This document shows, in pieces, positions 1-64,000 of a stretch of DNA of 64,000 bases. The translations under genes were made by a program, and so were the position numbers. Every line of letters begins with the position of its first letter. Within the stretch, counting starts at the first letter, position 1. The DNA is from Candidatus Nomurabacteria bacterium RIFCSPLOWO2_12_FULL_40_42 (GTDB lineage Bacteria; Patescibacteriota; Minisyncoccia; Phycocordibacterales; UBA9973), in the NCBI GenBank assembly GCA_001786195.1, contig MFVS01000008.1, positions 21,057 to 85,056 on the forward strand. The letters are read 5' to 3'. Under the pieces are notes generated by a model. The model had not been told where the DNA came from. It was given only the letters and a program-made list of their open reading frames with translations, and did not search any database.

Positions 1-1281
1 TACCTCTTCTCCGCCACTTACACTCATCGGGTCGATTATGAGAGTTGCATTTCCGGTTTTCAGATCTATTTTCCAAAACTGGTCCGAAAATGATACTTCG
101 CCTTGATACCAAGAGTCGGGATATGCACCCGAGCTAATTGATTTAGGCACGGCGCAATAAATAGCATCGCTTGCTTTACCCCAAACGCATTTCTCTGGCA
201 GAGTTCGGAGTGAGAGAGTATCTGAATTTCGAGTGTCGGTATGATAAACCCGTAGCGATAGATTGCTATCGCTAAACAAAACCAATTTTCCGTTTGGACT
301 TCCCTTGGTGGTCAATCCATTGACGCCTCCCAATATTTTGGTTAAATTTTTGCCGGATCCGTCCATGCTGTACATATATCCGGGAGCGCTGGAGAAAGGT
401 TTGGTCGAAAGAGTAATCATATTATTATTTCCCCAAACAGACAGCCATTCAGTGAGGGGAGAATCAAACAGCTGCGTCTTTTTATTGTTTAATAAATTTA
501 AAGTTATTCCAATCATATTATCTCCCAAACTGCCACCACTGCTCCATAAATAAAATATTTTTGTGGTGTCGGGTGATATGCTTATATCTTGAATATTATC
601 CGGCAGAAAAACTCCTTTAACTTCGTTGTTTTCTGTGGTATCCCCTCCTAATAATTCTTTTGGTAGAGTGCCGACGAAAGTTTCGATTGTTTTTCCATTT
701 GCTTTCAAATATCGCATAATTACTGACTGTCCATGGTTGCCAAAATAAGCTTCATATACCTTGGGTATGACAGTCACCGAAAACTTTCGCTCTTCTATTT
801 TATCAGCGAAAGTTTGGTAAATGTTTCCAGTCTTCTTTTCTACATATCTTAAAGCAGGAGCAAATTCTGTTGGTGGTGGGGTGGGTTTGGTTCCCTTCCC
901 TTTGGGGAGGGTTAGGGTGGGGTTAGGAGTTACAGACCCCTCCCCACCTCCCCCAAGGGGAGGAGATATCGCTACTTCTTTTAGCCTTTCTTTACTAAAA
1001 ACTACAAATCCTGCCACGGGCATACTGGAAACTTTGGTTAGTTGCATTTTTACACCTGTCTCTACTGGGTTTGGCTGGTAATCCGACTCACCGGTCGCAG
1101 GCGTAGTAGCGCCTGGAACCGGCTTGCTGTCCCCAAATGGTTTAAATTGCGAAACAAAATTTGTGCCTGTCCCTGCATCTTCCGGAGCGATGGTTCCCGG
1201 GCGGAAATACCAAAAACCGAGAGCCGCGATTGCTCCTAGACCCAGAATTATTATTAAAAGTATAAAGTTTCTTTTGGACAT
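1..1281 (-). CDS. hypothetical membrane-anchored/exported protein, partial (continues beyond window start)
   Basis: Minus-strand frame open from ATG at 1279-1281 (MSKRNFILLIIILGLGAIAALGFWYF..., N-terminal hydrophobic anchor) to the window edge. It is absent from the ORF track because there is no stop in the window. Carries a GC-rich palindromic insert at 947-963 encoding PLGGGGEG. Confidence 0.5.
   Translation of the reverse strand, partial: MSKRNFILLIIILGLGAIAALGFWYFRPGTIAPEDAGTGTNFVSQFKPFGDSKPVPGATTPATGESDYQPNPVETGVKMQLTKVSSMPVAGFVVFSKERLKEVAISPPLGGGGEGSVTPNPTLTLPKGKGTKPTPPPTEFAPALRYVEKKTGNIYQTFADKIEERKFSVTVIPKVYEAYFGNHGQSVIMRYLKANGKTIETFVGTLPKELLGGDTTENNEVKGVFLPDNIQDISISPDTTKIFYLWSSGGSLGDNMIGITLNLLNNKKTQLFDSPLTEWLSVWGNNNMITLSTKPFSSAPGYMYSMDGSGKNLTKILGGVNGLTTKGSPNGKLVLFSDSNLSLRVYHTDTRNSDTLSLRTLPEKCVWGKASDAIYCAVPKSISSGAYPDSWYQGEVSFSDQFWKIDLKTGNATLIIDPMSVSGGEEV
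947..963. repeat. GC-rich C-tract/G-tract palindromic in-frame insert (family member)
   Basis: CCTCCCC-caa-GGGGAGG inside gene 1-1281, encoding PLGGGGEG. Confidence 0.5.
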
Positions 1282-1292
1282 AAAAATTTATT

Positions 1293-1859
1293 TTATATAC
1301 TAAAAGGTAACGGAACGATTGGCTCGGGCGCTACTGGAGTTGTAGGCTGGACGACTGGGGCTGGTATATCTATATCTGGTGGATTAATGTCGCTTTTTAG
1401 CAAGTCGGGATTTATGGTGTTTAAAAGCGCCCAAGAACCCAGAGCTATCAAGAGTCCCAAAATTGCGCCCGTAATTCTGTGTTTGCCGTCTTCTTTAGTG
1501 TGAGCAAGTTCGCTGGTCATAACTTCCAGACCGCCTACCACGATCATTATCACGGATAAGACGGCGGCCAGTCCGATGAATATTTTTATCATGAGATTCA
1601 GGTACTCACCCAGTTTTGTATTTTGACTATTACCACCGTCACTTGCAGGATTAAAAGAGGATATGCCAGGCAGTGGAGCTAACAAAACATATCTTCCACA
1701 AGGAGCATTCACTGCACTTCCCTCGTTGCTTACAGGCTTTCCGTTGCTATCTATACAAGGTTCTCCTGGCTTAAGATCCGATGCATACGTTTTTAACAAA
1801 GGACTAGAAAATCCAGCAATTATTATTAGTATTAAAATGTATGGTAAATATTTTTTCAT
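1293..1859 (-). CDS. TrbC/VirB2-like T4SS pilin candidate
   Basis: 188 aa. N-terminal signal, then two hydrophobic helices (MIKIFIGLAAVLSVIMIVVGGLEV...ITGAILGLLIALGSWALL) as in conjugative pilins. Lies immediately downstream of VirB4 in the same operon. Confidence 0.5.
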   Translation of the reverse strand: MKKYLPYILILIIIAGFSSPLLKTYASDLKPGEPCIDSNGKPVSNEGSAVNAPCGRYVLLAPLPGISSFNPASDGGNSQNTKLGEYLNLMIKIFIGLAAVLSVIMIVVGGLEVMTSELAHTKEDGKHRITGAILGLLIALGSWALLNTINPDLLKSDINPPDIDIPAPVVQPTTPVAPEPIVPLPFSI

Positions 1860-1999
1860 CCCAGTACTAAAATTTTACTTTTAATTTCTAATTTTGATTT
1901 GTTTTTATTTTTCATAATCATCTTTATCTTAACATTATTTAATCAAAAATTTAGTACGGGATGAGGAAAATCATATTCACTTTGTTCGTTGATTTTCAC

Positions 2000-2974
2000 T
2001 CAAAATTCTATATTTATTTCCTTGCTAGCTGTTTGAAAAATTTTGTCCTTACTTTCTATTTCCAGTCTCAATTTTGATGTTCCGTGCGTGCCAGCTTCTA
2101 CCTGAAGCGGCATCAAATTTTTCCTAAAACTTTGCAAATTTACCAAACCGTCATTAATAAACCACTTCCAGACGAGGGTCGGAGTTTGTATCTCTTTGGG
2201 TGAAATAAAATATGGCACGGCCTCTATGGTTTCCCCAGTTTGTATTTTATACGGATCCGGAATTGCTTGCTCCCAAATTGTTCCGAAATCACTGTCATTT
2301 TTGTAAAATAATATTTTCGGCGCCGTTGTCCCAATGTCTATACTTGCTTGAGATGAATACTTCTGGTCCAAAGTCGAGGCTACGACATTTATATTGTCGG
2401 AATCTTCCAGATAATCATTAGTATAAATGAAAAAGTTTTTACCATAGCCGGAGCCATCCACATTGTTGGTATAATCCTTTTTCCAGTAGTAGGTCATAGA
2501 GCGCCTTAGGCTCTCTGAAGAGCCTAAGGCGCTAATTTCCGGCATCGCCACCACTTTTATCTCGCTGCCTAAGGACGGCATCGCTTTGCCGCGATAAAAA
2601 GGGGGTACATATGAATCATTCGCCTGCCAGAGCAGGACCATGACGGAAGGTTTGATGGTTATTTTTGTCTCTACCACGCCGTCCGGGAGAGAGATCTTGG
2701 CTACAATATTCGTTTCAGCTCCGGCCGCCGGCGCGGTTACCGAAAATGATTTTTTCCCGATTCCTGAGAGAGCGACTTTGCCGTTTTGTGACCAAGATAT
2801 CAGCACGCTGTCTAAATTATAGGCATAGCTATTTAAGGTGATAATGGTTTCTTCATAGGGGTCTGGATTAGGAGGCGCTATATTAACCAAAATATCACTC
2901 GAAGCCGCCGAAACAACACTGACTGTTGCCCCAAAAAAGATGAGCGTTATAAGTGATAAAAATCGAAACTTCAT
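2000..2974 (-). CDS. secreted hypothetical protein
   Basis: 324 aa with a clear signal peptide (MKFRFLSLITLIFFGATVSVVSAASSD). No recognisable catalytic motifs. Confidence 0.5.
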   Translation of the reverse strand: MKFRFLSLITLIFFGATVSVVSAASSDILVNIAPPNPDPYEETIITLNSYAYNLDSVLISWSQNGKVALSGIGKKSFSVTAPAAGAETNIVAKISLPDGVVETKITIKPSVMVLLWQANDSYVPPFYRGKAMPSLGSEIKVVAMPEISALGSSESLRRSMTYYWKKDYTNNVDGSGYGKNFFIYTNDYLEDSDNINVVASTLDQKYSSQASIDIGTTAPKILFYKNDSDFGTIWEQAIPDPYKIQTGETIEAVPYFISPKEIQTPTLVWKWFINDGLVNLQSFRKNLMPLQVEAGTHGTSKLRLEIESKDKIFQTASKEINIEF

Positions 2975-3028
2975 GATTTAATTATAACATATCTACTTTA
3001 CAAACTTTATGACTTTCCATTTTATAAC

Positions 3029-4915
3029 TTAATTATCCAACCCCTGTCTGGTCATTGCCCCCATCACCTCCCCGGCTTCAGCTTCTTCCTTGGCTTTTCT
3101 GTTGGATAGTATTTGCGAAGGGTCGGAGGTAATGATTTGGTCTTCGGTGTACGAAGCGATGATTTTGATGGCCACATGTTTTAAGCCGGCGAAGAAAATT
3201 CCTTCCCCCACTCCGGATTCCAAAAGCAGATATTTTTCTTCATCGGTCAGGTTGAAAGTTTTTTGCAGAATATCTATTGTAGTCGGAGACTGTTTTAATA
3301 ATAATTGGATAGAGGAATTGGTAATGATCGGCACGCCATAAGGAGACTTCATAAAGTCTGCCGCGTCCTGAGTGATGGTGGAAAGGCCAAGATAGTATTT
3401 TCGGCCTCGCTTGGCGATCGAATACAGGAAAGAAGCGGTGTCCTCGGACTTCATCATCCACCAGGCCTCATCTATTACTAGCAGCCTTTTTTTAAGATTC
3501 TTGCGTATAGCGTTCCAAATGTAATGCATGATTATATACATGGCGACCGGTTTCAATTCATCTTCCATGTCGCGGACCGAAAACACAATAAATTTTTTAT
3601 TGATGTCCACATTCGAGGATCGGTTTAAGAAAGTGGCCCAAGAACCTTTGGTGTATTTCGCCAGACGCTGCACGACTGAATCGCTTCCGTCCATTCCCGA
3701 GAGCACCATTTCAAAATCAGAGAGGAGCGGCGGCTCGACATTGGAAAAATTCGATTCCGGGGTGATGTCTTTCATGGCATAAGTTTCAGAAATGGCCCGA
3801 TCCACCATGGAATCTTCCTCGGGAGAGAGCCCTCCCAACATCAGCCGAAAAAGCCCGACCAAGTTTATGGTATTGGATCGAAGCACGTCCTCGGCCGTTT
3901 CATCTTCGCGCGGGATCGGCAGATCAAACGGATTGATATGGTGGTCGGAAGAAAGCGCGATGTTGAAATATCTTCCGCCCACCGCTTCCGACAAGAATTC
4001 GTATTCTTTTTCCGGGTCGATGACGATCACATCGATATCAAACATGAGTGACCTCAAAATTTCCAATTTGGTCGCATAGGATTTTCCCGAACCGGATTTG
4101 GCAAAAGTCACAGAATTATAGTTCTCTAAACTGAATCTGTCGAAGATAACAAGGGATGAATTATGCCGGTTGATGCCATAGAGAATGCCTTTATTGTCGG
4201 TCAAGTCGAAAGAAATAAAGGGGAAAACACTGGATAACGGCTCCGAATTTAATTTTTGGTGGATAGCAAGCAAATCGGTATCGATCGGGATGACACTTTT
4301 GAAACCCGCTTCCTGTTGGAAAAGCGCCGGTTTGATATAGATAAGCTTGGATTCGAGCATGGATTTTATTTCGTTCTCGATCTTGAACAATTCCAAATCG
4401 TTGTCGGCATAAATCGTGATATAAATGCCCACGTCAAACATTTTTTCTTGCGCCTGGATTAAATTGTCGCGCAAGCCCTCGAGGTCGAGGTTCGCGGTAT
4501 CAAGCATCGGGTCGCGCACCATTCCCTTTTTCTCTCGAACATTTATCTGGCTTTGAACTTCGGCTACTTTTTTCTGGAATTGCCGTAGCACCAGCGAAGT
4601 ATCTATCGGATGAATAAATATGGAAATATCAAAAACTTTATCCAGATTGATTATCGGTGAAAACCAATTATCAGTCAGAAATCTTGGATAAGAGATGATA
4701 AAAAATGTGCGGGCGATTTTGTCGCCCAAGTTTATGGATTTCGATTCGATCTTTAGGGCTGACGGCGCTATCACATCCTGGAGTTCCAAGCTGGCGGATT
4801 CGTAAATTTGTTCCGGCAGTACCGCCAAAGTGGAAGCCTGGGCGCCACTTTCTCCATCCGAATTGAGTCCGCTGGCTTTATTTGTTTTTTTAAATAATTT
4901 GTCTAAAATGGACAT
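3029..4915 (-). CDS. virB4: VirB4/TrbE-family T4SS ATPase (ATPase portion)
   Basis: 628 aa. Walker A AKSGSGKSYA, then LLVIDEAWWMM and ITQDAADF motifs typical of VirB4/TraC/CagE ATPases. Confidence 0.8.
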   Translation of the reverse strand: MSILDKLFKKTNKASGLNSDGESGAQASTLAVLPEQIYESASLELQDVIAPSALKIESKSINLGDKIARTFFIISYPRFLTDNWFSPIINLDKVFDISIFIHPIDTSLVLRQFQKKVAEVQSQINVREKKGMVRDPMLDTANLDLEGLRDNLIQAQEKMFDVGIYITIYADNDLELFKIENEIKSMLESKLIYIKPALFQQEAGFKSVIPIDTDLLAIHQKLNSEPLSSVFPFISFDLTDNKGILYGINRHNSSLVIFDRFSLENYNSVTFAKSGSGKSYATKLEILRSLMFDIDVIVIDPEKEYEFLSEAVGGRYFNIALSSDHHINPFDLPIPREDETAEDVLRSNTINLVGLFRLMLGGLSPEEDSMVDRAISETYAMKDITPESNFSNVEPPLLSDFEMVLSGMDGSDSVVQRLAKYTKGSWATFLNRSSNVDINKKFIVFSVRDMEDELKPVAMYIIMHYIWNAIRKNLKKRLLVIDEAWWMMKSEDTASFLYSIAKRGRKYYLGLSTITQDAADFMKSPYGVPIITNSSIQLLLKQSPTTIDILQKTFNLTDEEKYLLLESGVGEGIFFAGLKHVAIKIIASYTEDQIITSDPSQILSNRKAKEEAEAGEVMGAMTRQGLDN

Positions 4916-4920
4916 AGAGT

Positions 4921-5562
4921 TTAGCTTTCCAGCTGAATTTTTCCCTCGACTTCTCCCGGATTAAAAACTTTATAAAATACTTCCACCACTTCTTCGGTGC
5001 CGAGCTGGGCTGATTTTATGCCGCAACGGGAGAGGCCTTGCTCGATGACGCTTACTCGCTCTTCCAATTGCGACCTCTTTTCCTCGAAATCTTCCTGTTT
5101 GGCCAGATTCACTTCTTCCTTGCTTCTTTTTCCGAACAAGCGTTTCAAGATTCCAGAATCTGATTTGAGGACTGTGTGCGTATAAGGGATCACCACAAAA
5201 AAAGTTTTGGTCATTATGCTGACACTCTCGGCAAAATTCCTGATAAAATCAATATATTCCTTGGTTTGTAACTTTAAGAGGGGCTCGCTCTGCACTTTCA
5301 TCCGGTTTTCCAAAAGCAAAAGATAAGGACGGATATCCAATCTGCGGCTCTGCACCGATATCTGGACGGCAAAATCTAAAGTATTCAGGAAACTTTGGAA
5401 TTGCAATATTGTGGCCTTCTGCTCGTCATCGGATTTGAGCGACAGGTTGACCGAATTGGCGAGCACGATGGCCCGCAGGTCGCCATCTTTGAGCACGATG
5501 ATTCCATCACGGACTTCCCTGATTGGCACAAACTCTTGAGTTGCTTTTGCGTTTAAAGGCAT
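4921..5562 (-). CDS. VirB4 N-terminal-domain-like protein (possible split or frameshifted VirB4)
   Basis: 213 aa soluble ORF ending 6 nt before the VirB4 ATPase ORF, in a different frame. 213+628 aa is about the canonical VirB4 length. Sequence (VPIREVRDGIIVLKDGDLRAIV...) resembles VirB4/PrgJ N-termini. Confidence 0.45.
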   Translation of the reverse strand: MPLNAKATQEFVPIREVRDGIIVLKDGDLRAIVLANSVNLSLKSDDEQKATILQFQSFLNTLDFAVQISVQSRRLDIRPYLLLLENRMKVQSEPLLKLQTKEYIDFIRNFAESVSIMTKTFFVVIPYTHTVLKSDSGILKRLFGKRSKEEVNLAKQEDFEEKRSQLEERVSVIEQGLSRCGIKSAQLGTEEVVEVFYKVFNPGEVEGKIQLES

Positions 5563-5595
5563 CTTTTTACTTTATGAACTTTATAACTTTCTACT

Positions 5596-6030
5596 TTATA
5601 ACTCATTTTGGTGTTTGTTTAAGTCCAAGACGTCCAAACTCCAGGCCAAATCCCGCAATTTATTCCCACCTAGCCGAACAGTATCTCGATTCATATTCTG
5701 AGTGACCACTTCTCCCTCTGGCTCCCCACTCTTTATTTTATCTTGATTCTTTTTCTGCCTTTTCCAGATATAAAGCTTGCTCTGTATCAGATAATTAAAT
5801 CCGGCTTCAATCATATTTAGAAAGGGCTTATTGTTGGGTCGATAGCGAGCGAGAGCAATGGCGAGAGCGGCGACGGCGAGGATGGGTATAGCTCCCCAAA
5901 AGAGCCCCAATAGTTTGTAAAGCACAAAACACAAGCCCGCGCCGCCGGCTAGATACACAAACTCTTTGAAAGTGAATGGTCCAAAGATTTTGTCTTCGAT
6001 ATCTAAAAATTGTGGTACTTTAAATTGCAT
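5596..6030 (-). CDS. PrgI/VirB3-like small membrane protein
   Basis: 144 aa. N-terminus MQFKVPQFLDIEDKIFGPFTFKEFVYLAGGAG matches the PrgI-family signature, followed by two TM helices. Positioned directly upstream of VirB4 as VirB3/PrgI usually is. Confidence 0.6.
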   Translation of the reverse strand: MQFKVPQFLDIEDKIFGPFTFKEFVYLAGGAGLCFVLYKLLGLFWGAIPILAVAALAIALARYRPNNKPFLNMIEAGFNYLIQSKLYIWKRQKKNQDKIKSGEPEGEVVTQNMNRDTVRLGGNKLRDLAWSLDVLDLNKHQNEL

Positions 6031-6153
6031 CCCGTACGAAATAGGACGCGTACGCGTACGCTTCGTTGTCCTTTTTATTATTTATAATATATTTAATCAA
6101 TTTCATAATTTTGTTTACTTTATGCGTCCGCGATTTCGTTCGGGATCGCATAC

Positions 6154-6861
6154 CTAAGCTTCCGGCGGCAGACGATACGGATCGGCATTTTTGGGGTAAG
6201 ATTTTGGAGTCTCGGATACGGGTTCCTTTATTTCGCTTGAGGTCCTAGTAATATTTTCGATTGCATGCTCGGTTTTTACGACCGGGGTTTGCACCGTGCT
6301 GGATAATTTTTGGGTCAAGATAGGATGCGCCCTCTCTATCTCTAATTTTCCCGTCTGCATCAGCTGTGCTGAAGGCACTGCGGACAGGTCGTGAATAATT
6401 TCAATACCCGCTGACTTTAACACATGGGTATCTGTATGTATTTCTGTGTTCGCTCTCTCCTTTGAATCACCACCCCCTGCCCCCTCCTCCGAAAGGAGGG
6501 GAGGAGAACTTTTCACGAATATTTTTTTCCTCTCAGTGTTTTTAATTAATTCTTCCCTTATCTTTTTGAAGACCAGGTTATTCATTTCATTCACCAATTC
6601 ATTCGTGGCAGTCTCCGATATTTTTATCCTATTCATTAATTCCTTCGGATAGTTTTCCGCGCTTGTGAGCCCGCAAAGTAAAAGCTCCGTCTCGAGCTCG
6701 AGGTCGCCCAGTTGTTCGAAGGTGTATCCGTACTTACTTCGCAGTGACAAAATAGCCGTTTTCCAATCCACTACGGCAATAGCGTTCACTGTTTCGGTTG
6801 GTAAACTTGCTTTGGCTTCTTGTATTTTTATTTCTAATAAATCTACTGTGTCGTTGACCAT
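6154..6861 (-). CDS. hypothetical protein
   Basis: 235 aa ORF in the T4SS-like operon. Carries GC-rich insert 6481-6504 (EEGAGGGD). Confidence 0.4.
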   Translation of the reverse strand: MVNDTVDLLEIKIQEAKASLPTETVNAIAVVDWKTAILSLRSKYGYTFEQLGDLELETELLLCGLTSAENYPKELMNRIKISETATNELVNEMNNLVFKKIREELIKNTERKKIFVKSSPPLLSEEGAGGGDSKERANTEIHTDTHVLKSAGIEIIHDLSAVPSAQLMQTGKLEIERAHPILTQKLSSTVQTPVVKTEHAIENITRTSSEIKEPVSETPKSYPKNADPYRLPPEA

Positions 6862-6880
6862 ATATTTTTTACTTTATAAC

Positions 6881-7519
6881 TCATTGTATTATATCATTAA
6901 CTGGTTTTATATCGGCAGCCTTTAAAGTTTCCGCATTTTTATTTTGCATTTTAGTTTGGATGTCGGCTAGGGAGAGAGTGGTGGCGGGCGGCACAGAAAA
7001 TACCGGGATGATTGTTTTTTTATTTCCCTCTTGAGGGGTGGCCCTGAGATTTTCTGGGCCGGGGTGGATGTATTGTCCACCTCCTCCTAGCGGGTACTCC
7101 TCAAGAGGAGAATTTGGGGTCATGAATGCCGAATAATCTCCGCCGGAGAGAATGAAATTTACATTTTGCATGGCGGTTGGATTTTTAATTTTCAGATTTT
7201 TCTTGATATTGTCTTCCAAAATTTTTCTAATTGGCTTAAATATCCTCTCTAAAGCCTCATCGGCCATGCTTTTCGCTCCATCCTTGGTAGTGCCGACATG
7301 ATTTTCGATGTTAATAGCGTAAAATTCGAAGTCGGCAGCGCCAATCAAAATTATTAAAGTTTCTAGAATAAAATCGTCAATCTCTTCTTCCGTCAGATTA
7401 TATTTAGCTCCTATTTCTTCGGCGATTTTAACCCAAGGCACAGCCGAAATGGCTTCCTGCCCTTCTTTAGGCAATTGTGCGATTTCCTCTTCAATTGTTT
7501 GTTTTAATTTTTCGGTCAT
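6881..7519 (-). CDS. hypothetical protein
   Basis: 212 aa ORF in the T4SS-like operon. Carries an 82-bp inverted-repeat-flanked GC-rich insert 7027-7109 (EEYPLGGGGQYIHPGPENLRATPQEG). Confidence 0.4.
   Translation of the reverse strand: MTEKLKQTIEEEIAQLPKEGQEAISAVPWVKIAEEIGAKYNLTEEEIDDFILETLIILIGAADFEFYAINIENHVGTTKDGAKSMADEALERIFKPIRKILEDNIKKNLKIKNPTAMQNVNFILSGGDYSAFMTPNSPLEEYPLGGGGQYIHPGPENLRATPQEGNKKTIIPVFSVPPATTLSLADIQTKMQNKNAETLKAADIKPVNDIIQ
7027..7109. repeat. 82-bp GC-rich element with 10-bp perfect terminal inverted repeats, in-frame in a CDS
   Basis: CCTCTTGAGG...CCTCAAGAGG termini. The interior contains GTCCACCTCCTCC. Encodes ...EEYPLGGGGQYIHPGPENLRATPQEG. Confidence 0.55.
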
Positions 7520-7648
7520 CCCGTTAGAGATAGGAAATCTTTAGATTTCCGTTCCCTTAATTATTATTAATATCTTATTTAAGTTTAACATTATTTTTTA
7601 CTTCTATTTTAGTTTTTAACTATTTGATCTCTAACGGGAGTCATTGTA

Positions 7649-8212
7649 TTATTTTGGTCTAAATCCTATCTGGGTTTTTGGTTTTTCTTCTTTTGGTTTT
7701 TCTTTTTTCAGCAGTTGTTTTAATATCTCAAAAACCTCTTTCAGTTGATAATTATATTTTTTCTCCATCTTTTCTATTTTTATTCGGAGCTTCGTATTGG
7801 TTGCGAGCAATTCTCTTAATTTTGTAAAAGTTCTGATTATCTGAATGTTTACAAGTATTGCTCTTTTGCTGTTTAAAACGCTAGATAACATGGCGACACC
7901 TTGTTCGGTAAATGCGTAAGGCAACTTGCGTGTTCCGCCATGACTTGATATCACAAATTGTGACATCAAGTTTGATGTTCCAAATTGGAATATCAAGTTT
8001 TCAAATTCCTCTTTTGTTAGTTGAAACATAAAATCATTTGGAAAACGCTCCATATTTCTTTTTACTGCCTGAATTAATACTCTTGTTTCAACTTGATAAA
8101 GATGTGCTAAATCTTTATCCAGCATTACTTTTTTACCGCGAATAAAAAGTATACCATTTAGGATTCTTTCACTCGGTATTAAACTTTTTGTTTGTTTTAA
8201 TTTTTTGGGCAT
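7649..8212 (-). CDS. ORF6N-domain protein
   Basis: ILFIRGKKVMLDKDLAHLYQVETRVLIQAVKRNMERFPNDFMFQLTKEEFENL...RKLPYAFTEQGVAMLSSVLNSKRA matches the ORF6N (KilA-N-like) domain common in mobile elements. Confidence 0.75.
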   Translation of the reverse strand: MPKKLKQTKSLIPSERILNGILFIRGKKVMLDKDLAHLYQVETRVLIQAVKRNMERFPNDFMFQLTKEEFENLIFQFGTSNLMSQFVISSHGGTRKLPYAFTEQGVAMLSSVLNSKRAILVNIQIIRTFTKLRELLATNTKLRIKIEKMEKKYNYQLKEVFEILKQLLKKEKPKEEKPKTQIGFRPK

Positions 8213-8227
8213 AGAATTTTAAGACTC

Positions 8228-10813
8228 TTAAGGATGTGGAGGGTGTGGAGGATGTTCAGGAGGACGACCACCTCCAATAAATGCTTCTGCTAAAGCTGCA
8301 GCTGCTAAGTCTCTGCCAAATTCTGCTCCTGGCGTATGTACGTCAGTTTTTTCTTCTTTTGGTTTTACTCCCATTCTTATTGCATGAGCAGACTCTCTAC
8401 GCGCGGCTTTGTTCCAAGGCCAGGCAAATGAATTTTCAATATCATTGGCAAATGCTCTTATTCTTTTCTCTCCAACTTCTTTTACCTTATGTTGAAGATC
8501 TGGAATTATTTTATCTTCAAGTTGATCCATTGATCTTCCGCCACCATGTTTGGCAGAAGCAAGTGCTGCCTTTGCTACTGCTGCTGCATTTTCCAATTCC
8601 GAAGCGTTGGAGGCTCCGGCTGTAATAGCTGCCAATGCCGCCGCCTCTGCTCTTTCCGCCTCTGCCTCTAATTCAGAGACCCTATTAACATCTCCTGTTG
8701 CCTTCTTTATCTTATCCTTGAATTCTTTTAACGTTGCCAGTTTATCATTTGCTGCTTTCTTAGCTGCAACTTTAGCAGGATCATTAACATCCATAGCCAT
8801 AGCCGATGCCAAAGTGTTTTGCTTAGCAGGATCGGTATCAGCCATTGCTCTTGCAGCACTTATGGCAGCTTCTCTAGTTGCAACCTTATTAGAATCAGTA
8901 GTATCTCTTGAATTTAAGTCACTTGCATTTTTTCTTGCCGACTCAATCTTTTTATTAAGTTGCTCAAGTTCGTGTGAACTTTCCAAGGAGAGGGCCTGAA
9001 TCGCGTCTTCAGCTGCATTTAATTCCTGTTTCTCTTTTTCGCCTTCCTTGGTTTTAAGTCCTGCAGCTCTCTTCTTTCTCTTTTCGTCTCGTCCCTTCAA
9101 ATCAGCCATGTATCCACCCTCTTCCGTTGAAAGGTATTTTCCTCCTCCTAAGTTGACCCCGGTTATTTTAGATACAGCACCAAAAGCTCCGCCAAACGCA
9201 CCCTTTCTTATATCAAAACTCGAACCCGCAAATCCTCCCTTGCCATCATCTCCACCTGCGATAGTTCTTCCCATACTAGCCAAACGTCTCTGGGCCCAAT
9301 TGCCCTTTGTTTCCCAATCTTGCATCTTTGTACTGTCAAAAACTTTTTTACCTAAATGCCCAGCAGTTCCCTGCAGGACTTTGGCCCCAACCATCATCGT
9401 TCCGCCGGTCGCTGCGCCGATGGCAAGTCCGGTGACCACCTTACCAATTCCTGATGCTATCTCTGCAATTTTTCCTCCTGCCGCTTTAGCAAAGTGGATC
9501 GCTTTGAGAAGCAGAAACATGCTTATTAATGCCGGCAATATTAAAGACAATATATACGGGATAAATCCTTCACCAGTCAGAAGTTTCATTTTCGAATATT
9601 CCTTCAATAACATAAATATCAAATACATAAAAAACATAAAAACTGGAGCCATAAAAGACATTTTAATCAAACGTTTATGCCAGGCGTTCCAGCCCAGATA
9701 TTCCACACCTTGAAGTGCCGGTAAGGCGAAAGACATAAAAGCGAAAGGGGCAAAAATGATCAAAGCCCAAAGTTCGAGCAACCTGCCCAAAAATGCGGCT
9801 CCGGCGACGAAAAAAGCGAAGGCAGCAAAGAACATGATAGATCCAGAGATGATCATTAATCCAAGTGTCAACCCGAAAGGAAGGTTTTCTTTTGATTCTG
9901 TTTTTTCGCCTAATACCGTTATTGTTTTCAGTTTTTTAAGTGTAGGAAAGTCTACCAGCTTAGTAGGGTTAAATGCCTCAACTATCTCGCCAGATATATC
10001 TTTTTCTGTACTGCCTGCAGATTGATCATACACTTTTTGTCTTCCTGGGTTAACTTTCAGTTTATTATAGAAAACCAAAGCCAGAATATTAGAAGAATCT
10101 ATAACCACTTTTGTGAAAAACATTGAAAAGTTTATAAGTAAAGCCATGATTATTACCCAAACTACCGCCTTTTTAGTTTCATGTCCTATCCCTAAAATTG
10201 TTTGAATCGCTACATAAAGTAAAATAAGGATGAAAAAAATATTAGAAAGATCACGCACTACAGCCCAAGCGCTAGATACGAAACCCGAGTCGGTCAAGAC
10301 CGCTAGCTTATTTATCCCAACAGACACCATGGCATTAAAGAAGTTTGCAGACAATATAAGCAGTAAATTTGGGAGTTGGAAGTAAGTGTAGTAAACAATC
10401 CATAAAAAACATCCCTTCACAAGTTGAGATAAATCAAAAGTAGCTCCGCAACCGTTATTAATTTCTCCTCTAAATGTATCAGCTTCTGTTTTTGGTGTTG
10501 TTCCTGTCGCCCCTGCTGCTAGGGTTGCTGGTGTTGCTGGCGCAGGATTGCTAGGGCTGTATGGAGTAAAAATACCTATACCACGACAGTTCTCTGGAGT
10601 GGAGGGGAAAGGTGCTATGTATGTTATTCCACTCGTGCGCTGACAAGTTCCCGTTGCTACCACAGGTGTTGGTGTAGGTGCTGGTTGCGCCTCCACTTGT
10701 TTCCCTCCCGGCCCAAAAAGTCCGACGAGGATAAGCAGTATCAATCCCGTTAGAAGCAATTTACGAATAGTTGGGGATTTTGTTGTATTTCGTGTTAAAT
10801 TATTTTGTGACAT
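8228..10813 (-). CDS. VirB6/TrbL-like polytopic membrane protein with long Ala/Lys-rich coiled-coil tail
   Basis: 861 aa. Signal peptide, Pro/Thr-rich linker, at least 6 predicted TM helices in the middle, then a C-terminal coiled-coil region ending in PPEHPPHPPHP. Heads the T4SS-like operon. Confidence 0.45.
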   Translation of the reverse strand: MSQNNLTRNTTKSPTIRKLLLTGLILLILVGLFGPGGKQVEAQPAPTPTPVVATGTCQRTSGITYIAPFPSTPENCRGIGIFTPYSPSNPAPATPATLAAGATGTTPKTEADTFRGEINNGCGATFDLSQLVKGCFLWIVYYTYFQLPNLLLILSANFFNAMVSVGINKLAVLTDSGFVSSAWAVVRDLSNIFFILILLYVAIQTILGIGHETKKAVVWVIIMALLINFSMFFTKVVIDSSNILALVFYNKLKVNPGRQKVYDQSAGSTEKDISGEIVEAFNPTKLVDFPTLKKLKTITVLGEKTESKENLPFGLTLGLMIISGSIMFFAAFAFFVAGAAFLGRLLELWALIIFAPFAFMSFALPALQGVEYLGWNAWHKRLIKMSFMAPVFMFFMYLIFMLLKEYSKMKLLTGEGFIPYILSLILPALISMFLLLKAIHFAKAAGGKIAEIASGIGKVVTGLAIGAATGGTMMVGAKVLQGTAGHLGKKVFDSTKMQDWETKGNWAQRRLASMGRTIAGGDDGKGGFAGSSFDIRKGAFGGAFGAVSKITGVNLGGGKYLSTEEGGYMADLKGRDEKRKKRAAGLKTKEGEKEKQELNAAEDAIQALSLESSHELEQLNKKIESARKNASDLNSRDTTDSNKVATREAAISAARAMADTDPAKQNTLASAMAMDVNDPAKVAAKKAANDKLATLKEFKDKIKKATGDVNRVSELEAEAERAEAAALAAITAGASNASELENAAAVAKAALASAKHGGGRSMDQLEDKIIPDLQHKVKEVGEKRIRAFANDIENSFAWPWNKAARRESAHAIRMGVKPKEEKTDVHTPGAEFGRDLAAAALAEAFIGGGRPPEHPPHPPHP

Positions 10814-10849
10814 AATTACAATTAATTTTCAATTTTCAATAATCAATTT

Positions 10850-11227
10850 TCATTTTCTAGCGGAACTTGCGATTTTTTGAAAAATAAGCGTTAACTCCTG
10901 GCACTCCTTCCATTGTTTTAGTAAGCCAAATTGCAGATCGGTATCACAAGTAGTCAACATTCTTAGCCAGTGCTTTGTTTCCTGCGTCTCTTTTTTGCAT
11001 ATAAATATTTTATTGATGAAATCTTTTTTAGAACTTGCGCCGTTTGCTTCCATATAGTTGGCTCCTATACTTGTGCCAGATCGAATTAGTTGAGAAATAA
11101 GAGGTCTGGTTATGGTATCTTGCTTTAACTTCTTGCACAATAATATCAAATTTTCACCAAATTTTGCAGTTCTTTCTTCTAAGTCGTAAACGCGAGAATT
11201 TGCAATTTTTGAATTTTCAGTTTTCAT
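10850..11227 (-). CDS. four-helix-bundle protein (TIGR02436 / 23S rRNA-intervening-sequence protein family; Avd homolog)
   Basis: 125 aa with the hallmark SIGANYMEANGASSKKDFINKIFICKKETQETKHWL motif. Confidence 0.8.
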   Translation of the reverse strand: MKTENSKIANSRVYDLEERTAKFGENLILLCKKLKQDTITRPLISQLIRSGTSIGANYMEANGASSKKDFINKIFICKKETQETKHWLRMLTTCDTDLQFGLLKQWKECQELTLIFQKIASSARK

Positions 11228-11316
11228 TGAATTTTTAATGTTTTAAAATTGATTCATTGGGTCTTGGTTGAAAATTGTAAATTAGAAATTGAAAATTTAT
11301 TCTGCATTTTAATTTC

Positions 11317-11631
11317 TTAAACCACCCGTATCCCAGTCTTTCTAATTTCGTAAGCAAGCGGATCAGCATTGTTTTTAAAATCTTCTTCAGTAAAACCGTG
11401 GAACTCAATACGATTATCTACCGCATCACGAAAATCCCAAAGTTTCTTATAATTCCTTCCAAAACGATTTCTAAATTTTGGAGAAATTACAGCGATATCT
11501 ATGTCGCTATCTTTATGATTTGTTCCTCTGGCTCGCGAGCCAAAAAAATATACAGAAGAAAATGGGAATTTCTCCTTTTTTAATTTTTTAGCAAATCGTC
11601 TTACAATTTTTATTGTTTCTGATTTTGACAT
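11317..11631 (-). CDS. nucleotidyltransferase (MNT-type antitoxin)
   Basis: FFGSRARGTNHKDSDIDIAVIS minimal nucleotidyltransferase motif. Overlaps the upstream HEPN gene by 22 nt. Confidence 0.75.
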   Translation of the reverse strand: MSKSETIKIVRRFAKKLKKEKFPFSSVYFFGSRARGTNHKDSDIDIAVISPKFRNRFGRNYKKLWDFRDAVDNRIEFHGFTEEDFKNNADPLAYEIRKTGIRVV

Positions 11632-12011
11632 AACGATTTATATAATTTAGTAATTTTTTCTAATTTATCCTTAGTATATTTTTCCGTACAAATTTTATAC
11701 AACTTCAATTTTTGTTCTGGATATCTAGCACGAATATTAAAAGCGCTAATAGTTTTTAATAGGTCTAATTCATTCTTGTTTAAAGAGATCTTTGTTAATT
11801 TTGCCAGCCTGATTAAATCATGAGTGAAAGGCGCTTGTTCTCCCGTTTCTTGAACGACCAGACCTTTCTGAGTTTTTTCCAAAACAATATGCCCAAAAAA
11901 CAAACTTTCTGGATAGCGCTTAATCTTAAAAAGACCGAGCATGGTGTCATAATCTCTTTTTGCAGTTATTTCCCAATATTTTACCGCTCCTCTTGTTTCT
12001 TTTTCAGTCAT
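11610..12011 (-). CDS. HEPN-domain protein (toxin partner of MNT)
   Basis: 133 aa helical protein encoded immediately upstream of and overlapping the MNT gene, the classic HEPN/MNT pair organisation. Rx4-6H-like C-terminal region. Confidence 0.65.
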   Translation of the reverse strand: MTEKETRGAVKYWEITAKRDYDTMLGLFKIKRYPESLFFGHIVLEKTQKGLVVQETGEQAPFTHDLIRLAKLTKISLNKNELDLLKTISAFNIRARYPEQKLKLYKICTEKYTKDKLEKITKLYKSLCQNQKQ

Positions 12012-12442
12012 ACCTTTATTTTAGCATTATTAAGTGTTTAATGCATGACCTAAAAGAGATTAAAAATACTTCACTAATAAATTTCCTCAAGTCAATCATT
12101 TCCTTGAAACAACAGGGTGTTTAGAGCTTTTATTTTTGCGGTTCAGCAGGCCTACCTGCTTACACCGGAGCTTCCCACCACTCAGGGTCTTTGCTCAAAA
12201 TGGGCTTTAATTTTCCCCAGTTGCAACTCGGTACTCATTAAAGTTATTCCCACTGGCTCGTTCACTTACTGGAGCCGCACTTCTAGTGTAGAAGAAGTTA
12301 ATTTTGTTTCTGTTGTACTATCGAAGCTAGCTCTGTTATCACTAGCCCCGATATGCACTACCCCCACTAAGGGTTATTATGCGAGGAAATTTATTAATGA
12401 ACTATTTATGCAGTATAACACAAAAAGAAAACACCACAAGAG

Positions 12443-14659
12443 TCAATTCACCGTAATATTAACCAGGAAGGTCTGCGGATGCGCGATCGATGCATCTTTG
12501 ACTAGTACCGAAGTTATGCCGGCTGTCCTATAATTGGTGATTCGGAGAGTTTTTCTGTTGATTATTTGAGCAGTGGCGATTCTGGAATCAGGCTCCGTTT
12601 GGATGCTATAATTTCCCATTCCGCCGGTGATAGTTAGGTCTCTAAAACAATAATTGTAAGTACTGTAAAGGCCGCAAATTCTGGTTGTATAATTCGATAG
12701 ACTTACGACCAAAGGATCGGTGACGATAATGCTAGTGTTATCGAATTTGGTGGCCAGGGATGAATCTTTGACCATGACTTGGGTCTCCCCTTGCTTCTTG
12801 CCAGTGATTGTAAGAGTGTCGAAATTTGGTCCGAGAATCTGAGCCGTTGCTATTTCGGGGTTGAATGTTGTTACGATTTTATAAGGAGCTGTGCCGCCTG
12901 TGATGGGCAGAGAGTTGACAATTGTACCGGTGATTACTGAAATATTTTGCGGTATGTTTAAGGCTCCGCGTTCTGTTGTCGAGATAATGGCGTTCACTCT
13001 GACAGTTTTGGCAGGTGTTGATGAATCTTTTATTTCAATAAAAGTTGATCCAGGCGCGACACCAGTTACAATTAAGTTTTCGCCAGCTAGGCCCGTCACC
13101 GCAACGGATTGATCTGGGTTTGTTAATATGGAATAAGGTTTTTCCCCGCCAGATATGGTGGTGGTGATTGGGTTGTCGGCGATAGTTACAACGCTTGCCG
13201 GAGTGACTGCTAAAACCCCGATAGCATTTATCGCTATATTAACTATGGCAGTGCATTGTGTCGACAGATTTTGCTCTGGGCAGGAAGTTGACGAGTCTCG
13301 AACTTTGACTTGGGTACTTCCTGGAGCTACGCCAGTAATAGAAAGAGTCGGTCCAGACAATCCAGAGACAGAAATTTCCGCTTTTGCCACTCTGTTGTCT
13401 GGTGGAATTAGAATGCTATAAGGCTGTGTACCGCCGGAAATAATTGTTCGAGTCGTCTCGTCAATTCTAGCTGAAACATTTTGTGGAATGCTTAACGGAG
13501 CAGGTGCACCATAGGTCGATGTTCCACTACTTAGAGTTTGGCCATTGTAGCTCCAGTTGTCTGCAGGAGGCGCGGGGCTGACGGTGCTTGCGAGCGCGCT
13601 CAAACCCGTATCCAAAAGTTTATTGATAAGCGCGTCAAAAATAGCTGCCAGGCTGTTACCTAAAGCTCCGTCGAGCGCAGTGGTAAGGAATGGAACGTTG
13701 AGCGCGTTGAATACTTGATTGGCCGCTACCGAGCCGGGAGTAGTCGAGACTAGACCCCCGGGGCAAGTGTTGTTTTTTGTCCATTCTGCCCTAGCCGCAT
13801 TATTTTCTCTTTCCCATTGCAAAGATCCGCTAGCTCCCGGATATTTTTCCGTATCAAAAGGAAGAGGTTTGTAACTCGGCCTCAAAAATTCATTTGCGCC
13901 ATTGTTGTATTTTGGATTGCTGGGGCAGGTTTGCGGAGAAAGAAATCCCAATCCTTGCTGAAGTTTATCTTTTACCATTTGGGCAGGAGTCATAATCGTC
14001 CCCTCCAGGCGACTTGCCAGGTTTTGCTGAATGAGCATGTTGAACCCTAAATAATTATTTTGCGGATACTGGGTGTTAATGAGGAATCCATTCCAACCCC
14101 CGATATTAAAATCATTTCGGTATTGGACCAAGAGGTCGGGGTCATTGATCACTTTGCTTAAAGTATATTGCGCGTTGATTTCGAGCTGGCTTTTGTAACT
14201 GTCTATTACTTGTAATGCGACTTCTTTGCCGAAGGGAAATCGAAAAGTATCGTAGCCGATCATATCCACTAAATTTTTAACTTGCGACTTGGCTATGTCT
14301 CGAAAGAAGGATTCTGGATTTTCCAGAAATAGCGGCGACCCATGAAAACCGGAGTTTATCCAGTTGATTGTGGCTTGGGTCATCTGTGCTAAGAGTCTCT
14401 TGGCAGCTAATTTAAGCAATTGTTCCAGAAGTTTTTGCATCCAACTTTTATTGTCAATAATAGAACTTGTTGTGGTATTAGTTGTTATTATCTTGAGATA
14501 TATTTGAGCTGGGAAATCATTAACCGGCACGCCGATCGGCGCAGTTTCTTGCGCTTCTGCCTTTTTTACCCCAAAAGACGAAAAAATAGCAGGTGTCAGT
14601 ATAGAAATAATCAAAAGACAAGGGATAAATTTTTGAATTATTTTATTTTTTGTTACCAT
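12443..14659 (-). CDS. secreted protein with four tandem Big_2-like Ig repeats
   Basis: 738 aa. Signal/anchor at the N-terminus. The C-terminal third holds 4 repeats of about 50 aa (SGGxxPYSI...ITGVAPGSTxVxVxDSS). Confidence 0.6.
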   Translation of the reverse strand: MVTKNKIIQKFIPCLLIISILTPAIFSSFGVKKAEAQETAPIGVPVNDFPAQIYLKIITTNTTTSSIIDNKSWMQKLLEQLLKLAAKRLLAQMTQATINWINSGFHGSPLFLENPESFFRDIAKSQVKNLVDMIGYDTFRFPFGKEVALQVIDSYKSQLEINAQYTLSKVINDPDLLVQYRNDFNIGGWNGFLINTQYPQNNYLGFNMLIQQNLASRLEGTIMTPAQMVKDKLQQGLGFLSPQTCPSNPKYNNGANEFLRPSYKPLPFDTEKYPGASGSLQWERENNAARAEWTKNNTCPGGLVSTTPGSVAANQVFNALNVPFLTTALDGALGNSLAAIFDALINKLLDTGLSALASTVSPAPPADNWSYNGQTLSSGTSTYGAPAPLSIPQNVSARIDETTRTIISGGTQPYSILIPPDNRVAKAEISVSGLSGPTLSITGVAPGSTQVKVRDSSTSCPEQNLSTQCTAIVNIAINAIGVLAVTPASVVTIADNPITTTISGGEKPYSILTNPDQSVAVTGLAGENLIVTGVAPGSTFIEIKDSSTPAKTVRVNAIISTTERGALNIPQNISVITGTIVNSLPITGGTAPYKIVTTFNPEIATAQILGPNFDTLTITGKKQGETQVMVKDSSLATKFDNTSIIVTDPLVVSLSNYTTRICGLYSTYNYCFRDLTITGGMGNYSIQTEPDSRIATAQIINRKTLRITNYRTAGITSVLVKDASIAHPQTFLVNITVN

Positions 14660-14670
14660 ATTTTTGTATT

Positions 14671-15624
14671 TTAGTTATTTAACTTTTGTTTTATTGCTTC
14701 GGTAAGCATATTACTAGCCAATCCCAGGTCCGTAGAATTTTTCCCGTATTGGTTTATCGCGCCTATTGCTGGTATGGCGTCTGTATCATAGAACTTAATG
14801 TCACTTATATTTTCCACTACCCGCTCTAGAGTGTTTATAACACTTAAATGCGGATCTGAGATAGGCCTCGGTACGTTTATTTTTGTCATGGCGTCTATTA
14901 TTTTATTTGTTTGTTCTATGATCGGGCCAAGTTTTTCTAGTTCGCTCGTATTAACGTTGTTTTCGTCAGCCATAAATTTTTGCAATATGTCAGGCACGGC
15001 ATAGTTCATTGGATATTTTTTGTAAATATTATTTAAAGCATAGTTATAATCTATAAAAGCTTGAGCATTATTTTCATTTGATATTTTTAGATCGGAAAGT
15101 GAGAACACTTTTCTAACAATTGGGTTTTTGATTCTTTCGGCCAAGGTTGTGCCCAAAGTTTCTATAGCGGTTTGATCCACCATTCCATTTTGGTTTCCAG
15201 CGGCGATGGTCGCGAAAAGTTCTCTGGAAAATTTATCAGTTTCTGTCAAATTTTCCGGGTCCTCGTTTTCTCCATTTTCATTTATTTTAGCATTAGCTCT
15301 TTGTTCTGCTTTGAGTTTGCTTATAGCGTTCTGGTCAGATACCCCGGGGGTGGTTTCTTTCTTGGTAGGGTCCAGTCCATACAAGCCTTCTTCCCAGTCT
15401 AGGATGCCGTCGCCATCGGTATCTTTGTTTACCAAATCTTCGAGAGTCGCACTGTTGTAAGCTAGTCCATTTTCTTGGCTTTTGGACGAGGAGTCGAGAG
15501 AATTTTTGAATGTGGTTTTATTTTTTACAAAAAAAAGCGCAACAACAAACGCAATCGCAAAAGCGATCAGAAGTATCTTTTTATTTTTTAACCAAATATT
15601 TTTGATTATGGAATAATTATACAC
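14671..15624 (-). CDS. membrane-anchored hypothetical protein with thrombospondin-3-like Ca-binding motif
   Basis: 317 aa with an N-terminal TM helix. Contains DTDGDGILDWEEGLYGLDP. Confidence 0.4.
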   Translation of the reverse strand: MYNYSIIKNIWLKNKKILLIAFAIAFVVALFFVKNKTTFKNSLDSSSKSQENGLAYNSATLEDLVNKDTDGDGILDWEEGLYGLDPTKKETTPGVSDQNAISKLKAEQRANAKINENGENEDPENLTETDKFSRELFATIAAGNQNGMVDQTAIETLGTTLAERIKNPIVRKVFSLSDLKISNENNAQAFIDYNYALNNIYKKYPMNYAVPDILQKFMADENNVNTSELEKLGPIIEQTNKIIDAMTKINVPRPISDPHLSVINTLERVVENISDIKFYDTDAIPAIGAINQYGKNSTDLGLASNMLTEAIKQKLNN

Positions 15625-15660
15625 CTTTCCTATAAAGGAAACTAGTTTTTAAAGCTTTTC

Positions 15661-16611
15661 TTGTGTATAATTCCCTTCATGAGGTCATTTTTCTTATTTA
15701 TTTTTATTATTTTATTATTTTATCCACAGACTCCTATAAAAGTTTTAGCGGCGGGAACTTATTCAGACTGCAATATCACTACTGTATTAAGGATGGGTTC
15801 TAAAGGGGCTGAAGTTCGATGTCTTCAGGGAAAAGTTGGGGTAGCTACCGACGGCAGTTTTGGTCCTTTGACCAATGCTGCAGTTAAGGTTTTCCAAACA
15901 AATAATAGATTAACGCCTGATGGAATAGTCGGCCCTATTTCTAGGCTGATACTTAATAGTTTTTTGGCAAATAATGGTATTTATCCGTCGGTTATCAATC
16001 ATCAAGGGTTGAAACCCATGCCTATGCCGAAAATTACAAATAACTCAACAAATGCTAGTCTTAATCCTGTGGATTTAGATCATTTTATATCTACCGTTGT
16101 AGAAGTAAATAGAAAAAATGGAAAGAGTGAACAAGAATTGGCGGTTATAGCAAATATTCTCCGAAAAACAATTACTGAGAGCAAGATTGATTACAATAAA
16201 GAATTTGAAAAGTTGCTTGTAAATGAAAGTCAACAATTAGGCATTAAATCAAATAACACTCCTCCACACCCTAGCATTTTTGATCGCATGATTAAAAAAC
16301 CCCTTTCCTTTTTAGATATTACTTCTTCTGTAGCTCAAGCTGCAACTGGGGCAGGTATAGGGTTCGGTGGCAAATTACTAGCCGCTACTCCTTGTGCCGG
16401 AAGTTGGATGTTGGAAATAACTCCTCTGCCTCCGACGAACGTAGTGCTTTTGAGTTATATTCCGGGCACTCAGGGTTTTGCAAGCTACAATATACCCTTT
16501 ACCACTAATCTACTTGGATTATATGTACCAGGTGGTAACTGTTCTTATGGTCCTGTTAATATAACAACCCAAGGCACTATTCTCCCAATGGTCGGTTCGT
16601 CTCCTCTCTAG
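15661..16611 (+). CDS. peptidoglycan-binding-domain protein
   Basis: Signal peptide. PG_binding_1-like segment GSKGAEVRCLQGKVGVATDGSFGPLTNAAVKVFQTNNRLTPDGIVGP. Confidence 0.6.
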   Translation: MCIIPFMRSFFLFIFIILLFYPQTPIKVLAAGTYSDCNITTVLRMGSKGAEVRCLQGKVGVATDGSFGPLTNAAVKVFQTNNRLTPDGIVGPISRLILNSFLANNGIYPSVINHQGLKPMPMPKITNNSTNASLNPVDLDHFISTVVEVNRKNGKSEQELAVIANILRKTITESKIDYNKEFEKLLVNESQQLGIKSNNTPPHPSIFDRMIKKPLSFLDITSSVAQAATGAGIGFGGKLLAATPCAGSWMLEITPLPPTNVVLLSYIPGTQGFASYNIPFTTNLLGLYVPGGNCSYGPVNITTQGTILPMVGSSPL

Positions 16612-17419
16612 AAGCCAAGACAATCCAGTCTTCCAGTGTTAAATCCTCCGCTCTTTTGTCTTGAAGTTGCTTTCTTTCGAGTTTTTCTGCCGAAATAACA
16701 TTTTTTAAGTTGCCAGAGAGCTTTTTTCGCTTATGGGCGAAGCCGGTTTTTACTATTTGCCAAAATTTAGTCTCGTCTATTTTATTATCTTCGAAAACTT
16801 TGCGGGAAATATTTTTTATGGCTATTATGGCCGAATTTACCTTGGGTACTGGCGAGAAATATCTTTTGTCCACCTTGGCGATCATTTTCGGCTCCCCGTA
16901 TGCTTTGACAGAAATGGAGAGGATGCTTTCTTTGCCGTTTTTGGCCAAAATTCTTGTCGCGACTTCGCGCTGAACCATGAGCACCATACCCTTTGGTTGG
17001 TTTTTTCCCGTTAAGAATTTTTTAAGTATCGCGCCGGTTATGTTGTAAGGAATATTCGCAATTACTTTGTAATTGCGTAATTCGTAATTCGTAATTTCAA
17101 ATTCCAATATGTCACCATGAACTAAATTTAGTTGTCCCGATGAAATTTCTTTTTCAAATTTTATTTTTAAAAATTCATAAAGTTCCCTGTCTTTCTCTAT
17201 CGCTAGAACCTCGCACCTAGTCTCTAGCAACTTATTTGTGAGCGCTCCCCTGCCCGGACCTATCTCTAAAATTATCTCGCCAGGTTTTATCTCCTCCGCT
17301 TCAATAATTTGCCAGAGAGCCTCTTCCGATTTTAAAAAATTTTGCCCTAAAGCCTTTTTGGCTCGGGCGAAAACATATTTGTTTTGTAGCCCCAAATGTT
17401 TTTTAGCTCTGTGTAACAT
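16577..17419 (-). CDS. rsmA: 16S rRNA (adenine1518/1519-N6)-dimethyltransferase
   Basis: LGQNFLKSEEALWQIIEAEEIKPGEIILEIGPGRGALT and ANIPYNIT motifs of KsgA/RsmA. Confidence 0.9.
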   Translation of the reverse strand: MLHRAKKHLGLQNKYVFARAKKALGQNFLKSEEALWQIIEAEEIKPGEIILEIGPGRGALTNKLLETRCEVLAIEKDRELYEFLKIKFEKEISSGQLNLVHGDILEFEITNYELRNYKVIANIPYNITGAILKKFLTGKNQPKGMVLMVQREVATRILAKNGKESILSISVKAYGEPKMIAKVDKRYFSPVPKVNSAIIAIKNISRKVFEDNKIDETKFWQIVKTGFAHKRKKLSGNLKNVISAEKLERKQLQDKRAEDLTLEDWIVLASREETNRPLGE

Positions 17420-17426
17420 AATATAT

Positions 17427-19481
17427 TTATATATAAATTGTTTTTATTATGTCTGTTTTACCTTCCTTTTCCAATAAATCTGCCGGAATATCAGAAATGA
17501 ATTCGGACGGAGCGTTGATCTGCCGGGATCCGAAAATTGTGCGAAAATTTGCGAACGACAAAAATAATTTCTCTTTGGCCCGAGTCACAGCCACATAAAA
17601 AAGCCGGCGCTCTTCCTCGCTATCCATATCTATTGTTTCACTGCTTTTCTCATGCGGGAAAAGTCTGTCTTCTAGACCTGTGATAAAAACATACTTAAAC
17701 TCAAGCCCTTTTGAGGCGTGCATGGTCATTAGCTTAACTGCATTCATTTCTTTTTTTCTTTCATTTGTAATCATCAAACTATCTTGATCAGAGGCGAGCG
17801 ATGCATCTTCTAGCAGCTTTTCAGTGCCCTGGCTACCCTCGAGACTGTCATACTTGAGCGCCAATGTGGCCAGCTCTTTTATGTTTTCCAATCTTTCGAT
17901 GCCTTCTTCGCCGTCACTGCCGAGTTCTGCTTCAATCCCGGATTTTTTTACCACGAATTTTATCACTTCGCTGATTTTGGAATTAGAGATTTTTTCTTTT
18001 ATGGCTTCCAGTGTTTTGTAAAAATTATTAATCTTAATTTTCATTTTTATCGGTAAGTTTTCCATATCATTGGCAAAAATTTTAAGCAAAGTAACTTTGC
18101 CGATGTCTCGCGCTGGAAAATTAATTATTCGTTTTATATCCGACAGACTTTGAGGGTTTAAAGCGGCGCGCAGATAGGCCAATGTGTCTTTTATTTCTTT
18201 TCTTTCAAAAAATTTTACACCCAAAACCTGGTATGGAATATTATACCGAAGCATAGCTTCTTCCAGCGCCCGGGATTGAAAGTTGGCGCGATAGAGAATA
18301 GCGATACCGGAAAAAATGCTTTCGGACTCACCACGAAAATTTTCTGCTGAAAATTTTCTCTGTCCGTCGCCGTTCAGAAAATGTGCTCCCAGCACATTTC
18401 TGCTTCCAAGGGTTCGCTCGAAAACATTTTTTCCAGTATCGCAGATCTCCAAAATTTTTGTGGCCACAAAATCAGCCTCATCATTTTCATCCAGCGCTTC
18501 ATATAGGCCGATTTTTTCACCCGTTACATTTTTTGTAAATAGGTTTTTATCCGGCCGATATTTATTTTTTTTGATTACTACATTCGCCGCCTCCAGAATA
18601 TTTTTGGTGGATCGATAATTTTCCTCCAGGAGTATCACTTTCGCTTCCGGATAATCTTTTTTAAAACTCAAAATGTTCTTTAAATTTGCCCCGCGCCAAG
18701 AGTATATATTTTGGTCCGCATCTCCGACCACGCAAATATTCTTATTATTCTCAACGAGCATTTTCGACATCAAATACTGCACCTCATTGGTGTCCTGATA
18801 TTCATCGATGTGGATATATTCCCATCTTTCTTGATAAATTTTCCGAATTTCTTCGTTTTCTTTTAGTAACTTTGTCGATTTGAGTAGCAGATCGTCAAAA
18901 TCCAGCGAATTTTCTTTCAATTTTTTCTTTTCATACAAATTCCAAACTTGCGTCACTATCTCGCCGTACACCCCCTTTTCTCGTTCAGAATAATCTGCTA
19001 AATGCACGAATTTTCCTTTTTCTCGCGAGATAATATTTTTTATTTTCTTTGGATCATATTGCTTTGGGTCTATGCCGAGTTCTTTTTGGATCTCTTTGAT
19101 GAGGGTTGTCGCGTCACGTTCGTCGAGAATCGTGAAATACTTCGTCAGCCCCAAAAGTCTTGCATTCTCTTTTATAATACAAACTCCGAGCGAATGAAAA
19201 GTACTGACAAATGGAATGCTATTTTGACCCGAAATAATTTCTTTGACATTTTTTTCTATTTCATAAATTATTCTTTCGCGCATTTCCTTGGCCGCTTTAT
19301 TAGTAAAGGTAACGGCTAAAATGCGCTCCGGAGCGACTCCTTGCTTTATCAGATTCACTATTCGATGCGTTATCGTCTTGGTTTTCCCCGCGCCTGCTCC
19401 GGCAACGATCAAAAGTGGACCATGCACATGAACCGCGGCTTCTTTTTGCGCTGTATTTAGCTCTTTGAGATGATTTTCCAT
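17427..19481 (-). CDS. pcrA: ATP-dependent DNA helicase PcrA/UvrD
   Basis: LNTAQKEAAVHVHGPLLIVAGAGAGKTKTITHRIV (motif I), TFH, DEYQDTN and the remaining SF1 motifs. Contains a palindromic in-frame segment at 18375-18402. Confidence 0.9.
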   Translation of the reverse strand: MENHLKELNTAQKEAAVHVHGPLLIVAGAGAGKTKTITHRIVNLIKQGVAPERILAVTFTNKAAKEMRERIIYEIEKNVKEIISGQNSIPFVSTFHSLGVCIIKENARLLGLTKYFTILDERDATTLIKEIQKELGIDPKQYDPKKIKNIISREKGKFVHLADYSEREKGVYGEIVTQVWNLYEKKKLKENSLDFDDLLLKSTKLLKENEEIRKIYQERWEYIHIDEYQDTNEVQYLMSKMLVENNKNICVVGDADQNIYSWRGANLKNILSFKKDYPEAKVILLEENYRSTKNILEAANVVIKKNKYRPDKNLFTKNVTGEKIGLYEALDENDEADFVATKILEICDTGKNVFERTLGSRNVLGAHFLNGDGQRKFSAENFRGESESIFSGIAILYRANFQSRALEEAMLRYNIPYQVLGVKFFERKEIKDTLAYLRAALNPQSLSDIKRIINFPARDIGKVTLLKIFANDMENLPIKMKIKINNFYKTLEAIKEKISNSKISEVIKFVVKKSGIEAELGSDGEEGIERLENIKELATLALKYDSLEGSQGTEKLLEDASLASDQDSLMITNERKKEMNAVKLMTMHASKGLEFKYVFITGLEDRLFPHEKSSETIDMDSEEERRLFYVAVTRAKEKLFLSFANFRTIFGSRQINAPSEFISDIPADLLEKEGKTDIIKTIYI

Positions 19482-19720
19482 TTACCCATGTTAGCATACA
19501 AATATTTTGTCCAATTTTGGCCCAAAATCAGTTATCCACACCCCTATTGACCTTGGTTGACTTTTACCTCTTTTTGGACTACTCTATGAACCATAGCTCT
19601 GAAGAGAGGTATGGTGCAAGTTGACCGAACGCTAGAGATGATAGTAACCATCGTGAGAACCTTTTGTTTGCAGTACTATTTGGTCGTCCTGTAATTCTAC
19701 CCTTATTTTTCAATGCATAA

Positions 19721-20869
19721 TTGGGGTCGGAAAGGCAATCTCTCGGTATTTCGTTTGTTTTTATAAAACCTAAACTCAAAATTTTAATCTCCGCCCCATT
19801 TTTGCCCTTATTTTTAGGACTTTTTTGGTTGTTAGCTATATCTACCCAGGCGGAAGCCGGATTCCCCTCTTCTATTTTTTTGGGCCCGGATGCTAATGCG
19901 CAGGTAAACTTAGATTCGGCTCAATCCAGTAAAAACCTCCAGCTCAATTCGCAAACCATGGATCTTCTTCGGGCCAATGTTTCTTCCGCCTCCATTCTGG
20001 AAAATAAAAACGATAAAAAGGGGGATAACAAAGATCAAATAGATCCAAGTGCCAACATAAATATTGTTTCTGATACCGCTATGCTTCCGGCGACCGGACC
20101 AATGGGCGTATCAGGCGGCAGGGACGTTCCTGATACCTCTTCTCTAGAAACTAGTGTGTATGTAATAAGAAAGGGTGACACTTTGTCTAGTATTGCCGAG
20201 ATGTTTGGAGTTTCGGTAGATACCATTTTGTCCGCTAACGATATGAATAAAGGAGACAAGTTAAAAGAAGGTGACACATTACTAATTTTGCCTTTTGATG
20301 CGGTGGAACATCCTGTCGCAAAAGGTGAAACTTTGAATGGAATAGCCATTAAATATAAAGTTGATCTGGAAGATATTTTAGATGCTAATAATATTGATGC
20401 AAATACAAAGCTTGTTGTTGGTGAAAGATTGATAATTCCTGGGGCGGAAATGCTAAGTGAAAATGCTCCAAGATCGGTAAATCCGAGCGTAACGCGCGGC
20501 GGGTCTCAAATTTACACCGTAGCTCCAGGATACTTTGTAAATCCAGTTCCAGGAGCTAGGAGAACTAGAGGAATTACCAAAGCGCACAACGGAGTGGATT
20601 TGGCTGCGCCGAAAGGGACTCCGATTCTTGCGGCTGCTTCCGGGACGGTTGTTATTGCTAGAAATGGTTATAATGGTGGTTTCGGAAATTATGTTGTAAT
20701 TCAGCACCCCAACGGTACAAAAACTCTCTATGCTCACATGTCTAAACTAGGAACTACTCCCGGTGCGCAAGTTTCCCAAGGAGAAATGATTGGTCGTGTT
20801 GGGAACACCGGTCGTTCTCGGGGAGATCATGCACATGTTGAAGTGTTGGGAGGCAAAAATCCTTTATAA
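19721..20869 (+). CDS. LysM-domain M23 family peptidase
   Basis: Two LysM repeats (YVIRKGDTLSSIAEMFGVSVDTIL; HPVAKGETLNGIAIKYKVDLEDIL). M23 motifs HNGVDLAAPKGTPILAAASGTV and HAHVEV. Start codon uncertain. Confidence 0.85.
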   Translation: MGSERQSLGISFVFIKPKLKILISAPFLPLFLGLFWLLAISTQAEAGFPSSIFLGPDANAQVNLDSAQSSKNLQLNSQTMDLLRANVSSASILENKNDKKGDNKDQIDPSANINIVSDTAMLPATGPMGVSGGRDVPDTSSLETSVYVIRKGDTLSSIAEMFGVSVDTILSANDMNKGDKLKEGDTLLILPFDAVEHPVAKGETLNGIAIKYKVDLEDILDANNIDANTKLVVGERLIIPGAEMLSENAPRSVNPSVTRGGSQIYTVAPGYFVNPVPGARRTRGITKAHNGVDLAAPKGTPILAAASGTVVIARNGYNGGFGNYVVIQHPNGTKTLYAHMSKLGTTPGAQVSQGEMIGRVGNTGRSRGDHAHVEVLGGKNPL

Positions 20870-20870
20870 T

Positions 20871-21620
20871 TTACTCCAAATAAGTTAAAGCGACCATCAC
20901 GCTAACACCAACCACGACTGCCACTATTTGCAACAGAGAATATTTTATTTCTTTTGTTTTATGAAGTTCAGGTATCAAGTCTGCCACGGCAACATAGATA
21001 AATCCTCCAGCGGCAATTGGCAAAAACCAAGAGGTTGAAGTTTCAGCTATGTTGCCTAAGGCAAAAAATATGATAGCACCAAGGACCGCGGCTAAGGCAG
21101 ATAAAAAATTAAGCCATAGCGCGCGGGCTTTTGTGTATCCAGAATGTATAAGCACTGCAAAGTCCCCTATCTCTTGCGGGATTTCGTGTAAAAGTACCGC
21201 TAGGGTGGTAGCTATTCCTATTGGCACGCTTACCAAAAAACTTGCTCCAATAATTATTCCGTCCATAAAGTTGTGCACTCCGTCAGAAAATAAAATTAAT
21301 TTACCCATCGGATGAAGGTGATTTTGTGCTGTATCATCTTCATGATGGTGCCAGTGTAGAAATTTTTCCACAATAAAAAAGAAAAGAATGCCGCCAATCA
21401 CCAAAATACTAGTCAGGGTTGTGTTTGCCGACTCTGCTATGGCTTCGGGTATTATATGGATGAAAGCGTCTCCGAGAAGAGCTCCTACCGCTAAACTTAT
21501 AAGCAAAAAAATGTATTTTTTCAGGATCTCTTCTCTTAAGCTCAGAGTAAAAATCCCCACAAATGAAATCAAACTTACCACCAGAACGCTTATGAATGTG
21601 TATAAATATGCTGTTGTCAT
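20871..21620 (-). CDS. zupT: ZIP-family metal transporter
   Basis: HNFMDGIIIGASF and LLHEIPQEIGDFAVL ZIP signatures, 8 TM helices. Confidence 0.8.
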   Translation of the reverse strand: MTTAYLYTFISVLVVSLISFVGIFTLSLREEILKKYIFLLISLAVGALLGDAFIHIIPEAIAESANTTLTSILVIGGILFFFIVEKFLHWHHHEDDTAQNHLHPMGKLILFSDGVHNFMDGIIIGASFLVSVPIGIATTLAVLLHEIPQEIGDFAVLIHSGYTKARALWLNFLSALAAVLGAIIFFALGNIAETSTSWFLPIAAGGFIYVAVADLIPELHKTKEIKYSLLQIVAVVVGVSVMVALTYLE

Positions 21621-21621
21621 G

Positions 21622-21692
21622 TGCGGGATGGGAGAATCGAACTCCCAACATCTGTTTGGAAAACAGAAATTTTACCATTAAACTAATCCCGC
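21622..21692 (-). tRNA. tRNA-Gly(UCC)
   Basis: Reverse complement GCGGGATTAGTTTAATGGTAAAATTTCTGTTTTCCAAACAGATGTTGGGAGTTCGATTCTCCCATCCCGCA folds as a cloverleaf. Anticodon loop TTTCCAA gives anticodon UCC. T-loop TTCGATT. No encoded CCA. Confidence 0.8.
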
Positions 21693-21702
21693 CTCGCATC
21701 AT

Positions 21703-21773
21703 TCGGGCTGCTGGGAGTCGAACCCAGCCTAAATGCTCCCAAAGCACTTGTACAACCGATATACTACAGCCCG
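21703..21773 (-). tRNA. tRNA-Pro(UGG)
   Basis: Reverse complement CGGGCTGTAGTATATCGGTTGTACAAGTGCTTTGGGAGCATTTAGGCTGGGTTCGACTCCCAGCAGCCCGA. Anticodon loop TTTGGGA gives UGG with G37. 7-bp acceptor stem and canonical T-arm. No encoded CCA. Confidence 0.8.
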
Positions 21774-21844
21774 CTTTACTTTAGACCAATCTAATATATC
21801 ATGGTTCTATTTTATTCACCATGACCCTGAGCCTGTCGAACGGG

Positions 21845-22249
21845 TCATAAAATTATATCTTTTACTACTTTTATTTTTGCGCTTCTGTCCTTTAAACTCA
21901 AAAACACCACTAGTAGATCTACTTGCCATTCTTCATCCAGATGTTTCGACAAAATATAAGTTTGAATCGCTCGAGCTAGCCTTTTTAGTTTCCATGGATG
22001 CATATTGTCCTCGGGATGATATTGATCTAAGGTTTCACGATTAACATTCTCCAATGTCTCCCGAGAAACACTTTTTACTTCAATAAAATATATCTTGTTA
22101 TCTTTTTCAGCGACAATATCTATTTCACCCCATTTTTTTGTGTAATTTCTTTCTCTTATTAAAAAGCCGTGTTTCACAAGAAACTTTACTGCTACATTTT
22201 CGCCTATCTCTCCTATTTTTTGTTTTTCTGAAGTGAAAACTTTTGGCAT
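21845..22249 (-). CDS. yraN: YraN/UPF0102-family endonuclease
   Basis: GEIGENVAVKFLVKHGFLIRERNYTKKWGEIDIVAEKDNKIYFIEVKS is the typical YraN PD-(D/E)xK core. Confidence 0.75.
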   Translation of the reverse strand: MPKVFTSEKQKIGEIGENVAVKFLVKHGFLIRERNYTKKWGEIDIVAEKDNKIYFIEVKSVSRETLENVNRETLDQYHPEDNMHPWKLKRLARAIQTYILSKHLDEEWQVDLLVVFLSLKDRSAKIKVVKDIIL

Positions 22250-22477
22250 GGCATTGTGAGTTTCACGAATAACATTCTAAATATGTTTCACATGAAACGT
22301 TTTTATTAAATTTTGTGTCTTTTATATAAATATCCTTATTTATCAACATATTTTGAATAAAATTGTTTTAAAAGACAATCTTCCACTATGTCCTTTATGA
22401 ACATTACTAACATAGTTATCCACAGTTTTTAACAAAAGCTTTATGTAATAAAGGTTTCACTAAAGGACATTATTTTG

Positions 22478-22549
22478 TGCGGCCAAGGAGAATCGAACTC
22501 CTATCTCAACCTTGGCAAGGTCGTGTTATAGCCATTAAACCATGGCCGC
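22478..22549 (-). tRNA. tRNA-Gly(GCC)
   Basis: Reverse complement GCGGCCATGGTTTAATGGCTATAACACGACCTTGCCAAGGTTGAGATAGGAGTTCGATTCTCCTTGGCCGCA. Anticodon loop TTGCCAA gives GCC. No encoded CCA. Confidence 0.8.
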
Positions 22550-22680
22550 AAATTAGTATACGATTCAAAAAAATCAAAATTATTTTTTACATTTTCATTA
22601 TAGTATTTTATTGGAAGTTATGCAATATTTACTTCGGAATTTAATTGTTTTCCGAAGTTTATTGTGTTACAATTAGTGTA

Positions 22681-23208
22681 ATGAAAAAATGTACTAAATG
22701 TAAGAAAGAAAAACCAGCTAATGAATTTAACTTCAAAATAAAGTCTTTAGGATTGCGGCAAGGTCAATGTAAAGAATGCACTAGGTTATTTGTAAAAAAT
22801 CATTATAATAAGAACAAGAGTTATTATTTGAAAAAAGCAAGGAAAAGAAATACCAAACTAGAGTTAGAATTGCTTGAGTATCTTAAAGATTATTTTTTAA
22901 AACATCCTTGCATAGATTGTGGAGAGTCTGATATAACAGTTTTGGAATTTGATCATATGGGGAAAGTCCCAAAATTTAAGGCGGTTTCTTATCTGATGAA
23001 ACATCGCTATAAATTAGAAAAAATCATAGACGAAATTAATAAGTGTGAAGTTAGATGTGCTAATTGTCATAGGAGGAAAACGGCTAAACAATTTAAGTGG
23101 TTAAAAAGTAATAATGCGCTCGTAGCTCAACGGATAGAGCACTTGTCTTCGGAACAAGGGGTTGTGGGTTCGATTCCCTCCGAGCGCACAAAAATAAGGA
23201 TAATATGA
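22681..23208 (+). CDS. HNH endonuclease-like protein; ORF reads through tRNA-Arg
   Basis: N-terminal CxxC...CxxC zinc ribbon, then LEFDHMGKVPKF...VRCANCHRRKT (HNH motif). The frame has no stop until 23208 and runs over the tRNA-Arg gene at 23116-23188, so the true C-terminus is unclear. Confidence 0.55.
   Translation: MKKCTKCKKEKPANEFNFKIKSLGLRQGQCKECTRLFVKNHYNKNKSYYLKKARKRNTKLELELLEYLKDYFLKHPCIDCGESDITVLEFDHMGKVPKFKAVSYLMKHRYKLEKIIDEINKCEVRCANCHRRKTAKQFKWLKSNNALVAQRIEHLSSEQGVVGSIPSERTKIRII
23116..23188 (+). tRNA. tRNA-Arg(UCG)
   Basis: GCGCTCGTAGCTCAACGGATAGAGCACTTGTCTTCGGAACAAGGGGTTGTGGGTTCGATTCCCTCCGAGCGCA. Anticodon loop CTTCGGA gives UCG. One T·T mismatch in the T-stem. No encoded CCA. 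Confidence 0.75.
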
Positions 23209-24842
23209 AGGATGCACTCAAAAATTTAATATCAAAAATCCCTAAAGAAGTTTCACATGTAACTGACGCGCTCGAAAAAGCTGGTTTTGAGGCATATTTG
23301 GTTGGTGGATGTGTTAGAGATCTAGTGATGGGCAGGGAACCCAAAGACTGGGATGTGACAACTAATGCTAAACCAGAACAAATAATGGAACTTTTTGAGA
23401 AGACCGTATATGAAAATACCTTTGGAACAGTAGCAGTATGTGTTCCATATGAAACACAAGACAATAATGTTTCACAAGAAACAAATTTGAATAACGTTAT
23501 TCGTGAAACGTCGAAATACAAGATAATTGAAGTGACTCCTTACAGAATTGAGGCAAAATATAGCGATCTTAGACATCCCGATGAGGTAAAATTTAGTAAT
23601 AAACTCGAAGATGATCTTCAGAGACGTGACTTTTCCATAAACGCCATGGTTTTAAACCCTAAAGGACACCTAACGGACATGTTTGGAGGTATAAAGGACA
23701 TAGAATCTAAAACATTAAGGATAGTAGGGAAGCCCGAAGATCGTTTTCGGGAAGATGCGCTTCGAATGTTGCGAGCAGTACGCTTTGCTTGCCAACTTGA
23801 TTTTTTTGTGTCATATGAAACAACTGAAAGTATTTTAAAAAATGCAGATTTAATAAAAAAAATATCCTTTGAAAGAATCCGGGATGAGTTTGAAAAAATA
23901 ATAACTAGTGCCAATCCTTCTTCTGGGTTGGTGATGCTTCAGAAATTTGGCTTGTTGAAAAATATTATTCCAGAATTAGAGGAGGGGATAGGTTGCGAAC
24001 AATTAGGAGAGCATATTTATGACGTTTGGGATCATTTACTGCATGCCCTCCAGCATGCCGCCGACAAGAATTGGTCTTTAGAAATAAGGCTGGCAGCACT
24101 TTTTCACGATATTGGTAAGTCAAAGACTAGACGATTAGCAACGCCTTCCCCGACGAAAAATTCTGGCGCCTTCGCCCTCGGAGACAAGAGGACAGGGGAC
24201 CCACGACGCATAGAATTTTTGTCGGGGCAGGCATCCATCTCAACCAAGAAGAAATACACTTTCTACGGGCATGAAGTAGTTGGCGCGCGAATGGCGAGAA
24301 AAATAATGGAGCGGTTAAAATTTCCCAAAAAAGAAATTGAATTGGTGGAAAAATTGGTTCGCAACCATATGTTCTTCTCGGATACTGAATTGATCACGCT
24401 CTCTGCGGTACGAAGAATTATTGTAAAAGTTGGTCAAGAAAATATCTGGGCCTTGATGAATGTGCGTGAGTGCGATCGAGTCGGAATGAAGAAAAAAGAA
24501 GCGCCGTACCGCTTGCGAAAATATTTTGCCATGATCGAAGAGGCCTTGCGAGACCCGATTTCTGTCGGGCAGTTAAAAATTGATGGGGAATTTATGATTA
24601 AAGAGCTTGGGATCAAGCCGGGACCTCGAATGGGGTGGATTTTGAGTGCCTTACTGGAAGAAGTATTGAACACTCCCAATAGAAACACCGTAGAAGAATT
24701 GTCTAAATTGGTTGAATCTCTAAATCTGCTCGGCGATAAAGAACTCAAAGCTCTCGGTGACAAAGGAAAAGAAAAAAAAGAAGAGCTCGAAGAAGAAGAA
24801 ATTGCCAAACTGCACCAAAAGCATGGAGTAAGAATAAATTAG
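23205..24842 (+). CDS. cca: CCA-adding tRNA nucleotidyltransferase with HD domain
   Basis: LVGGCVRDLVMGREPKDWDVTTNAKPEQIMELF polymerase head. HD motif HLLHALQHAADKNWSLEIRLAALFHDIGK. Contains an 80-bp inverted-repeat-flanked insert 24148-24227 inside the HD domain. Confidence 0.85.
   Translation: MKDALKNLISKIPKEVSHVTDALEKAGFEAYLVGGCVRDLVMGREPKDWDVTTNAKPEQIMELFEKTVYENTFGTVAVCVPYETQDNNVSQETNLNNVIRETSKYKIIEVTPYRIEAKYSDLRHPDEVKFSNKLEDDLQRRDFSINAMVLNPKGHLTDMFGGIKDIESKTLRIVGKPEDRFREDALRMLRAVRFACQLDFFVSYETTESILKNADLIKKISFERIRDEFEKIITSANPSSGLVMLQKFGLLKNIIPELEEGIGCEQLGEHIYDVWDHLLHALQHAADKNWSLEIRLAALFHDIGKSKTRRLATPSPTKNSGAFALGDKRTGDPRRIEFLSGQASISTKKKYTFYGHEVVGARMARKIMERLKFPKKEIELVEKLVRNHMFFSDTELITLSAVRRIIVKVGQENIWALMNVRECDRVGMKKKEAPYRLRKYFAMIEEALRDPISVGQLKIDGEFMIKELGIKPGPRMGWILSALLEEVLNTPNRNTVEELSKLVESLNLLGDKELKALGDKGKEKKEELEEEEIAKLHQKHGVRIN
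24148..24227. repeat. 80-bp inverted-repeat-flanked GC-rich in-frame insert in the cca HD domain
   Basis: CCCCGACGAAAAATTCT ... AGAATTTTTGTCGGGG terminal inverted repeats. Encodes RRLATPSPTKNSGAFALGDKRTGDPRRIEFLSGQ. Confidence 0.5.
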
Positions 24843-24880
24843 ATTTCAGCAATAAGAAGCGGTCGCGTACTATTGCTAAA

Positions 24881-26590
24881 TTAGTATACCTCTCGCTGAT
24901 AGCAAGTCTCGCAGTAAACTGTTTCGGGACGATCGGGGGAGTAGGAAGACATTATTTCTTTTCCACATTTGGCGCAGTTACGATTCCAAAGTTTTTGGGG
25001 ATTGCGGGATTCCATGCGCTTGCCATGGCGGCAATTAGGGCAAAGGATTGGCAAGGGGATACTGTGTTTTTTATAAAAAATCAGTTCTTCTTTGGTTATG
25101 CGAAAAGCGGTAGTGCATTGATGTCTGCATTTTCCATTATCAAAGCAAGCGATAATTTCATTAGTAATTGTGTCCGGAACATCATTTATTGAATTCGGGA
25201 CATTTACTGGGATAAGAGTCGGCGTATAGGACCGATGAATGTCTTTTTTCCATTTGAATCCGAGGCCCCGCGCCTCCTTGTCTGTTAGGGGATAATATTT
25301 TCCGGCTATGCTTTCGTTGTAAGAAGTAGAACATAATTCATTTGGGAAAAATTCTCCATATTTATAAATAATTTCTCTGGCGTCAACATATGGCAAGTCA
25401 GACATATCTTTTTTAATTTGTTCCGTTAGATTTTGGTACTCTTCTTTACTGTATGCCCTATTGAGAATCATATATTCTCCGCTTCGAACACCGACGCAAC
25501 CAAACAAATTGGACGAGCTTTGGCAAAAAGCGGTATATTCGCAGTCATGGGAAGAGTCAGTCAGAAAAACAAATTTACAATTGCGAATGTCTTCGGGGCT
25601 GATGGCCTCGTAGATGAGCTCGCTACCGCCCATGCCGAAGCAGTCGGAGATATCCTTGCTTCCAAATACCCAAGAGCTATATCTGGCTTTCTCTAAGTCC
25701 CATCCGTCAAAAACATAGTAGCAATCTTTGGAATTTTCCAAATGATCGCCTACGCAATTTACACATTTTATCTGTTCTGTATTTTTGACGATTGATTTTG
25801 ATTTTATTTCATTAAATTTCTTATCGATTTTATCCCGAACGCTTCTCTGGTCGAGTTTCAGGTTATCAATCTTCGCAAGATATGCTTCTTTTGAGAGTTG
25901 TTCTCCGAAGAAAATATTTTTTCCAGAACGCAAATTTACAACCCCAAAAACATTCTCGCAGTTGCGGCAGGCAAATGCGTAATTTGAATCAACCATGCCA
26001 ACGCACTCTTGCAGATACGAACTATTGTAATTTTTACCAGCATTTATTGTTTCGTAGCACTGTTCCGAATCGAGAACATAAGAACTATCCAAGGTTTGCC
26101 TGCAATTTTTGGCATATTGCAGGTAGGCTACATCTTCGCAGTCGCGCAAAGCAAAAGAAAGATACGCATTTTTATTAAAATAAGACTGATTGGTATATTC
26201 CGAATTTTTACAGCCGACAGTCCATATTCCCATTCGTGGCACTGTATCAAGTAGTTTTTTTATTTGAGTGAAAAAAGGAGCAGATCTATCGTATTTGAAA
26301 CCAAATGATTTGGGATCCCACTTGTCGGATAAATAACATTCGCGACAATAGACAGGGAAAGGAGTATCCTTGTCATAAATAAAAATAAAATCTTTCTTGC
26401 ATAAATCACAGGGGCGTTTGTAAAGATTACGTTCATTGCGCCAAATAAATCTCCTTTGCGCCCGGCAGTCCGGGCAGAAAGATGGCGCTGGAACTTTAAT
26501 CTTTTCGTAAAAATTTAAGTCTTCTTGCTCGATTTCAAATTTCTTCTTACAGTTTTGACAGGTTTTATTTTCCACAAACAAATTATACAC
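24881..26590 (-). CDS. Cys-rich protein with homologous N- and C-terminal tandem zinc-ribbon modules
   Basis: 569 aa. The N-terminus (CQNCKKKFEIEQEDLNFYEKIKVPAPSFCPDCRAQRR...CDLCKKDF...YCRECY) and C-terminus (CRHQC...EELIFYKKHSIPLPILCPNCRHGKR...CAKCGKEI...YCETCY) share the same pattern. More CxxC pairs lie in the central region. Confidence 0.5.
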   Translation of the reverse strand: MYNLFVENKTCQNCKKKFEIEQEDLNFYEKIKVPAPSFCPDCRAQRRFIWRNERNLYKRPCDLCKKDFIFIYDKDTPFPVYCRECYLSDKWDPKSFGFKYDRSAPFFTQIKKLLDTVPRMGIWTVGCKNSEYTNQSYFNKNAYLSFALRDCEDVAYLQYAKNCRQTLDSSYVLDSEQCYETINAGKNYNSSYLQECVGMVDSNYAFACRNCENVFGVVNLRSGKNIFFGEQLSKEAYLAKIDNLKLDQRSVRDKIDKKFNEIKSKSIVKNTEQIKCVNCVGDHLENSKDCYYVFDGWDLEKARYSSWVFGSKDISDCFGMGGSELIYEAISPEDIRNCKFVFLTDSSHDCEYTAFCQSSSNLFGCVGVRSGEYMILNRAYSKEEYQNLTEQIKKDMSDLPYVDAREIIYKYGEFFPNELCSTSYNESIAGKYYPLTDKEARGLGFKWKKDIHRSYTPTLIPVNVPNSINDVPDTITNEIIACFDNGKCRHQCTTAFRITKEELIFYKKHSIPLPILCPNCRHGKRMESRNPQKLWNRNCAKCGKEIMSSYSPDRPETVYCETCYQREVY

Positions 26591-26638
26591 CTAAGACATA
26601 AACTTTCAATTTTTTTAGAAATATTGTATTATTGTAAG

Positions 26639-27184
26639 ATGAAACAGCAATCTTCTATCACGGAAACACCAGAGATTTACTTGAGGCTTGAACAATATAG
26701 CGACATTTTTTCCGACTTTGATATACGTCCATATAGAGAACGCGCGCTTTCAATTGATTTCCTTGATGAGATTAAACGGGCGGCGAGTGATAAAGATGGA
26801 AGTGGAATAGAGCTTATGTTGCACATTCCGGAAAAAGATCGCAATGAGGCTGAAGAGGAAGTAATTAAGGAACGCCTAACAACACACTTTAAAAGGCATT
26901 ATCATTTACTCTCGAAAGAAAAAAGACGAGTTATGAAACTTGGTTTAACTATGGTATTTCTAGGTATTATTTCTATGATAGCGGCTACATTGATTATTTT
27001 TAAAGATCCTGCAGACGATTTATTCTTGTCATTTTTGGTTGTTTTCTTAGAGCCGGCAGCGTGGTTTTTGCTCTGGGAAGGGATGGATCAAATAGTGTTT
27101 AACTCGAAGAACATAAACCCAGATTTCAATTTTTATCGCAAGATGTCCAACTCCCGGGGACAAATCCATTTTAAATCGTATTAA
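26639..27184 (+). CDS. hypothetical membrane protein
   Basis: Start moved to ATG 26639 (MKQQSS...) because the track start at 26525 overlaps the convergent upstream gene. Two TM helices near the C-terminus. Confidence 0.45.
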   Translation: MKQQSSITETPEIYLRLEQYSDIFSDFDIRPYRERALSIDFLDEIKRAASDKDGSGIELMLHIPEKDRNEAEEEVIKERLTTHFKRHYHLLSKEKRRVMKLGLTMVFLGIISMIAATLIIFKDPADDLFLSFLVVFLEPAAWFLLWEGMDQIVFNSKNINPDFNFYRKMSNSRGQIHFKSY

Positions 27185-27993
27185 ATTTCAACCAATACTG
27201 GGCAGTGGTCGGAGCCGAGAACTTCGGACAGGATCTCTGCTTTTTTTACTTTTTTCGCCAGTCCGGCGCTCACAAAAATGTAATCAATTCTCCAGCCAAT
27301 GTTTCGCGCTCGGGCATTGGCGAAATGGCTCCACCAAGTGTAATGTCCCGGACCTTTAGTGAAAATTCGAAAAGTGTCCACAAAACCAGCATCAATCATT
27401 TGTTGGATGCCCTCGCGTTCTTCTTTGGTAAACCCTTTTAGTCCTTCATTTTCTTTCGGTCGTGCCAGATCGTCTGGCGTATGGGCCACATTTAGGTCTC
27501 CACAGAAGATAACGGGCTTTCCTGCCCTGAGCGAAGTCGAAGGGTTTTCTAATTCCTTTACATAGGCAAGAAAGGCGGGGTCCCATTGCTTGTGGCGCAA
27601 AGGGATACGGCTCAAATCATCTTTGGCATTGGGTGTGTAGACGGTAACAACATAAAAATCTTTAAATTCGGCAGTAATGACCCGGCCTTCAGTCCTAGGA
27701 TCACCATAAGTATCAGCTACAAGACCAAATTTTTCCGAGATTTTCTCTGGCAAACCAAGAACAATAGAAAGCGGTTTTGTTTTGGTAAAAATGGCAGTGC
27801 CGGAATATCCTTTTTTGACGGCGGAGTTCCAATATTCTTCGTAATCCGGTAAATCGATAGGTGACTGGTGTTGTTCGGCCTTGGTTTCCGGCAGACACAA
27901 AATATCCGGCTGATATTTTTCGACAAACGGCACAAAAAGTCCCTTTTTATGCACTGCCCGTATGCCGTTTACATTCCAACTGATGATTTTCAT
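27181..27993 (-). CDS. xth: exodeoxyribonuclease III
   Basis: MKIISWNVNGIRAVHKKG...LCLPETK...WWSHFANARARNIGWRIDYIFVS...SDHCPV are Xth/APE1 family signatures. Confidence 0.9.
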   Translation of the reverse strand: MKIISWNVNGIRAVHKKGLFVPFVEKYQPDILCLPETKAEQHQSPIDLPDYEEYWNSAVKKGYSGTAIFTKTKPLSIVLGLPEKISEKFGLVADTYGDPRTEGRVITAEFKDFYVVTVYTPNAKDDLSRIPLRHKQWDPAFLAYVKELENPSTSLRAGKPVIFCGDLNVAHTPDDLARPKENEGLKGFTKEEREGIQQMIDAGFVDTFRIFTKGPGHYTWWSHFANARARNIGWRIDYIFVSAGLAKKVKKAEILSEVLGSDHCPVLVEI

Positions 27994-28002
27994 CCGATTA
28001 TT

Positions 28003-28653
28003 TTATTTAGGTTTCTGAAAAAGCGATTCCAATAAGCCTAATTCCACTGGTTTTTTTATGAATTCAATTTCTTGCGAAATTAATGTTAATTTTTTATCAA
28101 AAATCTGCGCCATTTCTTTGTCCTCAAAAAAATGATAGTGAATACCGTGTTTTTCTAGTTCGCCATCCGGTGAAGCTATCGGGGAGAAATTTATAAAATT
28201 TATTGTTTTGCGCGAGAAGGACATATTCAAATAAAATCCTCCGGGCTTTAGCACTCGTCTAATTTCGTCAGCATATTTCGGCCAGTCTTTCTTGTGCAGA
28301 CTCTCCATCAGCCCAAAAGCGCAGACGCCATCGAAGCTGTTGTCCACAAAAGGTAACTTCAAAGCGTCGGCGGTGACAAATTTCAATTTACCCTCCAGCC
28401 CCCAATGTTTTATTTCTCCGTTGACCTTGGACACGATCTGGTCTTCAAAATCAATGCCGATCACCTTGAAGCCCATGTCGGCTAATTGTTTGGCAAAAAG
28501 GCCGCGGCCGCTCCCGACATCCAAGATCGAAGCCCCGGCTGGAAGTTTTTTTATGAGTTTGGTTCCCCGGAGCGGTATGGTTAAAGGCGTCCAGATATCG
28601 GTGCCAGTTGCATAAGCTTTATTAAAATGATCTTTGTGTGCGTGATAATCCAT
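28003..28653 (-). CDS. class I SAM-dependent methyltransferase
   Basis: ILDVGSGRGLFAKQLADMGFKVIGIDFE (motif I). Start taken at in-frame ATG 28651-28653 (MDYHAHKDHF), which sits inside the conserved 15-mer shared with the PrgI gene start. Confidence 0.7.
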   Translation of the reverse strand: MDYHAHKDHFNKAYATGTDIWTPLTIPLRGTKLIKKLPAGASILDVGSGRGLFAKQLADMGFKVIGIDFEDQIVSKVNGEIKHWGLEGKLKFVTADALKLPFVDNSFDGVCAFGLMESLHKKDWPKYADEIRRVLKPGGFYLNMSFSRKTINFINFSPIASPDGELEKHGIHYHFFEDKEMAQIFDKKLTLISQEIEFIKKPVELGLLESLFQKPK

Positions 28654-28848
28654 CCCGTACGAAATTTCATTAAATTGATAAATTGACCCATCCCTTATAC
28701 GAAACTTTTTTAGCAAGATTTCGTACGGGATCCATGGGTGAATTATAACACTGCTTTGTTTTTTAGACTATACGGGAACCAAAGTTTATATCAACCGCTC
28801 ACATTGGAAACCAATCCATCAAGGAGCGGTTTTCATTTTGTGTTATGA

Positions 28849-29139
28849 TTGGGGTATATGACAAAATATTTAACAAGCATTAATTTATCTATTACCAGTC
28901 TTGGAATTGCAGTTTTGTATTATATTTCAAATTTTTTTCTTATTATACCGATAGCATCGATACAATTCGTTGACGATATGTTGGCTATAATTGAATCTGT
29001 TATAGTTATTTACGCACTGATTTTAGCTATTAAAGAAAAGAACAAACCAGCCATTACTTTGGCAGTTCTTTTGTTGATTATGTTTTTGAAACCTTTTACT
29101 TGGGCTATTGCAGCAAAGATATATTGGTACATTCAGTAG
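28849..29139 (+). CDS. small hypothetical membrane protein
   Basis: 96 aa with three hydrophobic helices. No recognised family. Confidence 0.35.
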   Translation: MGYMTKYLTSINLSITSLGIAVLYYISNFFLIIPIASIQFVDDMLAIIESVIVIYALILAIKEKNKPAITLAVLLLIMFLKPFTWAIAAKIYWYIQ

Positions 29140-29146
29140 GTATTTT

Positions 29147-31345
29147 TTATATTAATTTTTTATTATGAAACTTCTTGTGTATATCTCGCAGATGTTTGTC
29201 GGTCACATGGGTGTAGATCTGGGTGGTGCCGATGTTGGCATGGCCGAGCATGGCTTGGACAGAACGGATATCAGCACCGTTGCTTAACAAGTCGGTCGCG
29301 AAGCAATTATGAGAGATAAAGCCATCAGTAATTAAGTTTTCGTATTTATCCACGGCAAAATCATAGACCAATCCTTTATATTTTTGTTTATTAATTTTAT
29401 TAACCCGTAGCCACTGTATATTATTACTTTCAATAAGATTTTCTAAAAAATTTAACCTCTTATCTTTACAATGCGCACCTCGTAAGTATTTTATAATCTT
29501 TTTAAGCACCTCTTTTGTGGGGATAATAGAGGTAGTAGTTCCAACATATCGATATATGTCAATCCCTTCTTCTATTTTAAGATATCGAGCAAAATTATGC
29601 CATTTATTATCAAGTGAATGATAGATGTCTCGCAATATTTCTCTAACTGGAATTTTTTCTCCTTCAAATATATCGTTTGGCGTTGTTTTTTTTAAAGTTG
29701 GAATAATTTTCTTAAATAATTCTTGGTCTGGTTTGTGCAATATCTGTAAATTATACATAACATGATCAATTAATTTTCCACCAGGCAATCTGACTCTTCT
29801 TGATCTAGTGTACAGATGAGAGTCAATGCCAAGAGTAAGTAGCAACATTTGTATATCTTTGAGAAGCATTTTGCTGGTGGAGAAAAATTTTACTGATGAA
29901 CCCTCATTTCCTTCAGCATCATAATAGCCGGCTATAAAATGCGCGATCGTCGCTTTATTTTGGGAAAAAAGAGACTTCGGGACCCTTCGGAATGGCGATT
30001 TTTCTGTAATACCAATTTTTCTTAAGTATGCTATAAATGATTTTGAATAAAAATTTAAAAGATAACTATTCACACTGTTTTTTTTTATTATTGTTGGCTG
30101 ATGTTTGTATTCAGATACTATTATGTTTTTATAATGATTAACGAAAGACAGATTTTTATCCGCGATAATTACACCCCTCCTTTTTTCACTAATAGTTCCA
30201 TCTCCTAAAATATATCCAATAAGACGCCACTTATCTTTACTTTCTGATTTATTGGAACTATCCATTCTTGCTTTTCTTATGCCAGCCACGAATTGTCCAA
30301 TCTTTAGATTTTTTGCGAAAACTTCCTCGACTCCATTTATCCCAATAGTAAAAAATAGGTGATCCTTTGTGGTTGAGATTGTATATCCATTGGCTGAAAT
30401 ATTGATCAAGTCAACAAATCGATGATTAGTTTTTTGAATAATTTTGGATTTTATAGTTTTACCTTTTTTAAAGTCTACCGCGGTGATGTTTTTTGAGGAT
30501 GATTCGAACAGTTCCTTGGCTGACATTATTGTGTGTGGTAAGAAGATTAATGTGTCTGGATGAAGACAATGCCTTATCACGTGCGGAGTTACTTTTTTCG
30601 AAATACCGGCGATGGTGGCGTATCTTTTGACAATTCTTTCTATTGACCGGCGAGTCAGACCTTCATCGGTCGGTTTCTTTGAAATTTCATCAGCGATTTT
30701 TACAAACAGAGCGTCGGACATATCCTTGCGCAGGGCGAGGTAAGCTTTGACCGCAGCCTTGGCTTCATCGGAGAGGAAAACTACCCGCACTTTACCTCCT
30801 TTGCCGCGAATGGGAAATTCATCTAAACGCAAATCTAGATCATTGGTAAGCGAACAGAGTTCGGAAACCCGCAGACCGGTGGAAAAAAGCATCTCCATGA
30901 TGGCTTTATCCCGAGCTTTCCTTTCCGGATTCTTTTCTTTGTTGGGAGCATCCAAAAGCCGTTTCAATTCTTCCTGCGAAATGACATCAATTTGTCTTTC
31001 ACCGACTTTCGCTAGTTCGATTTGATCGGCAGGTAGGGAAGTGATATTTCTTTTTGCCAGAAATTTAAGAAAACTTCGCAGGGCGATCATGTAATAATTT
31101 TGAGTTTTCTTTTTTATGGTCTCTCCGGTTGCGCGATTGTTTCCGGTTGTCTGACGATTAAGCCAAATGCGAAAATCTCGGACTTTTGCATCTGTGATTT
31201 CGCTGGGGTCAGTAACTTTTGTTTGTTCGAGAAAGACGGTTAAGTAATGATCATAATTTTCTACAGTTCTAATGGCGCGACCTTTTTCGATCTCGACATA
31301 TTCCAAAAATTGAGTTTTGAGTTGTTTGAGGGAGGCCATAAACAT
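29147..31345 (-). CDS. XerC/XerD-family tyrosine recombinase interrupted by an intein
   Basis: N-terminal SAM-like domain. Catalytic LRVSEL...HVIRH|[intein]|[34 protein letters not shown]. Extein residues R, HxxRH and Y are all present once the intein is removed. Confidence 0.8.
29306..30568 (-). mobile_element. intein (421 aa) with LAGLIDADG homing-endonuclease domain inside the recombinase gene
   Basis: Begins CLHPDTLIF immediately after HVIRH. Ends ...FISHN followed by the +1 Cys of CFATDLL. Internal LAGLIDADG-like motifs [11 protein letters not shown] and [10 protein letters not shown]. Inserted exactly at the conserved HxxRH-S/C site. Confidence 0.75.
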
Positions 31346-31432
31346 ATTTTAACACAATACTTGCCCCGCCATGGCGGGGTTAATGCGACACGGCTGGGCC
31401 TGTCCCGTACCAAGCTACGCTTTGGTTCGGGA

Positions 31433-31461
31433 TTGCAATTTGGCCCACTTTATGCTAATAT
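31433..31461 (+). promoter_or_regulatory. sigma70-like promoter for rpsO
   Basis: TTGCAA, 17-nt spacer, TAATAT. AAGGA Shine-Dalgarno 6 nt upstream of ATG 31468. Confidence 0.5.
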
Positions 31462-31467
31462 CAAGGA

Positions 31468-31731
31468 ATGTTAGCAACCAAGAAAAAGCAAGGAATTATC
31501 AAGAAAAATCAGATTCACGACAAGGATACTGGTTCCCCAGAGGTGCAAGTGGCCGTGATTTCTGCGGCGATTGATGAGCTGGCGAAACATTTAAAGAAGC
31601 ACAAAAAGGATAATCATTCTCGCCGAGGGCTTATCAAGATGGTGGCCGATCGACGCACTCATTTGAAATATTTAGAGCGCACCAGCAAAACTCGTTACAA
31701 CGCCCTCATGAAGAAAATCGAATTGGTTTAG
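31468..31731 (+). CDS. rpsO: 30S ribosomal protein S15
   Basis: DTGSPEVQVAVISAAIDELAKHLKKHKKDNHSRRGLIKMVADRRTHLKYL is a near-consensus S15. Confidence 0.92.
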   Translation: MLATKKKQGIIKKNQIHDKDTGSPEVQVAVISAAIDELAKHLKKHKKDNHSRRGLIKMVADRRTHLKYLERTSKTRYNALMKKIELV

Positions 31732-31775
31732 ATATTAAAATTCTTTCTTGGCATACTTTTTATAAAGCAATCTAT

Positions 31776-31793
31776 CTGGCGGTGCTCCGCCAG
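31776..31793 (+). terminator. hairpin downstream of rpsO (possible terminator)
   Basis: CTGGCGG-TGCT-CCGCCAG, a 7-bp perfect stem, 45 nt after the rpsO stop. It is not followed by a U-tract, hence low confidence. Confidence 0.3.
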
Positions 31794-31876
31794 CGAACTG
31801 CTCGGCTCGTCAGCCTGCGCAAGGCTTTCTAAAAAGTACGCCTGCAACGAATTTTAATATCTGCTATAATAAACAC

Positions 31877-32389
31877 ATGACAGTCATAAAACATAAAGAG
31901 CAAAGAGTTGGAGTTTTTATTGATACCCAAAATCTATATCACAGCGCTCGGAATTTATATAAGGCGCGAGTAAATTTCGGCACGGTTTTGAAAGACGCGG
32001 TGGCGGGGCGAAAGCTAGTGCGGGCGGTGGCGTATGTTATCACCACCGAAGCCGGCGACGAGAAGAATTTCTTTGAGGCCTTGACCAAGCTCGGCATCGA
32101 AACTAAAACAAAAGATTTGCAAATTTTTGCCGGTGGAGCAAAAAAAGCGGATTGGGATGTCGGGCTCGCAGTGGATGTTATGAAAATGGCGAGCAAGCTG
32201 GATGCGGTGATAATAGTATCCGGAGATGGAGATTTTATTCCTCTGGTGCAGTATTTACAAAGTTATTTGGGGGTACAAGTGGAAGTCGTTTCTTTCGGGC
32301 AGTCAACTTCCGGCAAGTTGCGCGAGGTGGTAGATGATTTTGTGGATCTCTCCGAAAATCCGAGAAAATATTTGATGGGGGTTAAATAG
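31877..32389 (+). CDS. NYN/LabA-like domain protein
   Basis: VGVFIDTQNLYHSA...AVIIVSGDGDFIPLVQYLQSYLGVQVEVVSF is the NYN (LabA/limkain) nuclease-fold signature. Confidence 0.7.
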   Translation: MTVIKHKEQRVGVFIDTQNLYHSARNLYKARVNFGTVLKDAVAGRKLVRAVAYVITTEAGDEKNFFEALTKLGIETKTKDLQIFAGGAKKADWDVGLAVDVMKMASKLDAVIIVSGDGDFIPLVQYLQSYLGVQVEVVSFGQSTSGKLREVVDDFVDLSENPRKYLMGVK

Positions 32390-32508
32390 TGAATAATAAA
32401 AAATGAAAAAAGACCTTTTGAGATATATTTGGGAAGCAAAATATTCAAAAGATGTGCTGATATTGCAAGAATTAGGGAATTGCATTGGTTTTTTGTTATA
32501 ATATATAA

Positions 32509-34284
32509 ATGCAAATCGATGAAGAGCAGTTCAAGAAATTTATTTTAGAAGGAGGACTGGTTTCCAAAAAAGATCTGGACTCGGCCATCAAGGTGGCCGA
32601 GGCAAAGAAGCAAAAGATTGGAAACATTTTACTAAGTGAAGGAAAAATATCAGAAACAGATTTGAAACGAACGGAGGCTTTTGTTTTAGGGATTCCTTTT
32701 GTCAGTTTACTTAATCAGAAGATTGATTTTTCAGTGCTCTCTCTCATTCCGGAGCCGATCGCCCGCAATGACAACATTGTGGCTTACACCAAAAGCGAGC
32801 ACGGGCTTGAAGTGGCCATGCTTGACGTCGATGATTTGCCGGTGATTGATTTCATCAAGAAGCGCTCCGGGCTGAAAATTTTGCCTCGACTCACCGATAG
32901 CGCTTCGATCAAGGCGGTCTTGATGCAATATCGGCAAAGTTTGACTTTCGAATTCCAGAACATTATCCAAAAAGAATCGAATACCATCGGTAAGGCGGCG
33001 AGTGAAGAGGACCAGCCGCAGGCAGGCGAAAAGGTAGCCGAAAAGTCCGAGAAAGAACTGAAAGAAATGGCGGAAGATTTGCCGGTGGTCAAGATCGTGG
33101 ATTCCCTGATTGTTCACGCGATTTTGCAAAATGCCTCGGATATTCATATCGAGCCGGGGGAGCGGGAGCTTACGGTGCGTTACAGGATCGACGGTATTTT
33201 ACACGATGCCATGGTCTTGGACAAAAATGCCGGCGCGGGAATCACGGCGCGCATCAAAGTGCTTTCGAACTTGAAGCTAGATGAAAAAAGACTGCCGCAG
33301 GACGGTCGATTTAAAAAAGAACAAGATGGAGAGAAAATTTCCTTCCGTGTTTCCACCTTGCCTACCTTTTTCGGAGAAAAAACCGTGATGAGAATTCTGA
33401 AAGAAAATGCGCATGGGTTTTCGCTGGAGACTCTCGGCTTTCATGGCGAAGCTTTGGAGCGAATTCACAATTCCCTCAAACAAAAAACGGGGATGGTGCT
33501 AGCCACTGGGCCGACCGGAAGCGGAAAGACCACGACGCTTTACACCATGCTAGATATTTTGAACAAGCCGGAGGTGAATATTTCAACCGTCGAAGATCCG
33601 ATTGAGTATCAGATGCCGCGGGTCAACCAAACCCAGGTCAAGCCGGAAATCGGATTATCTTTTGCCAATGGGCTTCGTTCGCTTCTGCGCCAAGACCCGG
33701 ACATCATCATGGTGGGCGAGATCCGCGACGGCGAGACGGCGGGGCTTGCGGTCAATGCTTCCCTTACCGGACACTTGGTGCTCTCAACTATTCACACCAA
33801 TTCCGCCGCAGGAGCTATTCCGCGATTGATAGACATGGGCGTGGAGCCTTTCCTCATTACGGCGACGGTCAAAACAATTATCGCCCAGAGATTGGTGCGC
33901 CGGCTTACACCAAATAAGGAAAAATATTTTTTGTCGCCGGCGGAAATAAAAAATTTGGCGAAAATTGTGGATTTGGACCGGATGCTTTCACTGTTCAAAG
34001 AAGAAAAATTAATCGGCACCAAAGACACCTGGGATAAAATTCCTTTTTATAAAGCAGTCAAGTCGAGCGAGTTTGAAGACGGATATTCCAATCGTATCGG
34101 CATGCATGAAGTGCTCTATGTCAACTCGGCTATCAAGGAGATGATCCTCGCGGGCAAGTCCCAAGACGACATCGAGATCCAGGCCAAGAAAGACGGAATG
34201 ATGACGATGCTCGAAGACGGAGTGTATCAGGCGGTCTTGGGCGTGACGACTCTCGAAGAAGTGTTCCGAGTGGTTTCGGAGTAA
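32509..34284 (+). CDS. pilB: type IV pilus assembly ATPase PilB / GspE family
   Basis: N-terminal GSPII_E_N-like domain. Walker A LATGPTGSGKTTTLYTML, Asp box, His box TIHTNSAAGAIPRL. Confidence 0.9.
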   Translation: MQIDEEQFKKFILEGGLVSKKDLDSAIKVAEAKKQKIGNILLSEGKISETDLKRTEAFVLGIPFVSLLNQKIDFSVLSLIPEPIARNDNIVAYTKSEHGLEVAMLDVDDLPVIDFIKKRSGLKILPRLTDSASIKAVLMQYRQSLTFEFQNIIQKESNTIGKAASEEDQPQAGEKVAEKSEKELKEMAEDLPVVKIVDSLIVHAILQNASDIHIEPGERELTVRYRIDGILHDAMVLDKNAGAGITARIKVLSNLKLDEKRLPQDGRFKKEQDGEKISFRVSTLPTFFGEKTVMRILKENAHGFSLETLGFHGEALERIHNSLKQKTGMVLATGPTGSGKTTTLYTMLDILNKPEVNISTVEDPIEYQMPRVNQTQVKPEIGLSFANGLRSLLRQDPDIIMVGEIRDGETAGLAVNASLTGHLVLSTIHTNSAAGAIPRLIDMGVEPFLITATVKTIIAQRLVRRLTPNKEKYFLSPAEIKNLAKIVDLDRMLSLFKEEKLIGTKDTWDKIPFYKAVKSSEFEDGYSNRIGMHEVLYVNSAIKEMILAGKSQDDIEIQAKKDGMMTMLEDGVYQAVLGVTTLEEVFRVVSE

Positions 34285-34291
34285 AAATAAT

Positions 34292-35509
34292 ATGCTTTTT
34301 TTATATAAGGCAAAATCTAAAACGGGGGAAATTTTTGAAAGCGCGATGGACGCTCCCGACCGTTATTCGCTGGCGAAAGAGATAAAATCTCACGGAGATT
34401 TTCCTCTGTCTATTGCGGAGAAAAATCAATTTTTTACGGATTTAAAATCTCTCTTTCAGAATTTTTTTACGAAAGTCAGCGTCAATGAACAGATTATTTT
34501 TACTAAAAATCTAAGCGGAATGCTCAAGGCCGGGCTATCTTTGTATCGGGCTCTGTCGGTTTTGAAAAAGCAGACCCAAAATTCTAAATTGAATTCTATT
34601 TTAACTTCTCTGTCTGAAGAAATAAATTCAGGCGGGACACTTTCGGAAGGGCTGGGTAAATTCCCAAATGTTTTTTCCAAACTTTTTGTATCAATAGTAA
34701 AGGCAGGCGAGGAGTCCGGTAATCTCGCGGGAGCGCTTTCGGATCTCGGGATAAATTTAGAGAAAGCCCATTCGCTGACCAAGAAAATACGCGGCGCCCT
34801 TATTTATCCGGGCATCATTCTCTCGGCCATGGTGGTTATTGGGGTTTTAATGTTTGCCTTTGTGGTGCCGACTTTGGCCGGAACTTTTAAAGAGCTCGGT
34901 GTGACCTTGCCGCTTTCCACCCGCATTCTGATTTTTGCCGGTAATTTTTTCTCGAATCACTTGATTTTGACCTTTGTGATTATTATTGGAACAGCCTTTG
35001 GCTTGTTCTCGCTTTTTCGCGCTAAATTTGCTGCAAAGTATATTGATTACATTCTTATCCGCATTCCAGTCATCGGAATTTTAGCCAAAGAATTGAATAC
35101 CGCCCGCACTGCCCGCACCATGTCATCACTTCTCCTTGCGGGGGTTTCAATCATCCGCGCGGTGGAAATTACAACTGACGTGGTGCAAAATATTTATTAT
35201 AAAAAAGTCTTAGCGGACGCCACTATCTCAATCGAAAAAGGAGCTCCGTTTTCTAAAACTTTTGCCGACAACAATAAGCTTTACCCGGTAATGATGTCGG
35301 AGATGATCCAAGTCGGGGAAGAAACCGGAAAATTGTCGGATATGCTGCTCGAGATCGCTTTGTTTTATGAAGGAGAAATTGAAAATAAAACTAAGAATCT
35401 TTCTACGATTATCGAGCCGGTTTTAATGGTTGTCATCGGCGCCGGAGTTGGATTTTTCGCGATTTCGATGATCTCGCCGCTTTATTCAATTTTGGGCAAT
35501 ATAGAATAG
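34292..35509 (+). CDS. pilC: type IV pilus inner-membrane platform protein PilC (GspF family)
   Basis: Two T2SSF repeats (...GLSLYRALSVL...; ...GAPFSKTFADNNKLYPVMMSEMIQVGEETGKL), 3 TM helices. Confidence 0.85.
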   Translation: MLFLYKAKSKTGEIFESAMDAPDRYSLAKEIKSHGDFPLSIAEKNQFFTDLKSLFQNFFTKVSVNEQIIFTKNLSGMLKAGLSLYRALSVLKKQTQNSKLNSILTSLSEEINSGGTLSEGLGKFPNVFSKLFVSIVKAGEESGNLAGALSDLGINLEKAHSLTKKIRGALIYPGIILSAMVVIGVLMFAFVVPTLAGTFKELGVTLPLSTRILIFAGNFFSNHLILTFVIIIGTAFGLFSLFRAKFAAKYIDYILIRIPVIGILAKELNTARTARTMSSLLLAGVSIIRAVEITTDVVQNIYYKKVLADATISIEKGAPFSKTFADNNKLYPVMMSEMIQVGEETGKLSDMLLEIALFYEGEIENKTKNLSTIIEPVLMVVIGAGVGFFAISMISPLYSILGNIE

Positions 35510-35558
35510 ATTACTTATTCCCGTCTTGTTTTTGAAGATATTTAGAATAAGTGATACA

Positions 35559-36350
35559 ATGTTTAATATGAATCCCTGGATCCAATTAAGTATTGATTAT
35601 GCAAACCAAAGAAGCTCCTTAGACGATCTTTTTAAGGTATACCCAACTATCCCCGATGGCATCCGCGAACTTGATGAAAAACTTTGGAAAAATATAGAAG
35701 GTTCATTTAAAAAAAAAGATAATGCGGAGTTAATAGAAAATCTAGTAAAATTAAATTTGTTTCCCATAAAAGATTCTTATGTTGCTTATTTAAAAAGAGA
35801 CAAAAAGGCTTCTGAAAGAAATCCGCAAACAATTGCTAGGCTTGTGGGACGATTATATGAGATGGGTTTAGACACAATATATGCTCGCTGTTCCGAACCA
35901 AAAGAAACAAACCGACAAATCGGTCCATTATTTATTTCGACGCTGGTTAAACAATTATTATTTACAGATATGAAACTTATCAATCTTATTATTGACATTC
36001 TGGAGAAATCTGAAGTTCCTTTAAAACAAGGTGAGATTCTTGCTTTGGCAGAAAAACATCCTGCTTACATGGATTGCATTGAATTGCAAAAAGTTCAGGT
36101 TCCTTTATCTGCTGTGGCAAGATGTTTGACAAAATACTCCGGTGGTAGTAAGCCAGTTTTTGGTGTTTATTTTGAAGGAAGAGATAAGAAAAGTCAAAAG
36201 CGTTTTTTCTTAAAAACAAAAGACATTCCTGAAGTAAAGAATATTCCAGAATCTAGCCTGCATCCGTACTTTTATAGGTTTGTTGAGACATCATCAAGTA
36301 TAATTTCTGACAAGAGGATTAAAAAGGAAAGTTTTGATCTAATTATATGA
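35559..36350 (+). CDS. hypothetical protein in pilus operon
   Basis: ORF following pilC. Start set at the internal Met MFNMNPW. No recognisable domain. Confidence 0.35.
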   Translation: MFNMNPWIQLSIDYANQRSSLDDLFKVYPTIPDGIRELDEKLWKNIEGSFKKKDNAELIENLVKLNLFPIKDSYVAYLKRDKKASERNPQTIARLVGRLYEMGLDTIYARCSEPKETNRQIGPLFISTLVKQLLFTDMKLINLIIDILEKSEVPLKQGEILALAEKHPAYMDCIELQKVQVPLSAVARCLTKYSGGSKPVFGVYFEGRDKKSQKRFFLKTKDIPEVKNIPESSLHPYFYRFVETSSSIISDKRIKKESFDLII

Positions 36351-36610
36351 CACTAACGACGAAAAATCTTTTAATACTAGAAAAAAAGATCAGTACGATG
36401 GATTATCGATTTATTCAAAAAAATAGACATCGATTATCTTATCACAATCCTTATTTTCTTGTTTGTATTAACGAGGTTATTTTTCGCTTAATAAGTAATA
36501 ATACAATCAAAGAAAAGAATCTGGATACGAGTGATATTTTAAATATTCTCAATAAAGATGCTGAAAAACTTTATCTTAATTCTAACATCTCCGAATGTTT
36601 AAAAATATGA
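36347..36610 (+). CDS. hypothetical protein
   Basis: 87 aa ORF overlapping the previous stop by 4 nt (ATGA). Confidence 0.3.
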   Translation: MTLTTKNLLILEKKISTMDYRFIQKNRHRLSYHNPYFLVCINEVIFRLISNNTIKEKNLDTSDILNILNKDAEKLYLNSNISECLKI

Positions 36611-36653
36611 AATCGCTAAAGAATACTGAAATTAATGTGAGTGTATAAAATTA

Positions 36654-37112
36654 ATGAAAAATTTTTACCAACGGGGGATCGGCATCATCGAAATATTGAT
36701 TGTTATCGCCGTGCTTGGCCTTCTAGTGGCGATTGTTGTGCCGCAATTTTCTAAAATGCGGGAAAATCAGGCGCTGAAAAACGCCGTCGGAGAGGTATTG
36801 TCCTCGATAGACAAAGCGCGATCCCAGACTCTTTCGTCATTAAATTCTTTTTCCTACGGAGTGCGTTTTGAGTCTGATAAAGTTATAATTTTCAAAAGCA
36901 CAGCTTTTAATCCTAACGCCACCGATAACGAAACTATAAACATCGTAGCGCCCGCGAGCATTTCAACTATTGCTCTTTCTGGCGGGGGTTCTGATATATA
37001 TTTCAACCGCCTTTCCGGAATTCCAAGTAAGACCGGTAATATAACCATTTCCACTCCAAATTATTTCAAAGTTATTAATATAAGCGCCACCGGTATAGCG
37101 AGTGTTAATTAA
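36654..37112 (+). CDS. type IV pilin (prepilin-type N-terminal cleavage/methylation domain)
   Basis: MKNFYQRG|IGIIEILIVIAVLGLLVAIVVP: cleavage after G, Glu at +5, hydrophobic helix. Confidence 0.7.
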   Translation: MKNFYQRGIGIIEILIVIAVLGLLVAIVVPQFSKMRENQALKNAVGEVLSSIDKARSQTLSSLNSFSYGVRFESDKVIIFKSTAFNPNATDNETINIVAPASISTIALSGGGSDIYFNRLSGIPSKTGNITISTPNYFKVINISATGIASVN

Positions 37113-37550
37113 ATGCCAAAAGAAAAATTACAAAAAAAATTCACTACCGGGTTTATGGTGATTGAGGTATTGATTGCCTCTTCGATTATTACTGTTTCTA
37201 TTTTGGCGGCGATGGCGGTGGCGCAAAAGTCGGTTTATGTCTCCCGCCAGGCTTTCCATGTGAGCCAAGCCGCTTTCTTGCTCGAAGAAGGCGCAGAGAA
37301 TGCGCGGATTGCTCGGGATAATGCCTGGAGCAATGTGACAGCTCTTAATTCTTCGGAAACGGTCGGTATTTTTACCAGGACAGCGGTCGCTTCGAGCGTT
37401 AATCGGGACAATGCAACCAAAGATATCGTAACTTCGGGCGGGACATCCGACGCCGGCACAAAATTAATTACTGTGACGGTGTCTTGGAAGGAAGGCGGTA
37501 CGACTGTTACTAAAACATTACAATTTTATTTAACCGATGTTTTTTCTTAA
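37113..37550 (+). CDS. minor pilin/pseudopilin
   Basis: ...KKFTTG|FMVIEVLIASSIITVSILA prepilin N-terminus. Confidence 0.6.
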   Translation: MPKEKLQKKFTTGFMVIEVLIASSIITVSILAAMAVAQKSVYVSRQAFHVSQAAFLLEEGAENARIARDNAWSNVTALNSSETVGIFTRTAVASSVNRDNATKDIVTSGGTSDAGTKLITVTVSWKEGGTTVTKTLQFYLTDVFS

Positions 37551-37556
37551 AAGATA

Positions 37557-38066
37557 ATGAAAATTATAAAATTGAAAATTAAAAATTTTAAAAAAGGCTA
37601 CGCGATTCTCGAACTACTTTTTTATATTTCTTTTTTTACAGTTCTCGCCTTGGTGGTGATCAATGCCATGATAGCGATGGCGAAGTCCTTTCGGGAAACG
37701 GCGATTTATGCGGAATTGGACCAAAGCGCAAATATTATGGAGCGCATGTCTCGAGAAATCAGGCAAGCTAACAGTATCAGTTCAATCAGTCCAACTAACT
37801 TGATTTTAAATACTAAAGATGAGGATGATAATGACAAAACAGTGGAATTTAAATTTGTTAGTCCCAATATCCAGTTTTGGAATGACGGCAGCAATGTCGG
37901 AGATTTAAATTCACCTAAGATAATTGTCACTGGACTTACTTTTACGGAGATAACGACTGCTAAAGGAAAAGCGGTGAAAATAGTTCTTTCGATCCGTTCC
38001 GTGAATGACAGTTTGAGTCGCACAGTCGATTTTTATGATACCATTGTGCTTCGAGGTAGCTATTAA
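37557..38066 (+). CDS. minor pilin/pseudopilin
   Basis: ...NFKKG|YAILELLFYISFFTVLALVV prepilin-like N-terminus. Confidence 0.55.
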   Translation: MKIIKLKIKNFKKGYAILELLFYISFFTVLALVVINAMIAMAKSFRETAIYAELDQSANIMERMSREIRQANSISSISPTNLILNTKDEDDNDKTVEFKFVSPNIQFWNDGSNVGDLNSPKIIVTGLTFTEITTAKGKAVKIVLSIRSVNDSLSRTVDFYDTIVLRGSY

Positions 38067-38067
38067 G

Positions 38068-39318
38068 ATGAAAAATAATTTTAAAAAAATTAAAAAAAAT
38101 GGTGGCGCGGCGATGCTTATCTCCGTAATTTTCTTCTTGTTTATCTCCCTGGCTATAATTTCCGGGCTGGTGGGCCCGACTCTGCGGGAATTTCGAAATG
38201 CCGATATTAATTTAAAATCCAAACAGTCATATTTCTTGGCAGAGTCGGGAGTCGAGGATGCTTTTTATAGGATTAAAAATAATATGGCAATTGGAAGTAG
38301 CGAAAGTCTTACTCTAAGTTCCAACCAAGTCACTACCGCAATTACCAATGTTTCAGGCGGTGGCAAAAATATCACTTCTCTAGGCGATGTCTTAAATTAT
38401 GAACGCAAGATTTCTGTATCGTTGATCCCGGGCGAGGGTGTTTCGTTTAATTACGGAATGCAAATAGGGAATGGCGGATTGACGATGACAAATCATGCAA
38501 GAATAAATGGGAACGTGTATGTAAATGATGATGTTACAGGCGTAAACGATGCGCGGGTGACAGGCACCGCCATAGCCACTGGCACAATCAGCGGTATGGA
38601 TATCGGGGAGTTCGGGGTCGGCAATGCCTGGGCGCACACTGTAAATAATTCCAACATTGCCGGCAGTTTATACTGTCAAACAGGCAGCGGGAACAATAAA
38701 AGCTGCAATACATCGCAGGGAGATCCGGCCATGATTGATTTTCCCATTTCCGATGAACAAATCCGATCATGGAAAGATGAAGCACTCACCGGCGGAACAC
38801 AGACTGGAAATGTTAATTTGTCCGGAGGAGATACTATGTCGATTGGTCCCCGAAAAGTAGTCGGCAATTTAAATTTAAGCAATAACGGCACAACTCTCAC
38901 AGTTTTGGGTACGCTGTGGGTGATTGGAAATATTAGTTTATCAAATGAGTCGCAAATCAGGCTTTCCAGTTTTTACGGAGGAGGTAGTGGAGTTATTATT
39001 GCTGACGGAACTATTTCCATGTCAAATGATTCTTCTTTGGCGGGTTCAGGAACTACCGGTAGTTACCTAATGGCAGTTACCACTTCCACGTCAGCTTCAG
39101 CAATTAATCTATCAAATAATGCCACAACCACTATTCTTGTTGCTCCGTACGGAAAAATAAGTTTTTCCAATCATGCCTCGGTGAAAGAAGTGATAGCGAG
39201 AGCCGTGGATATTTCAAATGATGCAACTCTTACCTATGAATCTGGCTTAATTAACGTTAATTTTACAAGCGGCCCATCAGGTGGCTATAATATCTCTAGC
39301 TGGAAGGAGGCAAAGTAA
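38068..39318 (+). CDS. large minor-pilin-like/pilus-associated protein
   Basis: Start at ATG 38068 (MKNNFKKIKKNGGAAMLISVIFFLFISLAIISGLV: N-terminal TM). Thr/Ser/Gly/Asn-rich beta-rich remainder. Last gene of the pilin set. Confidence 0.45.
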   Translation: MKNNFKKIKKNGGAAMLISVIFFLFISLAIISGLVGPTLREFRNADINLKSKQSYFLAESGVEDAFYRIKNNMAIGSSESLTLSSNQVTTAITNVSGGGKNITSLGDVLNYERKISVSLIPGEGVSFNYGMQIGNGGLTMTNHARINGNVYVNDDVTGVNDARVTGTAIATGTISGMDIGEFGVGNAWAHTVNNSNIAGSLYCQTGSGNNKSCNTSQGDPAMIDFPISDEQIRSWKDEALTGGTQTGNVNLSGGDTMSIGPRKVVGNLNLSNNGTTLTVLGTLWVIGNISLSNESQIRLSSFYGGGSGVIIADGTISMSNDSSLAGSGTTGSYLMAVTTSTSASAINLSNNATTTILVAPYGKISFSNHASVKEVIARAVDISNDATLTYESGLINVNFTSGPSGGYNISSWKEAK

Positions 39319-39339
39319 ATATGCTATACTTTTCGTAGC

Positions 39340-40104
39340 ATGAAGAAGATAATTATCGGCAATTGGAAAATGAATCCGCCCACGCTCAAAGAAGCGGAGC
39401 AGTTGTTTTCAGTTCTAGCCAAAGGCGCCTCTTCCAGCAAAAAAACAGAAATTGTGATCTGTCCGCCGTTTGTCTACTTAGAAAAATTGAGTAAAATTCG
39501 AACTAGCAAAATAAAACTTGGGGCCCAGGATGCTTTTTATGAAGAGGTGGGGGCTTTCACTGGAGAAATTTCCGGAGAGATGCTTGATAACCTCCGCGTT
39601 AAATATGTAATTTTGGGCCACTCGGAAAGGCGGGCACTCGGAGAGACCAATGAAATGGTGAATCAAAAAATTAAAGCGGTACTTGCGGCGGGATTGATAC
39701 CGATTCTCTGTGTCGGAGAAACTGCGCGCGACGAAAGCCATGATTATTTTAATCTGGTCAAAATACAGCTCGAGGAATGCCTGGCCGGAGTTAAAAAAAC
39801 TTTTATTTCCAAAATAATTATTGCTTATGAACCCGTCTGGGCGATTTCTACTACGCCCAATCGCAAAGACGCAACTTCGGCTGATTCTCTGGAGATGGCC
39901 ATTTTTTTCAAGAAAATTCTCTCGGACAAATTTGGCCGCGAGGCGTCCCGCGGGAGAATTATTTACGGCGGCTCGGTGAGTGGAAAAGATGCCGGCGATT
40001 TTCTGCAAAACGGCGGCGTGGACGGGCTCCTGCCTGGCCGCGCCAGCTTGGATGCCAAGAAGTTTGTGGAGATTATAAAGATATGCGAAGTATTAAGCAA
40101 ATAG
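39340..40104 (+). CDS. tpiA: triosephosphate isomerase
   Basis: IIGNWKMNPP...ILGHSERR...AYEPVWAIST...GGSV are TPI signatures. Confidence 0.9.
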   Translation: MKKIIIGNWKMNPPTLKEAEQLFSVLAKGASSSKKTEIVICPPFVYLEKLSKIRTSKIKLGAQDAFYEEVGAFTGEISGEMLDNLRVKYVILGHSERRALGETNEMVNQKIKAVLAAGLIPILCVGETARDESHDYFNLVKIQLEECLAGVKKTFISKIIIAYEPVWAISTTPNRKDATSADSLEMAIFFKKILSDKFGREASRGRIIYGGSVSGKDAGDFLQNGGVDGLLPGRASLDAKKFVEIIKICEVLSK

Positions 40105-41147
40105 AAAATATTGAAGGTAAAACCGTGCTTCTGCGTGTAGATTTTAACGTGCCGATTAAAAATGGAAAAGTCGAAGATGATTTTCGGATAATTAAATCCC
40201 TACCCACGATAAGTTTTGTATTAGAAAAAGGTGCGAAAATTGTTTTAATTACTCATTTGGGTAAAGATGGGAGTGATAGTTTGGAGCCGGTTATTAAGCG
40301 TTTTTGGGAAGTAGCTAAGTTTCCAAAAGACAAAATAGAATTTTATGAAAATGTGCGAAAATTTCCTGGAGAAGAAAAAAATGACCCTAGTTTTGCTAAA
40401 AAACTAGCCGCCTTGGGCGATATTTATGTTAATGATGCTTTTCCCGTTTCTCACCGCCCCCACGCATCTATCGTTGGCATTCCGAAATATTTACCCTCTT
40501 ACGCCGGGCTTCAACTCGAGGAAGAAGTAAAAAATTTATCTCGCGCTTTTCAAAAACCAGAGCATCCATTTTTATTTATCCTGGGCGGAGCCAAATTTTC
40601 CACCAAAATTCCCTTAATAGAAAAATATTTAGAACTAGCCGACCAGGTTTTTATCGGCGGTGCTTTAGCGAATGATTTTTTAAAGGCCACCGGCTACGAA
40701 GTGGGGAAGTCTCTAGTGGACGACACGAATTATGGCATTGAAAAAGTATTAAAGAATAAAAAGTTAATTTTACCGGTTGATGTTGTAGTGAAATCCGGTG
40801 AAATTTTAATAAACAAAAAGTCGGATGAGGTCGGTAAAGAGGAAAATATTTTAGATATTGGCTCGGAAACAGTAAAAAATCTGGCATCACTTATCCAAGA
40901 TTCAAAGTTTATTCTTTGGAACGGGCCTCTCGGCAAATATGAAGAAGGCGGGGGAAATTCTACTAAAGAAATATTAAAATTAGTCGCAGATTCCAAAGCT
41001 CTTAGTATTATCGGGGGAGGAGATACAGTAGCTTTGATATCAGAAATGAATATGGAAGATAAATTTTCATCTGTCTCTACTGGCGGTGGCGCTACTCTTG
41101 AATTTCTCGCCAATGGCACTCTGCCAGGCATCAAAGCGCTTGAGTGA
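40083..41147 (+). CDS. pgk: phosphoglycerate kinase (short form)
   Basis: VLLRVDFNVPIKNGKVEDDFRI N-terminal signature. GGGDT...GGGATLEFL C-terminal motifs. 354 aa. Confidence 0.88.
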   Translation: MRSIKQIENIEGKTVLLRVDFNVPIKNGKVEDDFRIIKSLPTISFVLEKGAKIVLITHLGKDGSDSLEPVIKRFWEVAKFPKDKIEFYENVRKFPGEEKNDPSFAKKLAALGDIYVNDAFPVSHRPHASIVGIPKYLPSYAGLQLEEEVKNLSRAFQKPEHPFLFILGGAKFSTKIPLIEKYLELADQVFIGGALANDFLKATGYEVGKSLVDDTNYGIEKVLKNKKLILPVDVVVKSGEILINKKSDEVGKEENILDIGSETVKNLASLIQDSKFILWNGPLGKYEEGGGNSTKEILKLVADSKALSIIGGGDTVALISEMNMEDKFSSVSTGGGATLEFLANGTLPGIKALE

Positions 41148-41180
41148 TTTAAGCTTTTATTTATAAGGGTTTTTCTGGTA

Positions 41181-41209
41181 TTGACATAGAGGGTTTTTGG
41201 GTGTATAAT
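41181..41209 (+). promoter_or_regulatory. perfect-consensus sigma70 promoter driving the DGR target gene
   Basis: TTGACA, 17-nt spacer, TATAAT, about 95 nt upstream of the target ORF start. Confidence 0.6.
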
Positions 41210-41304
41210 TTAAAGGTATACAAACGGCAGAAATCTCTGCAACCTGTCCGAGGCATTCGGAATATACCTGTGAGCAACGGGTGAATGTTCAATGAAAAGA
41301 AAGG

Positions 41305-41700
41305 TTGGGTAAAATCGTGAGTAGCGAAAAAATTGTCGACGGAGCCACTGGGGTGAAGGTCTATCTCAGGCGGTTGTTTGCGGACGAGACGATAACTTAT
41401 GGCGATGTGAAAGTTGTCATTTTCGAACTCGTTCAAAATGGCAATTTCCAGAAAATGTTTGGAGAGCTCGGCGAAAAGCGCCGATGTTGGAAAAACAAGG
41501 AGGAGGCGCTGGCTTTCGCCGAGCAAAATACGGAAAAGCTCGGTCCCAACAGCAACTTCTTCGAGCTTGAAGGCGGCTTCGTTGCCAACGTGAACCTCGA
41601 CGGGGACGGTCAGCCCTATGTGAACTTCGTGAGCCCGCTTTCGAACGACTCCGCTTGGTACGCCGGGTTTCAGCCTCGAGTGTTCTACCCGCAACAGTAA
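41305..41700 (+). CDS. DGR target (variable) protein, small, VR at C-terminus
   Basis: 131 aa ORF; start is either TTG 41305 or GTG 41317. Markedly GC-rich relative to its surroundings. Its last 40 codons are the variable repeat. Followed by a hairpin plus T-tract at 41727-41790. Confidence 0.6.
   Translation: MGKIVSSEKIVDGATGVKVYLRRLFADETITYGDVKVVIFELVQNGNFQKMFGELGEKRRCWKNKEEALAFAEQNTEKLGPNSNFFELEGGFVANVNLDGDGQPYVNFVSPLSNDSAWYAGFQPRVFYPQQ
41577..41697 (+). repeat. DGR variable repeat (VR)
   Basis: 119-bp repeat pairing with 42068-42186. 10 substitutions, 9 of them where the template repeat has A (template AAC codons become TTC/AGC/TCC/TAC here). Confidence 0.8.
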
Positions 41701-42067
41701 CTTGGTTACTCGTTGCAAAAAATCACAACCGTTCTCAACCGGAAAAATCGCGTGGAGGACGGTTTTTCTTTTGCCACTTTGAAACTTTTTCTCTTTGACC
41801 CTTTGTTTTTATATTTTTGATATACTGGTTATGTAATCGGGAAATGCTTACGGCTAAGGCTCTAAGCCATGATTATTTAAAAACGAGTTTGAGAATTTTG
41901 CCGGAAATTTTTCTTGCGAAAGAGTGAATTCTTTTTTAAAAACAAAAAAACATAAAAGTTGGTGCGATGAACTCGTAGGCTTCTACGCCTCAAATAATAT
42001 ACAGCACGATCTTTGGTATTAAATTATGCTCAGATCGGCAGTGCCATAGATGGTTCATCGCACAATT

Positions 42068-42188
42068 CTTCGTTGCCAACGTGAACCTCGACGGGGACGG
42101 TCAGCCCTATGTGAACAACGTGAACCCGCTTTCGAACGACAACACTTGGAACGCCGAGTTTCAGCGTCGAGTGTTCTACCCGAAACTA
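42068..42188 (+). repeat. DGR template repeat (TR)
   Basis: Non-coding copy of the VR with adenines at the variable positions (5 AAC codons in the VR reading frame). Preceded by a TTGACC...TATACT promoter-like sequence at about 41795-41830. Confidence 0.8.
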
Positions 42189-42201
42189 TTAAGTTTCTCC
42201 T

Positions 42202-42595
42202 TCATTTATGTGGAGGAGTTTTCTTTTCGAGACCTTTCTTCCAACCACCCAGCATTCTGCCTATTTCCTGCAAGTGTTCGGATAGAGCAGAATACTTTTC
42301 ATTCGGGATGCATTTATTTCCCCAAGCTATCTGCAGAAAGAATTTTATGCCGTCGAGTTTGGAAATCGCGATGATGAGACGAGGTATTTTAGTTTCCGGC
42401 GGGAGATATATTGAAACAAAAATATTTTCCAAAAGGCCGAGGAAATAATCTTCTATCTTTCCACCTAGGGTGTAGCGGTGCGCCTTTGGAAAATCATTGT
42501 ATATTTTAAACCAAAGAGAATAGGCTGTTTTTGTCTTTAAAAGCGCTGAAGGCGCTGCGGGGGGGGGTCCCGGAAATATGAAACAATTTATTCAT
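42202..42595 (-). pseudogene. avd: Avd (accessory variability determinant; four-helix-bundle family), antisense to the TR/RT, apparently frameshifted
   Basis: Minus-strand frame encodes ...YSLWFKIYNDFPKAHRYTLGGKIEDYFLGLLENIFVSIYLPPETKIPRLIIAISKLDGIKFFLQIAWGNKCIPNEKYSALSEHLQEIGRMLGGWKKGLEKK, matching the TIGR02436/Avd consensus. There is no in-frame ATG/GTG/TTG upstream. ATG 42593-42595 is in the -1 frame and terminates at 42506, implying a frameshift near the A5/G9 homopolymers. Confidence 0.5.
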
Positions 42596-43588
42596 ACTTA
42601 CGATAGTACCATAACAATAGAAAAACTGCTCAAGGCATGGCAGGAATTCGTGCGCGACAAGAAAAACAAAAAAGATGTGATTTTATTCCAGGCCAAGCTG
42701 ATGGATAACATATTCGATCTTTTTAATGATCTTAAAAACAAAACTTACAAGCACGGCGGTTATATCGCTTTTAATATATCAGATCCTAAACCTAGGCAAA
42801 TACACAAGGCAACAGTTCGAGATAGGTTGCTGCATCATTTGATATATCGAGAACTTTACGAACATTTTAATTCAAAATTTATCCACGACTCATATTCCTG
42901 CCGATTAAACAAAGGAACCCACAAAGCGATCAACAGATTCCGCGATTTTTTCCGAAAAGTTTCCAAAAATCACGCAAAGACGTGCTTTGTTCTCAAGTGC
43001 GATATCAAGAAATTCTTTGCCAACATTGATCATCAAATTTTAAAGCAAATTTTAGAAAAACACATCGAAGACAAAAATATTATCTGGCTTCTTTCACAAG
43101 TTATAAATAGTTTTTATACTCAACTAAATACTAAAAACTCTGCGATAGCAGAAAGTTTAGTAAAAGGTTTGCCATTAGGGAATCTAACTTCCCAACTTCT
43201 GGTAAATGTTTACATGAATGAATTTGACCAGTTTATGAAAAGAGAATTGAAAGTAAGGTATTATATACGATACGCAGACGATTTTGTAATATTGAGTGAT
43301 AATAAAAATTATCTTGAAGACTTACTTCTAAAGGTCTCTAGCTTCTTAGAAAAAGAATTAAAATTACAATTACACCCAGACAAAGTTTTTATGAAAACTT
43401 TCGCTTCCGGTGTTGATTTTCTAGGCTGGGTACATTTTTCAAAGTATAGAGTTTTGAGGACGAGTACAAAAAGAAAGATGTTGAGGAATCTTGAAAAAAA
43501 TTTTAAAGAAGAGTCACGACAGTCATATTTAGGAATGTTGAAACACGGGAATGCTTATAAGCTCAAAAGTGAGATTGAAAACTTATAA
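42578..43588 (+). CDS. DGR reverse transcriptase
   Basis: 336 aa. Motif 2 VLKCDIKKFFANIDHQIL. Motif 4 GLPLGNLTSQLLVNVYM, the DGR-diagnostic [ILV]GxxxSQ in place of QGxxSP. Motif 5 RYADDFVIL. Confidence 0.9.
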   Translation: MKQFIHTYDSTITIEKLLKAWQEFVRDKKNKKDVILFQAKLMDNIFDLFNDLKNKTYKHGGYIAFNISDPKPRQIHKATVRDRLLHHLIYRELYEHFNSKFIHDSYSCRLNKGTHKAINRFRDFFRKVSKNHAKTCFVLKCDIKKFFANIDHQILKQILEKHIEDKNIIWLLSQVINSFYTQLNTKNSAIAESLVKGLPLGNLTSQLLVNVYMNEFDQFMKRELKVRYYIRYADDFVILSDNKNYLEDLLLKVSSFLEKELKLQLHPDKVFMKTFASGVDFLGWVHFSKYRVLRTSTKRKMLRNLEKNFKEESRQSYLGMLKHGNAYKLKSEIENL

Positions 43589-43615
43589 AAATTTTAATCA
43601 AAGCGCTTGAGTGAT

Positions 43616-44092
43616 TTACTTGGTAATTTTTTTAGCTGTTTCCTTTAGTTTCTCGTCAGACTCTTTTTTATAGTCATGCGAAGAAATATAACCTTCGTAT
43701 TTTTTAAAATATTTATCTATTTTTGATTCAAGTGGCTTCCAATTTTCCATATCTGCAGTTCCATGCATGGGATATAATTTAGAATGAACATGATTGATTC
43801 CAAATCCTTCAAAGACCATCGCTGTTCTACCTACATCTTTAAGTTTTGAATCCAAAAGTTTTGCAACTTTTTTTGTGGCTGTTATTAATCCACGAAGTAT
43901 TTCATCGGGCAAATCAAAAGCATAACTTGAGTAATGAGTTTTTGGTATTACAACAGTTACTCCTTCGGTATTTGGGAAAGGTGTCAGAAAAGCCATATGT
44001 AAAGAGTCTTCCCAGATTTTATAAGCAGGTGCCTCTCCTTTTATTATTTTGCAAAAAATGCAGTTTTCCATAATTTCGTTATTATATCTCAT
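43616..44092 (-). CDS. HIT-family protein
   Basis: CIFCKII...EGVTVVIPKTHY...GFGINHVHSKLYP is a HIT-like fold with a degenerate HxHxH triad. Confidence 0.6.
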   Translation of the reverse strand: MRYNNEIMENCIFCKIIKGEAPAYKIWEDSLHMAFLTPFPNTEGVTVVIPKTHYSSYAFDLPDEILRGLITATKKVAKLLDSKLKDVGRTAMVFEGFGINHVHSKLYPMHGTADMENWKPLESKIDKYFKKYEGYISSHDYKKESDEKLKETAKKITK

Positions 44093-44111
44093 TTATGCTA
44101 AAATTTCTTCC

Positions 44112-45797
44112 ATGTCTCTATTACTTGATGTTTTGCTTGAAAAAAGAAGTATTACGTCTGACCAGAAAGATATTTTTTTGAACCCGGATTACAAACGCGA
44201 TTTGCACGACCCTTTTTTAATGCGAGATATGGAAAAAGCTTGTGTTCGAATTTTTGAAGCGATCGAGAATAAAGAAAAAATAATTATTTACGCGGACTAT
44301 GATTGTGACGGTATACCCGGCGCCGTTATTTTAAATGACTTATTTATTTTTTTAGGATATAAAAATTACGAAGTCTATATTCCCAAAAGAAATTCGGAGG
44401 GCTATGGGCTGAATTTGGATGCGATAAAACAATTTGCCGATTCTGGAGTCAAACTTATTATTACCATTGACCTCGGTATTACGGCGGTAGCCGAGGTGGC
44501 GCAAGCGGAAGTGGATGGTATTGACGTGATTATTACCGATCACCACTTGCCTCGCCAAAGCGTCATCAGCGGCGGGCTTGCCTTCGACCTGCCTAGGGCT
44601 TATGCCATCTTGAATCCCAAGACTGATGAGTATTCAGAAAAAATGTTATGCGGGGCCGGAGTGGTTTTTAAATTTGCCCAGGGTTTCCTAAAAAAATACG
44701 GCGAATATTTTAAGGTTAAAGTTGGCGCGGAAAAATGGATGCTGGATATGGCGGGTCTGGCCACGCTCTCAGACATGGTGCCGCTCACGGGTGAGAATCG
44801 AGCCATTGCCTATTTCGGAATGAAAGTTCTGAAAAAATCTCCCAGGCCGGGATTGCAAAAACTTTTGGCTAAAATGAACATCGAGCAGAAATATTTATCC
44901 GCGGACGATATTGGTTTTATGGTAACTCCGCGGCTTAATGCTGCTTCCCGGATGGATGACCCGATGCGGGCTTTTGAGCTTCTTTCCACCGAGGATGAAG
45001 CCAAAGGGGGAATGCTAGCCGACCATCTGTCTAAAATAAATGATGAAAGAAAGAATATCGTTAAAGGAATAATGCGGGAGATAAATAAAAATTTCGAGAA
45101 ACGCAAACTTGAAAAAGTGATCGTGATCGGCAATCCTGCTTGGCTGGTGGGAGTCTTGGGACTTGTAGCTGGGAAGATTTGCGATGAATATGCAAAGCCG
45201 GTTTTTGTCTGGGGCAAGGACGAGAATGACTGCATCAAAGGGTCTTGCCGCAGCGACGGCTCGGTATCGGTGGTGGAGCTTATGACAGCAACCCGGGAAT
45301 CATTCATAGATTTTGGCGGACATGAGCTCGCGGGTGGGTTCACTGTTCACACCGAAAAAATTCATTTTTTGGAAGAAGCATTGTCGGTTTCTTTTAATCA
45401 AATTACCACCGCGGCCTCTGGTCACCTCCCCTCAATTGAGAAGGGGGAAGGGGGTGGTGATATGAAATTATCTCTTTCCGATATCAATCTGAATACTTGG
45501 CGACAAATAGAGAAACTCGAGCCTTTTGGTTTAGGCAATCCAAAGCCAATCTTTCTGTTTGAGGGCATAAAGATAGAGAAAATAAAAAAGTTTGGCAAAA
45601 ATGGTTCGGGCGAACATCTGGAAATTATTTTTTCTGACGCTTCCGGCAGAGCCAAGGCTGTTTCTTTTTTTTCCAGCGTTGACTCTTTTAAAAATACTTT
45701 GTCGGAGGGGCTTGGCGTGAATTTGCTCGCCACTTTTGATTTGTCTCGCTTTCGCGGCAGGGAAGAGTTAAGATTAAGAATTACTGATATAATATAG
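44112..45797 (+). CDS. recJ: single-stranded-DNA-specific exonuclease RecJ
   Basis: DHH motifs ADYDCDGIPGAVIL, IITIDLGIT, VIITDHHLP; DHHA1 C-terminal domain. Start set at ATG 44112. GC-rich palindromic insert at 45422-45460. Confidence 0.85.
   Translation: MSLLLDVLLEKRSITSDQKDIFLNPDYKRDLHDPFLMRDMEKACVRIFEAIENKEKIIIYADYDCDGIPGAVILNDLFIFLGYKNYEVYIPKRNSEGYGLNLDAIKQFADSGVKLIITIDLGITAVAEVAQAEVDGIDVIITDHHLPRQSVISGGLAFDLPRAYAILNPKTDEYSEKMLCGAGVVFKFAQGFLKKYGEYFKVKVGAEKWMLDMAGLATLSDMVPLTGENRAIAYFGMKVLKKSPRPGLQKLLAKMNIEQKYLSADDIGFMVTPRLNAASRMDDPMRAFELLSTEDEAKGGMLADHLSKINDERKNIVKGIMREINKNFEKRKLEKVIVIGNPAWLVGVLGLVAGKICDEYAKPVFVWGKDENDCIKGSCRSDGSVSVVELMTATRESFIDFGGHELAGGFTVHTEKIHFLEEALSVSFNQITTAASGHLPSIEKGEGGGDMKLSLSDINLNTWRQIEKLEPFGLGNPKPIFLFEGIKIEKIKKFGKNGSGEHLEIIFSDASGRAKAVSFFSSVDSFKNTLSEGLGVNLLATFDLSRFRGREELRLRITDII
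45422..45460. repeat. GC-rich palindromic in-frame insert in recJ
   Basis: TCACCTCCCC-TCAATTGA-GAAGGGGGAAGGGGGTGGTGA encoding HLPSIEKGEGGGD. Confidence 0.55.
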
Positions 45798-45801
45798 GGC
45801 A

Positions 45802-46335
45802 ATGAAAGATAAAATTGTAGTTTATACGGACGGAGCAGCTAAGAGAAATCCTGGGAACGCTGGCTGGGGAGCTGTTTTCATAATTCACCCCTACCCGGCC
45901 TCCCCCTTGATAAGGGGGAGGAGTCAGGAGGGGGTCTTCGAAATTGGCGGGGGAGTAGAACACGCTACCAATAATATTATGGAACTAACTGCGCCGATAG
46001 AGGCATTGAAATATTTAAAGACACTTTTCCCTAGTGAAGTCCCTAGGGATATCACTAGGGAAAGAAATATAGAAATTATTTCTGATTCTAAATATGTGAT
46101 TTTGGGAATCACTGAGTGGATTTTTAATTGGCAAAAAAATAATTGGCGCAATGCCAACAAAAAACCTGTTTTGAATCGCGAGCTTTGGGAGGAGCTATAC
46201 AAACTGACCGAAGAGTTAAAGCCAAAATGGACGTATGTAAAAGGACATAATGAAAATAAATACAATGACCGCGCTGACTTGATTGCCACAAGTTTTGCAG
46301 AGGGCGCTCAAGTGGAACTTAAAAGTAAAAAATAA
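45802..46335 (+). CDS. rnhA: ribonuclease HI
   Basis: VVYTDGAAKRNPGNAGWGAV...TNNIMELTAPIEAL...ISDSKYV...KGHNENKYNDRADLIA. GC-rich palindromic insert at 45899-45921. Confidence 0.85.
   Translation: MKDKIVVYTDGAAKRNPGNAGWGAVFIIHPYPASPLIRGRSQEGVFEIGGGVEHATNNIMELTAPIEALKYLKTLFPSEVPRDITRERNIEIISDSKYVILGITEWIFNWQKNNWRNANKKPVLNRELWEELYKLTEELKPKWTYVKGHNENKYNDRADLIATSFAEGAQVELKSKK
45899..45921. repeat. GC-rich palindromic in-frame insert in rnhA
   Basis: CCTCCCCCTT-gat-AAGGGGGAGG, a perfect 10+3+10 palindrome inside an extended imperfect palindrome 45887-45940. Encodes ...SPLIRGRSQEGVFEIGGGVE. Confidence 0.6.
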
Positions 46336-46353
46336 TTTTAGTATATTTTAAAA

Positions 46354-47859
46354 ATGCGAGATAGGATTTTTTATGCGATATGTTTTGGTTTTATCTTTGG
46401 GGTGTTTTTGCGCTCTTTTTTATTTTTCAATTTATATTTTGCTGTTTGGGTCGCAGTGGTCAGTGTGGCCTTAGCTTTATTTTTCTCTCTAATTTCTAAA
46501 AACAAGTGGGGCATCATATTCTCCATTTTTATTTTAACTTTTTGCTTAGGAATTTTCAGATTTCATGCGGCAGATGTTCCATCACCTAGTGTTTTCGAAT
46601 CGCAGGTGGGTCAAAAAGTATTTTTCACTGGAAAAATTATAGATGAACCGGATATAAGGGAAAATAATCAAAAACTGACTATTGAAGCGCAAATTGGACA
46701 AGACCCACGTCAGGGCGGGGCAAGCAAAACTAAAATTTTAGTCACTGTAAATTTCGGTCAGGATTTTAAATACGGCGACGAGGTAAAATTTTCGGGAAAA
46801 TTACAGAAACCGGAAAATTTTATGACGGATCAGGGTAAAAAGTTTGATTATGTAAATTATTTAAGGAAGGACGGGATTTATTACGTAATGAATTATGTAA
46901 ATGTCGAGGTCATCTCAGGGGGGAATGGCAACATAATTAAAAGCGCGCTGTTTTTCGTAAAAGAAAAGTTCTTAGCGAAAATGGATTTTGCTATAAAAAC
47001 TCCTGAATCGCTTCTCATGGGTGGTTTGATATTGGGCGAGCGTTCTTCTTTTAATAATGAAATGCGAGAGAAGTTTATAAATACTGGCACGATCCATATC
47101 GTGGCTCTCTCGGGATACAATGTGACAATCGTCGCCGAATGGATTATGAAACTATTTTCTGGAGTGCCTTATGTAGCTAAAAATTTCGGCATTGGGATGG
47201 GTATTTTCACTATTTTGCTTTTTGTGTTGATGACGGGTGGGAGTTCGACTGCGATCCGGGCGGGGATAATGGCGACCTTAGCGCTAATTGCCCGCGCGAC
47301 CGGGAGAAATTATGACGTCGCGCGGGCTCTCATGCTCGCCGGGGTGGGAATGATTTTACTAAATCCTTTTGTGCTAGTTTACGACGTATCTTTTCAGCTT
47401 TCTTTTATCGCGACAGTGGCGGTAATATTTTTTACCCCTAGAATTGAAAAATATTTTTTATGGGCGCCAGATGTTTGCAAACTGCGGGACATCATTTCCG
47501 TCTCCTGTGCCGCCTATATTTTTGTCTTGCCATTTATCCTCTACAAAATGGGCAATCTTTCTCTAGTCGCCCTGCCGGCCAATATTTTAATTCTACCGTT
47601 TATCCCGTTTACCATGTTGCTCGGGTTTCTGACTGGTTTTGTCGGGCTTATTTCATATATATTGGCTGTACCCATAGGCTATATTTCCTATCTCATGCTT
47701 CATTATGAACTCGGAGTGATAAATTTTTTCTCCAGTCTGCCCTTTGCCGCTTTTTCTGTTCCGAATTTTCCGCTCATTCTAACAACTTTAATTTACATCT
47801 ATTTTATTTATAGACTTTTTGGCAGAAATATAAAGAGTTTCTTTACTGCGTCCCAATAA
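46354..47859 (+). CDS. comEC: ComEC/Rec2 competence channel (membrane domain only)
   Basis: About 10 TM helices. ALSGYNVTIVA and FQLSFIATVAV are competence-domain signatures. No beta-lactamase domain in this ORF. Confidence 0.75.
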   Translation: MRDRIFYAICFGFIFGVFLRSFLFFNLYFAVWVAVVSVALALFFSLISKNKWGIIFSIFILTFCLGIFRFHAADVPSPSVFESQVGQKVFFTGKIIDEPDIRENNQKLTIEAQIGQDPRQGGASKTKILVTVNFGQDFKYGDEVKFSGKLQKPENFMTDQGKKFDYVNYLRKDGIYYVMNYVNVEVISGGNGNIIKSALFFVKEKFLAKMDFAIKTPESLLMGGLILGERSSFNNEMREKFINTGTIHIVALSGYNVTIVAEWIMKLFSGVPYVAKNFGIGMGIFTILLFVLMTGGSSTAIRAGIMATLALIARATGRNYDVARALMLAGVGMILLNPFVLVYDVSFQLSFIATVAVIFFTPRIEKYFLWAPDVCKLRDIISVSCAAYIFVLPFILYKMGNLSLVALPANILILPFIPFTMLLGFLTGFVGLISYILAVPIGYISYLMLHYELGVINFFSSLPFAAFSVPNFPLILTTLIYIYFIYRLFGRNIKSFFTASQ

Positions 47860-48448
47860 CTTTAGAAAAGTTTTTCTCTACAACCTCCCAGTTAACATTA
47901 TCCAAAAAAGCATCAACATATTTTTTCTTATCTGTCGCATAATCCAAATAAAAGGAATGTTCCCACATATCAATTCCAAAAATCCAAGCAAGTCCGGTAA
48001 GGTGTCCTAGATGTTGTTCGTCAATCCAAGCATTGAGAAGTTTTTTATTAATGGGGTCATAATAAAGCACTGCCCAGCCAATACCTCGCGTCATAGCAAT
48101 TGTTTTGAAGCGAGCGAACCAAAGGTCAACGCTACCCCATTCTTCCGTCATCGCTTTTTTAAGCGGACTTTCTCCTTTCACGATTTTTGCTCCACCTTCT
48201 AAACTTTTGAAATAATATTCGTGATTTCTCATTCCATCAAACTCAAAAGCGAAGCGGCGCTGAATTTCATCTACGACATAGGGTGCAAAAGTATCTTCCT
48301 TCGTATAACCTTGATATTCAGGAATTTTTTCTAAAATAAGATTCGCATTTTTAACATAGCCAGCATAAAGTTTTAGGTGTTCTTCAATTGTTTTTTTTGA
48401 TATTCCTTTTAATTCTCCGATATTGAATTTTATTTCTTCAAATTTCAT
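47843..48448 (-). CDS. Fe/Mn superoxide dismutase
   Basis: C-terminal DMWEHSFYLDYATDKKKYVDAFLDNVNWEVVEKNF matches the SOD DVWEHAYYL...VNW signature. Start at MKFEEIKF (48448). Confidence 0.8.
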   Translation of the reverse strand: MKFEEIKFNIGELKGISKKTIEEHLKLYAGYVKNANLILEKIPEYQGYTKEDTFAPYVVDEIQRRFAFEFDGMRNHEYYFKSLEGGAKIVKGESPLKKAMTEEWGSVDLWFARFKTIAMTRGIGWAVLYYDPINKKLLNAWIDEQHLGHLTGLAWIFGIDMWEHSFYLDYATDKKKYVDAFLDNVNWEVVEKNFSKVIGTQ

Positions 48449-48466
48449 GTGTGCTACTATTATATC

Positions 48467-49336
48467 ATGTGGCGTAAAAAGCAAAAGTATACTCTGTGGA
48501 TACTAGTCATTGGTTTAATTATTGTAAATATTTTTCTTTTCCGCTTAGATTGGAAGAATTCTCACCGAGGTCTCACTTTTGCAATGCTGGACATCGGGCA
48601 GGGTGACGGGCTTTTTATTGAGTCGCCAACTGGAACGCAGATATTAGTGGACGCTGGTCCGCCTAGAAAAATATTAAGTGCTCTTGCGCGTATGATGTCG
48701 CCATTTGATCGGCACATAGATGCGATTGTGATTACCAATCCGGATGCGGATCATATCGGTGGATTTCTGGATGTTTTAAAAGTTTATAAAGTAGATAGAG
48801 TATTTGAGCCCGGCACATATAATGATTCTAAAACTTATCAGAATTTAGAGAATGAAATAAAAAATAAAAATATTCCGGATATTTTGGCAAAAAAAGGTAT
48901 GAGGCTGGATATCGGAGGCGGAGCAGTGATTGATATTTTGTTTCCAGACAGAGATGTTTCATTGTGGGACAGCAATGACGGATCAATTGTAGCAAAATTA
49001 ACTTATGGCAAGACTTCCGTCATGCTTACTGGGGATGCAACTGCCGAAACAGAAAAAATAATTCTCGAGGAATTTTCCTCGCTGCAACTTTGGAGCACTA
49101 TTTTAAAAGTTCCACATCACGGCTCGCGGACTTCTTCTTCGGTTGCTTTTGTAAAAGCTGTTTCACCCTCGTATGCCCTAATTTCGGATGGTAAAGACAA
49201 TAAATATGGTCATCCACATCAAGATACATTGGATACTCTAACTTTATTCGGCGCAAAGATTTTTAGAACTGATTTACTCGGGACCATTATTGTAAAGTCG
49301 GACGGGAAAAGTGAAAAAATTCAACCTTTGCATTAA
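48467..49336 (+). CDS. MBL-fold metallo-hydrolase (ComEC C-terminal-domain-like), separately encoded
   Basis: N-terminal TM helix. GQGDGLFIESPTG, ITNPDADHIGG, MLTGDAT and LKVPHHGSR are the metallo-beta-lactamase motifs found at ComEC C-termini. Confidence 0.75.
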   Translation: MWRKKQKYTLWILVIGLIIVNIFLFRLDWKNSHRGLTFAMLDIGQGDGLFIESPTGTQILVDAGPPRKILSALARMMSPFDRHIDAIVITNPDADHIGGFLDVLKVYKVDRVFEPGTYNDSKTYQNLENEIKNKNIPDILAKKGMRLDIGGGAVIDILFPDRDVSLWDSNDGSIVAKLTYGKTSVMLTGDATAETEKIILEEFSSLQLWSTILKVPHHGSRTSSSVAFVKAVSPSYALISDGKDNKYGHPHQDTLDTLTLFGAKIFRTDLLGTIIVKSDGKSEKIQPLH

Positions 49337-49502
49337 AATGTAGCCCTTTCCTAGCCCAGTAGATTTTTTCATACTAGGGTCTGGAAGGGAATCCGCGCGG
49401 GTTTCGGCTTTTTGTTTTGGCGGGATTTGGGTGGGCTTTTAATTTAAAACATGGCCTCCTATAAATAATATAACAGAAAAGAAATGTGCTAGAATAAAAA
49501 CT

Positions 49503-49958
49503 ATGTTTTCCGTATTCAGAGAATGGTGGATTTTAAGACAATTAACAAAGCGTTGTATGAAAAAAGACGTGAGAATTTTATCTAATGGAGGGGACATAAA
49601 TGAATATGGCCATATTTCAAAAGAGAAGTTCTTAAATGAGATTTCAGCAAAGTTTTTGGGGATAATACCTAGAACAAAATATTGGCAAATGCGTTTAATT
49701 CGCAAATATAGAGGGACTCTTGAAATAAGTAAGAAAAGAAATCCCTATTATGCAGTTGAAGGTTTTGATGGAACAGAAAAATGGATAAAAATTTCGGCAC
49801 ATGGAGATGATTTTAAACTTTTAGTTGCTTTTAGAGAATGGTTAACATTATGGAAAGGAGTGTTGATTCTTATAATTACAGTTTTTGGTTCCCCTTATCT
49901 TCTTATTTTTAGAAATTGGTTCATTAAAATTACTACACCTTATTTTCCTTTGTGGTGA
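49503..49958 (+). CDS. hypothetical protein (islet)
   Basis: 151 aa with a C-terminal hydrophobic helix. No recognised family. Confidence 0.3.
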   Translation: MFSVFREWWILRQLTKRCMKKDVRILSNGGDINEYGHISKEKFLNEISAKFLGIIPRTKYWQMRLIRKYRGTLEISKKRNPYYAVEGFDGTEKWIKISAHGDDFKLLVAFREWLTLWKGVLILIITVFGSPYLLIFRNWFIKITTPYFPLW

Positions 49959-50016
49959 TTGTGATATAATAAGTACAAGAATACAAAAAAATTATTAATT
50001 AACAAGAGGAAATAAT

Positions 50017-50211
50017 ATGAATAATTTAACTGGTTTTGATTATAAGCGGGTTGGGATATTACTAATTTCCGTGTTGGTTGGTTATTTTGTGGTAATTTTG
50101 ACCGCGCCAATGTTTGAAAGTTCAGGAGTAAGTGGTATAGGCGGTCTTCTAGGACTTCTCTGTGCGATAGTAGTTTATAAAAGATTAACAAAAAAAGAAA
50201 TTAAAAGTTAA
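50017..50211 (+). CDS. small membrane protein
   Basis: 64 aa with two hydrophobic helices. Confidence 0.3.
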   Translation: MNNLTGFDYKRVGILLISVLVGYFVVILTAPMFESSGVSGIGGLLGLLCAIVVYKRLTKKEIKS

Positions 50212-50541
50212 GAAAAAGTAAAATGGACTACGAAGACTTGCAAGAAGAAAACTTAAATTTTGACGAAAGACTAACCAACCTTGAACATCAATTTAGCAAA
50301 CTCAGTAGAAGTTTGGATTTTTTTCTTCCATTAATGGGTGGGGCTATTCTTATTATTCTGTGGAAGATTTTTTTCTAGAGCAATTAAGTATATAGTTCCC
50401 AATATTTATATAATACCCAAAATAATAGATTTTTTCAAGGTGTATTGCTTATTTTAACAAGCTTGAATTTTGCTTGACCTCGTTTGTTTGCTATATTGAC
50501 ATGAGTTTGCTCTTGATCTCAATTTTTAGTATCATATAGGT

Positions 50542-51024
50542 ATGTCTCTACATCGGAAAAAGTACCAAAATGCTGTCTTGTACTTGTGCCAAAAACTAAA
50601 AGGTGAAGTACGGGGAAAGAAAAAATTGGCGAAATTATTATATTTTGCTGATTTTGACTTGTACGAAAAAATTCAAAAATCAATAACTGGAGATGTGTAT
50701 AATGCCCTTCCTATGGGGCCAGTTCCTTCGGCGTTGGAAGAAATCACCAAAGAAATGGTTAAAAATAAAATTCTTGGAATTAAGCAAGTTCCCGAGCGTG
50801 AAGGATACAATGCAACAGAAGTTTATAAATGTCTTACTGAACCAGATTTGTCTGTTTTTGATGAAGAAGAAAAAAAAATGCTTGATCGAATTGTGGTCAA
50901 ATACGGTCATTTGAACGGAAAACAATTGGAAGAGTTGTCTCACGCAGAAGCGCCCTACATTGGCACAGAATTACGAAAGGAAATTCCGTATGAGTTAGCT
51001 TTCTATCGTGGTACTGAATTTTAA
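50542..51024 (+). CDS. Panacea-domain (DUF4065, SocA-like) antitoxin-type protein
   Basis: KKLAKLLYFADFDLYEKIQKSITGDVYNALPMGPVPS matches the Panacea/SocA signature. Confidence 0.65.
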   Translation: MSLHRKKYQNAVLYLCQKLKGEVRGKKKLAKLLYFADFDLYEKIQKSITGDVYNALPMGPVPSALEEITKEMVKNKILGIKQVPEREGYNATEVYKCLTEPDLSVFDEEEKKMLDRIVVKYGHLNGKQLEELSHAEAPYIGTELRKEIPYELAFYRGTEF

Positions 51025-51030
51025 TGATTT

Positions 51031-51399
51031 ATGATTGAATTTTTCTACCATGACGGCATTCAGAAAGAAATCGTCGATCTAGAGCGACGATTTCGCACTA
51101 TACGCCAGGGTTTAGCTTCTTTTGAGAGATTGTGTGAAGTTCAATTTAATCCAACGCAACCGAAACAGGTTATTGCTCCGGCTAAATTACATCGCGTCAC
51201 TCAAAATGATATCTGGACACTCTGGAAAACCGAACTTGTTATCCCAAATTCTGGATTGAGACCAAATCAATGGCCAAGAGTTTGGTTTGTTGTAAAAGGA
51301 GACATGATAGCTTTTTTGTGTATTTCTTCTCATGTTGATAATTATAACGACGAAGACATAAGCAACCTGGCTATTTCCCGAGTGTCTGATTTTTTTTAG
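51031..51399 (+). CDS. hypothetical protein, candidate toxin partner of the Panacea protein
   Basis: 122 aa ORF 6 nt downstream of the Panacea gene. Confidence 0.35.
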   Translation: MIEFFYHDGIQKEIVDLERRFRTIRQGLASFERLCEVQFNPTQPKQVIAPAKLHRVTQNDIWTLWKTELVIPNSGLRPNQWPRVWFVVKGDMIAFLCISSHVDNYNDEDISNLAISRVSDFF

Positions 51400-51404
51400 C
51401 TCGC

Positions 51405-51460
51405 CAAGATTTTCCGGACGGACTTACTCGGCACTATTATTGTAAAATCAGACGGGTCTG
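51405..51460 (+). pseudogene. degenerate duplicate of the 3' end of the MBL gene (insertion scar)
   Basis: About 80% identical to 49250-49305. Would encode AKIFRTDLLGTIIVKSDG, as does the real gene end. Confidence 0.45.
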
Positions 51461-51475
51461 TGTTAAGATGGCAGT

Positions 51476-52732
51476 ATGCCAAGTAAAATGTTAGACAAAC
51501 TAGTAGAAAAATTAATCAAATCGGAAGAAAAGAGACAGCGGGAAGGGTTGGAGCTTATCCCTTCGGAGAATTATGTCTCCGAAGATGTGCTCACGGCAAA
51601 CGGTTCGGTTTTTACCAATAAATATTCCGAAGGCTATCCGGGGCGCAGATATTATGGTGGGCAAGAAAATACAGATGCGATCGAGCGGCTCGCCATAGAG
51701 CGGGCTTGTAAATTATTCAATTGTAAATTTGCCAATGTCCAGCCGCACTCTGGCGCTCCGGCCAACTTGGCTGTATACGCGGCCCTGCTCGAACCAGGGG
51801 ACACAGTTTTGGGAATGGATCTTTCCCATGGCGGGCATTTGACGCATGGTCACCCGATGACGCTTCCAGCCAAGATTTATAATTTCGTCCGATATAAAAT
51901 GAAGGATCCGGAGACTGGCGAGATCGACTACGAAGACCTCCGCCGGGTGGCAATCGAAAAGAAACCAAAAATAATTCTGGCTGGTTTCTCCGCCTATTCT
52001 CGCACACTAGATTATAAAAAATTTGTGGAAATTGCGCGGGAAGTGGGGGCAATCACTATGGCCGATATGGCACACATCGCCGGGCTGATCGCGGCCGGGG
52101 CGCTTCGCAATCCGTTTGATGACGGTTTTGATATTATTACTTCGACGACGCACAAGACTCTGCGTGGCCCGCGCGGTGGCTTAATCCTTACTCGTGAGAA
52201 TGAAGAAATTGCCAAGAAAATTGATAAAACAGTTTTCCCAGGCATCCAAGGCGGCCCACATATGCATACGATTGCCGGGAAGGCTGTGGCTTTCGGCGAA
52301 GCTCTGACGCCAAAATTTAAAAAATACGCGGTCCAGGTTTTAAAAAATGCCAAAGCTATGGAAGAAGTTTTAAGAAAGAATAATATTCGCATGATCGGCG
52401 GTGGCACCGACAATCACCTAATTTTGGCTGATGTTTTCGGCTCTCTGGGGGTGACCGGCAAAGAGGCCCAGACGGTTTTCGACGAAGTCGGGATTACGCT
52501 CAATATGAATATGATCGCGGACGATCCGAGGAAGCCGATGGATCCGTCCGGAATTAGGTTCGGTACGCCAGCTATTACCACCAGAGGTTTCAAAGAGAAA
52601 GAATGCAAGCGGGTGGCGGAGCTTATGATTTCTGTCCTCAAAAACAAAGATGATAAAAAATTAAAAGAATCAGTACATAAAGAAATCAAAGCGCTGGCCA
52701 AAAAGTTTCCGATACCAAAGAAGTTTGTGTAA
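51476..52732 (+). CDS. glyA: serine hydroxymethyltransferase
   Basis: LELIPSENYVS...GYPGRRYYGG...TTHKTLRGPRGG PLP-lysine motif. Confidence 0.92.
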   Translation: MPSKMLDKLVEKLIKSEEKRQREGLELIPSENYVSEDVLTANGSVFTNKYSEGYPGRRYYGGQENTDAIERLAIERACKLFNCKFANVQPHSGAPANLAVYAALLEPGDTVLGMDLSHGGHLTHGHPMTLPAKIYNFVRYKMKDPETGEIDYEDLRRVAIEKKPKIILAGFSAYSRTLDYKKFVEIAREVGAITMADMAHIAGLIAAGALRNPFDDGFDIITSTTHKTLRGPRGGLILTRENEEIAKKIDKTVFPGIQGGPHMHTIAGKAVAFGEALTPKFKKYAVQVLKNAKAMEEVLRKNNIRMIGGGTDNHLILADVFGSLGVTGKEAQTVFDEVGITLNMNMIADDPRKPMDPSGIRFGTPAITTRGFKEKECKRVAELMISVLKNKDDKKLKESVHKEIKALAKKFPIPKKFV

Positions 52733-52735
52733 AAC

Positions 52736-53200
52736 ATGTCTCACATTCACGAAAAAATTGATTTTACGGTAGAAGTTTTCATTGTCTATAAAAACAAAGT
52801 GCTGCTTCGCATGCACGACAAGCATCACCGCTGGCTTTCGGTCGGCGGGCATATCGAGCTCGATGAAGACCCAATCCAGGCGGCGATGCGGGAAGTGAAA
52901 GAAGAAGTGGGGCTTAAGGTAGAAATTATCGGTTCCAAGCCGGAAATTAAAGATGAGTCTGATTACAAACATCTGGTTAGTCCCAAATACCTCGGGTGCC
53001 ACATTGTAAATGAGACCCATAAGCATATTACTTTTGTGTATTTCGCTCTTTCTTCTTCCGATACAATAGTGGATTCTCTAATGGAGCACGAGCGAATGGA
53101 GACCCGTTGGGCAACCAAGGAAGAATTGAAAGCAATGGGCCTGCGGCCAAATATTTTATTTTACGCCACAGAGGCGTTGAAAGAATTAGGTAAAATGTAG
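52736..53200 (+). CDS. NUDIX hydrolase
   Basis: Nudix box GGHIELDEDPIQAAMREVKEEVGL. Confidence 0.8.
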   Translation: MSHIHEKIDFTVEVFIVYKNKVLLRMHDKHHRWLSVGGHIELDEDPIQAAMREVKEEVGLKVEIIGSKPEIKDESDYKHLVSPKYLGCHIVNETHKHITFVYFALSSSDTIVDSLMEHERMETRWATKEELKAMGLRPNILFYATEALKELGKM

Positions 53201-53220
53201 AATTGCAGATTAGAAAAATT

Positions 53221-53259
53221 AAATGATACAATCTTTGCCATGGCAGAATATGTATCACT
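53221..53259. repeat. about 39-bp hairpin repeat, copy 1 (TGATACA..TGCCATGGCA..TGTATCA)
   Basis: Nested palindrome between two convergent genes. About 80% identical to the copy at 53759-53797. Confidence 0.5.
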
Positions 53260-53734
53260 CAATATACGACCTAGCTAGCTTAAAAATTCTAATACATTTG
53301 TCGAGTTTTATTTCTTCAAGATATTTTTTGAATTCTGCCGGCAGGGGAGATGGTCCGACCCAAACACTTTTTTGAATCATCATGTAGTCAAATTTTTTGA
53401 GGTGCCATCGGAGCCATTCTCTTTCCGGCTTTCTTTCCGTTGGTACATCAAACATTAAAAGAAGATTTTTATCTTTAGAAATATTTTTTGGCTTACTAAA
53501 TTGTTTGAGAGAATCAATTTTTCTTCTGACATATTCTTTTCCGTTTTTTGAAAGAATAACACCGGTTAATTGTTTTTCGATGATATTTTTTCGTTTTAAA
53601 CGATCAATCACTGTTCGGATGCTCCTTTGTGAGTATTTTTTGAAACGAGGAATGCCAAAAATATTCACGGACGTTCCTTTGTATTTGATTTCTGTATCCC
53701 AAAGCTCTCTCAGGATCTCTTTTGCAATAGACAT
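53255..53734 (-). CDS. hypothetical wHTH protein with Cas2/VapD-like C-terminal fold
   Basis: N-terminal winged-helix-like region. C-terminal NLLLMFDVPTERKPEREWLRWHLKKFDYMMIQKSVWV has a Cas2-like beta-alpha-beta pattern with a conserved Asp. No CRISPR array in the window. Confidence 0.4.
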   Translation of the reverse strand: MSIAKEILRELWDTEIKYKGTSVNIFGIPRFKKYSQRSIRTVIDRLKRKNIIEKQLTGVILSKNGKEYVRRKIDSLKQFSKPKNISKDKNLLLMFDVPTERKPEREWLRWHLKKFDYMMIQKSVWVGPSPLPAEFKKYLEEIKLDKCIRIFKLARSYIE

Positions 53735-53758
53735 GCAATGTATTGTAATTCAAAGACA

Positions 53759-53797
53759 AAAATGACACAAGCTCTGCCATGGCAGAAAGTGTGTCAT
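53759..53797. repeat. about 39-bp hairpin repeat, copy 2
   Basis: AAATGACACAAGCTCTGCCATGGCAGAAAGTGTGTCATT lies in the divergent intergenic region. Compare with copy 1. Confidence 0.5.
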
Positions 53798-53871
53798 TGG
53801 GAATAAATATAACAAAGGTGTATAATGAAAAATGTTATACGCTAGAAATTTATCCAGGCTAAAAATTAACT

Positions 53872-54276
53872 ATGAAAATATATTTTGCAGTATCAGTCAG
53901 GGCAGGACGAAATGATGCCCCTATATATCCAGAGATTATAAAACTTCTTAAAAAATACGGTGAAGTTTTGAGTGAGAGAAATGGAGACCCATCTTTTCAC
54001 GGAGAAATAAATATGACTGATAAAGAAATATTTGATCGAGATATGGATTGGTTAAGGTCAGCCGATGTATTGGTTGCTGAAGTTACAACCCCAAGTCTTG
54101 GGGTAGGTTATGAAATTGCCGCTGCTTCTAATATAAGAAAACCAGTTCTTTGCTTGTATCGAAAAGTCCCAGGCAAAAAAATTTCTGCTATGATTAATGG
54201 AGATACAAAATTGACAGTAAAAATTTATAAAACAGTAGCAGATTTGCCGGAGATTTTAAAAGAATTTTTTAAGTAA
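53872..54276 (+). CDS. 2'-deoxynucleoside 5'-phosphate N-hydrolase-like (DNPH1/Rcl family)
   Basis: MKIYFAVSVRAGRND...ADVLVAEVTTPSLGVGYEIAAA...ISAMINGD closely follows the DNPH1 consensus. Confidence 0.7.
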   Translation: MKIYFAVSVRAGRNDAPIYPEIIKLLKKYGEVLSERNGDPSFHGEINMTDKEIFDRDMDWLRSADVLVAEVTTPSLGVGYEIAAASNIRKPVLCLYRKVPGKKISAMINGDTKLTVKIYKTVADLPEILKEFFK

Positions 54277-54324
54277 TTTCCAAACAGTTTTTCATTTTGG
54301 CCTTTTTTTTGATATAGTTCTGTC

Positions 54325-55017
54325 ATGGTCAAAAAAGGCAAACTTATCGTAATAGACGGCACAGATGGTAGCGGCAAGACCACTCAGGCAAATTTGCTTG
54401 TAAAACATCTTCGTAAGGATGGCCGCAAGGTCAAGTTTATTCATTTTCCACGTTACGAAGATAATTTTTTTGGAAAATTTATCGCGCACTGCCTCTCCGA
54501 GCAATATTATAATTGGGTAAATATCCATCCGAAGATCGCTTCGGTTATATATGCCGCCGACCGCTTTGAATCCAAAGAAAAAATACAAGGATGGTTAAAA
54601 CAAGGCTATACCGTGGTTATGGACAGATATATTTCTTCGAACCAGATCCACCAGGGCGGCAAGATCGCGAATCTTAAAAAACGCGAGGCTTTTATCAAAT
54701 GGCTGGCTCAAATGGAATATGAAGTTTTGAAAATTCCGGCGCCAAACTTGACCATTTATTTATCCCTGCCTGTTCAGATGGTTTTGAAATTGATCCGGGA
54801 TCGCAATTACAAGGGCGCTCGCGCTTATTTGGGCAGCAAAAAAGATGTTCATGAAAAGGATAAAAACTTTTTAAAAAATTCTATCAAAAGCGCTCTCTGG
54901 CTCACTCGCACCCAAAAAAATTGGATCAAAATCGAATGTATGAAGGGAAGCAAGCTTCGAAGTTTTCCTGATATTCATGAAGAAATTTATGAAAAAGTTA
55001 AGAAGGTTTTGAAATAA
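54325..55017 (+). CDS. tmk: thymidylate kinase
   Basis: GKLIVIDGTDGSGKTTQ P-loop. DRY motif MDRYISS. Confidence 0.9.
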   Translation: MVKKGKLIVIDGTDGSGKTTQANLLVKHLRKDGRKVKFIHFPRYEDNFFGKFIAHCLSEQYYNWVNIHPKIASVIYAADRFESKEKIQGWLKQGYTVVMDRYISSNQIHQGGKIANLKKREAFIKWLAQMEYEVLKIPAPNLTIYLSLPVQMVLKLIRDRNYKGARAYLGSKKDVHEKDKNFLKNSIKSALWLTRTQKNWIKIECMKGSKLRSFPDIHEEIYEKVKKVLK

Positions 55018-55043
55018 TTACATATATGTGATATACTCCTTGT

Positions 55044-55385
55044 ATGAATAAAAAACAAAATGTCAAAAATAAATACGTTTTTACCAAGGAAGAGATTGGC
55101 GAATTTAGACCAGTTAGTTTTAGGAAACATTTTAAAGAATCAATGAAAGATCAAAAGTTTCATGAAGGATATAAAAAGATTGAGCCAGAATATGCAATTA
55201 TCCGGGCTATTATCGAAGCTCGCATCAAGAAAAATATCTCTCAAAAAATGCTTGCCAAAAGACTTGGCACTGGACAGTCTGCAATTTCGCGTTTGGAATC
55301 TGGTACTTATAATCCAACTTTTAAATTTGCCCAAAAACTTGCCAAAGCGCTTGAGACCGACCTGACTTTTACCTTCAGCAAGTAA
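55044..55385 (+). CDS. XRE-family HTH protein (HigA-like)
   Basis: ISQKMLAKRLGTGQSAISRLESG helix-turn-helix. Confidence 0.7.
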   Translation: MNKKQNVKNKYVFTKEEIGEFRPVSFRKHFKESMKDQKFHEGYKKIEPEYAIIRAIIEARIKKNISQKMLAKRLGTGQSAISRLESGTYNPTFKFAQKLAKALETDLTFTFSK

Positions 55386-55386
55386 A

Positions 55387-55809
55387 ATGCAAATCAAAAT
55401 CAAAAAACTAAAAAGTAATGCGAAATTGCCGAAGTATCATCATCCGGGGGATGTGGGGATGGATCTTTATGCCATGGAGACGGTGACGGTCAAGCCCGGA
55501 GAGCATTACCATTTCTGGCACGGGTTTGCTTTAGAATTTCCGGAAGGCTACGGGGCGATAATTATGGATAAAAGTGGTATTTCCAAAGCGGGGTTGAAAA
55601 GCATGGGTGGAGTTTATGATGCAGGATACAGAGGAGAATATAATACACATTTAGTAAATTTATCTGATAAGAGTTATACTTTTGAAGAAGGTGACAAAGT
55701 TGCGCAATTGGTGATCGTGCCGGTGGTGATTGCAAAATTAAAAGAGGTTCAGAAATTGAGCGATTCCGCTCGCGGTGAAGGAAAATTTGGGAGCACCGGA
55801 AGAAAATAA
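55387..55809 (+). CDS. dut: dUTP diphosphatase
   Basis: GDVGMDLYA...IIMDKSGISKAGL...AGYRGE...VAQLVI...SARGEGKFGSTG are the dUTPase motifs. Confidence 0.85.
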   Translation: MQIKIKKLKSNAKLPKYHHPGDVGMDLYAMETVTVKPGEHYHFWHGFALEFPEGYGAIIMDKSGISKAGLKSMGGVYDAGYRGEYNTHLVNLSDKSYTFEEGDKVAQLVIVPVVIAKLKEVQKLSDSARGEGKFGSTGRK

Positions 55810-55810
55810 A

Positions 55811-57604
55811 ATGCAAGATAAAATTAAAAATTTAATCAAAGACGCTCTACAAAATCTCGGTATTGAAGCGAGCGAGATTGCCTTGGAACACCCGGCGGAT
55901 TTGAAGATGGGAGACTATTCGACGAATGTCGCCATGGCCATCGCCAAAAATGTCAAAAGTAACCCAAAAGATCTCGCCAAAAAAATAGTTACTGAAATAT
56001 TGAGGTTAAATTTGGATAAGTATATCGAAAAAGTGGAAGTCGCCGGCGCGGGCTTCATAAATTTTTATTTGTCGCGTAAATTTTTCGGCAATAGCATTGA
56101 AGAAATTTTAAATCAAGGAGAAAATGTCGGCAAGAATGAAATTTTGGCCAAGGAAAAAACAAAAGAAAAAATAATGGTTGAATATACCGATCCGAATCCT
56201 TTCAAACCCTTCCATATTGGCCACTTGATGACGAACGCTATTGGTGAATCGGTGGCGAGAATTCTGGAACACTCCGGCGCCGAGGTAACACGCGCCAATT
56301 ATCAAGGCGATATCGGTTTGCATGTGGCCAAGGCTATCTATGGGCTTTTGAAAAACCCCCTCCGCCCAGAAAATTCTGGGCACCTCCCCCTTGGCAAGGT
56401 GGAGGAAGGTGGGGGTGAATCTGTATCAGTATTGGCTCAGCATATCGGCAAAGCTTACGCAGAAGGCGCTTTGCTTTATGAAACTGATGAAGCAGTTAAA
56501 GCCGAAATAGATGAAATAAATAAAAAAATATATAACAGAGGGGATGAAAAAATAAATAAAATATATGATTGGGGTTTCAAGGTGACGATGGATGCCTTCG
56601 AAGATCTTTATAAATTACTCGGCACCAAATTTGATTTCTATTTTTTGGAGAGCCAGATGGCGCCGATTGGGGAAGAGATCGTGCGCGCGAATATGGGAAA
56701 AGCCAGAGATCCTGAGCATGGTCGAAGGATATTTGAAGAGTCCGATGGAGCAGTGGTGTTCAAGGCTGAAAAGCATGATCCAAAACTTCATACCCGAGTT
56801 TTCATCACGAGCGGAGGCTTACCGACTTACGAGACCAAGGAGCTAGGATTGACCGAAGATAAATTTCGAACCGAACCAAATCTAGATCTTTCGATTATCG
56901 TCACCGCCAATGAACAAATGGACTATATGAAAGTCGTCGCCAAGGCTGTTTCTCTAATCAAACCGGAACACGAGAAAAAAATGTTTCATATTTCGCACGG
57001 CATGATGCGGCTCTCGGGAGGTAAAATGAGTTCCAGGAAGGGCAATGTAGTGACTGGAGAATCCTTGATTCGCGATACGATTGCTTTAATTGGAGAAAAA
57101 ATGCGGGAGCGTGATTGGGACGAAAAGGAGAAAAGTAAGGTGGCCGAGATGGTTGGCGTGGCGGCGATAAAATATTCGATTCTGCGTTCAGCCTCTGGGA
57201 GCGATATCGTCTACAACGTCGAAGAATCAATTTCCGTCGATGGAGATTCCGGCCCGTATTTGCAATATTCCTTTGCCCGCGCCAATTCGGTTTTAGAAAA
57301 AGCGAAAGTAGAAAATATCTTGCCGGACCCGCATGCATTTCCGGGAGAGGTTTTTGAAGTGGAAAAATTGTTGTATAAATTTCCGGAAGTTGTCTTGCGC
57401 TCTGCCAAGGAATATGAGCCGCACTATATTGCCAACTATTTAATCGAAGTCGCCCGGGTCTTTAATAGTTTTTATGGCAATAATTTAATTGTGAGTAAAG
57501 AAGATAAAAATTCGGGGTATAAAGTGGCTCTAACTTTTGCCTTTTCTTTTGTGATGAAAACTGGTTTGTATCTCTTGGGTATTCAAGCGCCAGCGAAAAT
57601 GTAA
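55811..57604 (+). CDS. argS: arginine--tRNA ligase
   Basis: DPNPFKPFHIGHLMTNAIGE HIGH region, DALR anticodon-binding C-terminus. Start at ATG 55811. GC-rich insert at 56381-56417 (HLPLGKVEEGGGES). Confidence 0.9.
   Translation: MQDKIKNLIKDALQNLGIEASEIALEHPADLKMGDYSTNVAMAIAKNVKSNPKDLAKKIVTEILRLNLDKYIEKVEVAGAGFINFYLSRKFFGNSIEEILNQGENVGKNEILAKEKTKEKIMVEYTDPNPFKPFHIGHLMTNAIGESVARILEHSGAEVTRANYQGDIGLHVAKAIYGLLKNPLRPENSGHLPLGKVEEGGGESVSVLAQHIGKAYAEGALLYETDEAVKAEIDEINKKIYNRGDEKINKIYDWGFKVTMDAFEDLYKLLGTKFDFYFLESQMAPIGEEIVRANMGKARDPEHGRRIFEESDGAVVFKAEKHDPKLHTRVFITSGGLPTYETKELGLTEDKFRTEPNLDLSIIVTANEQMDYMKVVAKAVSLIKPEHEKKMFHISHGMMRLSGGKMSSRKGNVVTGESLIRDTIALIGEKMRERDWDEKEKSKVAEMVGVAAIKYSILRSASGSDIVYNVEESISVDGDSGPYLQYSFARANSVLEKAKVENILPDPHAFPGEVFEVEKLLYKFPEVVLRSAKEYEPHYIANYLIEVARVFNSFYGNNLIVSKEDKNSGYKVALTFAFSFVMKTGLYLLGIQAPAKM
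56381..56417. repeat. GC-rich palindromic in-frame insert in argS
   Basis: CACCTCCCCCTTGGCAAGGTGGAGGAAGGTGGGGGTG, preceded by the CCCAGAAAATTCTGGG palindrome. Encodes HLPLGKVEEGGGES. Confidence 0.55.
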
Positions 57605-57607
57605 TTT

Positions 57608-59350
57608 ATGACCCAAGATCAGGCTTTAAATATTTTAAAAACCGGTGCCAATGTTTTTCTAACTGGCGAGCCGGGGGCGGGGAAGACGCATACCATAAAT
57701 AATTTTGTAAATTATCTGCGCGACTGCGATATTGAGCCGGCGATCACAGCTTCGACCGGTATCGCAGCGACGCATATCGGCGGAATGACGATTCATTCTT
57801 GGAGCGGCATTGGCATTCGGACCAAACTCGACAAATATGACTTGGATAAAATCGCGAGCAGTGAATATATTGTAAAGCGGGTCAATCGAACCAAGGTTTT
57901 GATTATTGATGAGATTTCCATGCTCTCGACGAATATGCTCGAGATGGTGGATCTGGTTTGCCGGGAAATCAGACAGAGCAGCGAGCCCTTTGGTGGTATT
58001 CAAATTATTCTGGTTGGCGATTTTTTCCAGCTGCCACCGATTACTAAAAGAGACGAAAGTGTTAAACAAAATTCACTGATTGCGGAAGTCGGATTTCCGC
58101 GTTTTGCTTACCATTTCGGAGCTTGGGAGCGCTCGCGGCTCGTAGTGTGCTATTTGAGCGAACAACACCGCCAGGATGATGCGGATTTTCTTTCCGTGCT
58201 TTCGGGCATCCGGGCGAACAATGTTTCGGAAATGCATCGGAATCATCTCCAGACTCGGCATATTCGCACGGATAAGCTTCCAGAAAACATTCAGAATATT
58301 ACCAAACTTTTTTCGCACAATGTGGATGTGGATCGGGTCAACAACGAAGAGCTAGCCAAATTGAATACCGAAAGGAAATTATTCCGAATGTCCGGGAGTG
58401 GAAATGAAAAAGTAGTCGAGACTCTCAAGAAGGGCTGCTTGTCGCCGGAGAATTTGGAACTCAAAATCGGCGCGGTGGTGATGTGCACCAAGAATAATCC
58501 GAAAGAGAGGTTTGTAAATGGCACTCTCGGCATTGTGGTTGGTTACGAAGAATTTAGCGGCTATCCGATTATCAAAACTCGAAATGGACGGAGCATCAAG
58601 GTGGCGCCGATGGATTGGAGCGTGGAAGAAAACGGCAAAATTCGGGCGCAGATTACCCAGGTGCCGCTCCGGCTGGCCTGGGCGATCACCGTGCACAAGA
58701 GCCAGGGGATGAGCATGGACGCCGCGGTGATGGATTTGTCGCAAGTGTTTGAGTTTGGGCAGGGGTATGTGGCGCTCTCGCGGGTGCGCCGGCTCTCGGG
58801 CCTGTATCTTCTCGGCATAAATGCTCACGCGCTCAAAGTGCATCCGGAAATTTTGCAAAAAGATATCGATTTTAAAAATAAATCAGATGAAGCGGTAAAA
58901 GTTTTCGGTAAAATTTTGGAAGCGGATTTAAAAAAGATGCATGAAAGTTTTGTGGTGACTTGCGGAGGAAAGATCAAAACTAAATCCGGAGGAAAACACC
59001 ACTTGGAGGCAAGGCCTCCAAGTGGTGTAAATATAAAAAAAGAAAGAAGATGGGAACAAACTCTATCCTTCATACAAGATGGTAAAAGTATTTTAGAAGT
59101 AGCACATTTGCGTGGTAGAAAAGAAGAAACAATTATAGAACATCTAGAAGAATTAAAAAAGATTGGAAAGTTGACGGAAGAAACGAAGAATATTTTAAAG
59201 TTAAAAATTACCAAAGAGCAAGAAGATCAAATAAACAAAGTTCGTTTATCTATGCTTTTGCTGGGTGCGGAGCTACTTAAACCAATATATGATCACTTTG
59301 GTGGGAAAATTTCATATGAGAATATTCGTTTGGCTCGACTTTTGTCCTAA
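57608..59350 (+). CDS. Pif1/RecD-like SF1 DNA helicase
   Basis: VFLTGEPGAGKTHTI Walker A, LIIDEISML Walker B, ITVHKSQGM motif. C-terminal helical extension. Confidence 0.7.
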   Translation: MTQDQALNILKTGANVFLTGEPGAGKTHTINNFVNYLRDCDIEPAITASTGIAATHIGGMTIHSWSGIGIRTKLDKYDLDKIASSEYIVKRVNRTKVLIIDEISMLSTNMLEMVDLVCREIRQSSEPFGGIQIILVGDFFQLPPITKRDESVKQNSLIAEVGFPRFAYHFGAWERSRLVVCYLSEQHRQDDADFLSVLSGIRANNVSEMHRNHLQTRHIRTDKLPENIQNITKLFSHNVDVDRVNNEELAKLNTERKLFRMSGSGNEKVVETLKKGCLSPENLELKIGAVVMCTKNNPKERFVNGTLGIVVGYEEFSGYPIIKTRNGRSIKVAPMDWSVEENGKIRAQITQVPLRLAWAITVHKSQGMSMDAAVMDLSQVFEFGQGYVALSRVRRLSGLYLLGINAHALKVHPEILQKDIDFKNKSDEAVKVFGKILEADLKKMHESFVVTCGGKIKTKSGGKHHLEARPPSGVNIKKERRWEQTLSFIQDGKSILEVAHLRGRKEETIIEHLEELKKIGKLTEETKNILKLKITKEQEDQINKVRLSMLLLGAELLKPIYDHFGGKISYENIRLARLLS

Positions 59351-59496
59351 TATAGGTTTCCATAAACTAGCATACTGGTATGCTAATATTAAAAGAAAAT
59401 AGGAATGTGCAAGAATCGTTCTTGCGCAAACTTGTGTAAAGAAAAATAGTTATCCACAGCTATTTCTTGAATAATTTAAACCCAATAATATAATTA

Positions 59497-62400
59497 TTGA
59501 TAATGCCCACAATTAAACGCTTGCGTTTTTTGTTTCTCATTATCATTATTTTTATCAGCGTTTTTTATTTCTCTTCTTCCCCTTCGAAAGTTTTTGCTTC
59601 GACTATAGTGGAGGCGGATATCATCGCAGATACCACTTGGACGAAAGGAAATAGCCCGTATGTTATAAGTAATTACATTGATGTGGTTGCGGGCGCTACC
59701 TTAACAATCGATCCGGGTGTCATAGTAAAATTTGATTACGATAGTAGTCTGGATGTTTTGGGTTCGATTGAAGTGAATGGCACTGCTTCAGAGAAAGTTT
59801 CTGTGAGTTCGCTGTATGATTCGATCGGGGTGGATCTGTACAACGACTGCCTGGAATACATGCCGGACCTCGTCCCCGAAGAGGGAGTTGAGCCTTGCGC
59901 CAATACCAATCAAGATGAAGTTGATTTTCCGTGGCTGTTTGAAGCTGGCGGAATATATTTAGACGGCGCTTCAGATTCTTCTTTTCAAAGTGTTTTATTC
60001 TCCCACTTGGAATATGGTCTATATTTTGATAACACTCCCGGTACCGTGGAGAACATAGAAATTGCAGATAGCCCTTACGGAATCACTGTATACGGTTCTG
60101 ATGTAAGTATATCAGATTCAACCTTTGAAAATATTTACGACGAGGATGCCATTGTGTTGGATAGCCGCGGTATTGCCGAGATCTCTAATATTCAGGTCAA
60201 AAGCAGTTTCGACTACGGAGCTTTAACTTTGTATGGGAGTAAAGCGCATATCGTTGATTCCGTTTTCGAAGGCGTGAGAGAGGTGGATGAAGACGGCTAT
60301 ATCAGTCAAAGCGACAGCGCCATAGAAATATATGATGAGGAAACTTATGATCGTGTGTTGCGCGCGCGAGTGGTAACTTATCAGTCGGAATTAAACGCTT
60401 CTGGCTTAAAAATAAGCGGTCATGAGACTGGTCTTGAGTTTTACGGCGGCATGGTAAATATAGAAAAAACAAAAATTTTTCAAAATTATTATGGACTGGA
60501 AGCATATTTAAACGATGGATCGATAGTGACTATAACAGAGAGTAGCATTGTGGACAATGATTATGCTACTTATATTTCGAGAGAGGGCACAATAAATGCT
60601 ATTAATAATTATTGGGGCGATCCGACCGGGCCGTTTGAAGATGAGCTCAACCCAGGGGGCTTGGGCGGTGTCATTGAACACTATGAAAATAATATAACTT
60701 TTATTCCTTGGCTTACGAGCGATCCGCTCGAGAAGCCGGTCTGTTGCTCCAGTGTGCTGTTTTTGCCGGGCATCAAGGGAAGCATTCTCGAAAAAGGTTC
60801 CGATATGCTTTGGCCACCGACTGCATTTAGTTTAAATGATGTAAACCAACTAGCGCTCACAAGCGATGGCGCAAGTGTTAACGACATTCACACGGATGGC
60901 GTTCTAAATACCTTTAAAGGCACTCCTATATATGCTCCTTTTTCAAACTTCATGGATGGGCTGGTTGCCGATAACACAATTAAAGAATGGTTGCCCCTTG
61001 CCTATGATTGGAGATTTTCGCCAGAGACAATTCTAGCAGACGGCATAAAAACAAAAAATGAAACGATAAATGTCATTGAAAAAATAAAAACACTTGCTCA
61101 AAATTCAAAAAACGGAAAAATCACAATTGTTGCCCATTCTATGGGTGGTCTTTTAGGAAAAGCGATTATTAAAAAACTCTCGGAAGAGGGAAAAGATAAT
61201 TTGATCGATTCTTTTGTGATGGTTGGCTCACCCCAGCTCGGCACGCCGCAAGCCATCGCTTCAATACTGCATGGCGACGATGAAGGCATTCCGCCAGTTG
61301 CTGGGTTCATAGTGAATCCGATAGGCATACGCCGAATAGCGCAGAATATGCCGAGCGCCTACAACTTGCTTCCTTCTCCGCAATATTTTTCTTCAGTGTC
61401 GGATCCAGTAATTAAGTTTAATTCCGAGGCGTCGTTTACCAAGCCTTGGCGGGATTTCTGGGGAGCAACCATTAGTACTTATCCGAAGTTTTTGGAATTT
61501 ATGACTGGCACGGGCGTGACGCGCGCCAAACCAGTGGAACAAAAGCTACCGGATCCGGAAGTTTTGAGCTCTATATTTATGACCAATGCAGCTAATTTTC
61601 ATAACCTATATGACAATTATCAATTCCCCGATCATATCCGCGTAGTGCAAGTCGCAGGGTGGGGCAGCCCGACGGTAAAAGCTGTTGAGTATAAAAATTA
61701 TCACGGATATCCGAGTTATGAAGTGAGTTTTACTCGTGAAGGAGACAGGACGGTTGTTTATCCGAGCGCAATTTCCTCCGTGGCTGATGAGACATATTTT
61801 TTCAATCTTTTTGAATACAATAAACTTTTAAATTCTAATACTCAGCATCGAGACCTATTAAGTGCTAGTCCAGTTCAAACTCTTTTTACTTCTATAGTCA
61901 AGAAAGAAGATGTTTTGGAAAATAATTTCATCCTAACTGCAAAACCACAAGTTGTAGATTTAACAGATCAACTTGTTGTTAGCACTCATTCTCCCGTCAT
62001 TCTCGGCGCATACGATCAACTTGGAAATTTCACTGGAATTAATCCAAACCAAAATCTATCTGCTGACTTTCTTTCTATCTCCGAGAATATACCAGGAAGC
62101 GCATTTATCTATACCAGCGAAAGCCAGAATATCTTTCTGCCGAAAGAAGGCAATTACAATTTTGTTTACAAAGGAACTGGCAATGGATCAACTACCGTAG
62201 AAATTGATAATTTTTCTGCAGATATGTCGACTCCAGTAGCTTCGTATACAGACATTCCAACAACTTCAAATACTAAAGCGGCTTTTACGGTACAAAGCTC
62301 TGCACCGGAGAATACTGAGATAGCGCTTGATGCAAATGGCGACGGCACAACAGATGAAGTAGTTCTGGCAGACGGCGTTGAATTATCTCTAAACCAGCTC

Positions 62401-62883
62401 ATTACGCTTATTAAAGAAAAAATCTCTACGCTTAGCATCAAAGACAAACTCAAGCAAAATCTCTTAAAGCAAATAGCCAACCTCGAGAAAAAAATTGAGA
62501 ATAAAAAGCAAAAGAATATAAAAATACTTGCCAATTTGGACAAGAAAATATCTAAACAAGAAATGAAGGGGAAAATAAGCACGGCTGATGCTGCTGAAAT
62601 CACCAACTTACTTGACCTTCTAGAAGCGCAATCGGAAAACATTGCGCTTGACCCTACGATACTTGCTAGTTTGAAGACAAAGATACAATCTCTTAACGTC
62701 AAGGCTAATTTGAAGAATGATCTATTGAAGCGGGTCGAAAAACTTGAAAAGAAAGGAGTAATTATTAAAACTCTTTCCAATTTGTCAAAGAATATTATCA
62801 AGAAAGCCGGAAATGGTAAAATTGCCGACGCCGACGCGCAGGCGCTGATTGATCTGCTTAATCAAATTGAAGGCGTGATATAA
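59497..62883 (+). CDS. large secreted protein: parallel beta-helix region plus lipase-like alpha/beta-hydrolase domain plus coiled-coil repeats
   Basis: Signal peptide. Repetitive right-handed beta-helix-like N-terminal half. VAHSMGGLLGKAI (GxSxG lipase motif). Two C-terminal coiled-coil repeats ending ...IDLLNQIEG. Confidence 0.5.
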   Translation: MIMPTIKRLRFLFLIIIIFISVFYFSSSPSKVFASTIVEADIIADTTWTKGNSPYVISNYIDVVAGATLTIDPGVIVKFDYDSSLDVLGSIEVNGTASEKVSVSSLYDSIGVDLYNDCLEYMPDLVPEEGVEPCANTNQDEVDFPWLFEAGGIYLDGASDSSFQSVLFSHLEYGLYFDNTPGTVENIEIADSPYGITVYGSDVSISDSTFENIYDEDAIVLDSRGIAEISNIQVKSSFDYGALTLYGSKAHIVDSVFEGVREVDEDGYISQSDSAIEIYDEETYDRVLRARVVTYQSELNASGLKISGHETGLEFYGGMVNIEKTKIFQNYYGLEAYLNDGSIVTITESSIVDNDYATYISREGTINAINNYWGDPTGPFEDELNPGGLGGVIEHYENNITFIPWLTSDPLEKPVCCSSVLFLPGIKGSILEKGSDMLWPPTAFSLNDVNQLALTSDGASVNDIHTDGVLNTFKGTPIYAPFSNFMDGLVADNTIKEWLPLAYDWRFSPETILADGIKTKNETINVIEKIKTLAQNSKNGKITIVAHSMGGLLGKAIIKKLSEEGKDNLIDSFVMVGSPQLGTPQAIASILHGDDEGIPPVAGFIVNPIGIRRIAQNMPSAYNLLPSPQYFSSVSDPVIKFNSEASFTKPWRDFWGATISTYPKFLEFMTGTGVTRAKPVEQKLPDPEVLSSIFMTNAANFHNLYDNYQFPDHIRVVQVAGWGSPTVKAVEYKNYHGYPSYEVSFTREGDRTVVYPSAISSVADETYFFNLFEYNKLLNSNTQHRDLLSASPVQTLFTSIVKKEDVLENNFILTAKPQVVDLTDQLVVSTHSPVILGAYDQLGNFTGINPNQNLSADFLSISENIPGSAFIYTSESQNIFLPKEGNYNFVYKGTGNGSTTVEIDNFSADMSTPVASYTDIPTTSNTKAAFTVQSSAPENTEIALDANGDGTTDEVVLADGVELSLNQLITLIKEKISTLSIKDKLKQNLLKQIANLEKKIENKKQKNIKILANLDKKISKQEMKGKISTADAAEITNLLDLLEAQSENIALDPTILASLKTKIQSLNVKANLKNDLLKRVEKLEKKGVIIKTLSNLSKNIIKKAGNGKIADADAQALIDLLNQIEGVI

Positions 62884-62892
62884 TATAAACAC

Positions 62893-63294
62893 ATGAATAC
62901 AAAAAAAATCAATTTCGTTTTATTTATTTTTTCTTTAGTGGGTTTGTTGGCAGCTTATCTTATTTTACATTCTGATTTAAATGCTAGCGCTACTGGTGAT
63001 ATCTTAGTAAGATTAGGAAAGAGTTTTTTCTACGGCATGTCTGCCCTAGCACTCATATTCTTAATACTCGCATTTTTACCGCAAGCTTTTCCCGCCTGGA
63101 AAAAATTTGCTATCTGGTTTATACCTCTAGCCACTCTACTTTTTATTTTTTATCCCAACCCCGGCTCCGGCGACTATTTCTCTCCGTATCCTGAACAAGT
63201 TTTCCGATGGGTGAGTATCCTGTATGTGGTTGTCAGTGTTGCGATTATTGCAGTATCTCTTAAAAACAAAAAACAATCTAATTTAGTGCAGTAA
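62893..63294 (+). CDS. small membrane protein
   Basis: 133 aa, 4 hydrophobic helices. Confidence 0.35.
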   Translation: MNTKKINFVLFIFSLVGLLAAYLILHSDLNASATGDILVRLGKSFFYGMSALALIFLILAFLPQAFPAWKKFAIWFIPLATLLFIFYPNPGSGDYFSPYPEQVFRWVSILYVVVSVAIIAVSLKNKKQSNLVQ

Positions 63295-63376
63295 CAGTTA
63301 TGTAATCAATTACGTAATTAAATACGTATTCTAATATTTTCTTGCATCGTAACCCCAAAAATGATCTAATGGAAAA

Positions 63377-64000
63377 GTGAATTTAATTTTAGATGAAAAT
63401 TTAGCAAAACTATATAATAGTAATTCTCAAAAAATGAGAGTTTTGAGCGAGCAGTGGGTGGGTAGTCAGATATATTGTCCAAATTGCGGAAAAGTCGATA
63501 TTGATAAATATTTAAACAACAAACCTGTCGCTGATTTTTACTGCAAAAATTGTTCTGAAGATTTTGAGTTAAAATCCAAGAAAGGAAAAATTGGCAACAA
63601 AGTTTCTGCTGGTGCATATTCAAAAATGATTGAAAGAATAAACTCTACATCAAAGCCCAATTTTTTCTTTATGGGTTATTTAGAATCTCTGTTTGTAAAT
63701 GATTTCTTTGTAATACCCAAACACTTTTTTCTTTCTGAAATAATCGAGAAAAGAAAACCCCTTAAAGAAACTGCGCGTCGAGCAGGATGGATTGGTTCAA
63801 ATATTTTGTTTTCCAAGATACCCAAAGCAGGTCAGATATTTTATATTGAAGACGGAAAAGAAATATCTAAAAAAGAAGTTTTAGAGAAATGGCAAAAAAC
63901 TATTTTTCTAAAAGGAATTAAAAAAGCCGATGCAAAAGGATGGATTTTAGATATTATGAATTGTATTGATTTTTTGAATAAAAAAGAATTTTCTCTGCAA
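63377..64000 (+). CDS. DpnI-like methyl-directed (GmATC) restriction endonuclease, 3'-partial
   Basis: GTG start. NSNSQKMRVLSEQWVGSQIYCPNCG...KPVADFYCKNCSEDFELKSKKG...PNFFFMGY...RKPLKETARRAGWIGSNI tracks S. pneumoniae DpnI almost motif for motif. Runs off the window end. Confidence 0.75.
   Translation, partial: MNLILDENLAKLYNSNSQKMRVLSEQWVGSQIYCPNCGKVDIDKYLNNKPVADFYCKNCSEDFELKSKKGKIGNKVSAGAYSKMIERINSTSKPNFFFMGYLESLFVNDFFVIPKHFFLSEIIEKRKPLKETARRAGWIGSNILFSKIPKAGQIFYIEDGKEISKKEVLEKWQKTIFLKGIKKADAKGWILDIMNCIDFLNKKEFSLQ

Follow-up and report, generated by a model that had tools for sequence, protein, structure and literature searches.

A homopolymer run in avd as a candidate slipped-strand switch of DGR mutagenesis in CPR bacteria

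Why is the conserved body of an avd gene out of frame with its conserved start codon in a DGR of which the other parts are intact? The question arises from a 64-kb stretch of DNA, referred to here as the window (i.e., the whole stretch that was analyzed), which holds a complete DGR composed of a target open reading frame (ORF) with its VR, a TR, a minus-strand avd gene and a reverse transcriptase (RT) gene (Table 1). DGRs are unusually common in Patescibacteria, a clade of which no member is culturable, and to our knowledge the control of DGR mutagenesis is largely unknown.

The DGR locus and the broken avd frame

The locus is recognized as a DGR from its DGR-type RT and from a TR/VR pair that differs at TR adenines, where the VR is found at the 3' end of the target ORF. 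Over the 119-nt alignment of the two repeats, nine differences are located at TR adenines and one at a G. It is uncertain whether the terminator-like hairpin that follows the TR belongs to the DGR system. A scan for sigma-70 promoters gave one match, fewer than in shuffled sequences, and no avd promoter could be named; an Rfam scan returned four tRNAs elsewhere and no match of any kind at the DGR locus.

Table 1. Features of the DGR locus, in positions of the window
Feature	Position	Strand	Basis or remark
DGR target gene, 131 aa	41305-41700	+	ORF list, VR/TR alignment; VR at 3' end
VR	41577-41695	+	119-nt match to TR; at 3' end of ORF 41305-41700
TR	42068-42186	+	Repeat alignment
Hairpin and T-run, terminator-like	42197-42218	+	Directly after TR; overlaps last avd codons
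avd body, AAPSALLK...TPPHK plus stop	42202-42558	-	Four-helix Avd; no in-frame canonical start
Leader frame from conserved ATG (MNKLFHISGTPP...)	42506-42595	-	Out of frame with body; runs to TAA 42508-42506
Conserved hairpin AGCGC-5 nt-GCGCT	42542-42556	Either (palindromic)	2 nt from run
C9 homopolymer (G9 on +)	42559-42567	-	PPP in body frame; proposed slippage tract
Variable 10-nt flank, tract to RT ATG	42568-42577		RT proximal 5' leader and avd leader codons
In-frame ATA codon overlapping RT ATG (TATG)	42577-42579	-	Sequence reading
DGR reverse transcriptase, 336 aa	42578-43588	+	LGNLTSQ and YADD; Pfam RVT_1, E = 1.8e-26

The initial annotation of this DNA placed avd antisense between the TR and the RT, which the coordinates confirm, and called the arrangement unusual, which it is not. 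The order TR-(avd)-RT is the published architecture B3, found in 90% of the CPR set of Wu et al. 2018 (PMC5758913), and it is general among relatives of the window. A scan with an Avd alignment, using one genome per species, identified 79 related genome loci in Nomurabacteria, Paceibacterota, Uhrbacteria, Falkowbacteria and other taxa, and the RT is divergent from avd in nearly all of those in which an RT was found. At the junctions examined, the Met codon of the RT is located 21-66 nt from the "PS" motif of avd, with a single exception (L080, 95 nt).

The assignment of the gene as avd, originally made from the letters of the sequence, is borne out both by profile and by fold. The product matches the Pfam family bAvd (PF22296) with 52.5 bits, above the cutoff of 40 (E = 8e-14; profile positions 11-106 of 107), and NCBIfam NF033474 (DivGenRetAVD) with 63.9 bits, which is under the equivalog cutoff of 80 (E = 1.4e-17). 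An AF2 model (pLDDT 90.9) has helices at residues 4-24, 28-53, 57-83 and 89-114, where the first of these begins right after the PPP motif. A Foldseek search with this model found the Avd chains of 4dwl and 8ub7 at TM scores of 0.78-0.90, i.e., the four-helix fold of 4dwl was recovered by fold search, while a sequence search of the PDB with the Avd profile gave no match.

The body of avd is read from TGA 42594-42592 to TAA 42204-42202 as ...PPPAAPSALLKTKTAYSLWFKIYNDFPK...IAWGNK...EIGRMLGGWKKGLEKKTPPHK. The first ATG, GTG or TTG in this frame is TTG 42432-42430, and it defines the 76-aa ORF (42202-42432) given by gene callers, which lacks helix 1 and half of helix 2, because helix 1 directly follows PPP. 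The statement that the conserved body has no in-frame canonical start thus holds from TGA 42594-42592 down to TTG 42432. An ATG is found at 42595-42593 in another frame, which ends, as had been noted, at TAA 42508-42506. This ATG does overlap the RT in the opposite sense, at RT codons 5-6; the triplets ATG AAT AAA are the antisense of the RT residues F-I-H and are conserved among close relatives.

The two frames join at the G9/C9 run, such that the conserved ATG is one base off the body frame. The run is located nine codons past ATG 42595 and two codons ahead of helix 1, and it is the sole G/C run of 7 nt or more in the 64-kb window (39.9% GC), where CCC is a minority codon that accounts for 15% of Pro codons. 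The length and position of this run had been given correctly, and the second homopolymer that was pointed out, an A5 near 42529-42533, is a T5 at 42528-42532 on the plus strand. The proposed frameshift at the homopolymer is a break of one base: removal of one C yields a single ORF, MNKLFHISGTPPAAPSALLK..., of 130 aa, which matches the N-termini of the intact homologues P0001, P0002, P0004 and P0006. Several homologues that start like the repaired avd are 84-90% identical to it. An exact look-up of the proteins repaired to C8 and to C11 showed both to be absent from a collection of 15 billion proteins, and among the assemblies compared no C8 or C11 allele was found for the window's own population.

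A start at a GTG, ATG or TTG at +1 to +3 downstream of the run was also considered. It is ruled out for the window's group, which has GCG CTT TTA there, and it fits badly with the conserved Arg directly after the run (CGA, CGT or AGA). Such a downstream start is possible in relatives of the far group described below.

The tract among relatives and within populations

Of 84 related avd/RT junctions, 70 have a run of C7-C11 (mode 9, usually C9-C10) where PPP is encoded. The 84 comprise the genome loci, metagenome loci retrieved with a 22-mer from the left flank, and the window itself. A search of metagenome contigs with the window-specific junction pattern, in which the G gap was left variable, gave 0 matches in a collection that does not include this population. 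In the close group of the window, C9 occurs 29 times and C10 11 times. The remaining 14 junctions have no run, and in most of these a clean ATG stands in frame seven codons before "PS", which places the tract of the other relatives exactly between start and body. In three of the 14, the position of the run is taken by a dinucleotide repeat, (CA)15 in L046, (CA)13 in L052 and (GA)8 in L043, where the two (CA) repeats are each one unit from an in-frame (CA)14. To judge from its conservation, from the rarity of CCC and from the uniqueness of G9 in 64 kb, the tract is selected at the nucleotide level.

A hairpin with a stem of 5-7 bp begins 2 nt after the run. Its arms vary between relatives (AGCGC/GCGCT, AGTGC/GCACT, GAGCAC/GTGCTC and GAGTACC/GGTACTC all occur), and pairing is retained in 77% of cells, compared to 18-46% in the slid controls; at one position of the stem, 21 sequences have a GC pair and 15 an AU pair. 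The covariation of the hairpin is 0.194, which is above all 500 shuffles (0.128 +/- 0.015). Relatives without the tract do not have the hairpin, and counts of G-U and A-C pairs do not discriminate which strand is folded. The flank between the RT ATG and the run measures 6, 9, 10, 12 or more nt in relatives.

Because the flank varies in length and the run varies from 7 to 11 nt, all three phases occur among relatives. An open in-frame ATG upstream of the run is found in 20 of 65 unique junctions and is lacking in 45. Of the 43 unique junctions of the close group, 7 have the conserved ATG in the frame of the body, 29 have it at +1 and 7 at +2. In the far group (22 junctions), an ATG is found 6-22 nt before the run at every locus, and the corresponding numbers are 2, 15 and 5. 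Taken as the shift that would be needed to read the body, the unique junctions call for +1 in 44 cases, -1 or +2 in 12 and none in nine, i.e., the in-frame state is the rarest. Nine of the close-group +1 loci have CATG, which is ATG on both strands and shared with the RT start; the window has CATA. At some loci (e.g., L028, L012, L030 and L063) no possible in-frame start exists at all, as where a stop is immediately followed by DPPSA.

These start-less genes are not pseudogenes, as indicated by a median dN of 0.072, dS of 1.77 and dN/dS of 0.041 over 126 pairs. The ratio is 0.064 in loci with starts, i.e., purifying selection is no weaker where the start is missing. An open-frame test of the flank, in which both the leader frame and the +1 frame are stop-free, was discounted as evidence on the frame, since the flank, as the antisense of the RT leader, is rich in pyrimidines, and a T is forced at the start of the third frame.

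Tract length was compared within ten populations, each defined as contigs from different samples that encode an identical RT protein, and all lengths are consensus assembly calls rather than reads (Table 2). The length differs in seven of the ten, while the sequences agree elsewhere, with 0-1 mismatch over 2-3 kb. An allele that joins the conserved start to the body in a single frame is present in populations A, B, C, E and I, and gene calls toggle with the tract allele between products of 75-87 aa and Avd of 128-130 aa (full-length, e.g., in L119 and L122). In seven of the ten populations the majority allele is the one that places the body at +1 of the ATG, at whatever tract length gives this phase.

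Table 2. Length of the G run and number of VR alleles in ten populations
Population	G run (consensus calls)	VR alleles	Remark
A	G10 x6, G9 x3	At least 2	
B	G9 x5, G8 x2	2	
C	G9 x7, G8 x1	3	Flank type as in window
D	G10 only	1	Four contigs end in run
E	G8 x5, G9 x3, G10 x1, G11 x1	5 (among 6 assemblies)	
F	G9 x7	1	
G	G9 x9	1	
H	G8 x3, G10 x2-3	2	
I	G9 x5-7, G10 x1	2	
Window	G9 x6-7, G7 x1	1	G7 in L147

Two further observations concern the calls themselves. A T>G change recurs at the base after the G run (L114, L180, L186 and L190), and it may reflect either dislocation mutagenesis or an Illumina post-homopolymer artefact. The JGI sample 3300025323 contains short alleles in two populations together with another homopolymer change (L127).

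Within populations the TR is identical, and VR alleles differ only at TR adenines. The VR is polymorphic in all five populations in which an in-frame avd allele was seen and in one of the five in which none was seen (Fisher one-sided p = 0.024, n=10), an association across ten populations that could be confounded by sampling or strain diversity. The exception is population H, in which the VR is polymorphic and no in-frame allele was seen. In population B, both VR alleles are found with both G8 and G9, a mixing that hints indirectly at recurrent switching. The window population has one VR allele, identical across 7 assemblies, and thus no sign of ongoing diversification. The initial annotation had raised the possibility of VR variation despite a broken avd. 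Such variation is absent from the window population; it is present in sister populations that have the same majority state, where an in-frame allele is also present.

A proposed switch and competing explanations

The reading that we favor, with a probability of roughly 0.55 and on comparative grounds, is that in this Nomurabacteria/Paceibacteria DGR clade, which consists of tiny bacteria from groundwater, the tract is a contingency switch of avd, operated by strand slippage, through which DGR mutagenesis is gated, and that the window carries an OFF allele with a frozen VR. Slipped-strand mispairing during replication would lengthen or shorten the tract by one or two bases and thereby bring the body into the frame of the ATG or take it out again, such that only some members of the population would make full-length Avd. 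As DGR reverse transcriptases depend on Avd, the tract would be a heritable and reversible ON/OFF gate on adenine mutagenesis of the target. Cells would diversify the VR when ON and then fix a variant by slipping OFF. In the window, the C9 allele, where the body is +1 relative to ATG 42595, would be OFF, while C8 or C11 would be ON. This reading takes the length differences to be true variants within populations that arise reversibly and at a high rate, and the out-of-frame alleles to make no functional Avd; it assigns no role to the covarying hairpin, which speaks against it.

The excess of the +1 state (44 vs 12 unique junctions) is unpredicted by a simple ON/OFF switch, and it is predicted by +1 recoding. 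Programmed recoding, the main rival, which we hold to be rather unlikely, would yield Avd from the out-of-frame allele through a +1 frameshift on CCC_C or through loss of one C by RNA polymerase. The poly-proline stretch could cause a stall and the adjacent hairpin could serve as a stimulator, in which case "+1" might be the functional wild type that provides a low Avd dosage. In its favor, 15 of 22 far-group junctions have the body at +1 of the closest open ATG upstream, 29 of 43 close-group junctions have it at +1 of the conserved ATG, and the majority allele of 7 of 10 populations is +1, regardless of the tract length. The covarying hairpin begins 2 nt past the run, such genes have a dN/dS of 0.04, the VR is diversified in populations B and C, which are mostly +1, and tRNA-Pro is prone to +1 slips on CCC-C. 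However, the direction of the shift is not conserved: 12 unique junctions need the opposite shift and nine need none. The zero-frame codon after the run varies (CGC, CTC, CAC or CCG), where CGC is not rare in the window's genome, and no stop is close by, the one in the window being 17 codons on. Three relatives have (CA)n or (GA)n in place of the run, on which ribosomes cannot slip. Transcriptional slippage is documented mainly for A/T runs, and populations D, F, G and that of the window, which show the +1 state only, have one VR allele each.

An improbable alternative is non-canonical initiation at ATA 42579-42577, for which C9 would be the in-frame length and the product an intact protein of 124 aa beginning (M)FPGPPPAAPSALLK, (M)FPGPPPAAPS.... 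An ATN codon is in frame in 29 of 43 close-group junctions, nine of them with an ATG (the CATG shared with the RT start), the frame is open from the RT ATG to the tract in 42 of 43 junctions, and the NCBI proteins of some relatives begin at Ile-position codons (P0003 at L017 and P0129 at L011). ATA is, however, a very poor initiator in studied bacteria, and A follows CAT equally often where the codon is out of frame. The openness of the frame can be put down to the SD-like leader of the RT, the antisense of which is rich in pyrimidines, the far group has the same +1 bias without such a codon, several loci lack any near-cognate start, and populations that have only the ATA show no VR variation. 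Initiation at ATA is conceivable for the subgroup of the window; it cannot explain the clade.

Less probable again is that the G run and the hairpin serve the RT-sense RNA, e.g., in translation control of the RT or as a DGR RNA element, with the avd frame suffering collateral damage. In close relatives the run is located 9-15 nt upstream of the RT ATG, and the hairpin is palindromic, with G-U and A-C counts that are silent on the strand. Tract-less relatives with 6-10 nt between the start codons nevertheless function without the run, and dinucleotide repeats can substitute for it. Moreover, were the damage collateral, an essential avd should be brought back into frame by selection, whereas in-frame junctions are the rarest.

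The initial annotation had offered a frameshifted pseudogene and an assembly error as explanations, and neither fares well. That the DGR of this genome is dead is very improbable. The missing in-frame start, the single VR allele across 7 assemblies and the absence of a repaired allele from the protein collection would fit decay, but the body is undamaged and shares 84-92% identity with that of relatives, dN/dS is 0.04, the RT, TR and VR are intact with nine A-to-N differences between TR and VR, and the state is the norm of the clade, recurs in dozens of species and, in populations B and C, is found alongside active diversification. Least probable of all is an error at a true length of C8: homopolymers are error-prone and one assembly of the window population reads G7 (L147), but six independent assemblies from ENA, JGI and NCBI, made with different pipelines in different years, agree on G9, as does a near-identical MAG from 2011, and the out-of-frame configuration recurs in more than 20 species-level relatives.

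Switching and recoding may coexist. We give about even odds to a two-layer evolvability device, in which a stochastic and heritable slippage switch in avd, formed by the C-run and the hairpin, would activate the DGR, itself a targeted hypermutator, in a minority of the cells and later silence it, such that successful VR variants are frozen. The preference throughout the clade for the allele that is one base longer than the in-frame one could then reflect second-order selection for a state that is OFF yet highly mutable, or, alternatively, a leaky recoding at +1 that keeps the basal dose of Avd low. The junction peptide predicted from a frameshift or from an ON allele is ISGTPPAAPSALLK or ISGTPPPAAPSALLK.

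In either case, no genetic regulator of DGR activity would have been described before in CPR bacteria, and one mutator would gate another. An always-on mutator would erode a working target protein, and a slippage tract in avd offers a simple and testable answer to this problem for a large clade of Patescibacteria. The tract would also explain the truncated (75-93 aa) or odd-start avd calls in CPR MAGs, and surveys may wrongly score such DGRs as lacking an intact Avd. The state of the tract could serve as a read-level marker with which to predict natural populations that are actively diversifying. Were recoding to be true instead, the site would represent a new conserved frameshift site composed of a C-run and a hairpin.

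Relation to known systems

Homopolymer phase variation, DGRs and the B3 architecture are all known; their link, i.e., the control of avd and DGRs by such a tract, appears undescribed, as we found no paper that connects avd or DGRs to a repeat tract, slippage, a frameshift or phase variation (Paul et al. 2017 was outside the search). The CPR B3 cassettes (PMC5758913) share with the window the order and orientation of target/VR, TR, reverse-strand avd and RT as well as the taxon, Parcubacteria from Rifle groundwater. In this survey, we found no mention of an avd homopolymer or of start-less avd genes, nor of divergent avd and RT start codons that overlap or are a few bases apart.

The Avd of the Bordetella phage BPP-1 (4dwl; RNP 8ub7) is the same four-helix bundle (TM 0.80-0.90, rmsd 1.4-1.7 A) at 17-19% sequence identity. 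In contrast to BPP-1 avd, the avd of the window is antisense to the TR-RT transcript and has no in-frame start.

Programmed +1 frameshifting and transcriptional slippage are known from prfB and from the A-runs of IS elements or dnaX (PMC5009743). These systems have in common with avd that the start is not in the frame of the conserved body, that the junction has a slippery homopolymer, that an RNA structure (putative in avd) is close by and that the shift needed is mostly +1. They differ in that the shift direction in avd is not conserved, the length of the DNA tract itself varies, no slow or stop codon is conserved where the shift would occur, and the run is of C rather than of A/T.

The closest parallel to the proposed switch is found in contingency loci, i.e., in the poly-G/C phase variation within ORFs of Neisseria hmbR/hpuAB (PMC3786947), the poly-G genes of Campylobacter (PMC6097035), the homopolymeric tracts of Bordetella (PMC1891110) and the 7C tract of glpK in M. 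tuberculosis (bioRxiv 10.1101/717272). As in these loci, avd has a G/C run of 7-11 nt in the 5' part of the ORF, between start and functional body, and sequences that otherwise match differ in its length by one or two bases; strains show all three frames, and relatives have repeats of other types. For avd the length differences are calls from consensus assemblies, and its hosts are free-living or episymbiotic CPR bacteria. Unlike the contingency loci, avd strongly prefers one out-of-frame state and has a covarying hairpin, and its product is not a surface or host-interaction protein but the accessory factor of a second, targeted hypermutation system.

Sequence variation at and around the homopolymer

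At three of the related avd/RT junctions, the position of the C run (the proposed slippage tract between the avd start codon and the Avd body, read as a G run on the forward strand) is occupied by a dinucleotide repeat, i.e., (CA)15 in locus L046, (CA)13 in L052 and (GA)8 in L043. In the two CA-repeat loci the number of repeats is one unit above or below the in-frame count, and at the L043 junction the upstream ATG is wholly absent.

A T>G substitution at the base that follows the G run recurs in four different populations, i.e., sets of contigs encoding identical RT proteins (contigs L114, L180, L186 and L190), where it lengthens the run and leaves the total length unchanged. Either the slippery run is subject to dislocation mutagenesis, or the change is an artefact of sequencing past a homopolymer. 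Contig L127 (JGI sample 3300025323) carries a G8 allele, which is the length that joins the ATG to the Avd body in frame, together with a T4>T5 change about 20 nt from the tract; the latter is located in a TTTT/AAAA stretch past the conserved hairpin that adjoins the run, and the frame is broken again.

Other elements of the cassette and the window

The terminator-like hairpin that follows the TR (see table) overlaps the final avd codons, and it could terminate a short TR transcript or influence convergent avd transcription. At the avd/RT junction, the palindrome that spans both start codons is predicted to fold into a 6-bp AU-rich hairpin that holds the start codon in either transcript. The TR (42068-42186) and VR (41577-41695) differ at one non-adenine position (G in the TR, C in the VR) beside nine A-to-N differences.

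Additional features of the window and their coordinates
Feature	Position	Strand	Remarks
Four-tRNA gene cluster	21622-23188	both
Terminator-like hairpin	42197-42218	+	CTCCTTCATTTATGTGGAGGAG plus TTTTCTTTTC, immediately 3' of TR
Palindrome TATGAA...TTCATA	42576-42596		avd ATG paired with antisense of RT ATG

Assembly, annotation and labelling of the loci

Several third-party (TPA) MAGs with Paceibacteria-type cassettes are titled Saccharibacteria, Gammaproteobacteria or Nanoarchaeia (among others, loci L007, L010, L045, L055 and L067), which are probably binning or labelling errors. Four contigs (L131, L132, L134 and L135) terminate within or adjoining the tract, and L084 and L110 are identical over 2 kb and diverge directly past it; the tract is evidently a branch point for assemblers. 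In public annotations, the protein clusters of the Avd homologues P0001 and P0008 contain many shortened avd calls of 75-93 aa from internal TTG or ATG codons, and some protein records start at Ile-position codons, a systematic annotation artefact that is caused by the tract.

Follow-up and report, generated by a model that had tools for sequence, protein, structure and literature searches.

The very AT-rich, compact mitochondrial genomes of fungi, algae and sponges carry GC-rich palindromes throughout (GC clusters, or hairpin elements), and these are sometimes tolerated in frame inside protein genes, as in yeast var1. Protein-coding palindromic repeats have so far been treated as a peculiarity of Rickettsia. 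The palindromic repeats of that genus, known as RPEs (Ogata et al. 2000 Science 290:347; Ogata et al. 2002 Genome Res 12:808; summarised in PMC10969869), measure about 100–150 bp, and the summarising review also covers prokaryotic MITEs such as Correia, ERIC, Chunjie and Nezha. For Patescibacteria (CPR), no earlier description of such in-frame palindromic elements, or of REPIN/RAYT systems, was found in the literature, and a full-text search by sequence words of the elements described below returned unrelated papers only.

The window analysed here, a stretch of 64,000 nt from the genome of a Candidatus Nomurabacteria (Patescibacteria/CPR; Rifle aquifer, groundwater), carries GC-rich nested palindromes inside at least six of its genes. 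We regard these, with a probability of about 0.8, as members of a superfamily of small GC-rich nested-palindromic repeats, selfish in the manner of REP elements and MITEs, that multiply within and between Patescibacteria genomes.

Palindromes within genes of the window

A sequence-only reading had proposed six loci at which a palindrome of a C-run and a G-run sits in coding sequence without breaking it. Letters and reading frames agree with this at all six (6/6): every window copy lies within an open reading frame, and the frame is intact. The loci were thus rightly placed, but the extents assigned to them were all too narrow, the interval 45899–45921 in rnhA covering the inner hairpin only. 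The element-bearing sequence is the same in five independent assemblies (100% identity), so that the elements are not an assembly artefact; a sixth assembly differs by one base, and DNA identity drops to about 74% for the next relative (L131). The motif is far commoner than composition predicts: CCTCCCC-N(2–14)-GGGGAGG has 3 matches in the window vs 0 in 100 dinucleotide shuffles, while the 9-mer CACCTCCCC occurs four times on the plus strand where about 0.07 would be expected from composition (our own arithmetic). Hairpins of the window include 6 GC-rich stems of at least 8 bp (1.0 in simulation) and 9 perfect stems of at least 10 bp (3.2 in simulation). A partial motif at 3058–3075, at the C-terminus of a VirB4/TraG-like ATPase, has no palindromic partner and was left out of the counts.

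The elements form at least two related families, A and B, alongside other palindrome families. Family A has the core CCTCCCCTCC..GGAGGAGGGGGNAGGGGGTGGTGA and encodes the peptide PPLLVEEGAGGGD; family B spans 47–53 nt and reads ACCCCTACCCNGCCTCCCCC-loop-GGGGGAGG-(AGAAAG or a small hairpin)-GAGGGGGT, its window copy being the one in rnhA. The elements of the window are as follows.

935 to 965, minus strand: short family-A-like hairpin in ORF1 (a gene running off the left end of the window), CCTCCCC-TTG-GGGGAGG followed by TGGGGAGGGG; peptide SPPLGGGGEGS.
6467 to 6508, minus strand: family-A core in the hypothetical gene 6154–6861, sense strand TTCTCCTCCCCTCCTTTCGGAGGAGGGGGCAGGGGGTGGTGAT; peptide SPPLLSEEGAGGGDS.
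7024 to 7112, minus strand: composite element of about 89 nt in the paralogous gene 6881–7519; peptide NSPLEEYPLGGGGQYIHPGPENLRATPQEGN.
About 45405 to 45461, plus strand: diverged family-A element in the recJ linker, CCTCCCCTC-aattgagaa-GGGGGAAGGGGGTGGTGAT; peptide GHLPSIEKGEGGGD.
45886 to 45936, plus strand: canonical family-B element in rnhA, 51 nt, residues 29–45 being HPYPASPLIRGRSQEGV.
46026 to 46063, plus strand: second, unrelated palindromic insert in rnhA, TTTCCCTAGTGA-14 nt-TCACTAGGGAAA; peptide FPSEVPRDITRE.
About 56352 to 56419, plus strand: nested palindrome with a three-way junction in argS, encoding about PLRPENSGHLPLGKVEEGGGE.

With a C-run in one arm and a G-run in the other, the elements translate into Pro/Leu/Ser and then Gly/Glu/Arg, whence the PL...GGGG(E/D) signature. 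Peptides spanning the junctions of inserts would include ...FIIHPYPASPLIR..., ...GHLPLGK... and PPLLVEEGAGGGD.

The copies differ in how well they fold and how closely they match the family models. The family-B element of rnhA, an inner hairpin CCTCCCCCTT-gat-AAGGGGGAGG within an outer stem ACCCC/GGGGT, matches the family covariance model with 73 bits (E = 6e-16), and the second rnhA insert, missed by the sequence-only reading, is a perfect 12-bp stem with a fold z of −5.07. In argS an outer stem ACCCCC/GGGGGT holds the hairpins GCCCAGAA..TTCTGGGC and CCTCC.CCTT..AAGG.GGAGG; its strong DNA fold (−21.1 kcal/mol, z = −4.84) goes with a full-length match to the family model on the minus strand (E = 0.026). 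The composite element at 7024–7112, with an outer stem CCTCTTGAGG/CCTCAAGAGG enclosing two inner hairpins, folds comparably (−22.1 kcal/mol, z = −4.78) and has the hairpin GCCCAGAAAAT..GGGC in common with that of argS. The core at 6467–6508 fits the metagenome family-A pattern with a fold z of −2.0. The ORF1 copy fits the CCTCCCC..GGGGAGG pattern, its match to the family model being weak (E = 0.5), as is its fold (z = −1.6 and −1.4); a second C/G-run block adjoins it at 878–930. The recJ element likewise has a weak fold (z = −0.5) and a weak model match (E = 7.6), and its outer complementarity ACCACC/GGTGGT may be partly host sequence.

Insertion versus ancestry

Comparison with orthologues reveals lineage-specific insertion in RNase HI, ArgRS, RecJ and two hypothetical families, the latter three being polymorphic. 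That the segments are lineage-specific and not ancestral, as had been surmised, follows from close orthologues of all five proteins (70–80% identity) that lack them. The family-B element of rnhA is a clean 39-nt presence/absence with respect to orthologues L006 and L007, and the segment is absent from RNase HI chains in the PDB (solved structures, unrelated lineages). ArgRS shows a net gain of 13 aa over three orthologues. L008 has the recJ element, L006 and L007 do not, and at the same site metagenome contigs L177 and L184 hold a canonical PPLLVEEGAGGGD copy. Among homologues of the hypothetical gene 6154–6861, the linker occurs with or without the 6467–6508 element and related ones (alignment A10), while the composite element of its paralogue is present in two homologues (P0241, P0242) and absent in most, those lacking it ending near residue 135 or having other linkers; a related copy occurs at CPR locus L024. 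The reverse situation is found in KsgA, for which the window has the empty site and L166 and related contigs have about 28 extra residues. As a control, the comEC palindrome and the PGK peptide EEGGGNS proved conserved in all orthologues, which shows that hairpins are not scored as insertions indiscriminately. One earlier assignment did not survive this comparison: the peptide FEIGGGVE, taken for inserted in RNase HI, is native, EIGG being conserved in 40/40 aligned homologues, insert-free ones included. A further candidate, a gene fusion mediated by the palindrome at 58996–59028, was discarded, because the extra C-terminal part of the PIF1-like helicase is an ordinary HTH_40 domain with no match to the downstream ORF of L006.

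RNase HI also illustrates repeated use of the same loops. The 17-aa family-B peptide is found in two different RNase HI loops in other lineages, with patchy occupancy on the tree, and the second variable loop, site of the 46026–46063 insert, differs in length among orthologues and holds family-B or other palindromes in other lineages. Mapping onto structure, which had been suggested from the letters, places both insert sites in low-confidence loops of an otherwise confident AF2 model, with pLDDT below 50 at residues 34–40, between strands b2 and b3, and at residues 79–86. The inserts are predicted to occupy disordered surface loops.

No strain-level insertion polymorphism was seen among the six assemblies (identical or one base off) that would indicate current activity of the elements.

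Families A and B beyond the window

Near-identical copies in other genes and in intergenic DNA elsewhere bear out the idea that the family was copied into unrelated genes. The 38-nt core of family A recurs nearly unchanged in groundwater metagenomes, in KsgA, PurD, MurB, UvrC, RecJ, an unknown protein and five intergenic sites. At the intergenic sites it is one module of a four-hairpin composite of about 100 nt with TIR-like ends and with stop codons in all six frames. Composite forms overall measure about 89–105 nt and single units 38–53 nt. Family B occurs both within and between genes; numerous CPR genomes have it, and versions with longer stems are found in Chloroflexi, Geomonas and Bacteroidales. 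The exact 18-mer matches listed exceed 120; among these, the full architecture is present in 32, about 12 of them in long ORFs and the rest intergenic. Several genomes are multi-copy (L090 has 3–4 copies within 4 kb), and in L175 a B-like element is nested in the hairpin loop of another element. The TA...TA that flanks subfamily 1 of family B may represent a duplication or may belong to the palindrome itself. No match was found in a protein database for the 17-aa family-B peptide, searched as a concatemer, and among 2.9 million viral contigs family B had one partial match only, with no sign of phage carriage. The family-A right-arm pattern was set aside in these contigs, where it matches an unrelated conserved phage sequence.

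Such occurrences bear upon the notion that the elements are flexible Gly/Pro/Glu linkers recombined for a useful peptide, the DNA palindrome being incidental. The family-A coding insertions, at least eight of them independent, all use a single frame of the three that are open (PPLL-EEG-GGGD), and the inserts do fall in loops and linkers, both as this notion would have it. The same DNA is nevertheless found between genes with stops in all six frames, family-B coding copies use three different frames or orientations and yield unrelated peptides, and conservation tracks base pairing rather than codons: the hairpin structure is kept, 98% of cells being paired, and compensatory changes are seen at the outermost pair and at the two pairs nearest the loop. 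We therefore consider selection for the peptide extremely improbable as the origin of the elements, while recognising that random insertion with avoidance of stops accounts only in part for the single-frame use of family A.

A more serious alternative, still unlikely in our estimation, is that the elements are primarily functional RNA or DNA modules and the coding copies by-products; they would be mRNA-stabilising or translation-modulating hairpins, with SD-like GGAGG and anti-SD-like CCUCC, kept for the control of neighbouring genes. The placement of intergenic CPR copies is precise (1–4 nt past a stop codon and 9–13 nt ahead of the next ATG), a conserved 5' UTR that follows a promoter-like TTGACA/TATACT contains one copy, loops of the UUCG or GAAA type are frequent in the small hairpins, and the family-B core is kept across phyla while the distal stems differ in length with compensatory changes. 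Yet intergenic spacers in CPR genomes are tiny, so that any intergenic insert abuts genes; copies stand in both orientations relative to genes, and no consistent class of neighbouring gene was seen. Rfam holds no matching family: in the window nothing but tRNAs passes the gathering threshold, and eight element-bearing loci gave no meaningful match at E ≤ 1. Regulation would hardly explain coding copies in many unrelated enzymes and would in any case not conflict with a mobile origin, the two being accepted together for REP elements.

Origin and spread

According to the selfish-repeat explanation that we favour, an element would be copied to new sites, probably by an enzyme acting in trans on a single strand that forms a hairpin. 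Many copies would land inside genes because these genomes are almost entirely coding, and selection would then retain only those that add a multiple of three bases, are free of stops in the frame used and lie in surface loops or linkers. The description of the elements as in-frame-inserting, offered by the sequence-only reading, is right in that the frame is kept in coding copies; it is better read as survival only when in frame, and intergenic copies exist too. What the comparisons show is the repeat family itself, its lineage-specific presence or absence, repeated use of the same loops, and copies both within genes and between them; active transposition and the enzyme responsible are what we infer from this pattern, as any gain to the host would be.

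A comparison of filled and empty alleles, only about 70–80% identical and with variable host loops, revealed no direct repeat that could be taken for a target-site duplication. Pfam analysis of the window ORFs found no transposase, RAYT or other candidate mobilising gene, and none of 120 fetched 8-kb loci contained an autonomous version with element ends enclosing an ORF. That neither a target duplication nor a transposase was found would suit an origin in situ, in which slippage or intra-strand template switching at C-runs and G-runs, with homogenisation by gene conversion, dispenses with transposition. Orthologous loops that are sometimes reverse complements (TTGATAA in the window, TTATCAA in L008), and one orthologous site at which the element differs by an entire small hairpin amid flanks about 95% identical, could be read likewise. 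Independent events of this kind cannot, however, produce 38–51-nt elements whose asymmetric, non-palindromic spacers are near-identical at many unrelated loci and genomes, and gene conversion presupposes a copy already at each site. We hold an in-situ origin to be very unlikely.

Loop flip-flop as evidence of a hairpin intermediate was rejected, since most reverse-complement pairs differ by 1–2 bases and simple substitutions, for instance from CG to TG/CA, would account for them; inversion is suggested by the window/L008 pair alone, with 3 differences. A link to the diversity-generating retroelement of the window was likewise dismissed, its TR/VR pair being unrelated to the palindromes.

Doubtful, though worth stating, is a further reading in which the family-B core (CCCCUACCCNGCCUCCCCC ... 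GGGGGAGG ... GGAGGGGGU) is a self-propagating structured element with its own mobilisation machinery, extending across CPR, Chloroflexi, Geomonas and Bacteroidales. Around this core the distal stems are variable and the third hairpin optional. Were this so, the machinery might be a new HUH or RT-linked system, or the distribution might stem from exchange between CPR episymbionts and their hosts, and the mechanism of insertion, not selection alone, would be behind two features: family A being read in coding DNA strictly from one frame of the sense strand, and elements entering the hairpin loops of others.

Implications

An independent and abundant analogue in CPR suggests that protein-coding palindromes arise generally wherever selfish hairpin repeats enter genomes that are very compact and AT-rich. 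The elements offer a concrete source for many lineage-specific loops and length differences of CPR proteins; they inflate apparent protein divergence, give essential enzymes 'low-complexity' stretches rich in Pro and Gly, and can mislead gene calling, alignment and structure prediction in these organisms. A core common to unrelated phyla would help to trace how DNA passes between CPR bacteria and the rest of the community, and the abundance of copies makes it practicable to look for the mobilising enzyme by phylogenetic profiling.

Comparison with known systems

The GC clusters of mitochondria are organellar and different in sequence, and their likeness to the present elements is one of analogy only. 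With MITEs the elements have in common a small size class, insertion into operons without disruption, and transcripts that would form stable stem-loops; the intergenic family-A composite ends in TIR-like sequences (TTCCTCCCCTCCTT...AAGGAGGGGAAG), family B is itself a nested inverted repeat, and some MITEs, ERIC among them, are occasionally met in frame inside genes. Typical MITEs, however, are AT-rich, have target-site duplications and can be traced to a parent IS; none of these three features was found here.

REP and REPIN elements are alike in being short imperfect palindromes (20–50 nt), often nested or in inverted doublets, of high copy number and located between operon genes directly after stop codons. 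A weak resemblance, read from the letters, is that the family-B tetranucleotide CTAC/GTAG adjoins the foot of a hairpin; on the modelled strand CTAC lies 5' of the inner hairpin, equivalent to GTAG 3' on the other, whereas the canonical GTAG is 5'. REPs are moreover extragenic by definition, whereas all window copies and many others are intragenic, and the cognate RAYT (an IS200/IS605-like Y1 HUH protein) was not found by Pfam among the ORFs of the 64-kb window.

The closest parallel is with RPEs, a likeness that the sequence-only reading had proposed and that our comparisons uphold. Both systems are multi-copy palindromic repeat families of small AT-rich genomes, present in intergenic DNA and in frame in unrelated housekeeping genes (here RNase HI, ArgRS, RecJ, KsgA, PurD, MurB and UvrC) whose orthologues lack them; in each, a peptide characteristic of the family is read from a consistent frame, and tolerance at surface positions is presumed. 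The added remark that the present elements are much shorter is accurate for units of 38–53 nt, which are nonetheless often single modules of composites of about 50–105 nt; with units of this size and composite forms of about 89–105 nt, the elements are shorter than RPEs, at about 100–150 bp. The present elements differ further in their extremely GC-rich C- and G-runs, in Pro/Gly-rich peptides predicted to be disordered, and in a family-B core common to several phyla. Their host belongs to the Patescibacteria and that of RPEs to the Alphaproteobacteria, so that the likeness is one of features, with descent not expected, and the elements are best read as a putative functional analogue of the RPE.

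Palindromic inserts in window genes

Palindromes of paired C- and G-runs, which the sequence-only reading had placed at six loci, are present in the window sequence at all six, each lying within an ORF whose frame it keeps:

935-965, candidate insert, first ORF, which runs off the window's left end
6467-6508, within hypothetical gene 6154-6861
7024-7112, within hypothetical gene 6881-7519
45405-45461, recJ
45886-45936, rnhA
56352-56419, argS

Their abundance exceeds what composition would yield, as had been supposed. The motif CCTCCCC-N(2-14)-GGGGAGG occurs three times in the window and in none of 100 dinucleotide shuffles, and CACCTCCCC has four copies on one window strand against a compositional prediction of about 0.07. 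Six GC-rich hairpin stems are 8 bp or longer (1.0 in simulation), and nine perfect stems are 10 bp or longer (3.2 in simulation). Not every such feature is an insert: comEC has a perfect 11-bp palindrome (47290-47327) that every orthologue shares and that is therefore ordinary coding sequence, and the PGK peptide GKYEEGGGNS is native. The peptide FEIGGGVE, initially taken for the RNase HI insert, is likewise native, the true insert being HPYPASPLIRGRSQEGV at residues 29-45. Two further palindromes with perfect 15-bp stems may have been inserted recently and belong to other families, no additional copy of either being found in the window or any fetched locus:

2500-2533, within coding sequence, DNA fold z = -8.1
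58996-59028, within coding sequence, in the linker between PIF1 helicase core and HTH_40, DNA fold z = -8.6

The window organism is a member of the Patescibacteria (CPR), with a window G+C of 40%, and identical contigs appear in several independently assembled groundwater/Rifle aquifer datasets (e.g., GCA_001786885.1 contig MFUD01000011.1). Because its relatives keep the gene order TIM-PGK-(DGR)-HIT-RecJ-RNase HI-ComEC-SOD-...-dUTPase-ArgRS, orthologues are available for direct comparison, and for RNase HI, ArgRS and RecJ alike some orthologues lack the segment, in agreement with the proposed lineage-specific insertion. Among 40 RNase HI homologues (66–99% identical), many are missing a 13–17-residue segment between GAVFII and FEIGG, which reads (Y/H)P(Y/H)P(A/T)SPL-RGRS-EGV where present, and solved RNase HI chains (Chlorobium, E. 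coli) are also without it. At the DNA level, rnhA of the window and of relatives L008 and L009 is 39 bases longer than in L006 and L007, with well-aligned flanks. The RecJ element occupies a variable linker that is filled in the window and L008, empty in L006 and L007, and holds other palindromes in L009, while window ArgRS carries 13 residues more than three orthologues. The hypothetical genes 6154-6861 and 6881-7519 are paralogues; in their homologues some linkers contain the same element or a related one and others do not.

The rnhA-type family

The rnhA element (family B) has a nested palindromic architecture: (t/g/c)ACCCCTACCC(A/G)GCCTCCCCC, a 6–8-nt loop, GGGGGAGG, a spacer and GAGGGGGT(a/c/g). 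The spacer is either AGAAAG or a short hairpin, for example TGCCGAAGGCG. Searching one genome per species with the 18 specified left-arm bases returned more than 120 matching stretches, a lower bound, and the full architecture is found in 32 of the matches listed. High-GC left-arm matches lacking a partner arm look like chance. A covariance model built from 19 copies identified approximately 45 non-redundant copies in 69 loci, occurring in Nomurabacteria, Paceibacterota, Saccharibacteria and Minisyncoccia; in copies from Chloroflexi/Anaerolineae, Geomonas and Bacteroidales both the inner stems and the third hairpin are longer. Several genomes are multi-copy, one 8-kb Nomurabacteria locus holding three to four.

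About 12 of the 32 full-architecture copies among the matches listed lie inside long ORFs, in three different frames or orientations, and encode unrelated peptides (YPYPASPY.GGG.., PLPGLPLTKGEEKGGG, TPSLLLPLYRGRLGRG), and therefore the conserved entity is the DNA rather than the peptide. In a MAFFT alignment 98% of cells are paired. Compensatory changes affect the outermost pair, which is T-A or G-C, along with both loop-proximal pairs, positions that also tell two subfamilies apart. Intergenic CPR copies typically fill the spacer, beginning 1–4 nt past a stop codon and ending 9–13 nt ahead of the next start. This precise placement, together with an SD-like GGAGG that pairs with CCUCC and loops of the UUCG/GAAA type, makes a regulatory RNA role possible for intergenic copies, one compatible with a mobile origin.

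Spacer-filling copies were seen in loci L025, L030, L054, L067, L082, L086, L090, L111 and L113, where the preceding stop is often TAA or TAG followed by TA, the next start is ATG, and the G-rich 3' arm occupies the expected ribosome-binding-site position. An orthologous 5'-UTR site is shared by two close CPR genomes:

L028, 5560-6010, minus strand, family-B 5'-UTR site
L050, 4255-4710, family-B 5'-UTR site

These copies differ by the entire third (small) hairpin within flanks approximately 95% identical. The order at both is a perfect DnaA-box-like TTATCCACA, a promoter-like TTGACA-N17-TATACT, the element and a small ORF. In a Chloroflexia locus (L044, 5217-5749) an intergenic 158-nt unit, present in 3.4 tandem copies, includes a family-B-like element whose inner stem is long. 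The 7-nt loop of the rnhA inner hairpin is TTGATAA in the window (45899-45921) and its exact reverse complement, TTATCAA, in L008 (10101-10123), the asymmetric outer parts having the same orientation; this could be an inversion of the hairpin tip, though in this single case three substitutions would account for it too.

Variable loops of RNase HI

An AlphaFold2 model of window RNase HI (mean pLDDT 82) has the expected order of strands and helices, and pLDDT falls below 50 solely at residues 34–40, between strands b2 and b3, and 79–86, between helix A and strand b4, both within the two palindromic inserts. The model fits inserts that would be tolerated as probably disordered surface loops. Both loops are patchily occupied across a neighbour-joining tree; in other lineages the second carries the same 17-residue family-B peptide, and both elsewhere hold other palindrome families, such as QNSGEPRVL (back-translated to CAAAATTCCGGGGAACCCCGGGTTTTG).

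Peptides at the second loop or third site of RNase HI homologues
P0003, P0052, P0110: NLSQPSPGQERAKGEV
P0010, P0018, P0025: MSKTVFDI
P0071, P0103: SARQDLAE
P0056, P0073: PARVVLAG
P0073, P0110: TCPPKRRE

These peptides, most of them known as protein alone, also look palindromic when back-translated (e.g., ATGTCAAAAAC.GTTTTTGACAT). Hairpins thus seem to enter genes in frame quite generally in these genomes, though at only a handful of permissive 'hot' loops. RNase HI site 1 reads NYELRITNY in P0112 and P0082, and P0139 has TNYELRIDNEK; a peptide of this type is typical of the translated heptanucleotide tandem repeat (ATTACGA)n, and its presence in loops of unrelated CPR proteins points to an additional class of in-frame repeat insert.

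The recJ-type family and composite elements

The recJ and 6467-6508 copies (family A), and more loosely those of argS and the first ORF, have in common CCTCCCCTC...GGGGGNAGGGGGTGGTGA. Metagenomes searched with this motif gave 21 contigs (32–47% G+C), across all of which the 38-nt core is nearly identical. In-frame hosts are KsgA/RsmA, PurD, MurB, UvrC, an unknown protein and RecJ, where the insertion site matches that of the window copy. Intergenic copies, found at five sites, form a composite of four consecutive hairpins (~93–105 nt); its two ends, TTCCTCCCCTCCTT...AAGGAGGGGAAG, are complementary, and none of its frames is free of stop codons. KsgA copies hold approximately 96 nt of this composite, one allele with a B-like element nested within the loop of hairpin 2, and the same position is empty in window KsgA (16577-17419). 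The argS and 7024-7112 elements share a small hairpin, GCCCAGAAAAT..GGGC, and fold as three-way junctions (z near -4.8); the covariance model matches the argS element over its full length (E = 0.026).

Coding copies of family A invariably read PPLL(V/L/M/D)(E/K)(E/G)G(A/V)GGGD. At least eight independent coding insertions use one frame, three of the six frames of the coding composite being open. This single-frame use is most simply read as selection for a soluble, acidic, Gly-rich loop, a mechanistic bias being possible.

Other features of the window

The stretches 1-6030 and 10850-12011, towards the window's left end, encode a T4SS-like cluster (pilin/TrbC-like, VirB4/TraG-like ATPase, PrgI) followed by an ORF6N protein, a homologue of the 23S rRNA intervening-sequence protein and a HEPN/nucleotidyltransferase pair. 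Cumulative GC skew is lowest at approximately 20 kb, adjoining a tRNA cluster (21.6–23.2 kb) where gene orientation switches. An intein bearing a LAGLIDADG homing-endonuclease domain splits a minus-strand tyrosine recombinase (29147-31345; Pfam Phage_integrase with an N-terminal SAM-like domain). The window also holds a complete diversity-generating retroelement (DGR):

41577-41695, VR
42068-42186, TR
~42202-42432, minus strand, bAvd
42578-43588, RT

Its 119-nt repeats differ at 10 positions, nine of them adenines in the RT-adjoining copy; a 131-aa ORF (41305-41700) has its C-terminus encoded by the variable copy, and a nine-G run (42559-42567) directly precedes the RT gene.

Mobility and relation to known systems

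A repeat family with subfamilies, found at unrelated genic and intergenic loci, present in a lineage-specific manner, capable of nesting and maintaining its hairpins, behaves as REP/MITE-like selfish DNA. Phage carriage is unlikely, and no strain-level insertion polymorphism was found among the near-identical assemblies compared. Although alike in form, REP/REPIN sequences are defined by a strictly extragenic location, whereas CPR copies also lie inside ORFs, and by the Y1-type transposase RAYT; neither RAYT nor another transposase was found among ORFs of the 64-kb window. MITEs, also alike in form, are defined by target duplications and a parent IS, yet no target duplication was recognisable between filled and empty sites, and no parent IS, or element ends enclosing an ORF, in the fetched loci. 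In-frame palindromic repeats had not been described from CPR bacteria in the searchable literature. They are of interest for how CPR genomes evolve and are annotated, and potentially the more novel threads are the frame bias of family A and the family-B core shared across phyla. The suggested resemblance to Rickettsia palindromic elements (RPEs) holds at the level of function, as the described behaviour of RPEs (review PMC10969869) matches that of the CPR elements. Since their host phylum is unrelated and their units, made up of C- and G-runs, are shorter, the CPR elements are a functional analogue of RPEs and not members of the RPE family.

Follow-up and report, generated by a model that had tools for sequence, protein, structure and literature searches.

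A toxin-antitoxin islet at the junction of a metallo-beta-lactamase gene and glyA in a groundwater Nomurabacterium

Gene content of the islet

The window, a 64,000-nucleotide stretch of Nomurabacterium DNA, carries an islet between a gene for a ComEC-type metallo-beta-lactamase (MBL) and glyA (Table 1). The gene list of the original prediction is correct: the islet contains two unknown ORFs (151 and 64 aa), a 51-aa ORF, and a SocA_Panacea-domain gene with a 122-aa downstream partner. The MBL gene, whose homologs are mostly 289 aa long, has its ATG at 48467 after an extended -10 element at 48452, and its final 28 codons comprise the left copy of a direct repeat followed by a new tail. The second copy belongs to a scar that lies in frame directly 3′ of the TAG stop codon of the last islet gene.

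The three ORFs nearest the MBL gene are all orphans, and no donor locus was found. ORF151 matches no Pfam, NCBIfam, PADLOC or PHROGs family and has homologs in the same population only, family searches with ORF64 returned only sub-threshold matches, and ORF51 is annotated as a gene in some assemblies. We detected no recombinase domain in the five islet ORFs or within ~8 kb, no tRNA gene within 10 kb of the islet, no terminal inverted repeats at its ends and no transposase. An Rfam scan of positions 48400-51600 gave no match. The glyA and panA promoters listed in Table 1 escaped the general promoter scan and were found by comparative alignment.

Table 1. Features of the islet and its flanks, in window coordinates.
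Feature	Position	Strand	Basis or remark
ComEC-type metallo-beta-lactamase (MBL) gene	48467..49336	+	Pfam Lactamase_B 5.5e-12
Left repeat copy, surrogate MBL 3′ end encoding AKIFRTDLLGTIIVKSDG	49252..49306	+	only synonymous differences from scar
Atypical tail KSEKIQPLH, TAA stop and shared TAAAATGT	49307..49344	+	
Spacer with two hairpins	49345..49449	+	fold and terminator scan
glyA-type extended -10 promoter and ATG heading ORF151	49476..49505	+	predicted; similarity to glyA upstream regions of relatives
ORF151, hydrophobic C-terminal segment	49503..49958	+	orphan
ORF64, small, probably two-pass membrane protein	50017..50211	+	orphan
ORF51, small, C-terminal hydrophobic segment	50223..50378	+	starts 11 nt after ORF64
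Self-contained PanA/RelE-fold TA cassette, -35 box to toxin stop codon	50504..51400	+	homology limits
Cassette promoter: TTGCTC, 17 nt, TATCAT, 6 nt to ATG 50542	50507..50535	+	predicted, read from sequence
panA, Panacea-domain antitoxin, 160 aa	50542..51024	+	Pfam SocA_Panacea
Toxin, 122 aa, RelE/HigB/YafQ-type fold	51031..51399	+	fold
Scar: last 28 MBL codons and stop, glyA-overlapping type (ending AKIFRTDLLGTIIVKSDGSVLRWQYAK, stop)	51402..51486	+	colinear with L008/L009 into glyA
glyA extended -10 (TGTGTTAAGAT), then 6 nt to ATG 51476	51459..51469	+	predicted promoter
glyA (serine hydroxymethyltransferase)	51476..52732	+	Pfam SHMT 2e-153

Two copies of the MBL gene end

The two repeat copies (49252-49306 and 51402-51456, 2150 nt from start to start) are 55 nt long and identical at 45 of these positions (82%). 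Their alignment, at 55.4 bits, is the top direct repeat of the surrounding 8 kb and far exceeds Markov simulations (n = 100; mean 27.8, maximum 36.5), and the repeated sequence is not low-complexity. The direct repeat of the MBL 3′ end on which the original prediction was built is thus borne out, with its second copy placed 3-5 nt from where we find it. Both copies are in frame for the same peptide, AKIFRTDLLGTIIVKSDG, as had been noticed, and all 10 nucleotide differences between them are synonymous; this peptide was lost in every one of 200,000 trials that placed 10 substitutions at random. With the ~13.3 synonymous sites effectively saturated and the ~40.7 non-synonymous sites unchanged, the copies appear to have diverged in different genomes, each while coding for protein. 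They are therefore not decayed duplicates of one sequence, as the description "degenerate" had implied; rather, the left copy would have had its own history as a coding MBL 3′ end before arriving with foreign DNA.

The longest identical runs between the copies measure 11 nt (ATTATTGTAAA), 8 nt and 8 nt, and the shared peptide includes a Val found in only ~8% of homologs. Compared with each other the copies are identical at 44 of 54 positions, versus at most 43 for either copy against 52 relatives. Downstream of the repeat, the 27-nt tails show random-level identity, and the TAA stops (49334 and 51484) fall in the same register, each followed by AATGT. Among 120 homologs and 52 loci, the KSEKIQPLH tail is confined to this population. 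An origin of this tail by frameshift from the class-i tail (containing FNF), first judged by eye, found no support in the alignment.

The DNA that follows the left copy also resembles a gene junction. Its spacer contains a predicted terminator-like stem (49388-49405) followed by a T run, as well as a truncated GC-rich element (49377-49449) that recurs in locus L135 and, as an inverted pair around a TA cassette, in locus L064. Further downstream, the region upstream of ORF151 matches the glyA upstream region of L013 at 27 of 30 positions and shares an 18-nt identity with L024 and L031 (Smith-Waterman score 37, versus 20.9 ± 2.7 and a maximum of 30 for shuffles). When the 27 extended -10 sites of the window are ranked by their likeness to glyA, the real glyA site comes first and the ORF151 site second, with the other 25 scoring no more than 29. 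From this likeness, we take 49476-49505 to be yet another fragment of an MBL-glyA junction, the third at this locus. Because the similarity is specifically to a glyA promoter, the foreign block would carry a whole junction, and its leftmost ~255 nt indeed look like a foreign one, with a 3′ end, stop, hairpin spacer, promoter and ATG. A simple replacement 3′ end needs no whole junction, which points to a chromosomal donor.

[quoted passage not shown] The motif TGnTAnnnT, ending 5-8 nt 5′ of the glyA ATG, occurs in 36 of 41 relatives (background 0.6%), and the scar contains it at the correct spacing. A second in-frame ATG at 51488 corresponds to the start that relatives use. The glyA mRNA appears to be leaderless, and the scar was probably kept because it holds the conserved extended -10 promoter and leaderless start of glyA. 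The original prediction had seen the scar as the displaced original MBL 3′ end, which is supported; the scar also does more than mark the site, given the conserved glyA promoter and start predicted inside it.

Comparison with relatives reveals the empty site. The gene order ComEC-N, SOD on the minus strand, MBL, glyA is found in 52 related species-level genomes, in 50 of which MBL directly abuts or overlaps glyA (distance -28 to +232 nt). The islet genes are absent from all 52, and a search with the islet interior matched nothing except the MBL 3′ end. Scar-type tails (containing MLRW, then a stop) with an 11-nt MBL/glyA overlap occur in L008, L009 and L053. These empty sites in related Nomurabacteria, the comparison that had been proposed as a check, support an insertion at the end of the MBL gene. 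Separately, the ComEC gene is split by the antisense superoxide dismutase gene, an arrangement conserved across the Nomurabacteria examined.

Evidence on the age and borders of the exchange is more limited. Binned nucleotide identity from ComEC-N to glyA across 12 relatives gave no mosaic or breakpoint signal in MBL or glyA, nor did per-segment protein identity by tail class, because all available relatives are too distant (at least 20% diverged). All candidates for a related allele, L062, P0003 and P0242, are short or read-level assemblies and may be chimeric: L062 shows an abrupt switch at 49277; P0003, identical to the window over its last ~125 residues and diverged before that point, is probably a chimera. 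P0003 (MBL 85% identical, same tail) and P0242 were considered as an islet-sharing sister lineage and rejected, both being read-level protein assemblies. With no decay seen in the scar and no diverged islet-bearing sister lineage confirmed, the suggestion that the insertion is old is not borne out.

The PanA/RelE-fold cassette

The right-hand part of the islet is a two-gene toxin-antitoxin (TA) cassette. The panA product matches PF13274 (SocA_Panacea) over residues 29-139 (E = 6.3e-22; 79.1 bits versus a cut-off of 25.7). Against the NCBIfam SocA equivalog NF047745, however, it scores 24.9 bits versus a cut-off of 190, and its partner has a RelE/HigB fold, so that of the Panacea/SocA-like pair originally proposed the Panacea domain is retained and the SocAB identity is not. 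SocAB, the type VI TA system of Caulobacter, has the SocA/Panacea domain in common with PanA; unlike SocB, the toxin here is RelE-fold, and a ClpXP-adaptor mechanism is not implied. Both boxes of the cassette promoter are conserved across loci, and the 6 nt between TATCAT and ATG 50542 imply a leaderless panA mRNA, as predicted from the promoter position.

The toxin has no sequence match in Pfam, NCBIfam, PADLOC, PHROGs or the PDB, and 39 members of its family together with the family profile likewise found none in Pfam or PDB sequences; a scan of viral contigs for the toxin was also negative. Its family, which has no name, is small (74 clusters at 50% identity) and placeable by fold alone. 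Within this family K66, R83, H101 and Y105 are nearly invariant and are candidate catalytic residues. By family and fold, PanA would bind and neutralise a RelE/HigB-like toxin that cleaves mRNA on the ribosome. The ribosome-dependent mRNA endonucleases RelE, HigB and YafQ usually partner with RelB, HigA and DinJ, instead of which PanA is found here. PanA-PanT systems pair Panacea/DUF4065 antitoxins with toxins of many folds, MqsR-like and ParE among them, and are highly mobile (Kurata et al. 2022, PMC8832971). Like them, the cassette is a conserved two-gene unit with a Panacea antitoxin upstream of a small putative toxin; it differs from PanA-PanT at large in the small, unnamed family of the partner and in its concentration in CPR bacteria from groundwater.

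The gene pair, 6 nt apart or overlapping, is present in 77 metagenome loci and in L141-L143. Homologs of the cassette form 546 clusters; the best 120, at 75-94% identity, are spread over Nomura-, Lipton-, Wolfe-, Davies-, Vogel- and Sungbacteria. DNA homology to the 77 loci is confined to the cassette, starting at ~50504-50613 and ending at the toxin stop codon wherever a locus extends that far, with the exceptions of L067, where it reaches left to 50407, and L064, which shares the separate 49377-49449 element. The cassette has 51 distinct right-hand contexts in the metagenome loci, and in another Nomurabacterium it lies upstream of the ATP synthase operon. Homology running only from promoter to stop, across many lineages and contexts, indicates that the TA cassette is horizontally mobile. 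The islet is thus a mosaic, in which only the 0.9-kb TA cassette is widespread and the remainder is orphan.

The right junction of the islet falls in a patch resembling a conserved cassette 3′ flank motif, which L067 matches at 15 of 22 positions and which is also found in the L079 clade. We considered whether the 22 nt after the L067 toxin stop might be a second MBL scar, and rejected this reading since the motif follows the cassette in unrelated L079-clade contexts; the L144 locus is too short to bear on it. Tested as an integron cassette, the unit shows no hairpin where it abuts the scar and no intI-like gene nearby. GC-rich hairpins lie 3′ of the cassette in some other loci. No terminator was found before glyA, and cassette transcripts probably read into it.

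Routes of insertion

Our preferred reading, held with about even confidence, is that foreign DNA carrying a copy of the junction recombined with the resident MBL-glyA junction. In related Nomurabacteria, the MBL end and the glyA start form one tight junction, the final MBL codons holding or just preceding the extended -10 promoter of glyA. A foreign block of 2.15 kb (49252-51401) would then have been placed inside this junction in the present lineage. The block would begin with another lineage's complete junction copy (28 MBL codons with their own tail, stop and spacer), whose glyA-type promoter and ATG may now drive the orphan ORF151, and would end with the self-contained TA cassette. Both flanking genes still look intact: the replacement 3′ end brought by the block keeps the MBL protein at full length, and the resident 3′ end stays attached to glyA as a scar because it is the promoter and start of glyA. 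The identical peptide with its rare Val is a mild coincidence if the donor was distant. The event may also have been the mirror image, with glyA and the scar as the incoming piece.

Two routes appear equally possible. In the first, a circular intermediate would have entered by a Campbell-type single crossover at the junction copy. In the second, the MBL side would have undergone homologous exchange, and the other end would have been joined illegitimately through a short stretch of imperfect homology at the meeting point of the cassette 3′ flank and the MBL codons AKIFRT; such a process is known as homology-facilitated illegitimate recombination. The 11-nt run is too short for ordinary RecA exchange, which places a homologous crossover upstream of the repeat or makes it dependent on short homology. 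In natural transformation, homology-facilitated illegitimate recombination is known from Acinetobacter, Streptococcus pneumoniae and Pseudomonas stutzeri. The term itself appears in PMC6382021. As in that process, the route proposed here would require a one-sided homologous anchor and a short join of patchy homology, with no dedicated recombinase. The host encodes ComEC, and the target is itself a comEC MBL domain gene. The outcome differs, being a junction duplication instead of a simple replacement, and the anchor crossover was not located. To our knowledge, this kind of recombination has not been demonstrated in CPR bacteria.

A more general reading, which we consider improbable and offer as speculation, is that the PanA/RelE-fold unit is a recombinase-free mobile CPR cassette, delimited exactly by promoter and stop codon, that spreads by DNA uptake between phylum-level lineages and inserts by short-homology recombination at its 3′ flank motif (CCCGCC-GATTTTCGC) or at adjacent GC-rich hairpin elements. 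The MBL-glyA junction would then be a landing site because its AKIFRT codons mimic the cassette flank.

Recombination between junctions is to be weighed against the remnant of a site-specific integrative element, a prophage or integrative island that used the last 28 MBL codons as its target, supplied a surrogate 3′ end, and later lost its integrase and most of its cargo, leaving the TA cassette and three small ORFs. TA modules are addictive and are expected to survive the loss of the remaining element. The layout is that of e14 and phage 21 in E. coli icd, where element DNA completes the gene, icdC is the native C-terminal fragment that was displaced, and most of the differences are synonymous (PMC13626634). 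As at icd, a protein gene is interrupted in its 3′ end and completed by incoming DNA, with the native C-terminal fragment forming a direct repeat at the far end; the 11-nt run contains the rare Val codon and might represent an att core. Repeats of the target 3′ end and an empty site, both marks of integrative elements, are thus present; the integrase is absent from the islet and from the surrounding ~8 kb. Unlike at icd, moreover, the inserted DNA is only 2.15 kb long, no att core exceeds 11 nt, the left end also bears a spacer together with a second promoter and start of glyA type, for which an attP site has no need, and the displaced fragment functions as the next gene's predicted promoter. 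Searches turned up neither a viral contig match nor an intact relative of the element, the scar is undecayed although the element would be almost wholly deleted, and the cassette flank motif already accounts for the position of the right junction. We therefore regard such a remnant as unlikely, though still a serious alternative.

It is far less probable that the insertion itself duplicated ~55-93 nt of its target, by a long target-site duplication or replication slip, and that the copies then diverged in situ. Identical peptides with the lineage-rare Val, the same stop register with TAAAATGT shared after divergent tails, and the slightly closer match of the copies to each other than to the relatives are what such a duplication would give. 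An unselected scar, however, would have decayed beyond recognition by the time synonymous sites were saturated, and here every difference is synonymous; the random-level identity of the tails and the missing inverted repeats and transposase also argue against it. A repeat of at least 55 nt with synonymous-only divergence, lacking both of the latter, is likewise not that of a transposon, IS or MITE. Finally, chance similarity or an assembly artefact such as a chimeric two-strain join, for which the short chimera-like MBL records (L062 and the half-diverged P0003) might be cited, is effectively refuted by a repeat that is in frame, aligned with empty sites and far above simulations, and by the presence of the 17-kb arrangement in at least seven long contigs of 52-125 kb, obtained from different samples and with different assemblers.

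Together, these findings describe a neat but fairly ordinary gene-island insertion in a groundwater Nomurabacterium, which does not overturn current understanding. The locus shows that an insertion can be tolerated where the last codons of one gene are the promoter of the next, the junction now being doubled into an incoming copy and the resident chromosomal one. Three features are useful for annotating streamlined genomes: the layout of an extended -10 element and leaderless start, which recurs at ~27 sites in the window, the split ComEC gene, and the shared TA cassette. CPR organisms are thought to depend on DNA uptake, and a TA cassette found at high identity across many of their lineages is evidence of recent gene flow.

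The repeated MBL gene end and the islet-free junction

The nearest database records to this locus come from Rifle aquifer MAGs of Candidatus Nomurabacteria. The genes on either side of the islet encode the MBL part of ComEC (Pfam Lactamase_B) upstream and GlyA downstream. We collected 52 related species-level genomes via the MBL protein. The interruption of ComEC by a superoxide dismutase (SOD) gene is found in essentially all of them, and the order ComEC-N, SOD (minus strand), MBL, glyA is kept wherever the locus extends far enough.

Coordinates of features at and around the islet
Feature	Position	Strand	Remark
RVT_1 reverse-transcriptase gene	42578-43588		336 aa; ~6 kb upstream of islet
ComEC DUF4131+Competence piece	46354-47859
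Fe/Mn superoxide dismutase gene	47843-48484	opposite	between the two ComEC pieces
ComEC MBL-domain piece	48467-49336
Left repeat copy	49252-49306
GC-rich element	49377-49449		truncated on left; recurs in L064 and L135
glyA-promoter-like segment	49476-49505		30 nt, ending with ORF151 ATG
TA cassette (panA, toxin gene)	50504-51400
Palindrome in toxin gene	51067-51094		28 nt, near-perfect
Right repeat copy	51402-51456
12-nt quasi-tandem repeat, glyA 5′ end	51476-51499		ATGCCAAGTAAA / ATGTTAGACAAA
Three genes absent from L008	52736-54276		glyA to dNK/thymidylate-kinase gene

The original prediction that the islet is bracketed by copies of the MBL 3′ end encoding the same peptide was confirmed. The two 55-nt copies, spaced 2150 nt apart, are identical at 45 positions and form the top direct repeat of the surrounding 8 kb (55.4 bits; the best of 100 simulations reached 36.5). 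Both translate in frame to AKIFRTDLLGTIIVKSDG, which includes a rare Val, and both have a TAA stop in equal register followed by a common AATGT; the right copy shares the frame of the 122-aa ORF and directly follows its TAG stop. All 10 nucleotide differences are synonymous. As the region holds ~13.3 synonymous sites (alongside ~40.7 non-synonymous sites, with no amino-acid differences), its synonymous sites are saturated, and when ten substitutions were placed at random, none of 200,000 trials kept the peptide. The locus is identical in long contigs that derive from several samples and were built by more than one assembler. Each copy also contains a good minus-strand promoter-like site (49286-49317 and 51439-51466). 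The site in the scar (TTAACA, 16 nt, TACAAT; 10/12) is the best match across the 3.3 kb scanned and would be directed antisense into the toxin gene.

As predicted for an empty site, MBL is directly followed by glyA in related genomes: stop and start are separated by -28 to +232 nt in 50 of the 52, and the five islet genes are found in none. In the remaining two (L020 and L021), another single gene occupies the junction, indicating that it has been hit more than once. This gene (L020 6905-7771, L021 6909-7760) encodes ~285 aa with an HD-domain-like motif and is not accompanied by a scar.

The class of MBL tail goes together with junction geometry. Class i tails (..xxxxFSFxK*) are followed by a spacer before glyA, class ii tails (..KCxxxxCEIN*) overlap glyA by 16-19 nt (28 nt in two loci), and class iii tails (..MLRWxxxR*) overlap it by 11 nt. 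The scar tail, SVLRWQYAK*, is of class iii, and the alignment of the scar to L008 and L009, both of class iii, runs colinearly on into glyA. The tail in current use, KSEKIQPLH*, is seen in this population only. The original reading of an insertion at the MBL end, with the displaced 3′ end left as a scar, is supported by the empty sites and the class-iii scar, with refinements. Further downstream, L008 lacks a NUDIX gene, a minus-strand PaaX_M-like gene and a nucleoside deoxyribosyltransferase gene, and the window has an additional HTH gene upstream of dUTPase.

Three records look recombinant. L062, a 1560-bp contig from the same study, matches 48155-49276 but for one base. At 49277 it changes abruptly to a class-i MBL tail, after which come a 58-nt spacer and a glyA of only 69.5% identity. 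Either the assembly is chimeric or the contig is a recombinant allele free of the islet. P0003 and P0242 (source 'SRC', SRR3989338) are read-level protein assemblies, half identical to window proteins and half diverged. Because all three may be assembly chimeras, we left them out of the evidence; records like P0003 and P0242 can mimic sister lineages or recombinants and are unfit as evidence without DNA.

Composition of the islet

The islet is a mosaic. Relatives elsewhere cover only the TA cassette, except L067, which extends left to 50407. Cassette homology (66-96% at the DNA level in 77 metagenome loci spread over many CPR groups) begins with the -35 box of the panA promoter and ends at the toxin stop where the locus reaches there. 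Distinct right-hand contexts number 51, and one cassette lies beside the ATP synthase operon of another Nomurabacterium; no relatives were found in viral contigs. In ~8-10 of the 51 contexts, a long GC-rich hairpin comes after the toxin stop; its loop is rich in G or C, and it often ends in ..GCGAGCC (L079, L107, L113, L116, L126/L127, L070, L069), and one subclade of cassettes has the flank motif TAATnnCCGCCGATTTTTGCC in common. Possible roles are as terminators, REP-like elements or recombination sites. In L067, panA is frameshifted into 70- and 92-aa ORFs (1082-1573) and the toxin gene is intact. The palindrome in the window's toxin gene (GAAATCGTCGATCT/AGAGCGACGATTTC) covers conserved EIxxLERRFR codons.

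No family could be assigned to the ORFs of 151, 64 and 51 aa, and none has a homolog outside this population. The GC-rich element (~70-85 nt) occurs near TA cassettes (L064 395-490 and 2235-2322, L135 1860-1897); in L064, an inverted pair flanks a 249-aa ORF and the TA cassette, resembling terminal inverted repeats. The segment ending at the ORF151 start is similar to the glyA promoter regions of relatives (27/30 matches to L013, 18 identical nt in L024 and L031; score 37, shuffles at most 30), and of the window's 27 extended -10 sites only the true glyA site outscores it. With a repeat copy, a spacer and a glyA-type promoter and ATG at its left end, the first 255 nt of the islet have the appearance of a complete foreign MBL-glyA junction.

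Origin of the insertion

We favor recombination of junction copies as the inferred insertion route. A carried copy would recombine with the resident MBL-glyA junction, through a single crossover with a circular intermediate or through homologous exchange on one side and an illegitimate join on the other, and the incoming DNA could lie on either side of the junction. No donor locus was found in the collections searched, and comparison with available relatives, too distant to show a crossover point, gave no signal for one.

The layout also resembles that at icd, where e14 or phage 21 inserts (PMC13626634), and could be read as a decayed integrase element; the identical peptide with its rare Val is a mild point for a short core or for closer relationship. 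Recombinase and transposase genes, tRNA genes and terminal inverted repeats are all absent. Four points speak against such an element and thereby favor recombination of junction copies: the left end has a spacer, promoter and ATG that an attP would not require; the collections searched contain no longer version of the element; the scar shows no decay; and the right junction falls within a ~18-22-nt patch where the cassette 3′ flank motif (L067, L079 clade) resembles AKIFRT codons. The solely synonymous differences between copies exclude a target-site duplication with later divergence in situ, barring selection on the scar peptide itself.

The scar as a predicted glyA promoter

In 36 of 41 relatives (background 0.6%), the glyA ATG follows the end of an extended -10 box (TGnTAnnnT) after 5-8 nt; in classes ii and iii the box falls within MBL tail codons. 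In the scar, 51459-51469 reads TGTGTTAAGAT, followed by six bases and the ATG at 51476. This conservation argues that the resident MBL end is the predicted promoter and leaderless start of glyA. An insertion sparing both genes has to leave the resident end with glyA and supply a new MBL end, and the scar would be retained because of this predicted role. The repeat at the glyA 5′ end creates two in-frame ATGs, the first at the promoter-defined position and the second at the start aligned with relatives.

An extended -10 box spaced like that of glyA also stands ahead of ORF151 and of the MBL, RNase H and dNK genes. The box, 5-8 nt and an ATG occur 27 times in the 64-kb window (e.g. 45785, 48452, 49487, 51461, 54310), several exactly at called gene starts. 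Such sequence patterns suggest that leaderless mRNAs are common in this organism.

Follow-up and report, generated by a model that had tools for sequence, protein, structure and literature searches.

A Complete Solitary dpnI-Type Gene, Probably Encoding a Methyl-Dependent GATC Endonuclease, in a Nomurabacteria Chromosome

Gene Structure and Family Assignment

The 64,000-nt stretch of DNA analysed here (hereafter the window) ends inside an open reading frame that starts with GTG at position 63377 in frame 1 of the plus strand and stays open up to base 64000. Its absence from the program-made ORF list is explained solely by its extending past the window end. Based on its translation, Pfam and PDB matches, and identical contigs, the segment 63377..64000 was identified as the first 208 of the 255 codons of a dpnI-type gene. 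The continuation was read from contigs L065 and L071–L073, which overlap the window end. The overlap with L071–L073 extends over 7,108 nt with 0 mismatches, and that with L065 over 6,115 nt with a single mismatch at 57926, far from the dpnI gene; beyond the window end these contigs are mutually consistent. The stop codon is a TAG at window-equivalent position 64144, 144 nt beyond the window end, which yields a protein of 255 aa. Neither the truncation nor the frameshift that a preceding sequence-only reading of the window had considered possible just outside its edge is present, the ORF being uninterrupted to 64144 in the overlapping identical contigs. The same 255-aa ORF is identical in L065–L073 and, overall, in more than 20 contigs from several samples, and the database protein P0001 (255 aa) is 100% identical across all 208 in-window residues.

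The in-window fragment matches the Pfam family PF06044 (DpnI) with an E-value of 7.6e-75 (residues 1–179, profile positions 1–181 of 183) and the first part of PF17726 (DpnI_C; positions 1–24 of 70), and it is collinear over residues 6–208 with R.DpnI from S. pneumoniae (PDB 4esj/4kyw; E 6.5e-63). For the full protein P0001, the alignment to 4esj covers residues 8–253 at 49% identity (E 1.5e-82), and PADLOC assigns it to mREase_II (E 1.8e-105; positions 2–254 of 256), classed as a defence nuclease. Two domains are thus covered by these matches. The N-terminal PD-(D/E)XK catalytic domain (residues 1–179, PF06044) is encoded at 63377..63913 on the plus strand; in DpnI itself, the catalytic domain comprises residues 1–182 (PMC4117772). 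The C-terminal winged-helix domain, the sensor of N6-methyladenine (m6A), begins in the window with residues 185–208 (63929..64000, plus strand; PF17726), and its residues 209–255, which lie beyond the window, were recovered from the identical contigs. This domain, which the sequence-only reading expected beyond the window, is complete in P0001 and aligned to DpnI through residue 253.

The assignment to the DpnI family made in that reading was also confirmed by the Pfam and PDB matches, and all motifs that it quoted were found in the translation, i.e., NSNSQK (residues 14–19), LSEQWV (23–28), YCPNCG (33–38), PVADFYC (50–56), CSEDFELKSKKG (59–70), PNFFF (94–98), RKPL (126–129), and TARRAGWIG (132–140).

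The family is large, with 2,573 database proteins matching at E ≤ 1e-10. Homologues with 69–81% identity occur in metagenome-assembled genomes (MAGs) labelled as Nomurabacteria, Paceibacteria, Moraniibacteriota, Taylorbacteria, Campbellbacteria, and Saccharibacteria, and five of the related loci (L002, L015, L046, L049, and L060) contain pseudogenes. A protein identical to the one studied here, with M for the GTG start, is already present in GenBank (OGI62077.1, KKR62836.1), where the entry of Candidatus Nomurabacteria bacterium RIFCSPHIGHO2_01_FULL_39_220 is labelled “restriction endonuclease” and that of Parcubacteria group bacterium GW2011_GWA2_40_37 “Dam-replacing family protein”. The copy in the window is therefore an ordinary, uncharacterised member of a known family that is annotated in public databases. 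It is under strong purifying selection, with pairwise dN/dS values of 0.03–0.12 against relatives and 0.08–0.11 against the closest of them.

Conservation of Functional Residues

In DpnI, the catalytic residues are E25, D53, E64, and K66, and a Cys4 zinc site is formed by two CXXC motifs (PMC3424567; PMC4117772). Base contacts are made by Q18, N48, R126, and R135, of which R126 and R135 contact guanines, and both N6-methyl groups are held in a cleft formed by L129, R135, and W138 and supported by G140 (PMC4117772). In the winged-helix domain, the functional residues are K229 and R231 (PMC3424567; PMC4117772). The numbering of the protein studied here coincides with that of native DpnI up to approximately residue 180, and its K230 and R232 correspond to DpnI K229 and R231.

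All 17 characterised functional residues of DpnI are present, namely, Q18, E25, C34, C37, N48, D53, C56, C59, E64, K66, R126, L129, R135, W138, G140, K230, and R232. According to the DpnI alignment, the catalytic and zinc core (E25, C34-x2-C37, N48, D53, C56-x2-C59, E64-L-K66) is encoded at 63449..63574 of the plus strand, with the zinc site represented by C34-P-N-C37 and C56-K-N-C59, two CXXC motifs flanking the aspartate of the “PD” motif. The loop that recognises both N6-methyl groups along with the outer G:C pairs (residues R126, L129, R135, W138, and G140; RKPLKETARRAGWIG) is encoded at 63752..63796 of the same strand. In an alignment of 58 intact homologues, 14 of the 17 positions are invariant, while L129, W138, and G140 are each kept in 56 proteins, L129 being an alignment gap in the other two.

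The N. gonorrhoeae enzyme Drg, experimentally demonstrated to be GmeATC-specific (PMC4269198), is 45% identical to the protein studied here over the full length. Since Drg and DpnI share this specificity, it has been retained across a divergence wider than that between the present protein and DpnI. We infer the enzymatic activity and the Gm6ATC specificity by homology; the protein is very probably an active Gm6ATC-specific type IIM endonuclease.

Start Codon, Expression Signals, and Genomic Context

The GTG at 63377 is a credible start codon, because homologues start with ATG-AAT-TTA at exactly the site where the gene in the window reads GTG-AAT-TTA, and because the alternative start, M20, is located downstream of Q18, a residue that contacts DNA. 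M20 (63434; 236 aa) was chosen in KKS73442.1 and in some metagenome calls, and it would remove the conserved N-terminal helix including Q18.

The only room for a dedicated promoter is the AT-rich spacer of 82 nt (63295..63376) that separates the GTG from the upstream gene of a 133-aa membrane protein. Visual inspection of this spacer yields a weak promoter candidate, TTGCAT (63342–63347) and TCTAAT (63365–63370) separated by 17 nt, with 6 nt left before the GTG. This pair falls below the criteria of the promoter scan, in which promoter-like matches in the region occur at the chance level. A terminator scan of the region around dpnI found no candidates, including between dpnI and the neighbouring genes, and a search of the extended locus L065 against Rfam gave no match.

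The window is chromosomal, containing genes for ArgRS, a PIF1-type helicase, UvrD, RecJ, PGK, SHMT, PilB/PilC, a TraG-like ATPase, and tRNAs. The comEC gene (46354–47859) and type IV pilus genes are also found there. Since rnpA, dnaA, and dnaN are situated no more than about 6 kb left of its first base, the window is origin-proximal. The dpnI gene itself is flanked by the membrane-protein gene upstream and by small ORFs followed by clpS downstream. Beyond clpS, 1–3 kb downstream of dpnI, are genes for a MazE-like antitoxin, a pair of HTH_17 and 141-aa Fic proteins, and a 376-aa homologue of SoFic (PADLOC, E 3e-113), which together occupy positions 7281–9585 of L065 (window-equivalent 65166–67470). 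With dpnI, these genes form a small defence/toxin islet.

The gene bears the marks of a horizontally mobile gene, since its GC content is low (29.8% against 39.7% for the region) and since upstream sequences differ in every locus. Of 55 related loci, 54 have a DpnI homologue whose GC content is below that of its flanks, and the sequences 5′ of the homologues are unrelated between loci right up to the start codon. Polymorphism of the locus and carriage by a phage or plasmid were considered and rejected. A DpnII-type alternative cassette at this locus was not seen, as all contigs with the upstream 133-aa protein show the same synteny. Searches of IMG/VR returned no close relative, phage records matching the winged-helix domain only. 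The only full-length matches in the plasmid collection turned out to be N. gonorrhoeae chromosomes.

The Downstream Gene

Directly downstream of dpnI are two small ORFs of 53 and 67 aa (L065 6294–6455 and 6519–6722; window-equivalent 64179–64340 and 64404–64607), which are in the same frame and are parted by a single TAA. This TAA is fixed in all six contigs examined. In L003, L009, L019, and the Sulfurimonas locus L064, the corresponding gene encodes one continuous acidic protein of about 142 aa (pI 4.5); only its N-terminal half was observed in L001 and L002, and only its C-terminal half in L013, L017, L022, and L027. A conserved acidic ORF of about 142 codons consistently follows DpnI homologues both in CPR and in a Sulfurimonas MAG. 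Should the enzyme depend on this partner for its function or control, the split may have altered the system in this population.

The 610 members of the partner family are without exception annotated as hypothetical and match nothing in Pfam (even at E ≤ 10) or PHROG. Three look-ups starting from partner proteins each placed the partner gene 35–60 nt downstream of a DpnI gene, in neighbourhoods that are otherwise unrelated. An AlphaFold2 model (pLDDT 77) had no informative structural neighbour. In many other lineages, the gene after DpnI carries a C-terminal DpnD/PcfM-like domain (36 loci) or belongs to another small family. The position, size, and acidity of the partner are analogous to those of pneumococcal DpnD (from L080; 153 aa, pI 4.6). 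Homology to DpnD was considered and rejected, as the partner does not match PF14207 and hhalign gives a probability of 0.08% for its comparison with S. pneumoniae DpnD.

GATC Methylation and Methylase Genes

The sequence-only reading expected a cell with such an enzyme to lack Dam methylation. The incompatibility of the two is well founded, given that all residues responsible for the Gm6ATC specificity are conserved. A contiguous stretch of 82,852 nt, in which the window is extended by 8,708 nt on its left and by 10,144 nt on its right, was screened by tblastn and contained no homologue of a DNA methyltransferase; this is approximately one-tenth of a typical CPR genome, the genome in question probably being 0.6–1 Mb in size. 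The queries were E. coli Dam, a Dam-like remnant from CPR (Parcubacteria), an intact D12 protein from Bacteroidota (a Flavobacteriales MAG), and an N6_N4 methylase, the Dam-like and N6_N4 queries being taken from related loci. A remnant of dam beside dpnI was likewise rejected, as neither E. coli Dam nor the Dam-like sequences of related loci gave anything credible there. Scans of the same 82.9 kb with the motifs [DNSH]PP[YFWH] and PCQ found no motif of amino-methyltransferases or C5-methyltransferases in a real gene.

GATC itself shows neither depletion nor excess. Its 240 sites, found in 74 kb (about 3.2 per kb), correspond to an observed-to-expected ratio (O/E) of 0.92 and do not cluster near dnaA. 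The absence of methylases from the 82.9 kb and this ratio are compatible with an unmethylated genome.

Among 64 related GTDB loci, ten carry a D12/Dam-like ORF just 5′ of the DpnI homologue, nine of these ORFs directly abutting it, and about 20 metagenome loci have such an ORF as well. Most of these ORFs (L023, L024, L032, L034, L061–L063, and about 20 metagenome loci) have lost the conserved C-terminus or more. For instance, the truncated ORFs in L023 (9234–9992) and L024 (9245–9994) lie upstream of the DpnI homologue, the latter covering positions 1–198 of the 253 of the D12 Pfam profile; in L061, the coverage is 1–228. The Dam-like ORF of L032 is degraded, and in L025, which is outside the ten, only about 30 N-terminal residues are kept. 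In most loci, the ORF is cut short after the DPPY motif or has decayed further, and in many Bacteroidota-like loci the ORF ends after RRSINANPE. Between L023 and L024, dN is 0.138 for the Dam remnant vs. 0.028 for the adjacent DpnI gene; dS is saturated, so that these values are not expressed as a ratio.

In Neisseria, an endonuclease gene is found in place of dam in the so-called “dam-replacing” arrangement (PMC516771; PMC4269198). The truncated dam-like genes beside DpnI homologues repeat this arrangement, and they lend indirect support to the suggestion that Dam is absent from the organism studied here. On the other hand, apparently intact D12 methyltransferases (Pfam positions 1–253 of 253, with the C-terminal motif present) abut the DpnI homologues in L055 (9159–9998) and L056 (9120–9998), and these homologues also seem to be intact, with all key residues present. 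This would mean that such pairs are tolerated or that one of the two genes is inactivated by an unseen cause. The claim that DpnI implies the absence of Dam is therefore weakened in its absolute form.

Flavo-1 and Methylase Operons in Related Loci

In Bacteroidota-like metagenome loci, the genes are arranged as M1(D12)-[DpnI-small gene]-M2(DpnA-like). This layout looks like an MboI-type M1-R-M2 operon with the R gene replaced by a DpnI cassette.

In L112 (2892–2968), L125 (2891–2967), L131 (1586–1664), and L141 (2889–2967), the Rfam motif Flavo-1 (RF01705; 49–60 bits) was observed where the C-terminally truncated Dam-like gene meets the start of DpnI. In L054 (9910–10002, minus strand), the motif is found a little upstream of the start of DpnI, and no Dam-like gene was detected at that locus. 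The gene after the DpnD-like one often encodes a DpnA/MboC-like N6_N4 methylase. It is possible that Flavo-1 is not an sRNA but a repeat or junction element at the level of DNA.

One possible, though rather unlikely, generalization from the related loci, as distinct from the window, is that dpnI and its partner constitute a mobile cassette that repeatedly enters and inactivates GATC-methylase loci across phyla. In CPR, it would land in dam-like genes; in Bacteroidota, its targets would be MboI-like M1-R-M2 operons, with the junction there marked by Flavo-1. Each landing would switch a lineage from GATC methylation to restriction of methylated GATC, and the partner family might be a regulator or inhibitor that makes acquisition of the cassette survivable. 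The Nomurabacteria copy would then represent a late stage, at which the remnant of dam has gone and the partner gene is now decaying. These wider patterns, i.e., the conserved partner and the repeated association of the cassette with GATC-methylase genes that it truncates or that are otherwise shortened, are of more interest than the gene itself, and both are found outside the window.

Comparison With Characterized Systems

The closest characterised system is R.DpnI of S. pneumoniae (type IIM/IIE; PDB 4ESJ, 4KYW; encoded by dpnC). The two proteins have a common two-domain architecture and similar lengths (254 aa vs. 255 aa here), with 49% identity over 246 aligned residues and identical catalytic, Cys4 zinc, GATC-contact, methyl-cleft, and winged-helix K/R residues. 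Both genes are solitary, with no cognate methylase (for the present copy, within the 82.9 kb read around it), and both are immediately followed by a small acidic gene. Unlike in the pneumococcal dpnC-dpnD pair, the downstream gene here is not dpnD and is split by a stop codon. Further differences are the CPR host, the GTG start, and the fact that no alternative DpnII cassette was seen at the locus.

DpnII and MboI have the same GATC target with the opposite polarity, as they cut unmethylated GATC and need methylases. No methylase or endonuclease of the DpnII/MboI type was found in the 82.9 kb studied here, whereas in relatives the DpnI cassette lies among methylase genes of the DpnII/MboI kind (D12 Dam-like and DpnA/MboC-like).

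HhiV4I and HHPV4I are reportedly m6A-dependent type IV enzymes with a winged-helix fusion, sharing the methyladenine sensor of the DpnI_C type. They have another nuclease domain and cleave at a distance, whereas the protein studied here has the PD-(D/E)XK domain of DpnI and is collinear with DpnI over the full length. Haloarcula virus HHPV4 matches only residues 159–254 of the protein.

Like the gene in the window, the gene of Neisseria Drg / NmeBII is a stand-alone gene of a GmeATC endonuclease with a GC content below that of the host genome (PMC4269198). The drg gene is located in the leuS/dam locus in place of dam (PMC4269198), while the present copy, with no remnant of dam, lies between the membrane-protein gene and the small ORFs preceding clpS. 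The neisserial arrangement, absent here, is present in L023, L024, L025, L032, L034, and L061–L063.

Proposed Function and Alternative Explanations

Taken together, the sequence comparisons make it highly likely that the locus carries a complete solitary dpnI-type gene for a type IIM restriction endonuclease in a Nomurabacteria (Patescibacteria/CPR) chromosome from the Rifle aquifer, whose host leaves its own GATC sites unmethylated and cuts foreign duplex DNA with Dam-type methylation. The PD-(D/E)XK nuclease domain would be stabilised by the Cys4 zinc site, the winged-helix domain would sense methylated DNA, and each of the two would separately recognise GATC containing N6-methyladenine. As in DpnI, efficient cutting of duplex GATC is expected only when both adenines are methylated. 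No protective methylase would be needed, as the cell’s own GATC sites would stay unmethylated. Incoming double-stranded DNA with Dam-type methylation would be cleaved, mainly that of phages that methylate their own DNA or were grown in Dam+ hosts. We infer, in addition, the genome-wide absence of Dam methylation and phage DNA as the natural target.

The sequence-only reading linked the enzyme to DNA uptake via ComEC and T4SS-like systems. This relevance appears to be weak, even though comEC is in the window, because DNA imported by these routes is single-stranded and is not cut by DpnI. Conjugative transfer, too, delivers a single strand. In pneumococcal strains with DpnI, the enzyme is no barrier to transformation, as fully methylated duplex GATC is never formed after integration (PMC3573125). 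The target of the enzyme is likely to be double-stranded phage DNA with Dam-type methylation.

In L055 and L056, the DpnI homologue is intact and has an apparently intact D12 methyltransferase gene directly 5′ of it. This pairing, together with the MboI-like operon layout of Bacteroidota-like loci, could mean that the enzyme, while intact, is not a methyl-dependent GATC cutter in this lineage, either having shifted its sequence or methylation specificity or acting as the partner of a GATC methylase. We regard this as quite improbable. All base-contacting and methyl-pocket residues are as in DpnI, and Gm6ATC specificity is common to the two relatives that have been characterised, DpnI (49% identity) and Drg (45%). 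Most of the flanking D12 genes have lost the conserved C-terminus, and no methylase is found near dpnI in the 82.9 kb screened.

It is very improbable that dpnI confers no restriction activity and merely persists, silent or in decay, from a cassette acquired by horizontal transfer. An uninterrupted ORF, identical across many contigs and samples, the retention of all functional residues, and the dN/dS of 0.08–0.11 against the closest relatives are all difficult to reconcile with decay, and no terminator separates dpnI from its neighbours. What such a history would account for are the GC content, low relative to the genome, the partner gene broken by a stop codon, the GTG where homologues have ATG, the lack of a clear promoter, and the occurrence of a few pseudogenes among relatives (the five loci listed above).

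Least probable of all is a main role other than anti-phage defence, such as nucleotide scavenging from Dam-methylated host or environmental DNA by an auxotrophic episymbiont, in line with a preprint proposing that CPR restriction enzymes aid nucleotide recovery from foreign DNA (10.64898/2026.07.13.738296) and with the presence of comEC and type IV pilus genes in the same window, or a physiological effect like that of Neisseria Drg on viability and biofilm (PMC4269198), given that the protein has no signal peptide and is hence cytoplasmic, that ComEC supplies single strands, which DpnI does not cut, and that the neighbours are defence/toxin modules (SoFic, Fic, MazE) and the PADLOC class is that of defence nucleases.

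Restriction of Dam-methylated duplex DNA by a cell with unmethylated GATC leads to two predictions. The organism is expected to have no Dam-type GATC methylation, and DNA from dam+ E. coli is expected to be restricted if introduced as a duplex, a practical point for the genetics of Patescibacteria. The gene adds one more element to the defence islet (DpnI, Fic/HTH, SoFic, and MazE) and has no bearing on ComEC-mediated uptake. To our knowledge, CRISPR is largely absent from the lineage.

Other Features of the Window

The palindromic tetramer with the strongest depletion in the window and the 10-kb extension is GGCC (O/E 0.63, z −7.1); CTAG, in contrast, occurs in excess (O/E 1.35). The depletion of GGCC may reflect past or present restriction targeting this tetramer, although the sequence covered here revealed no cognate system.

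A stand-alone reverse transcriptase of 336 aa (Pfam RVT_1, E 1.8e-26) is encoded among housekeeping genes at 42578–43588 on the plus strand; it could be of the retron, DGR, or group II intron type. Two further features are located on the minus strand. At 29147–31345, an intein containing a LAGLIDADG homing-endonuclease domain interrupts the gene of a tyrosine recombinase (Phage_integrase with a SAM-like N domain). The T4SS-like cluster at 3029–10813 includes, besides an 861-aa ORF that matches no Pfam family, genes for a TraG P-loop ATPase and for TraC-like and PrgI-like proteins.
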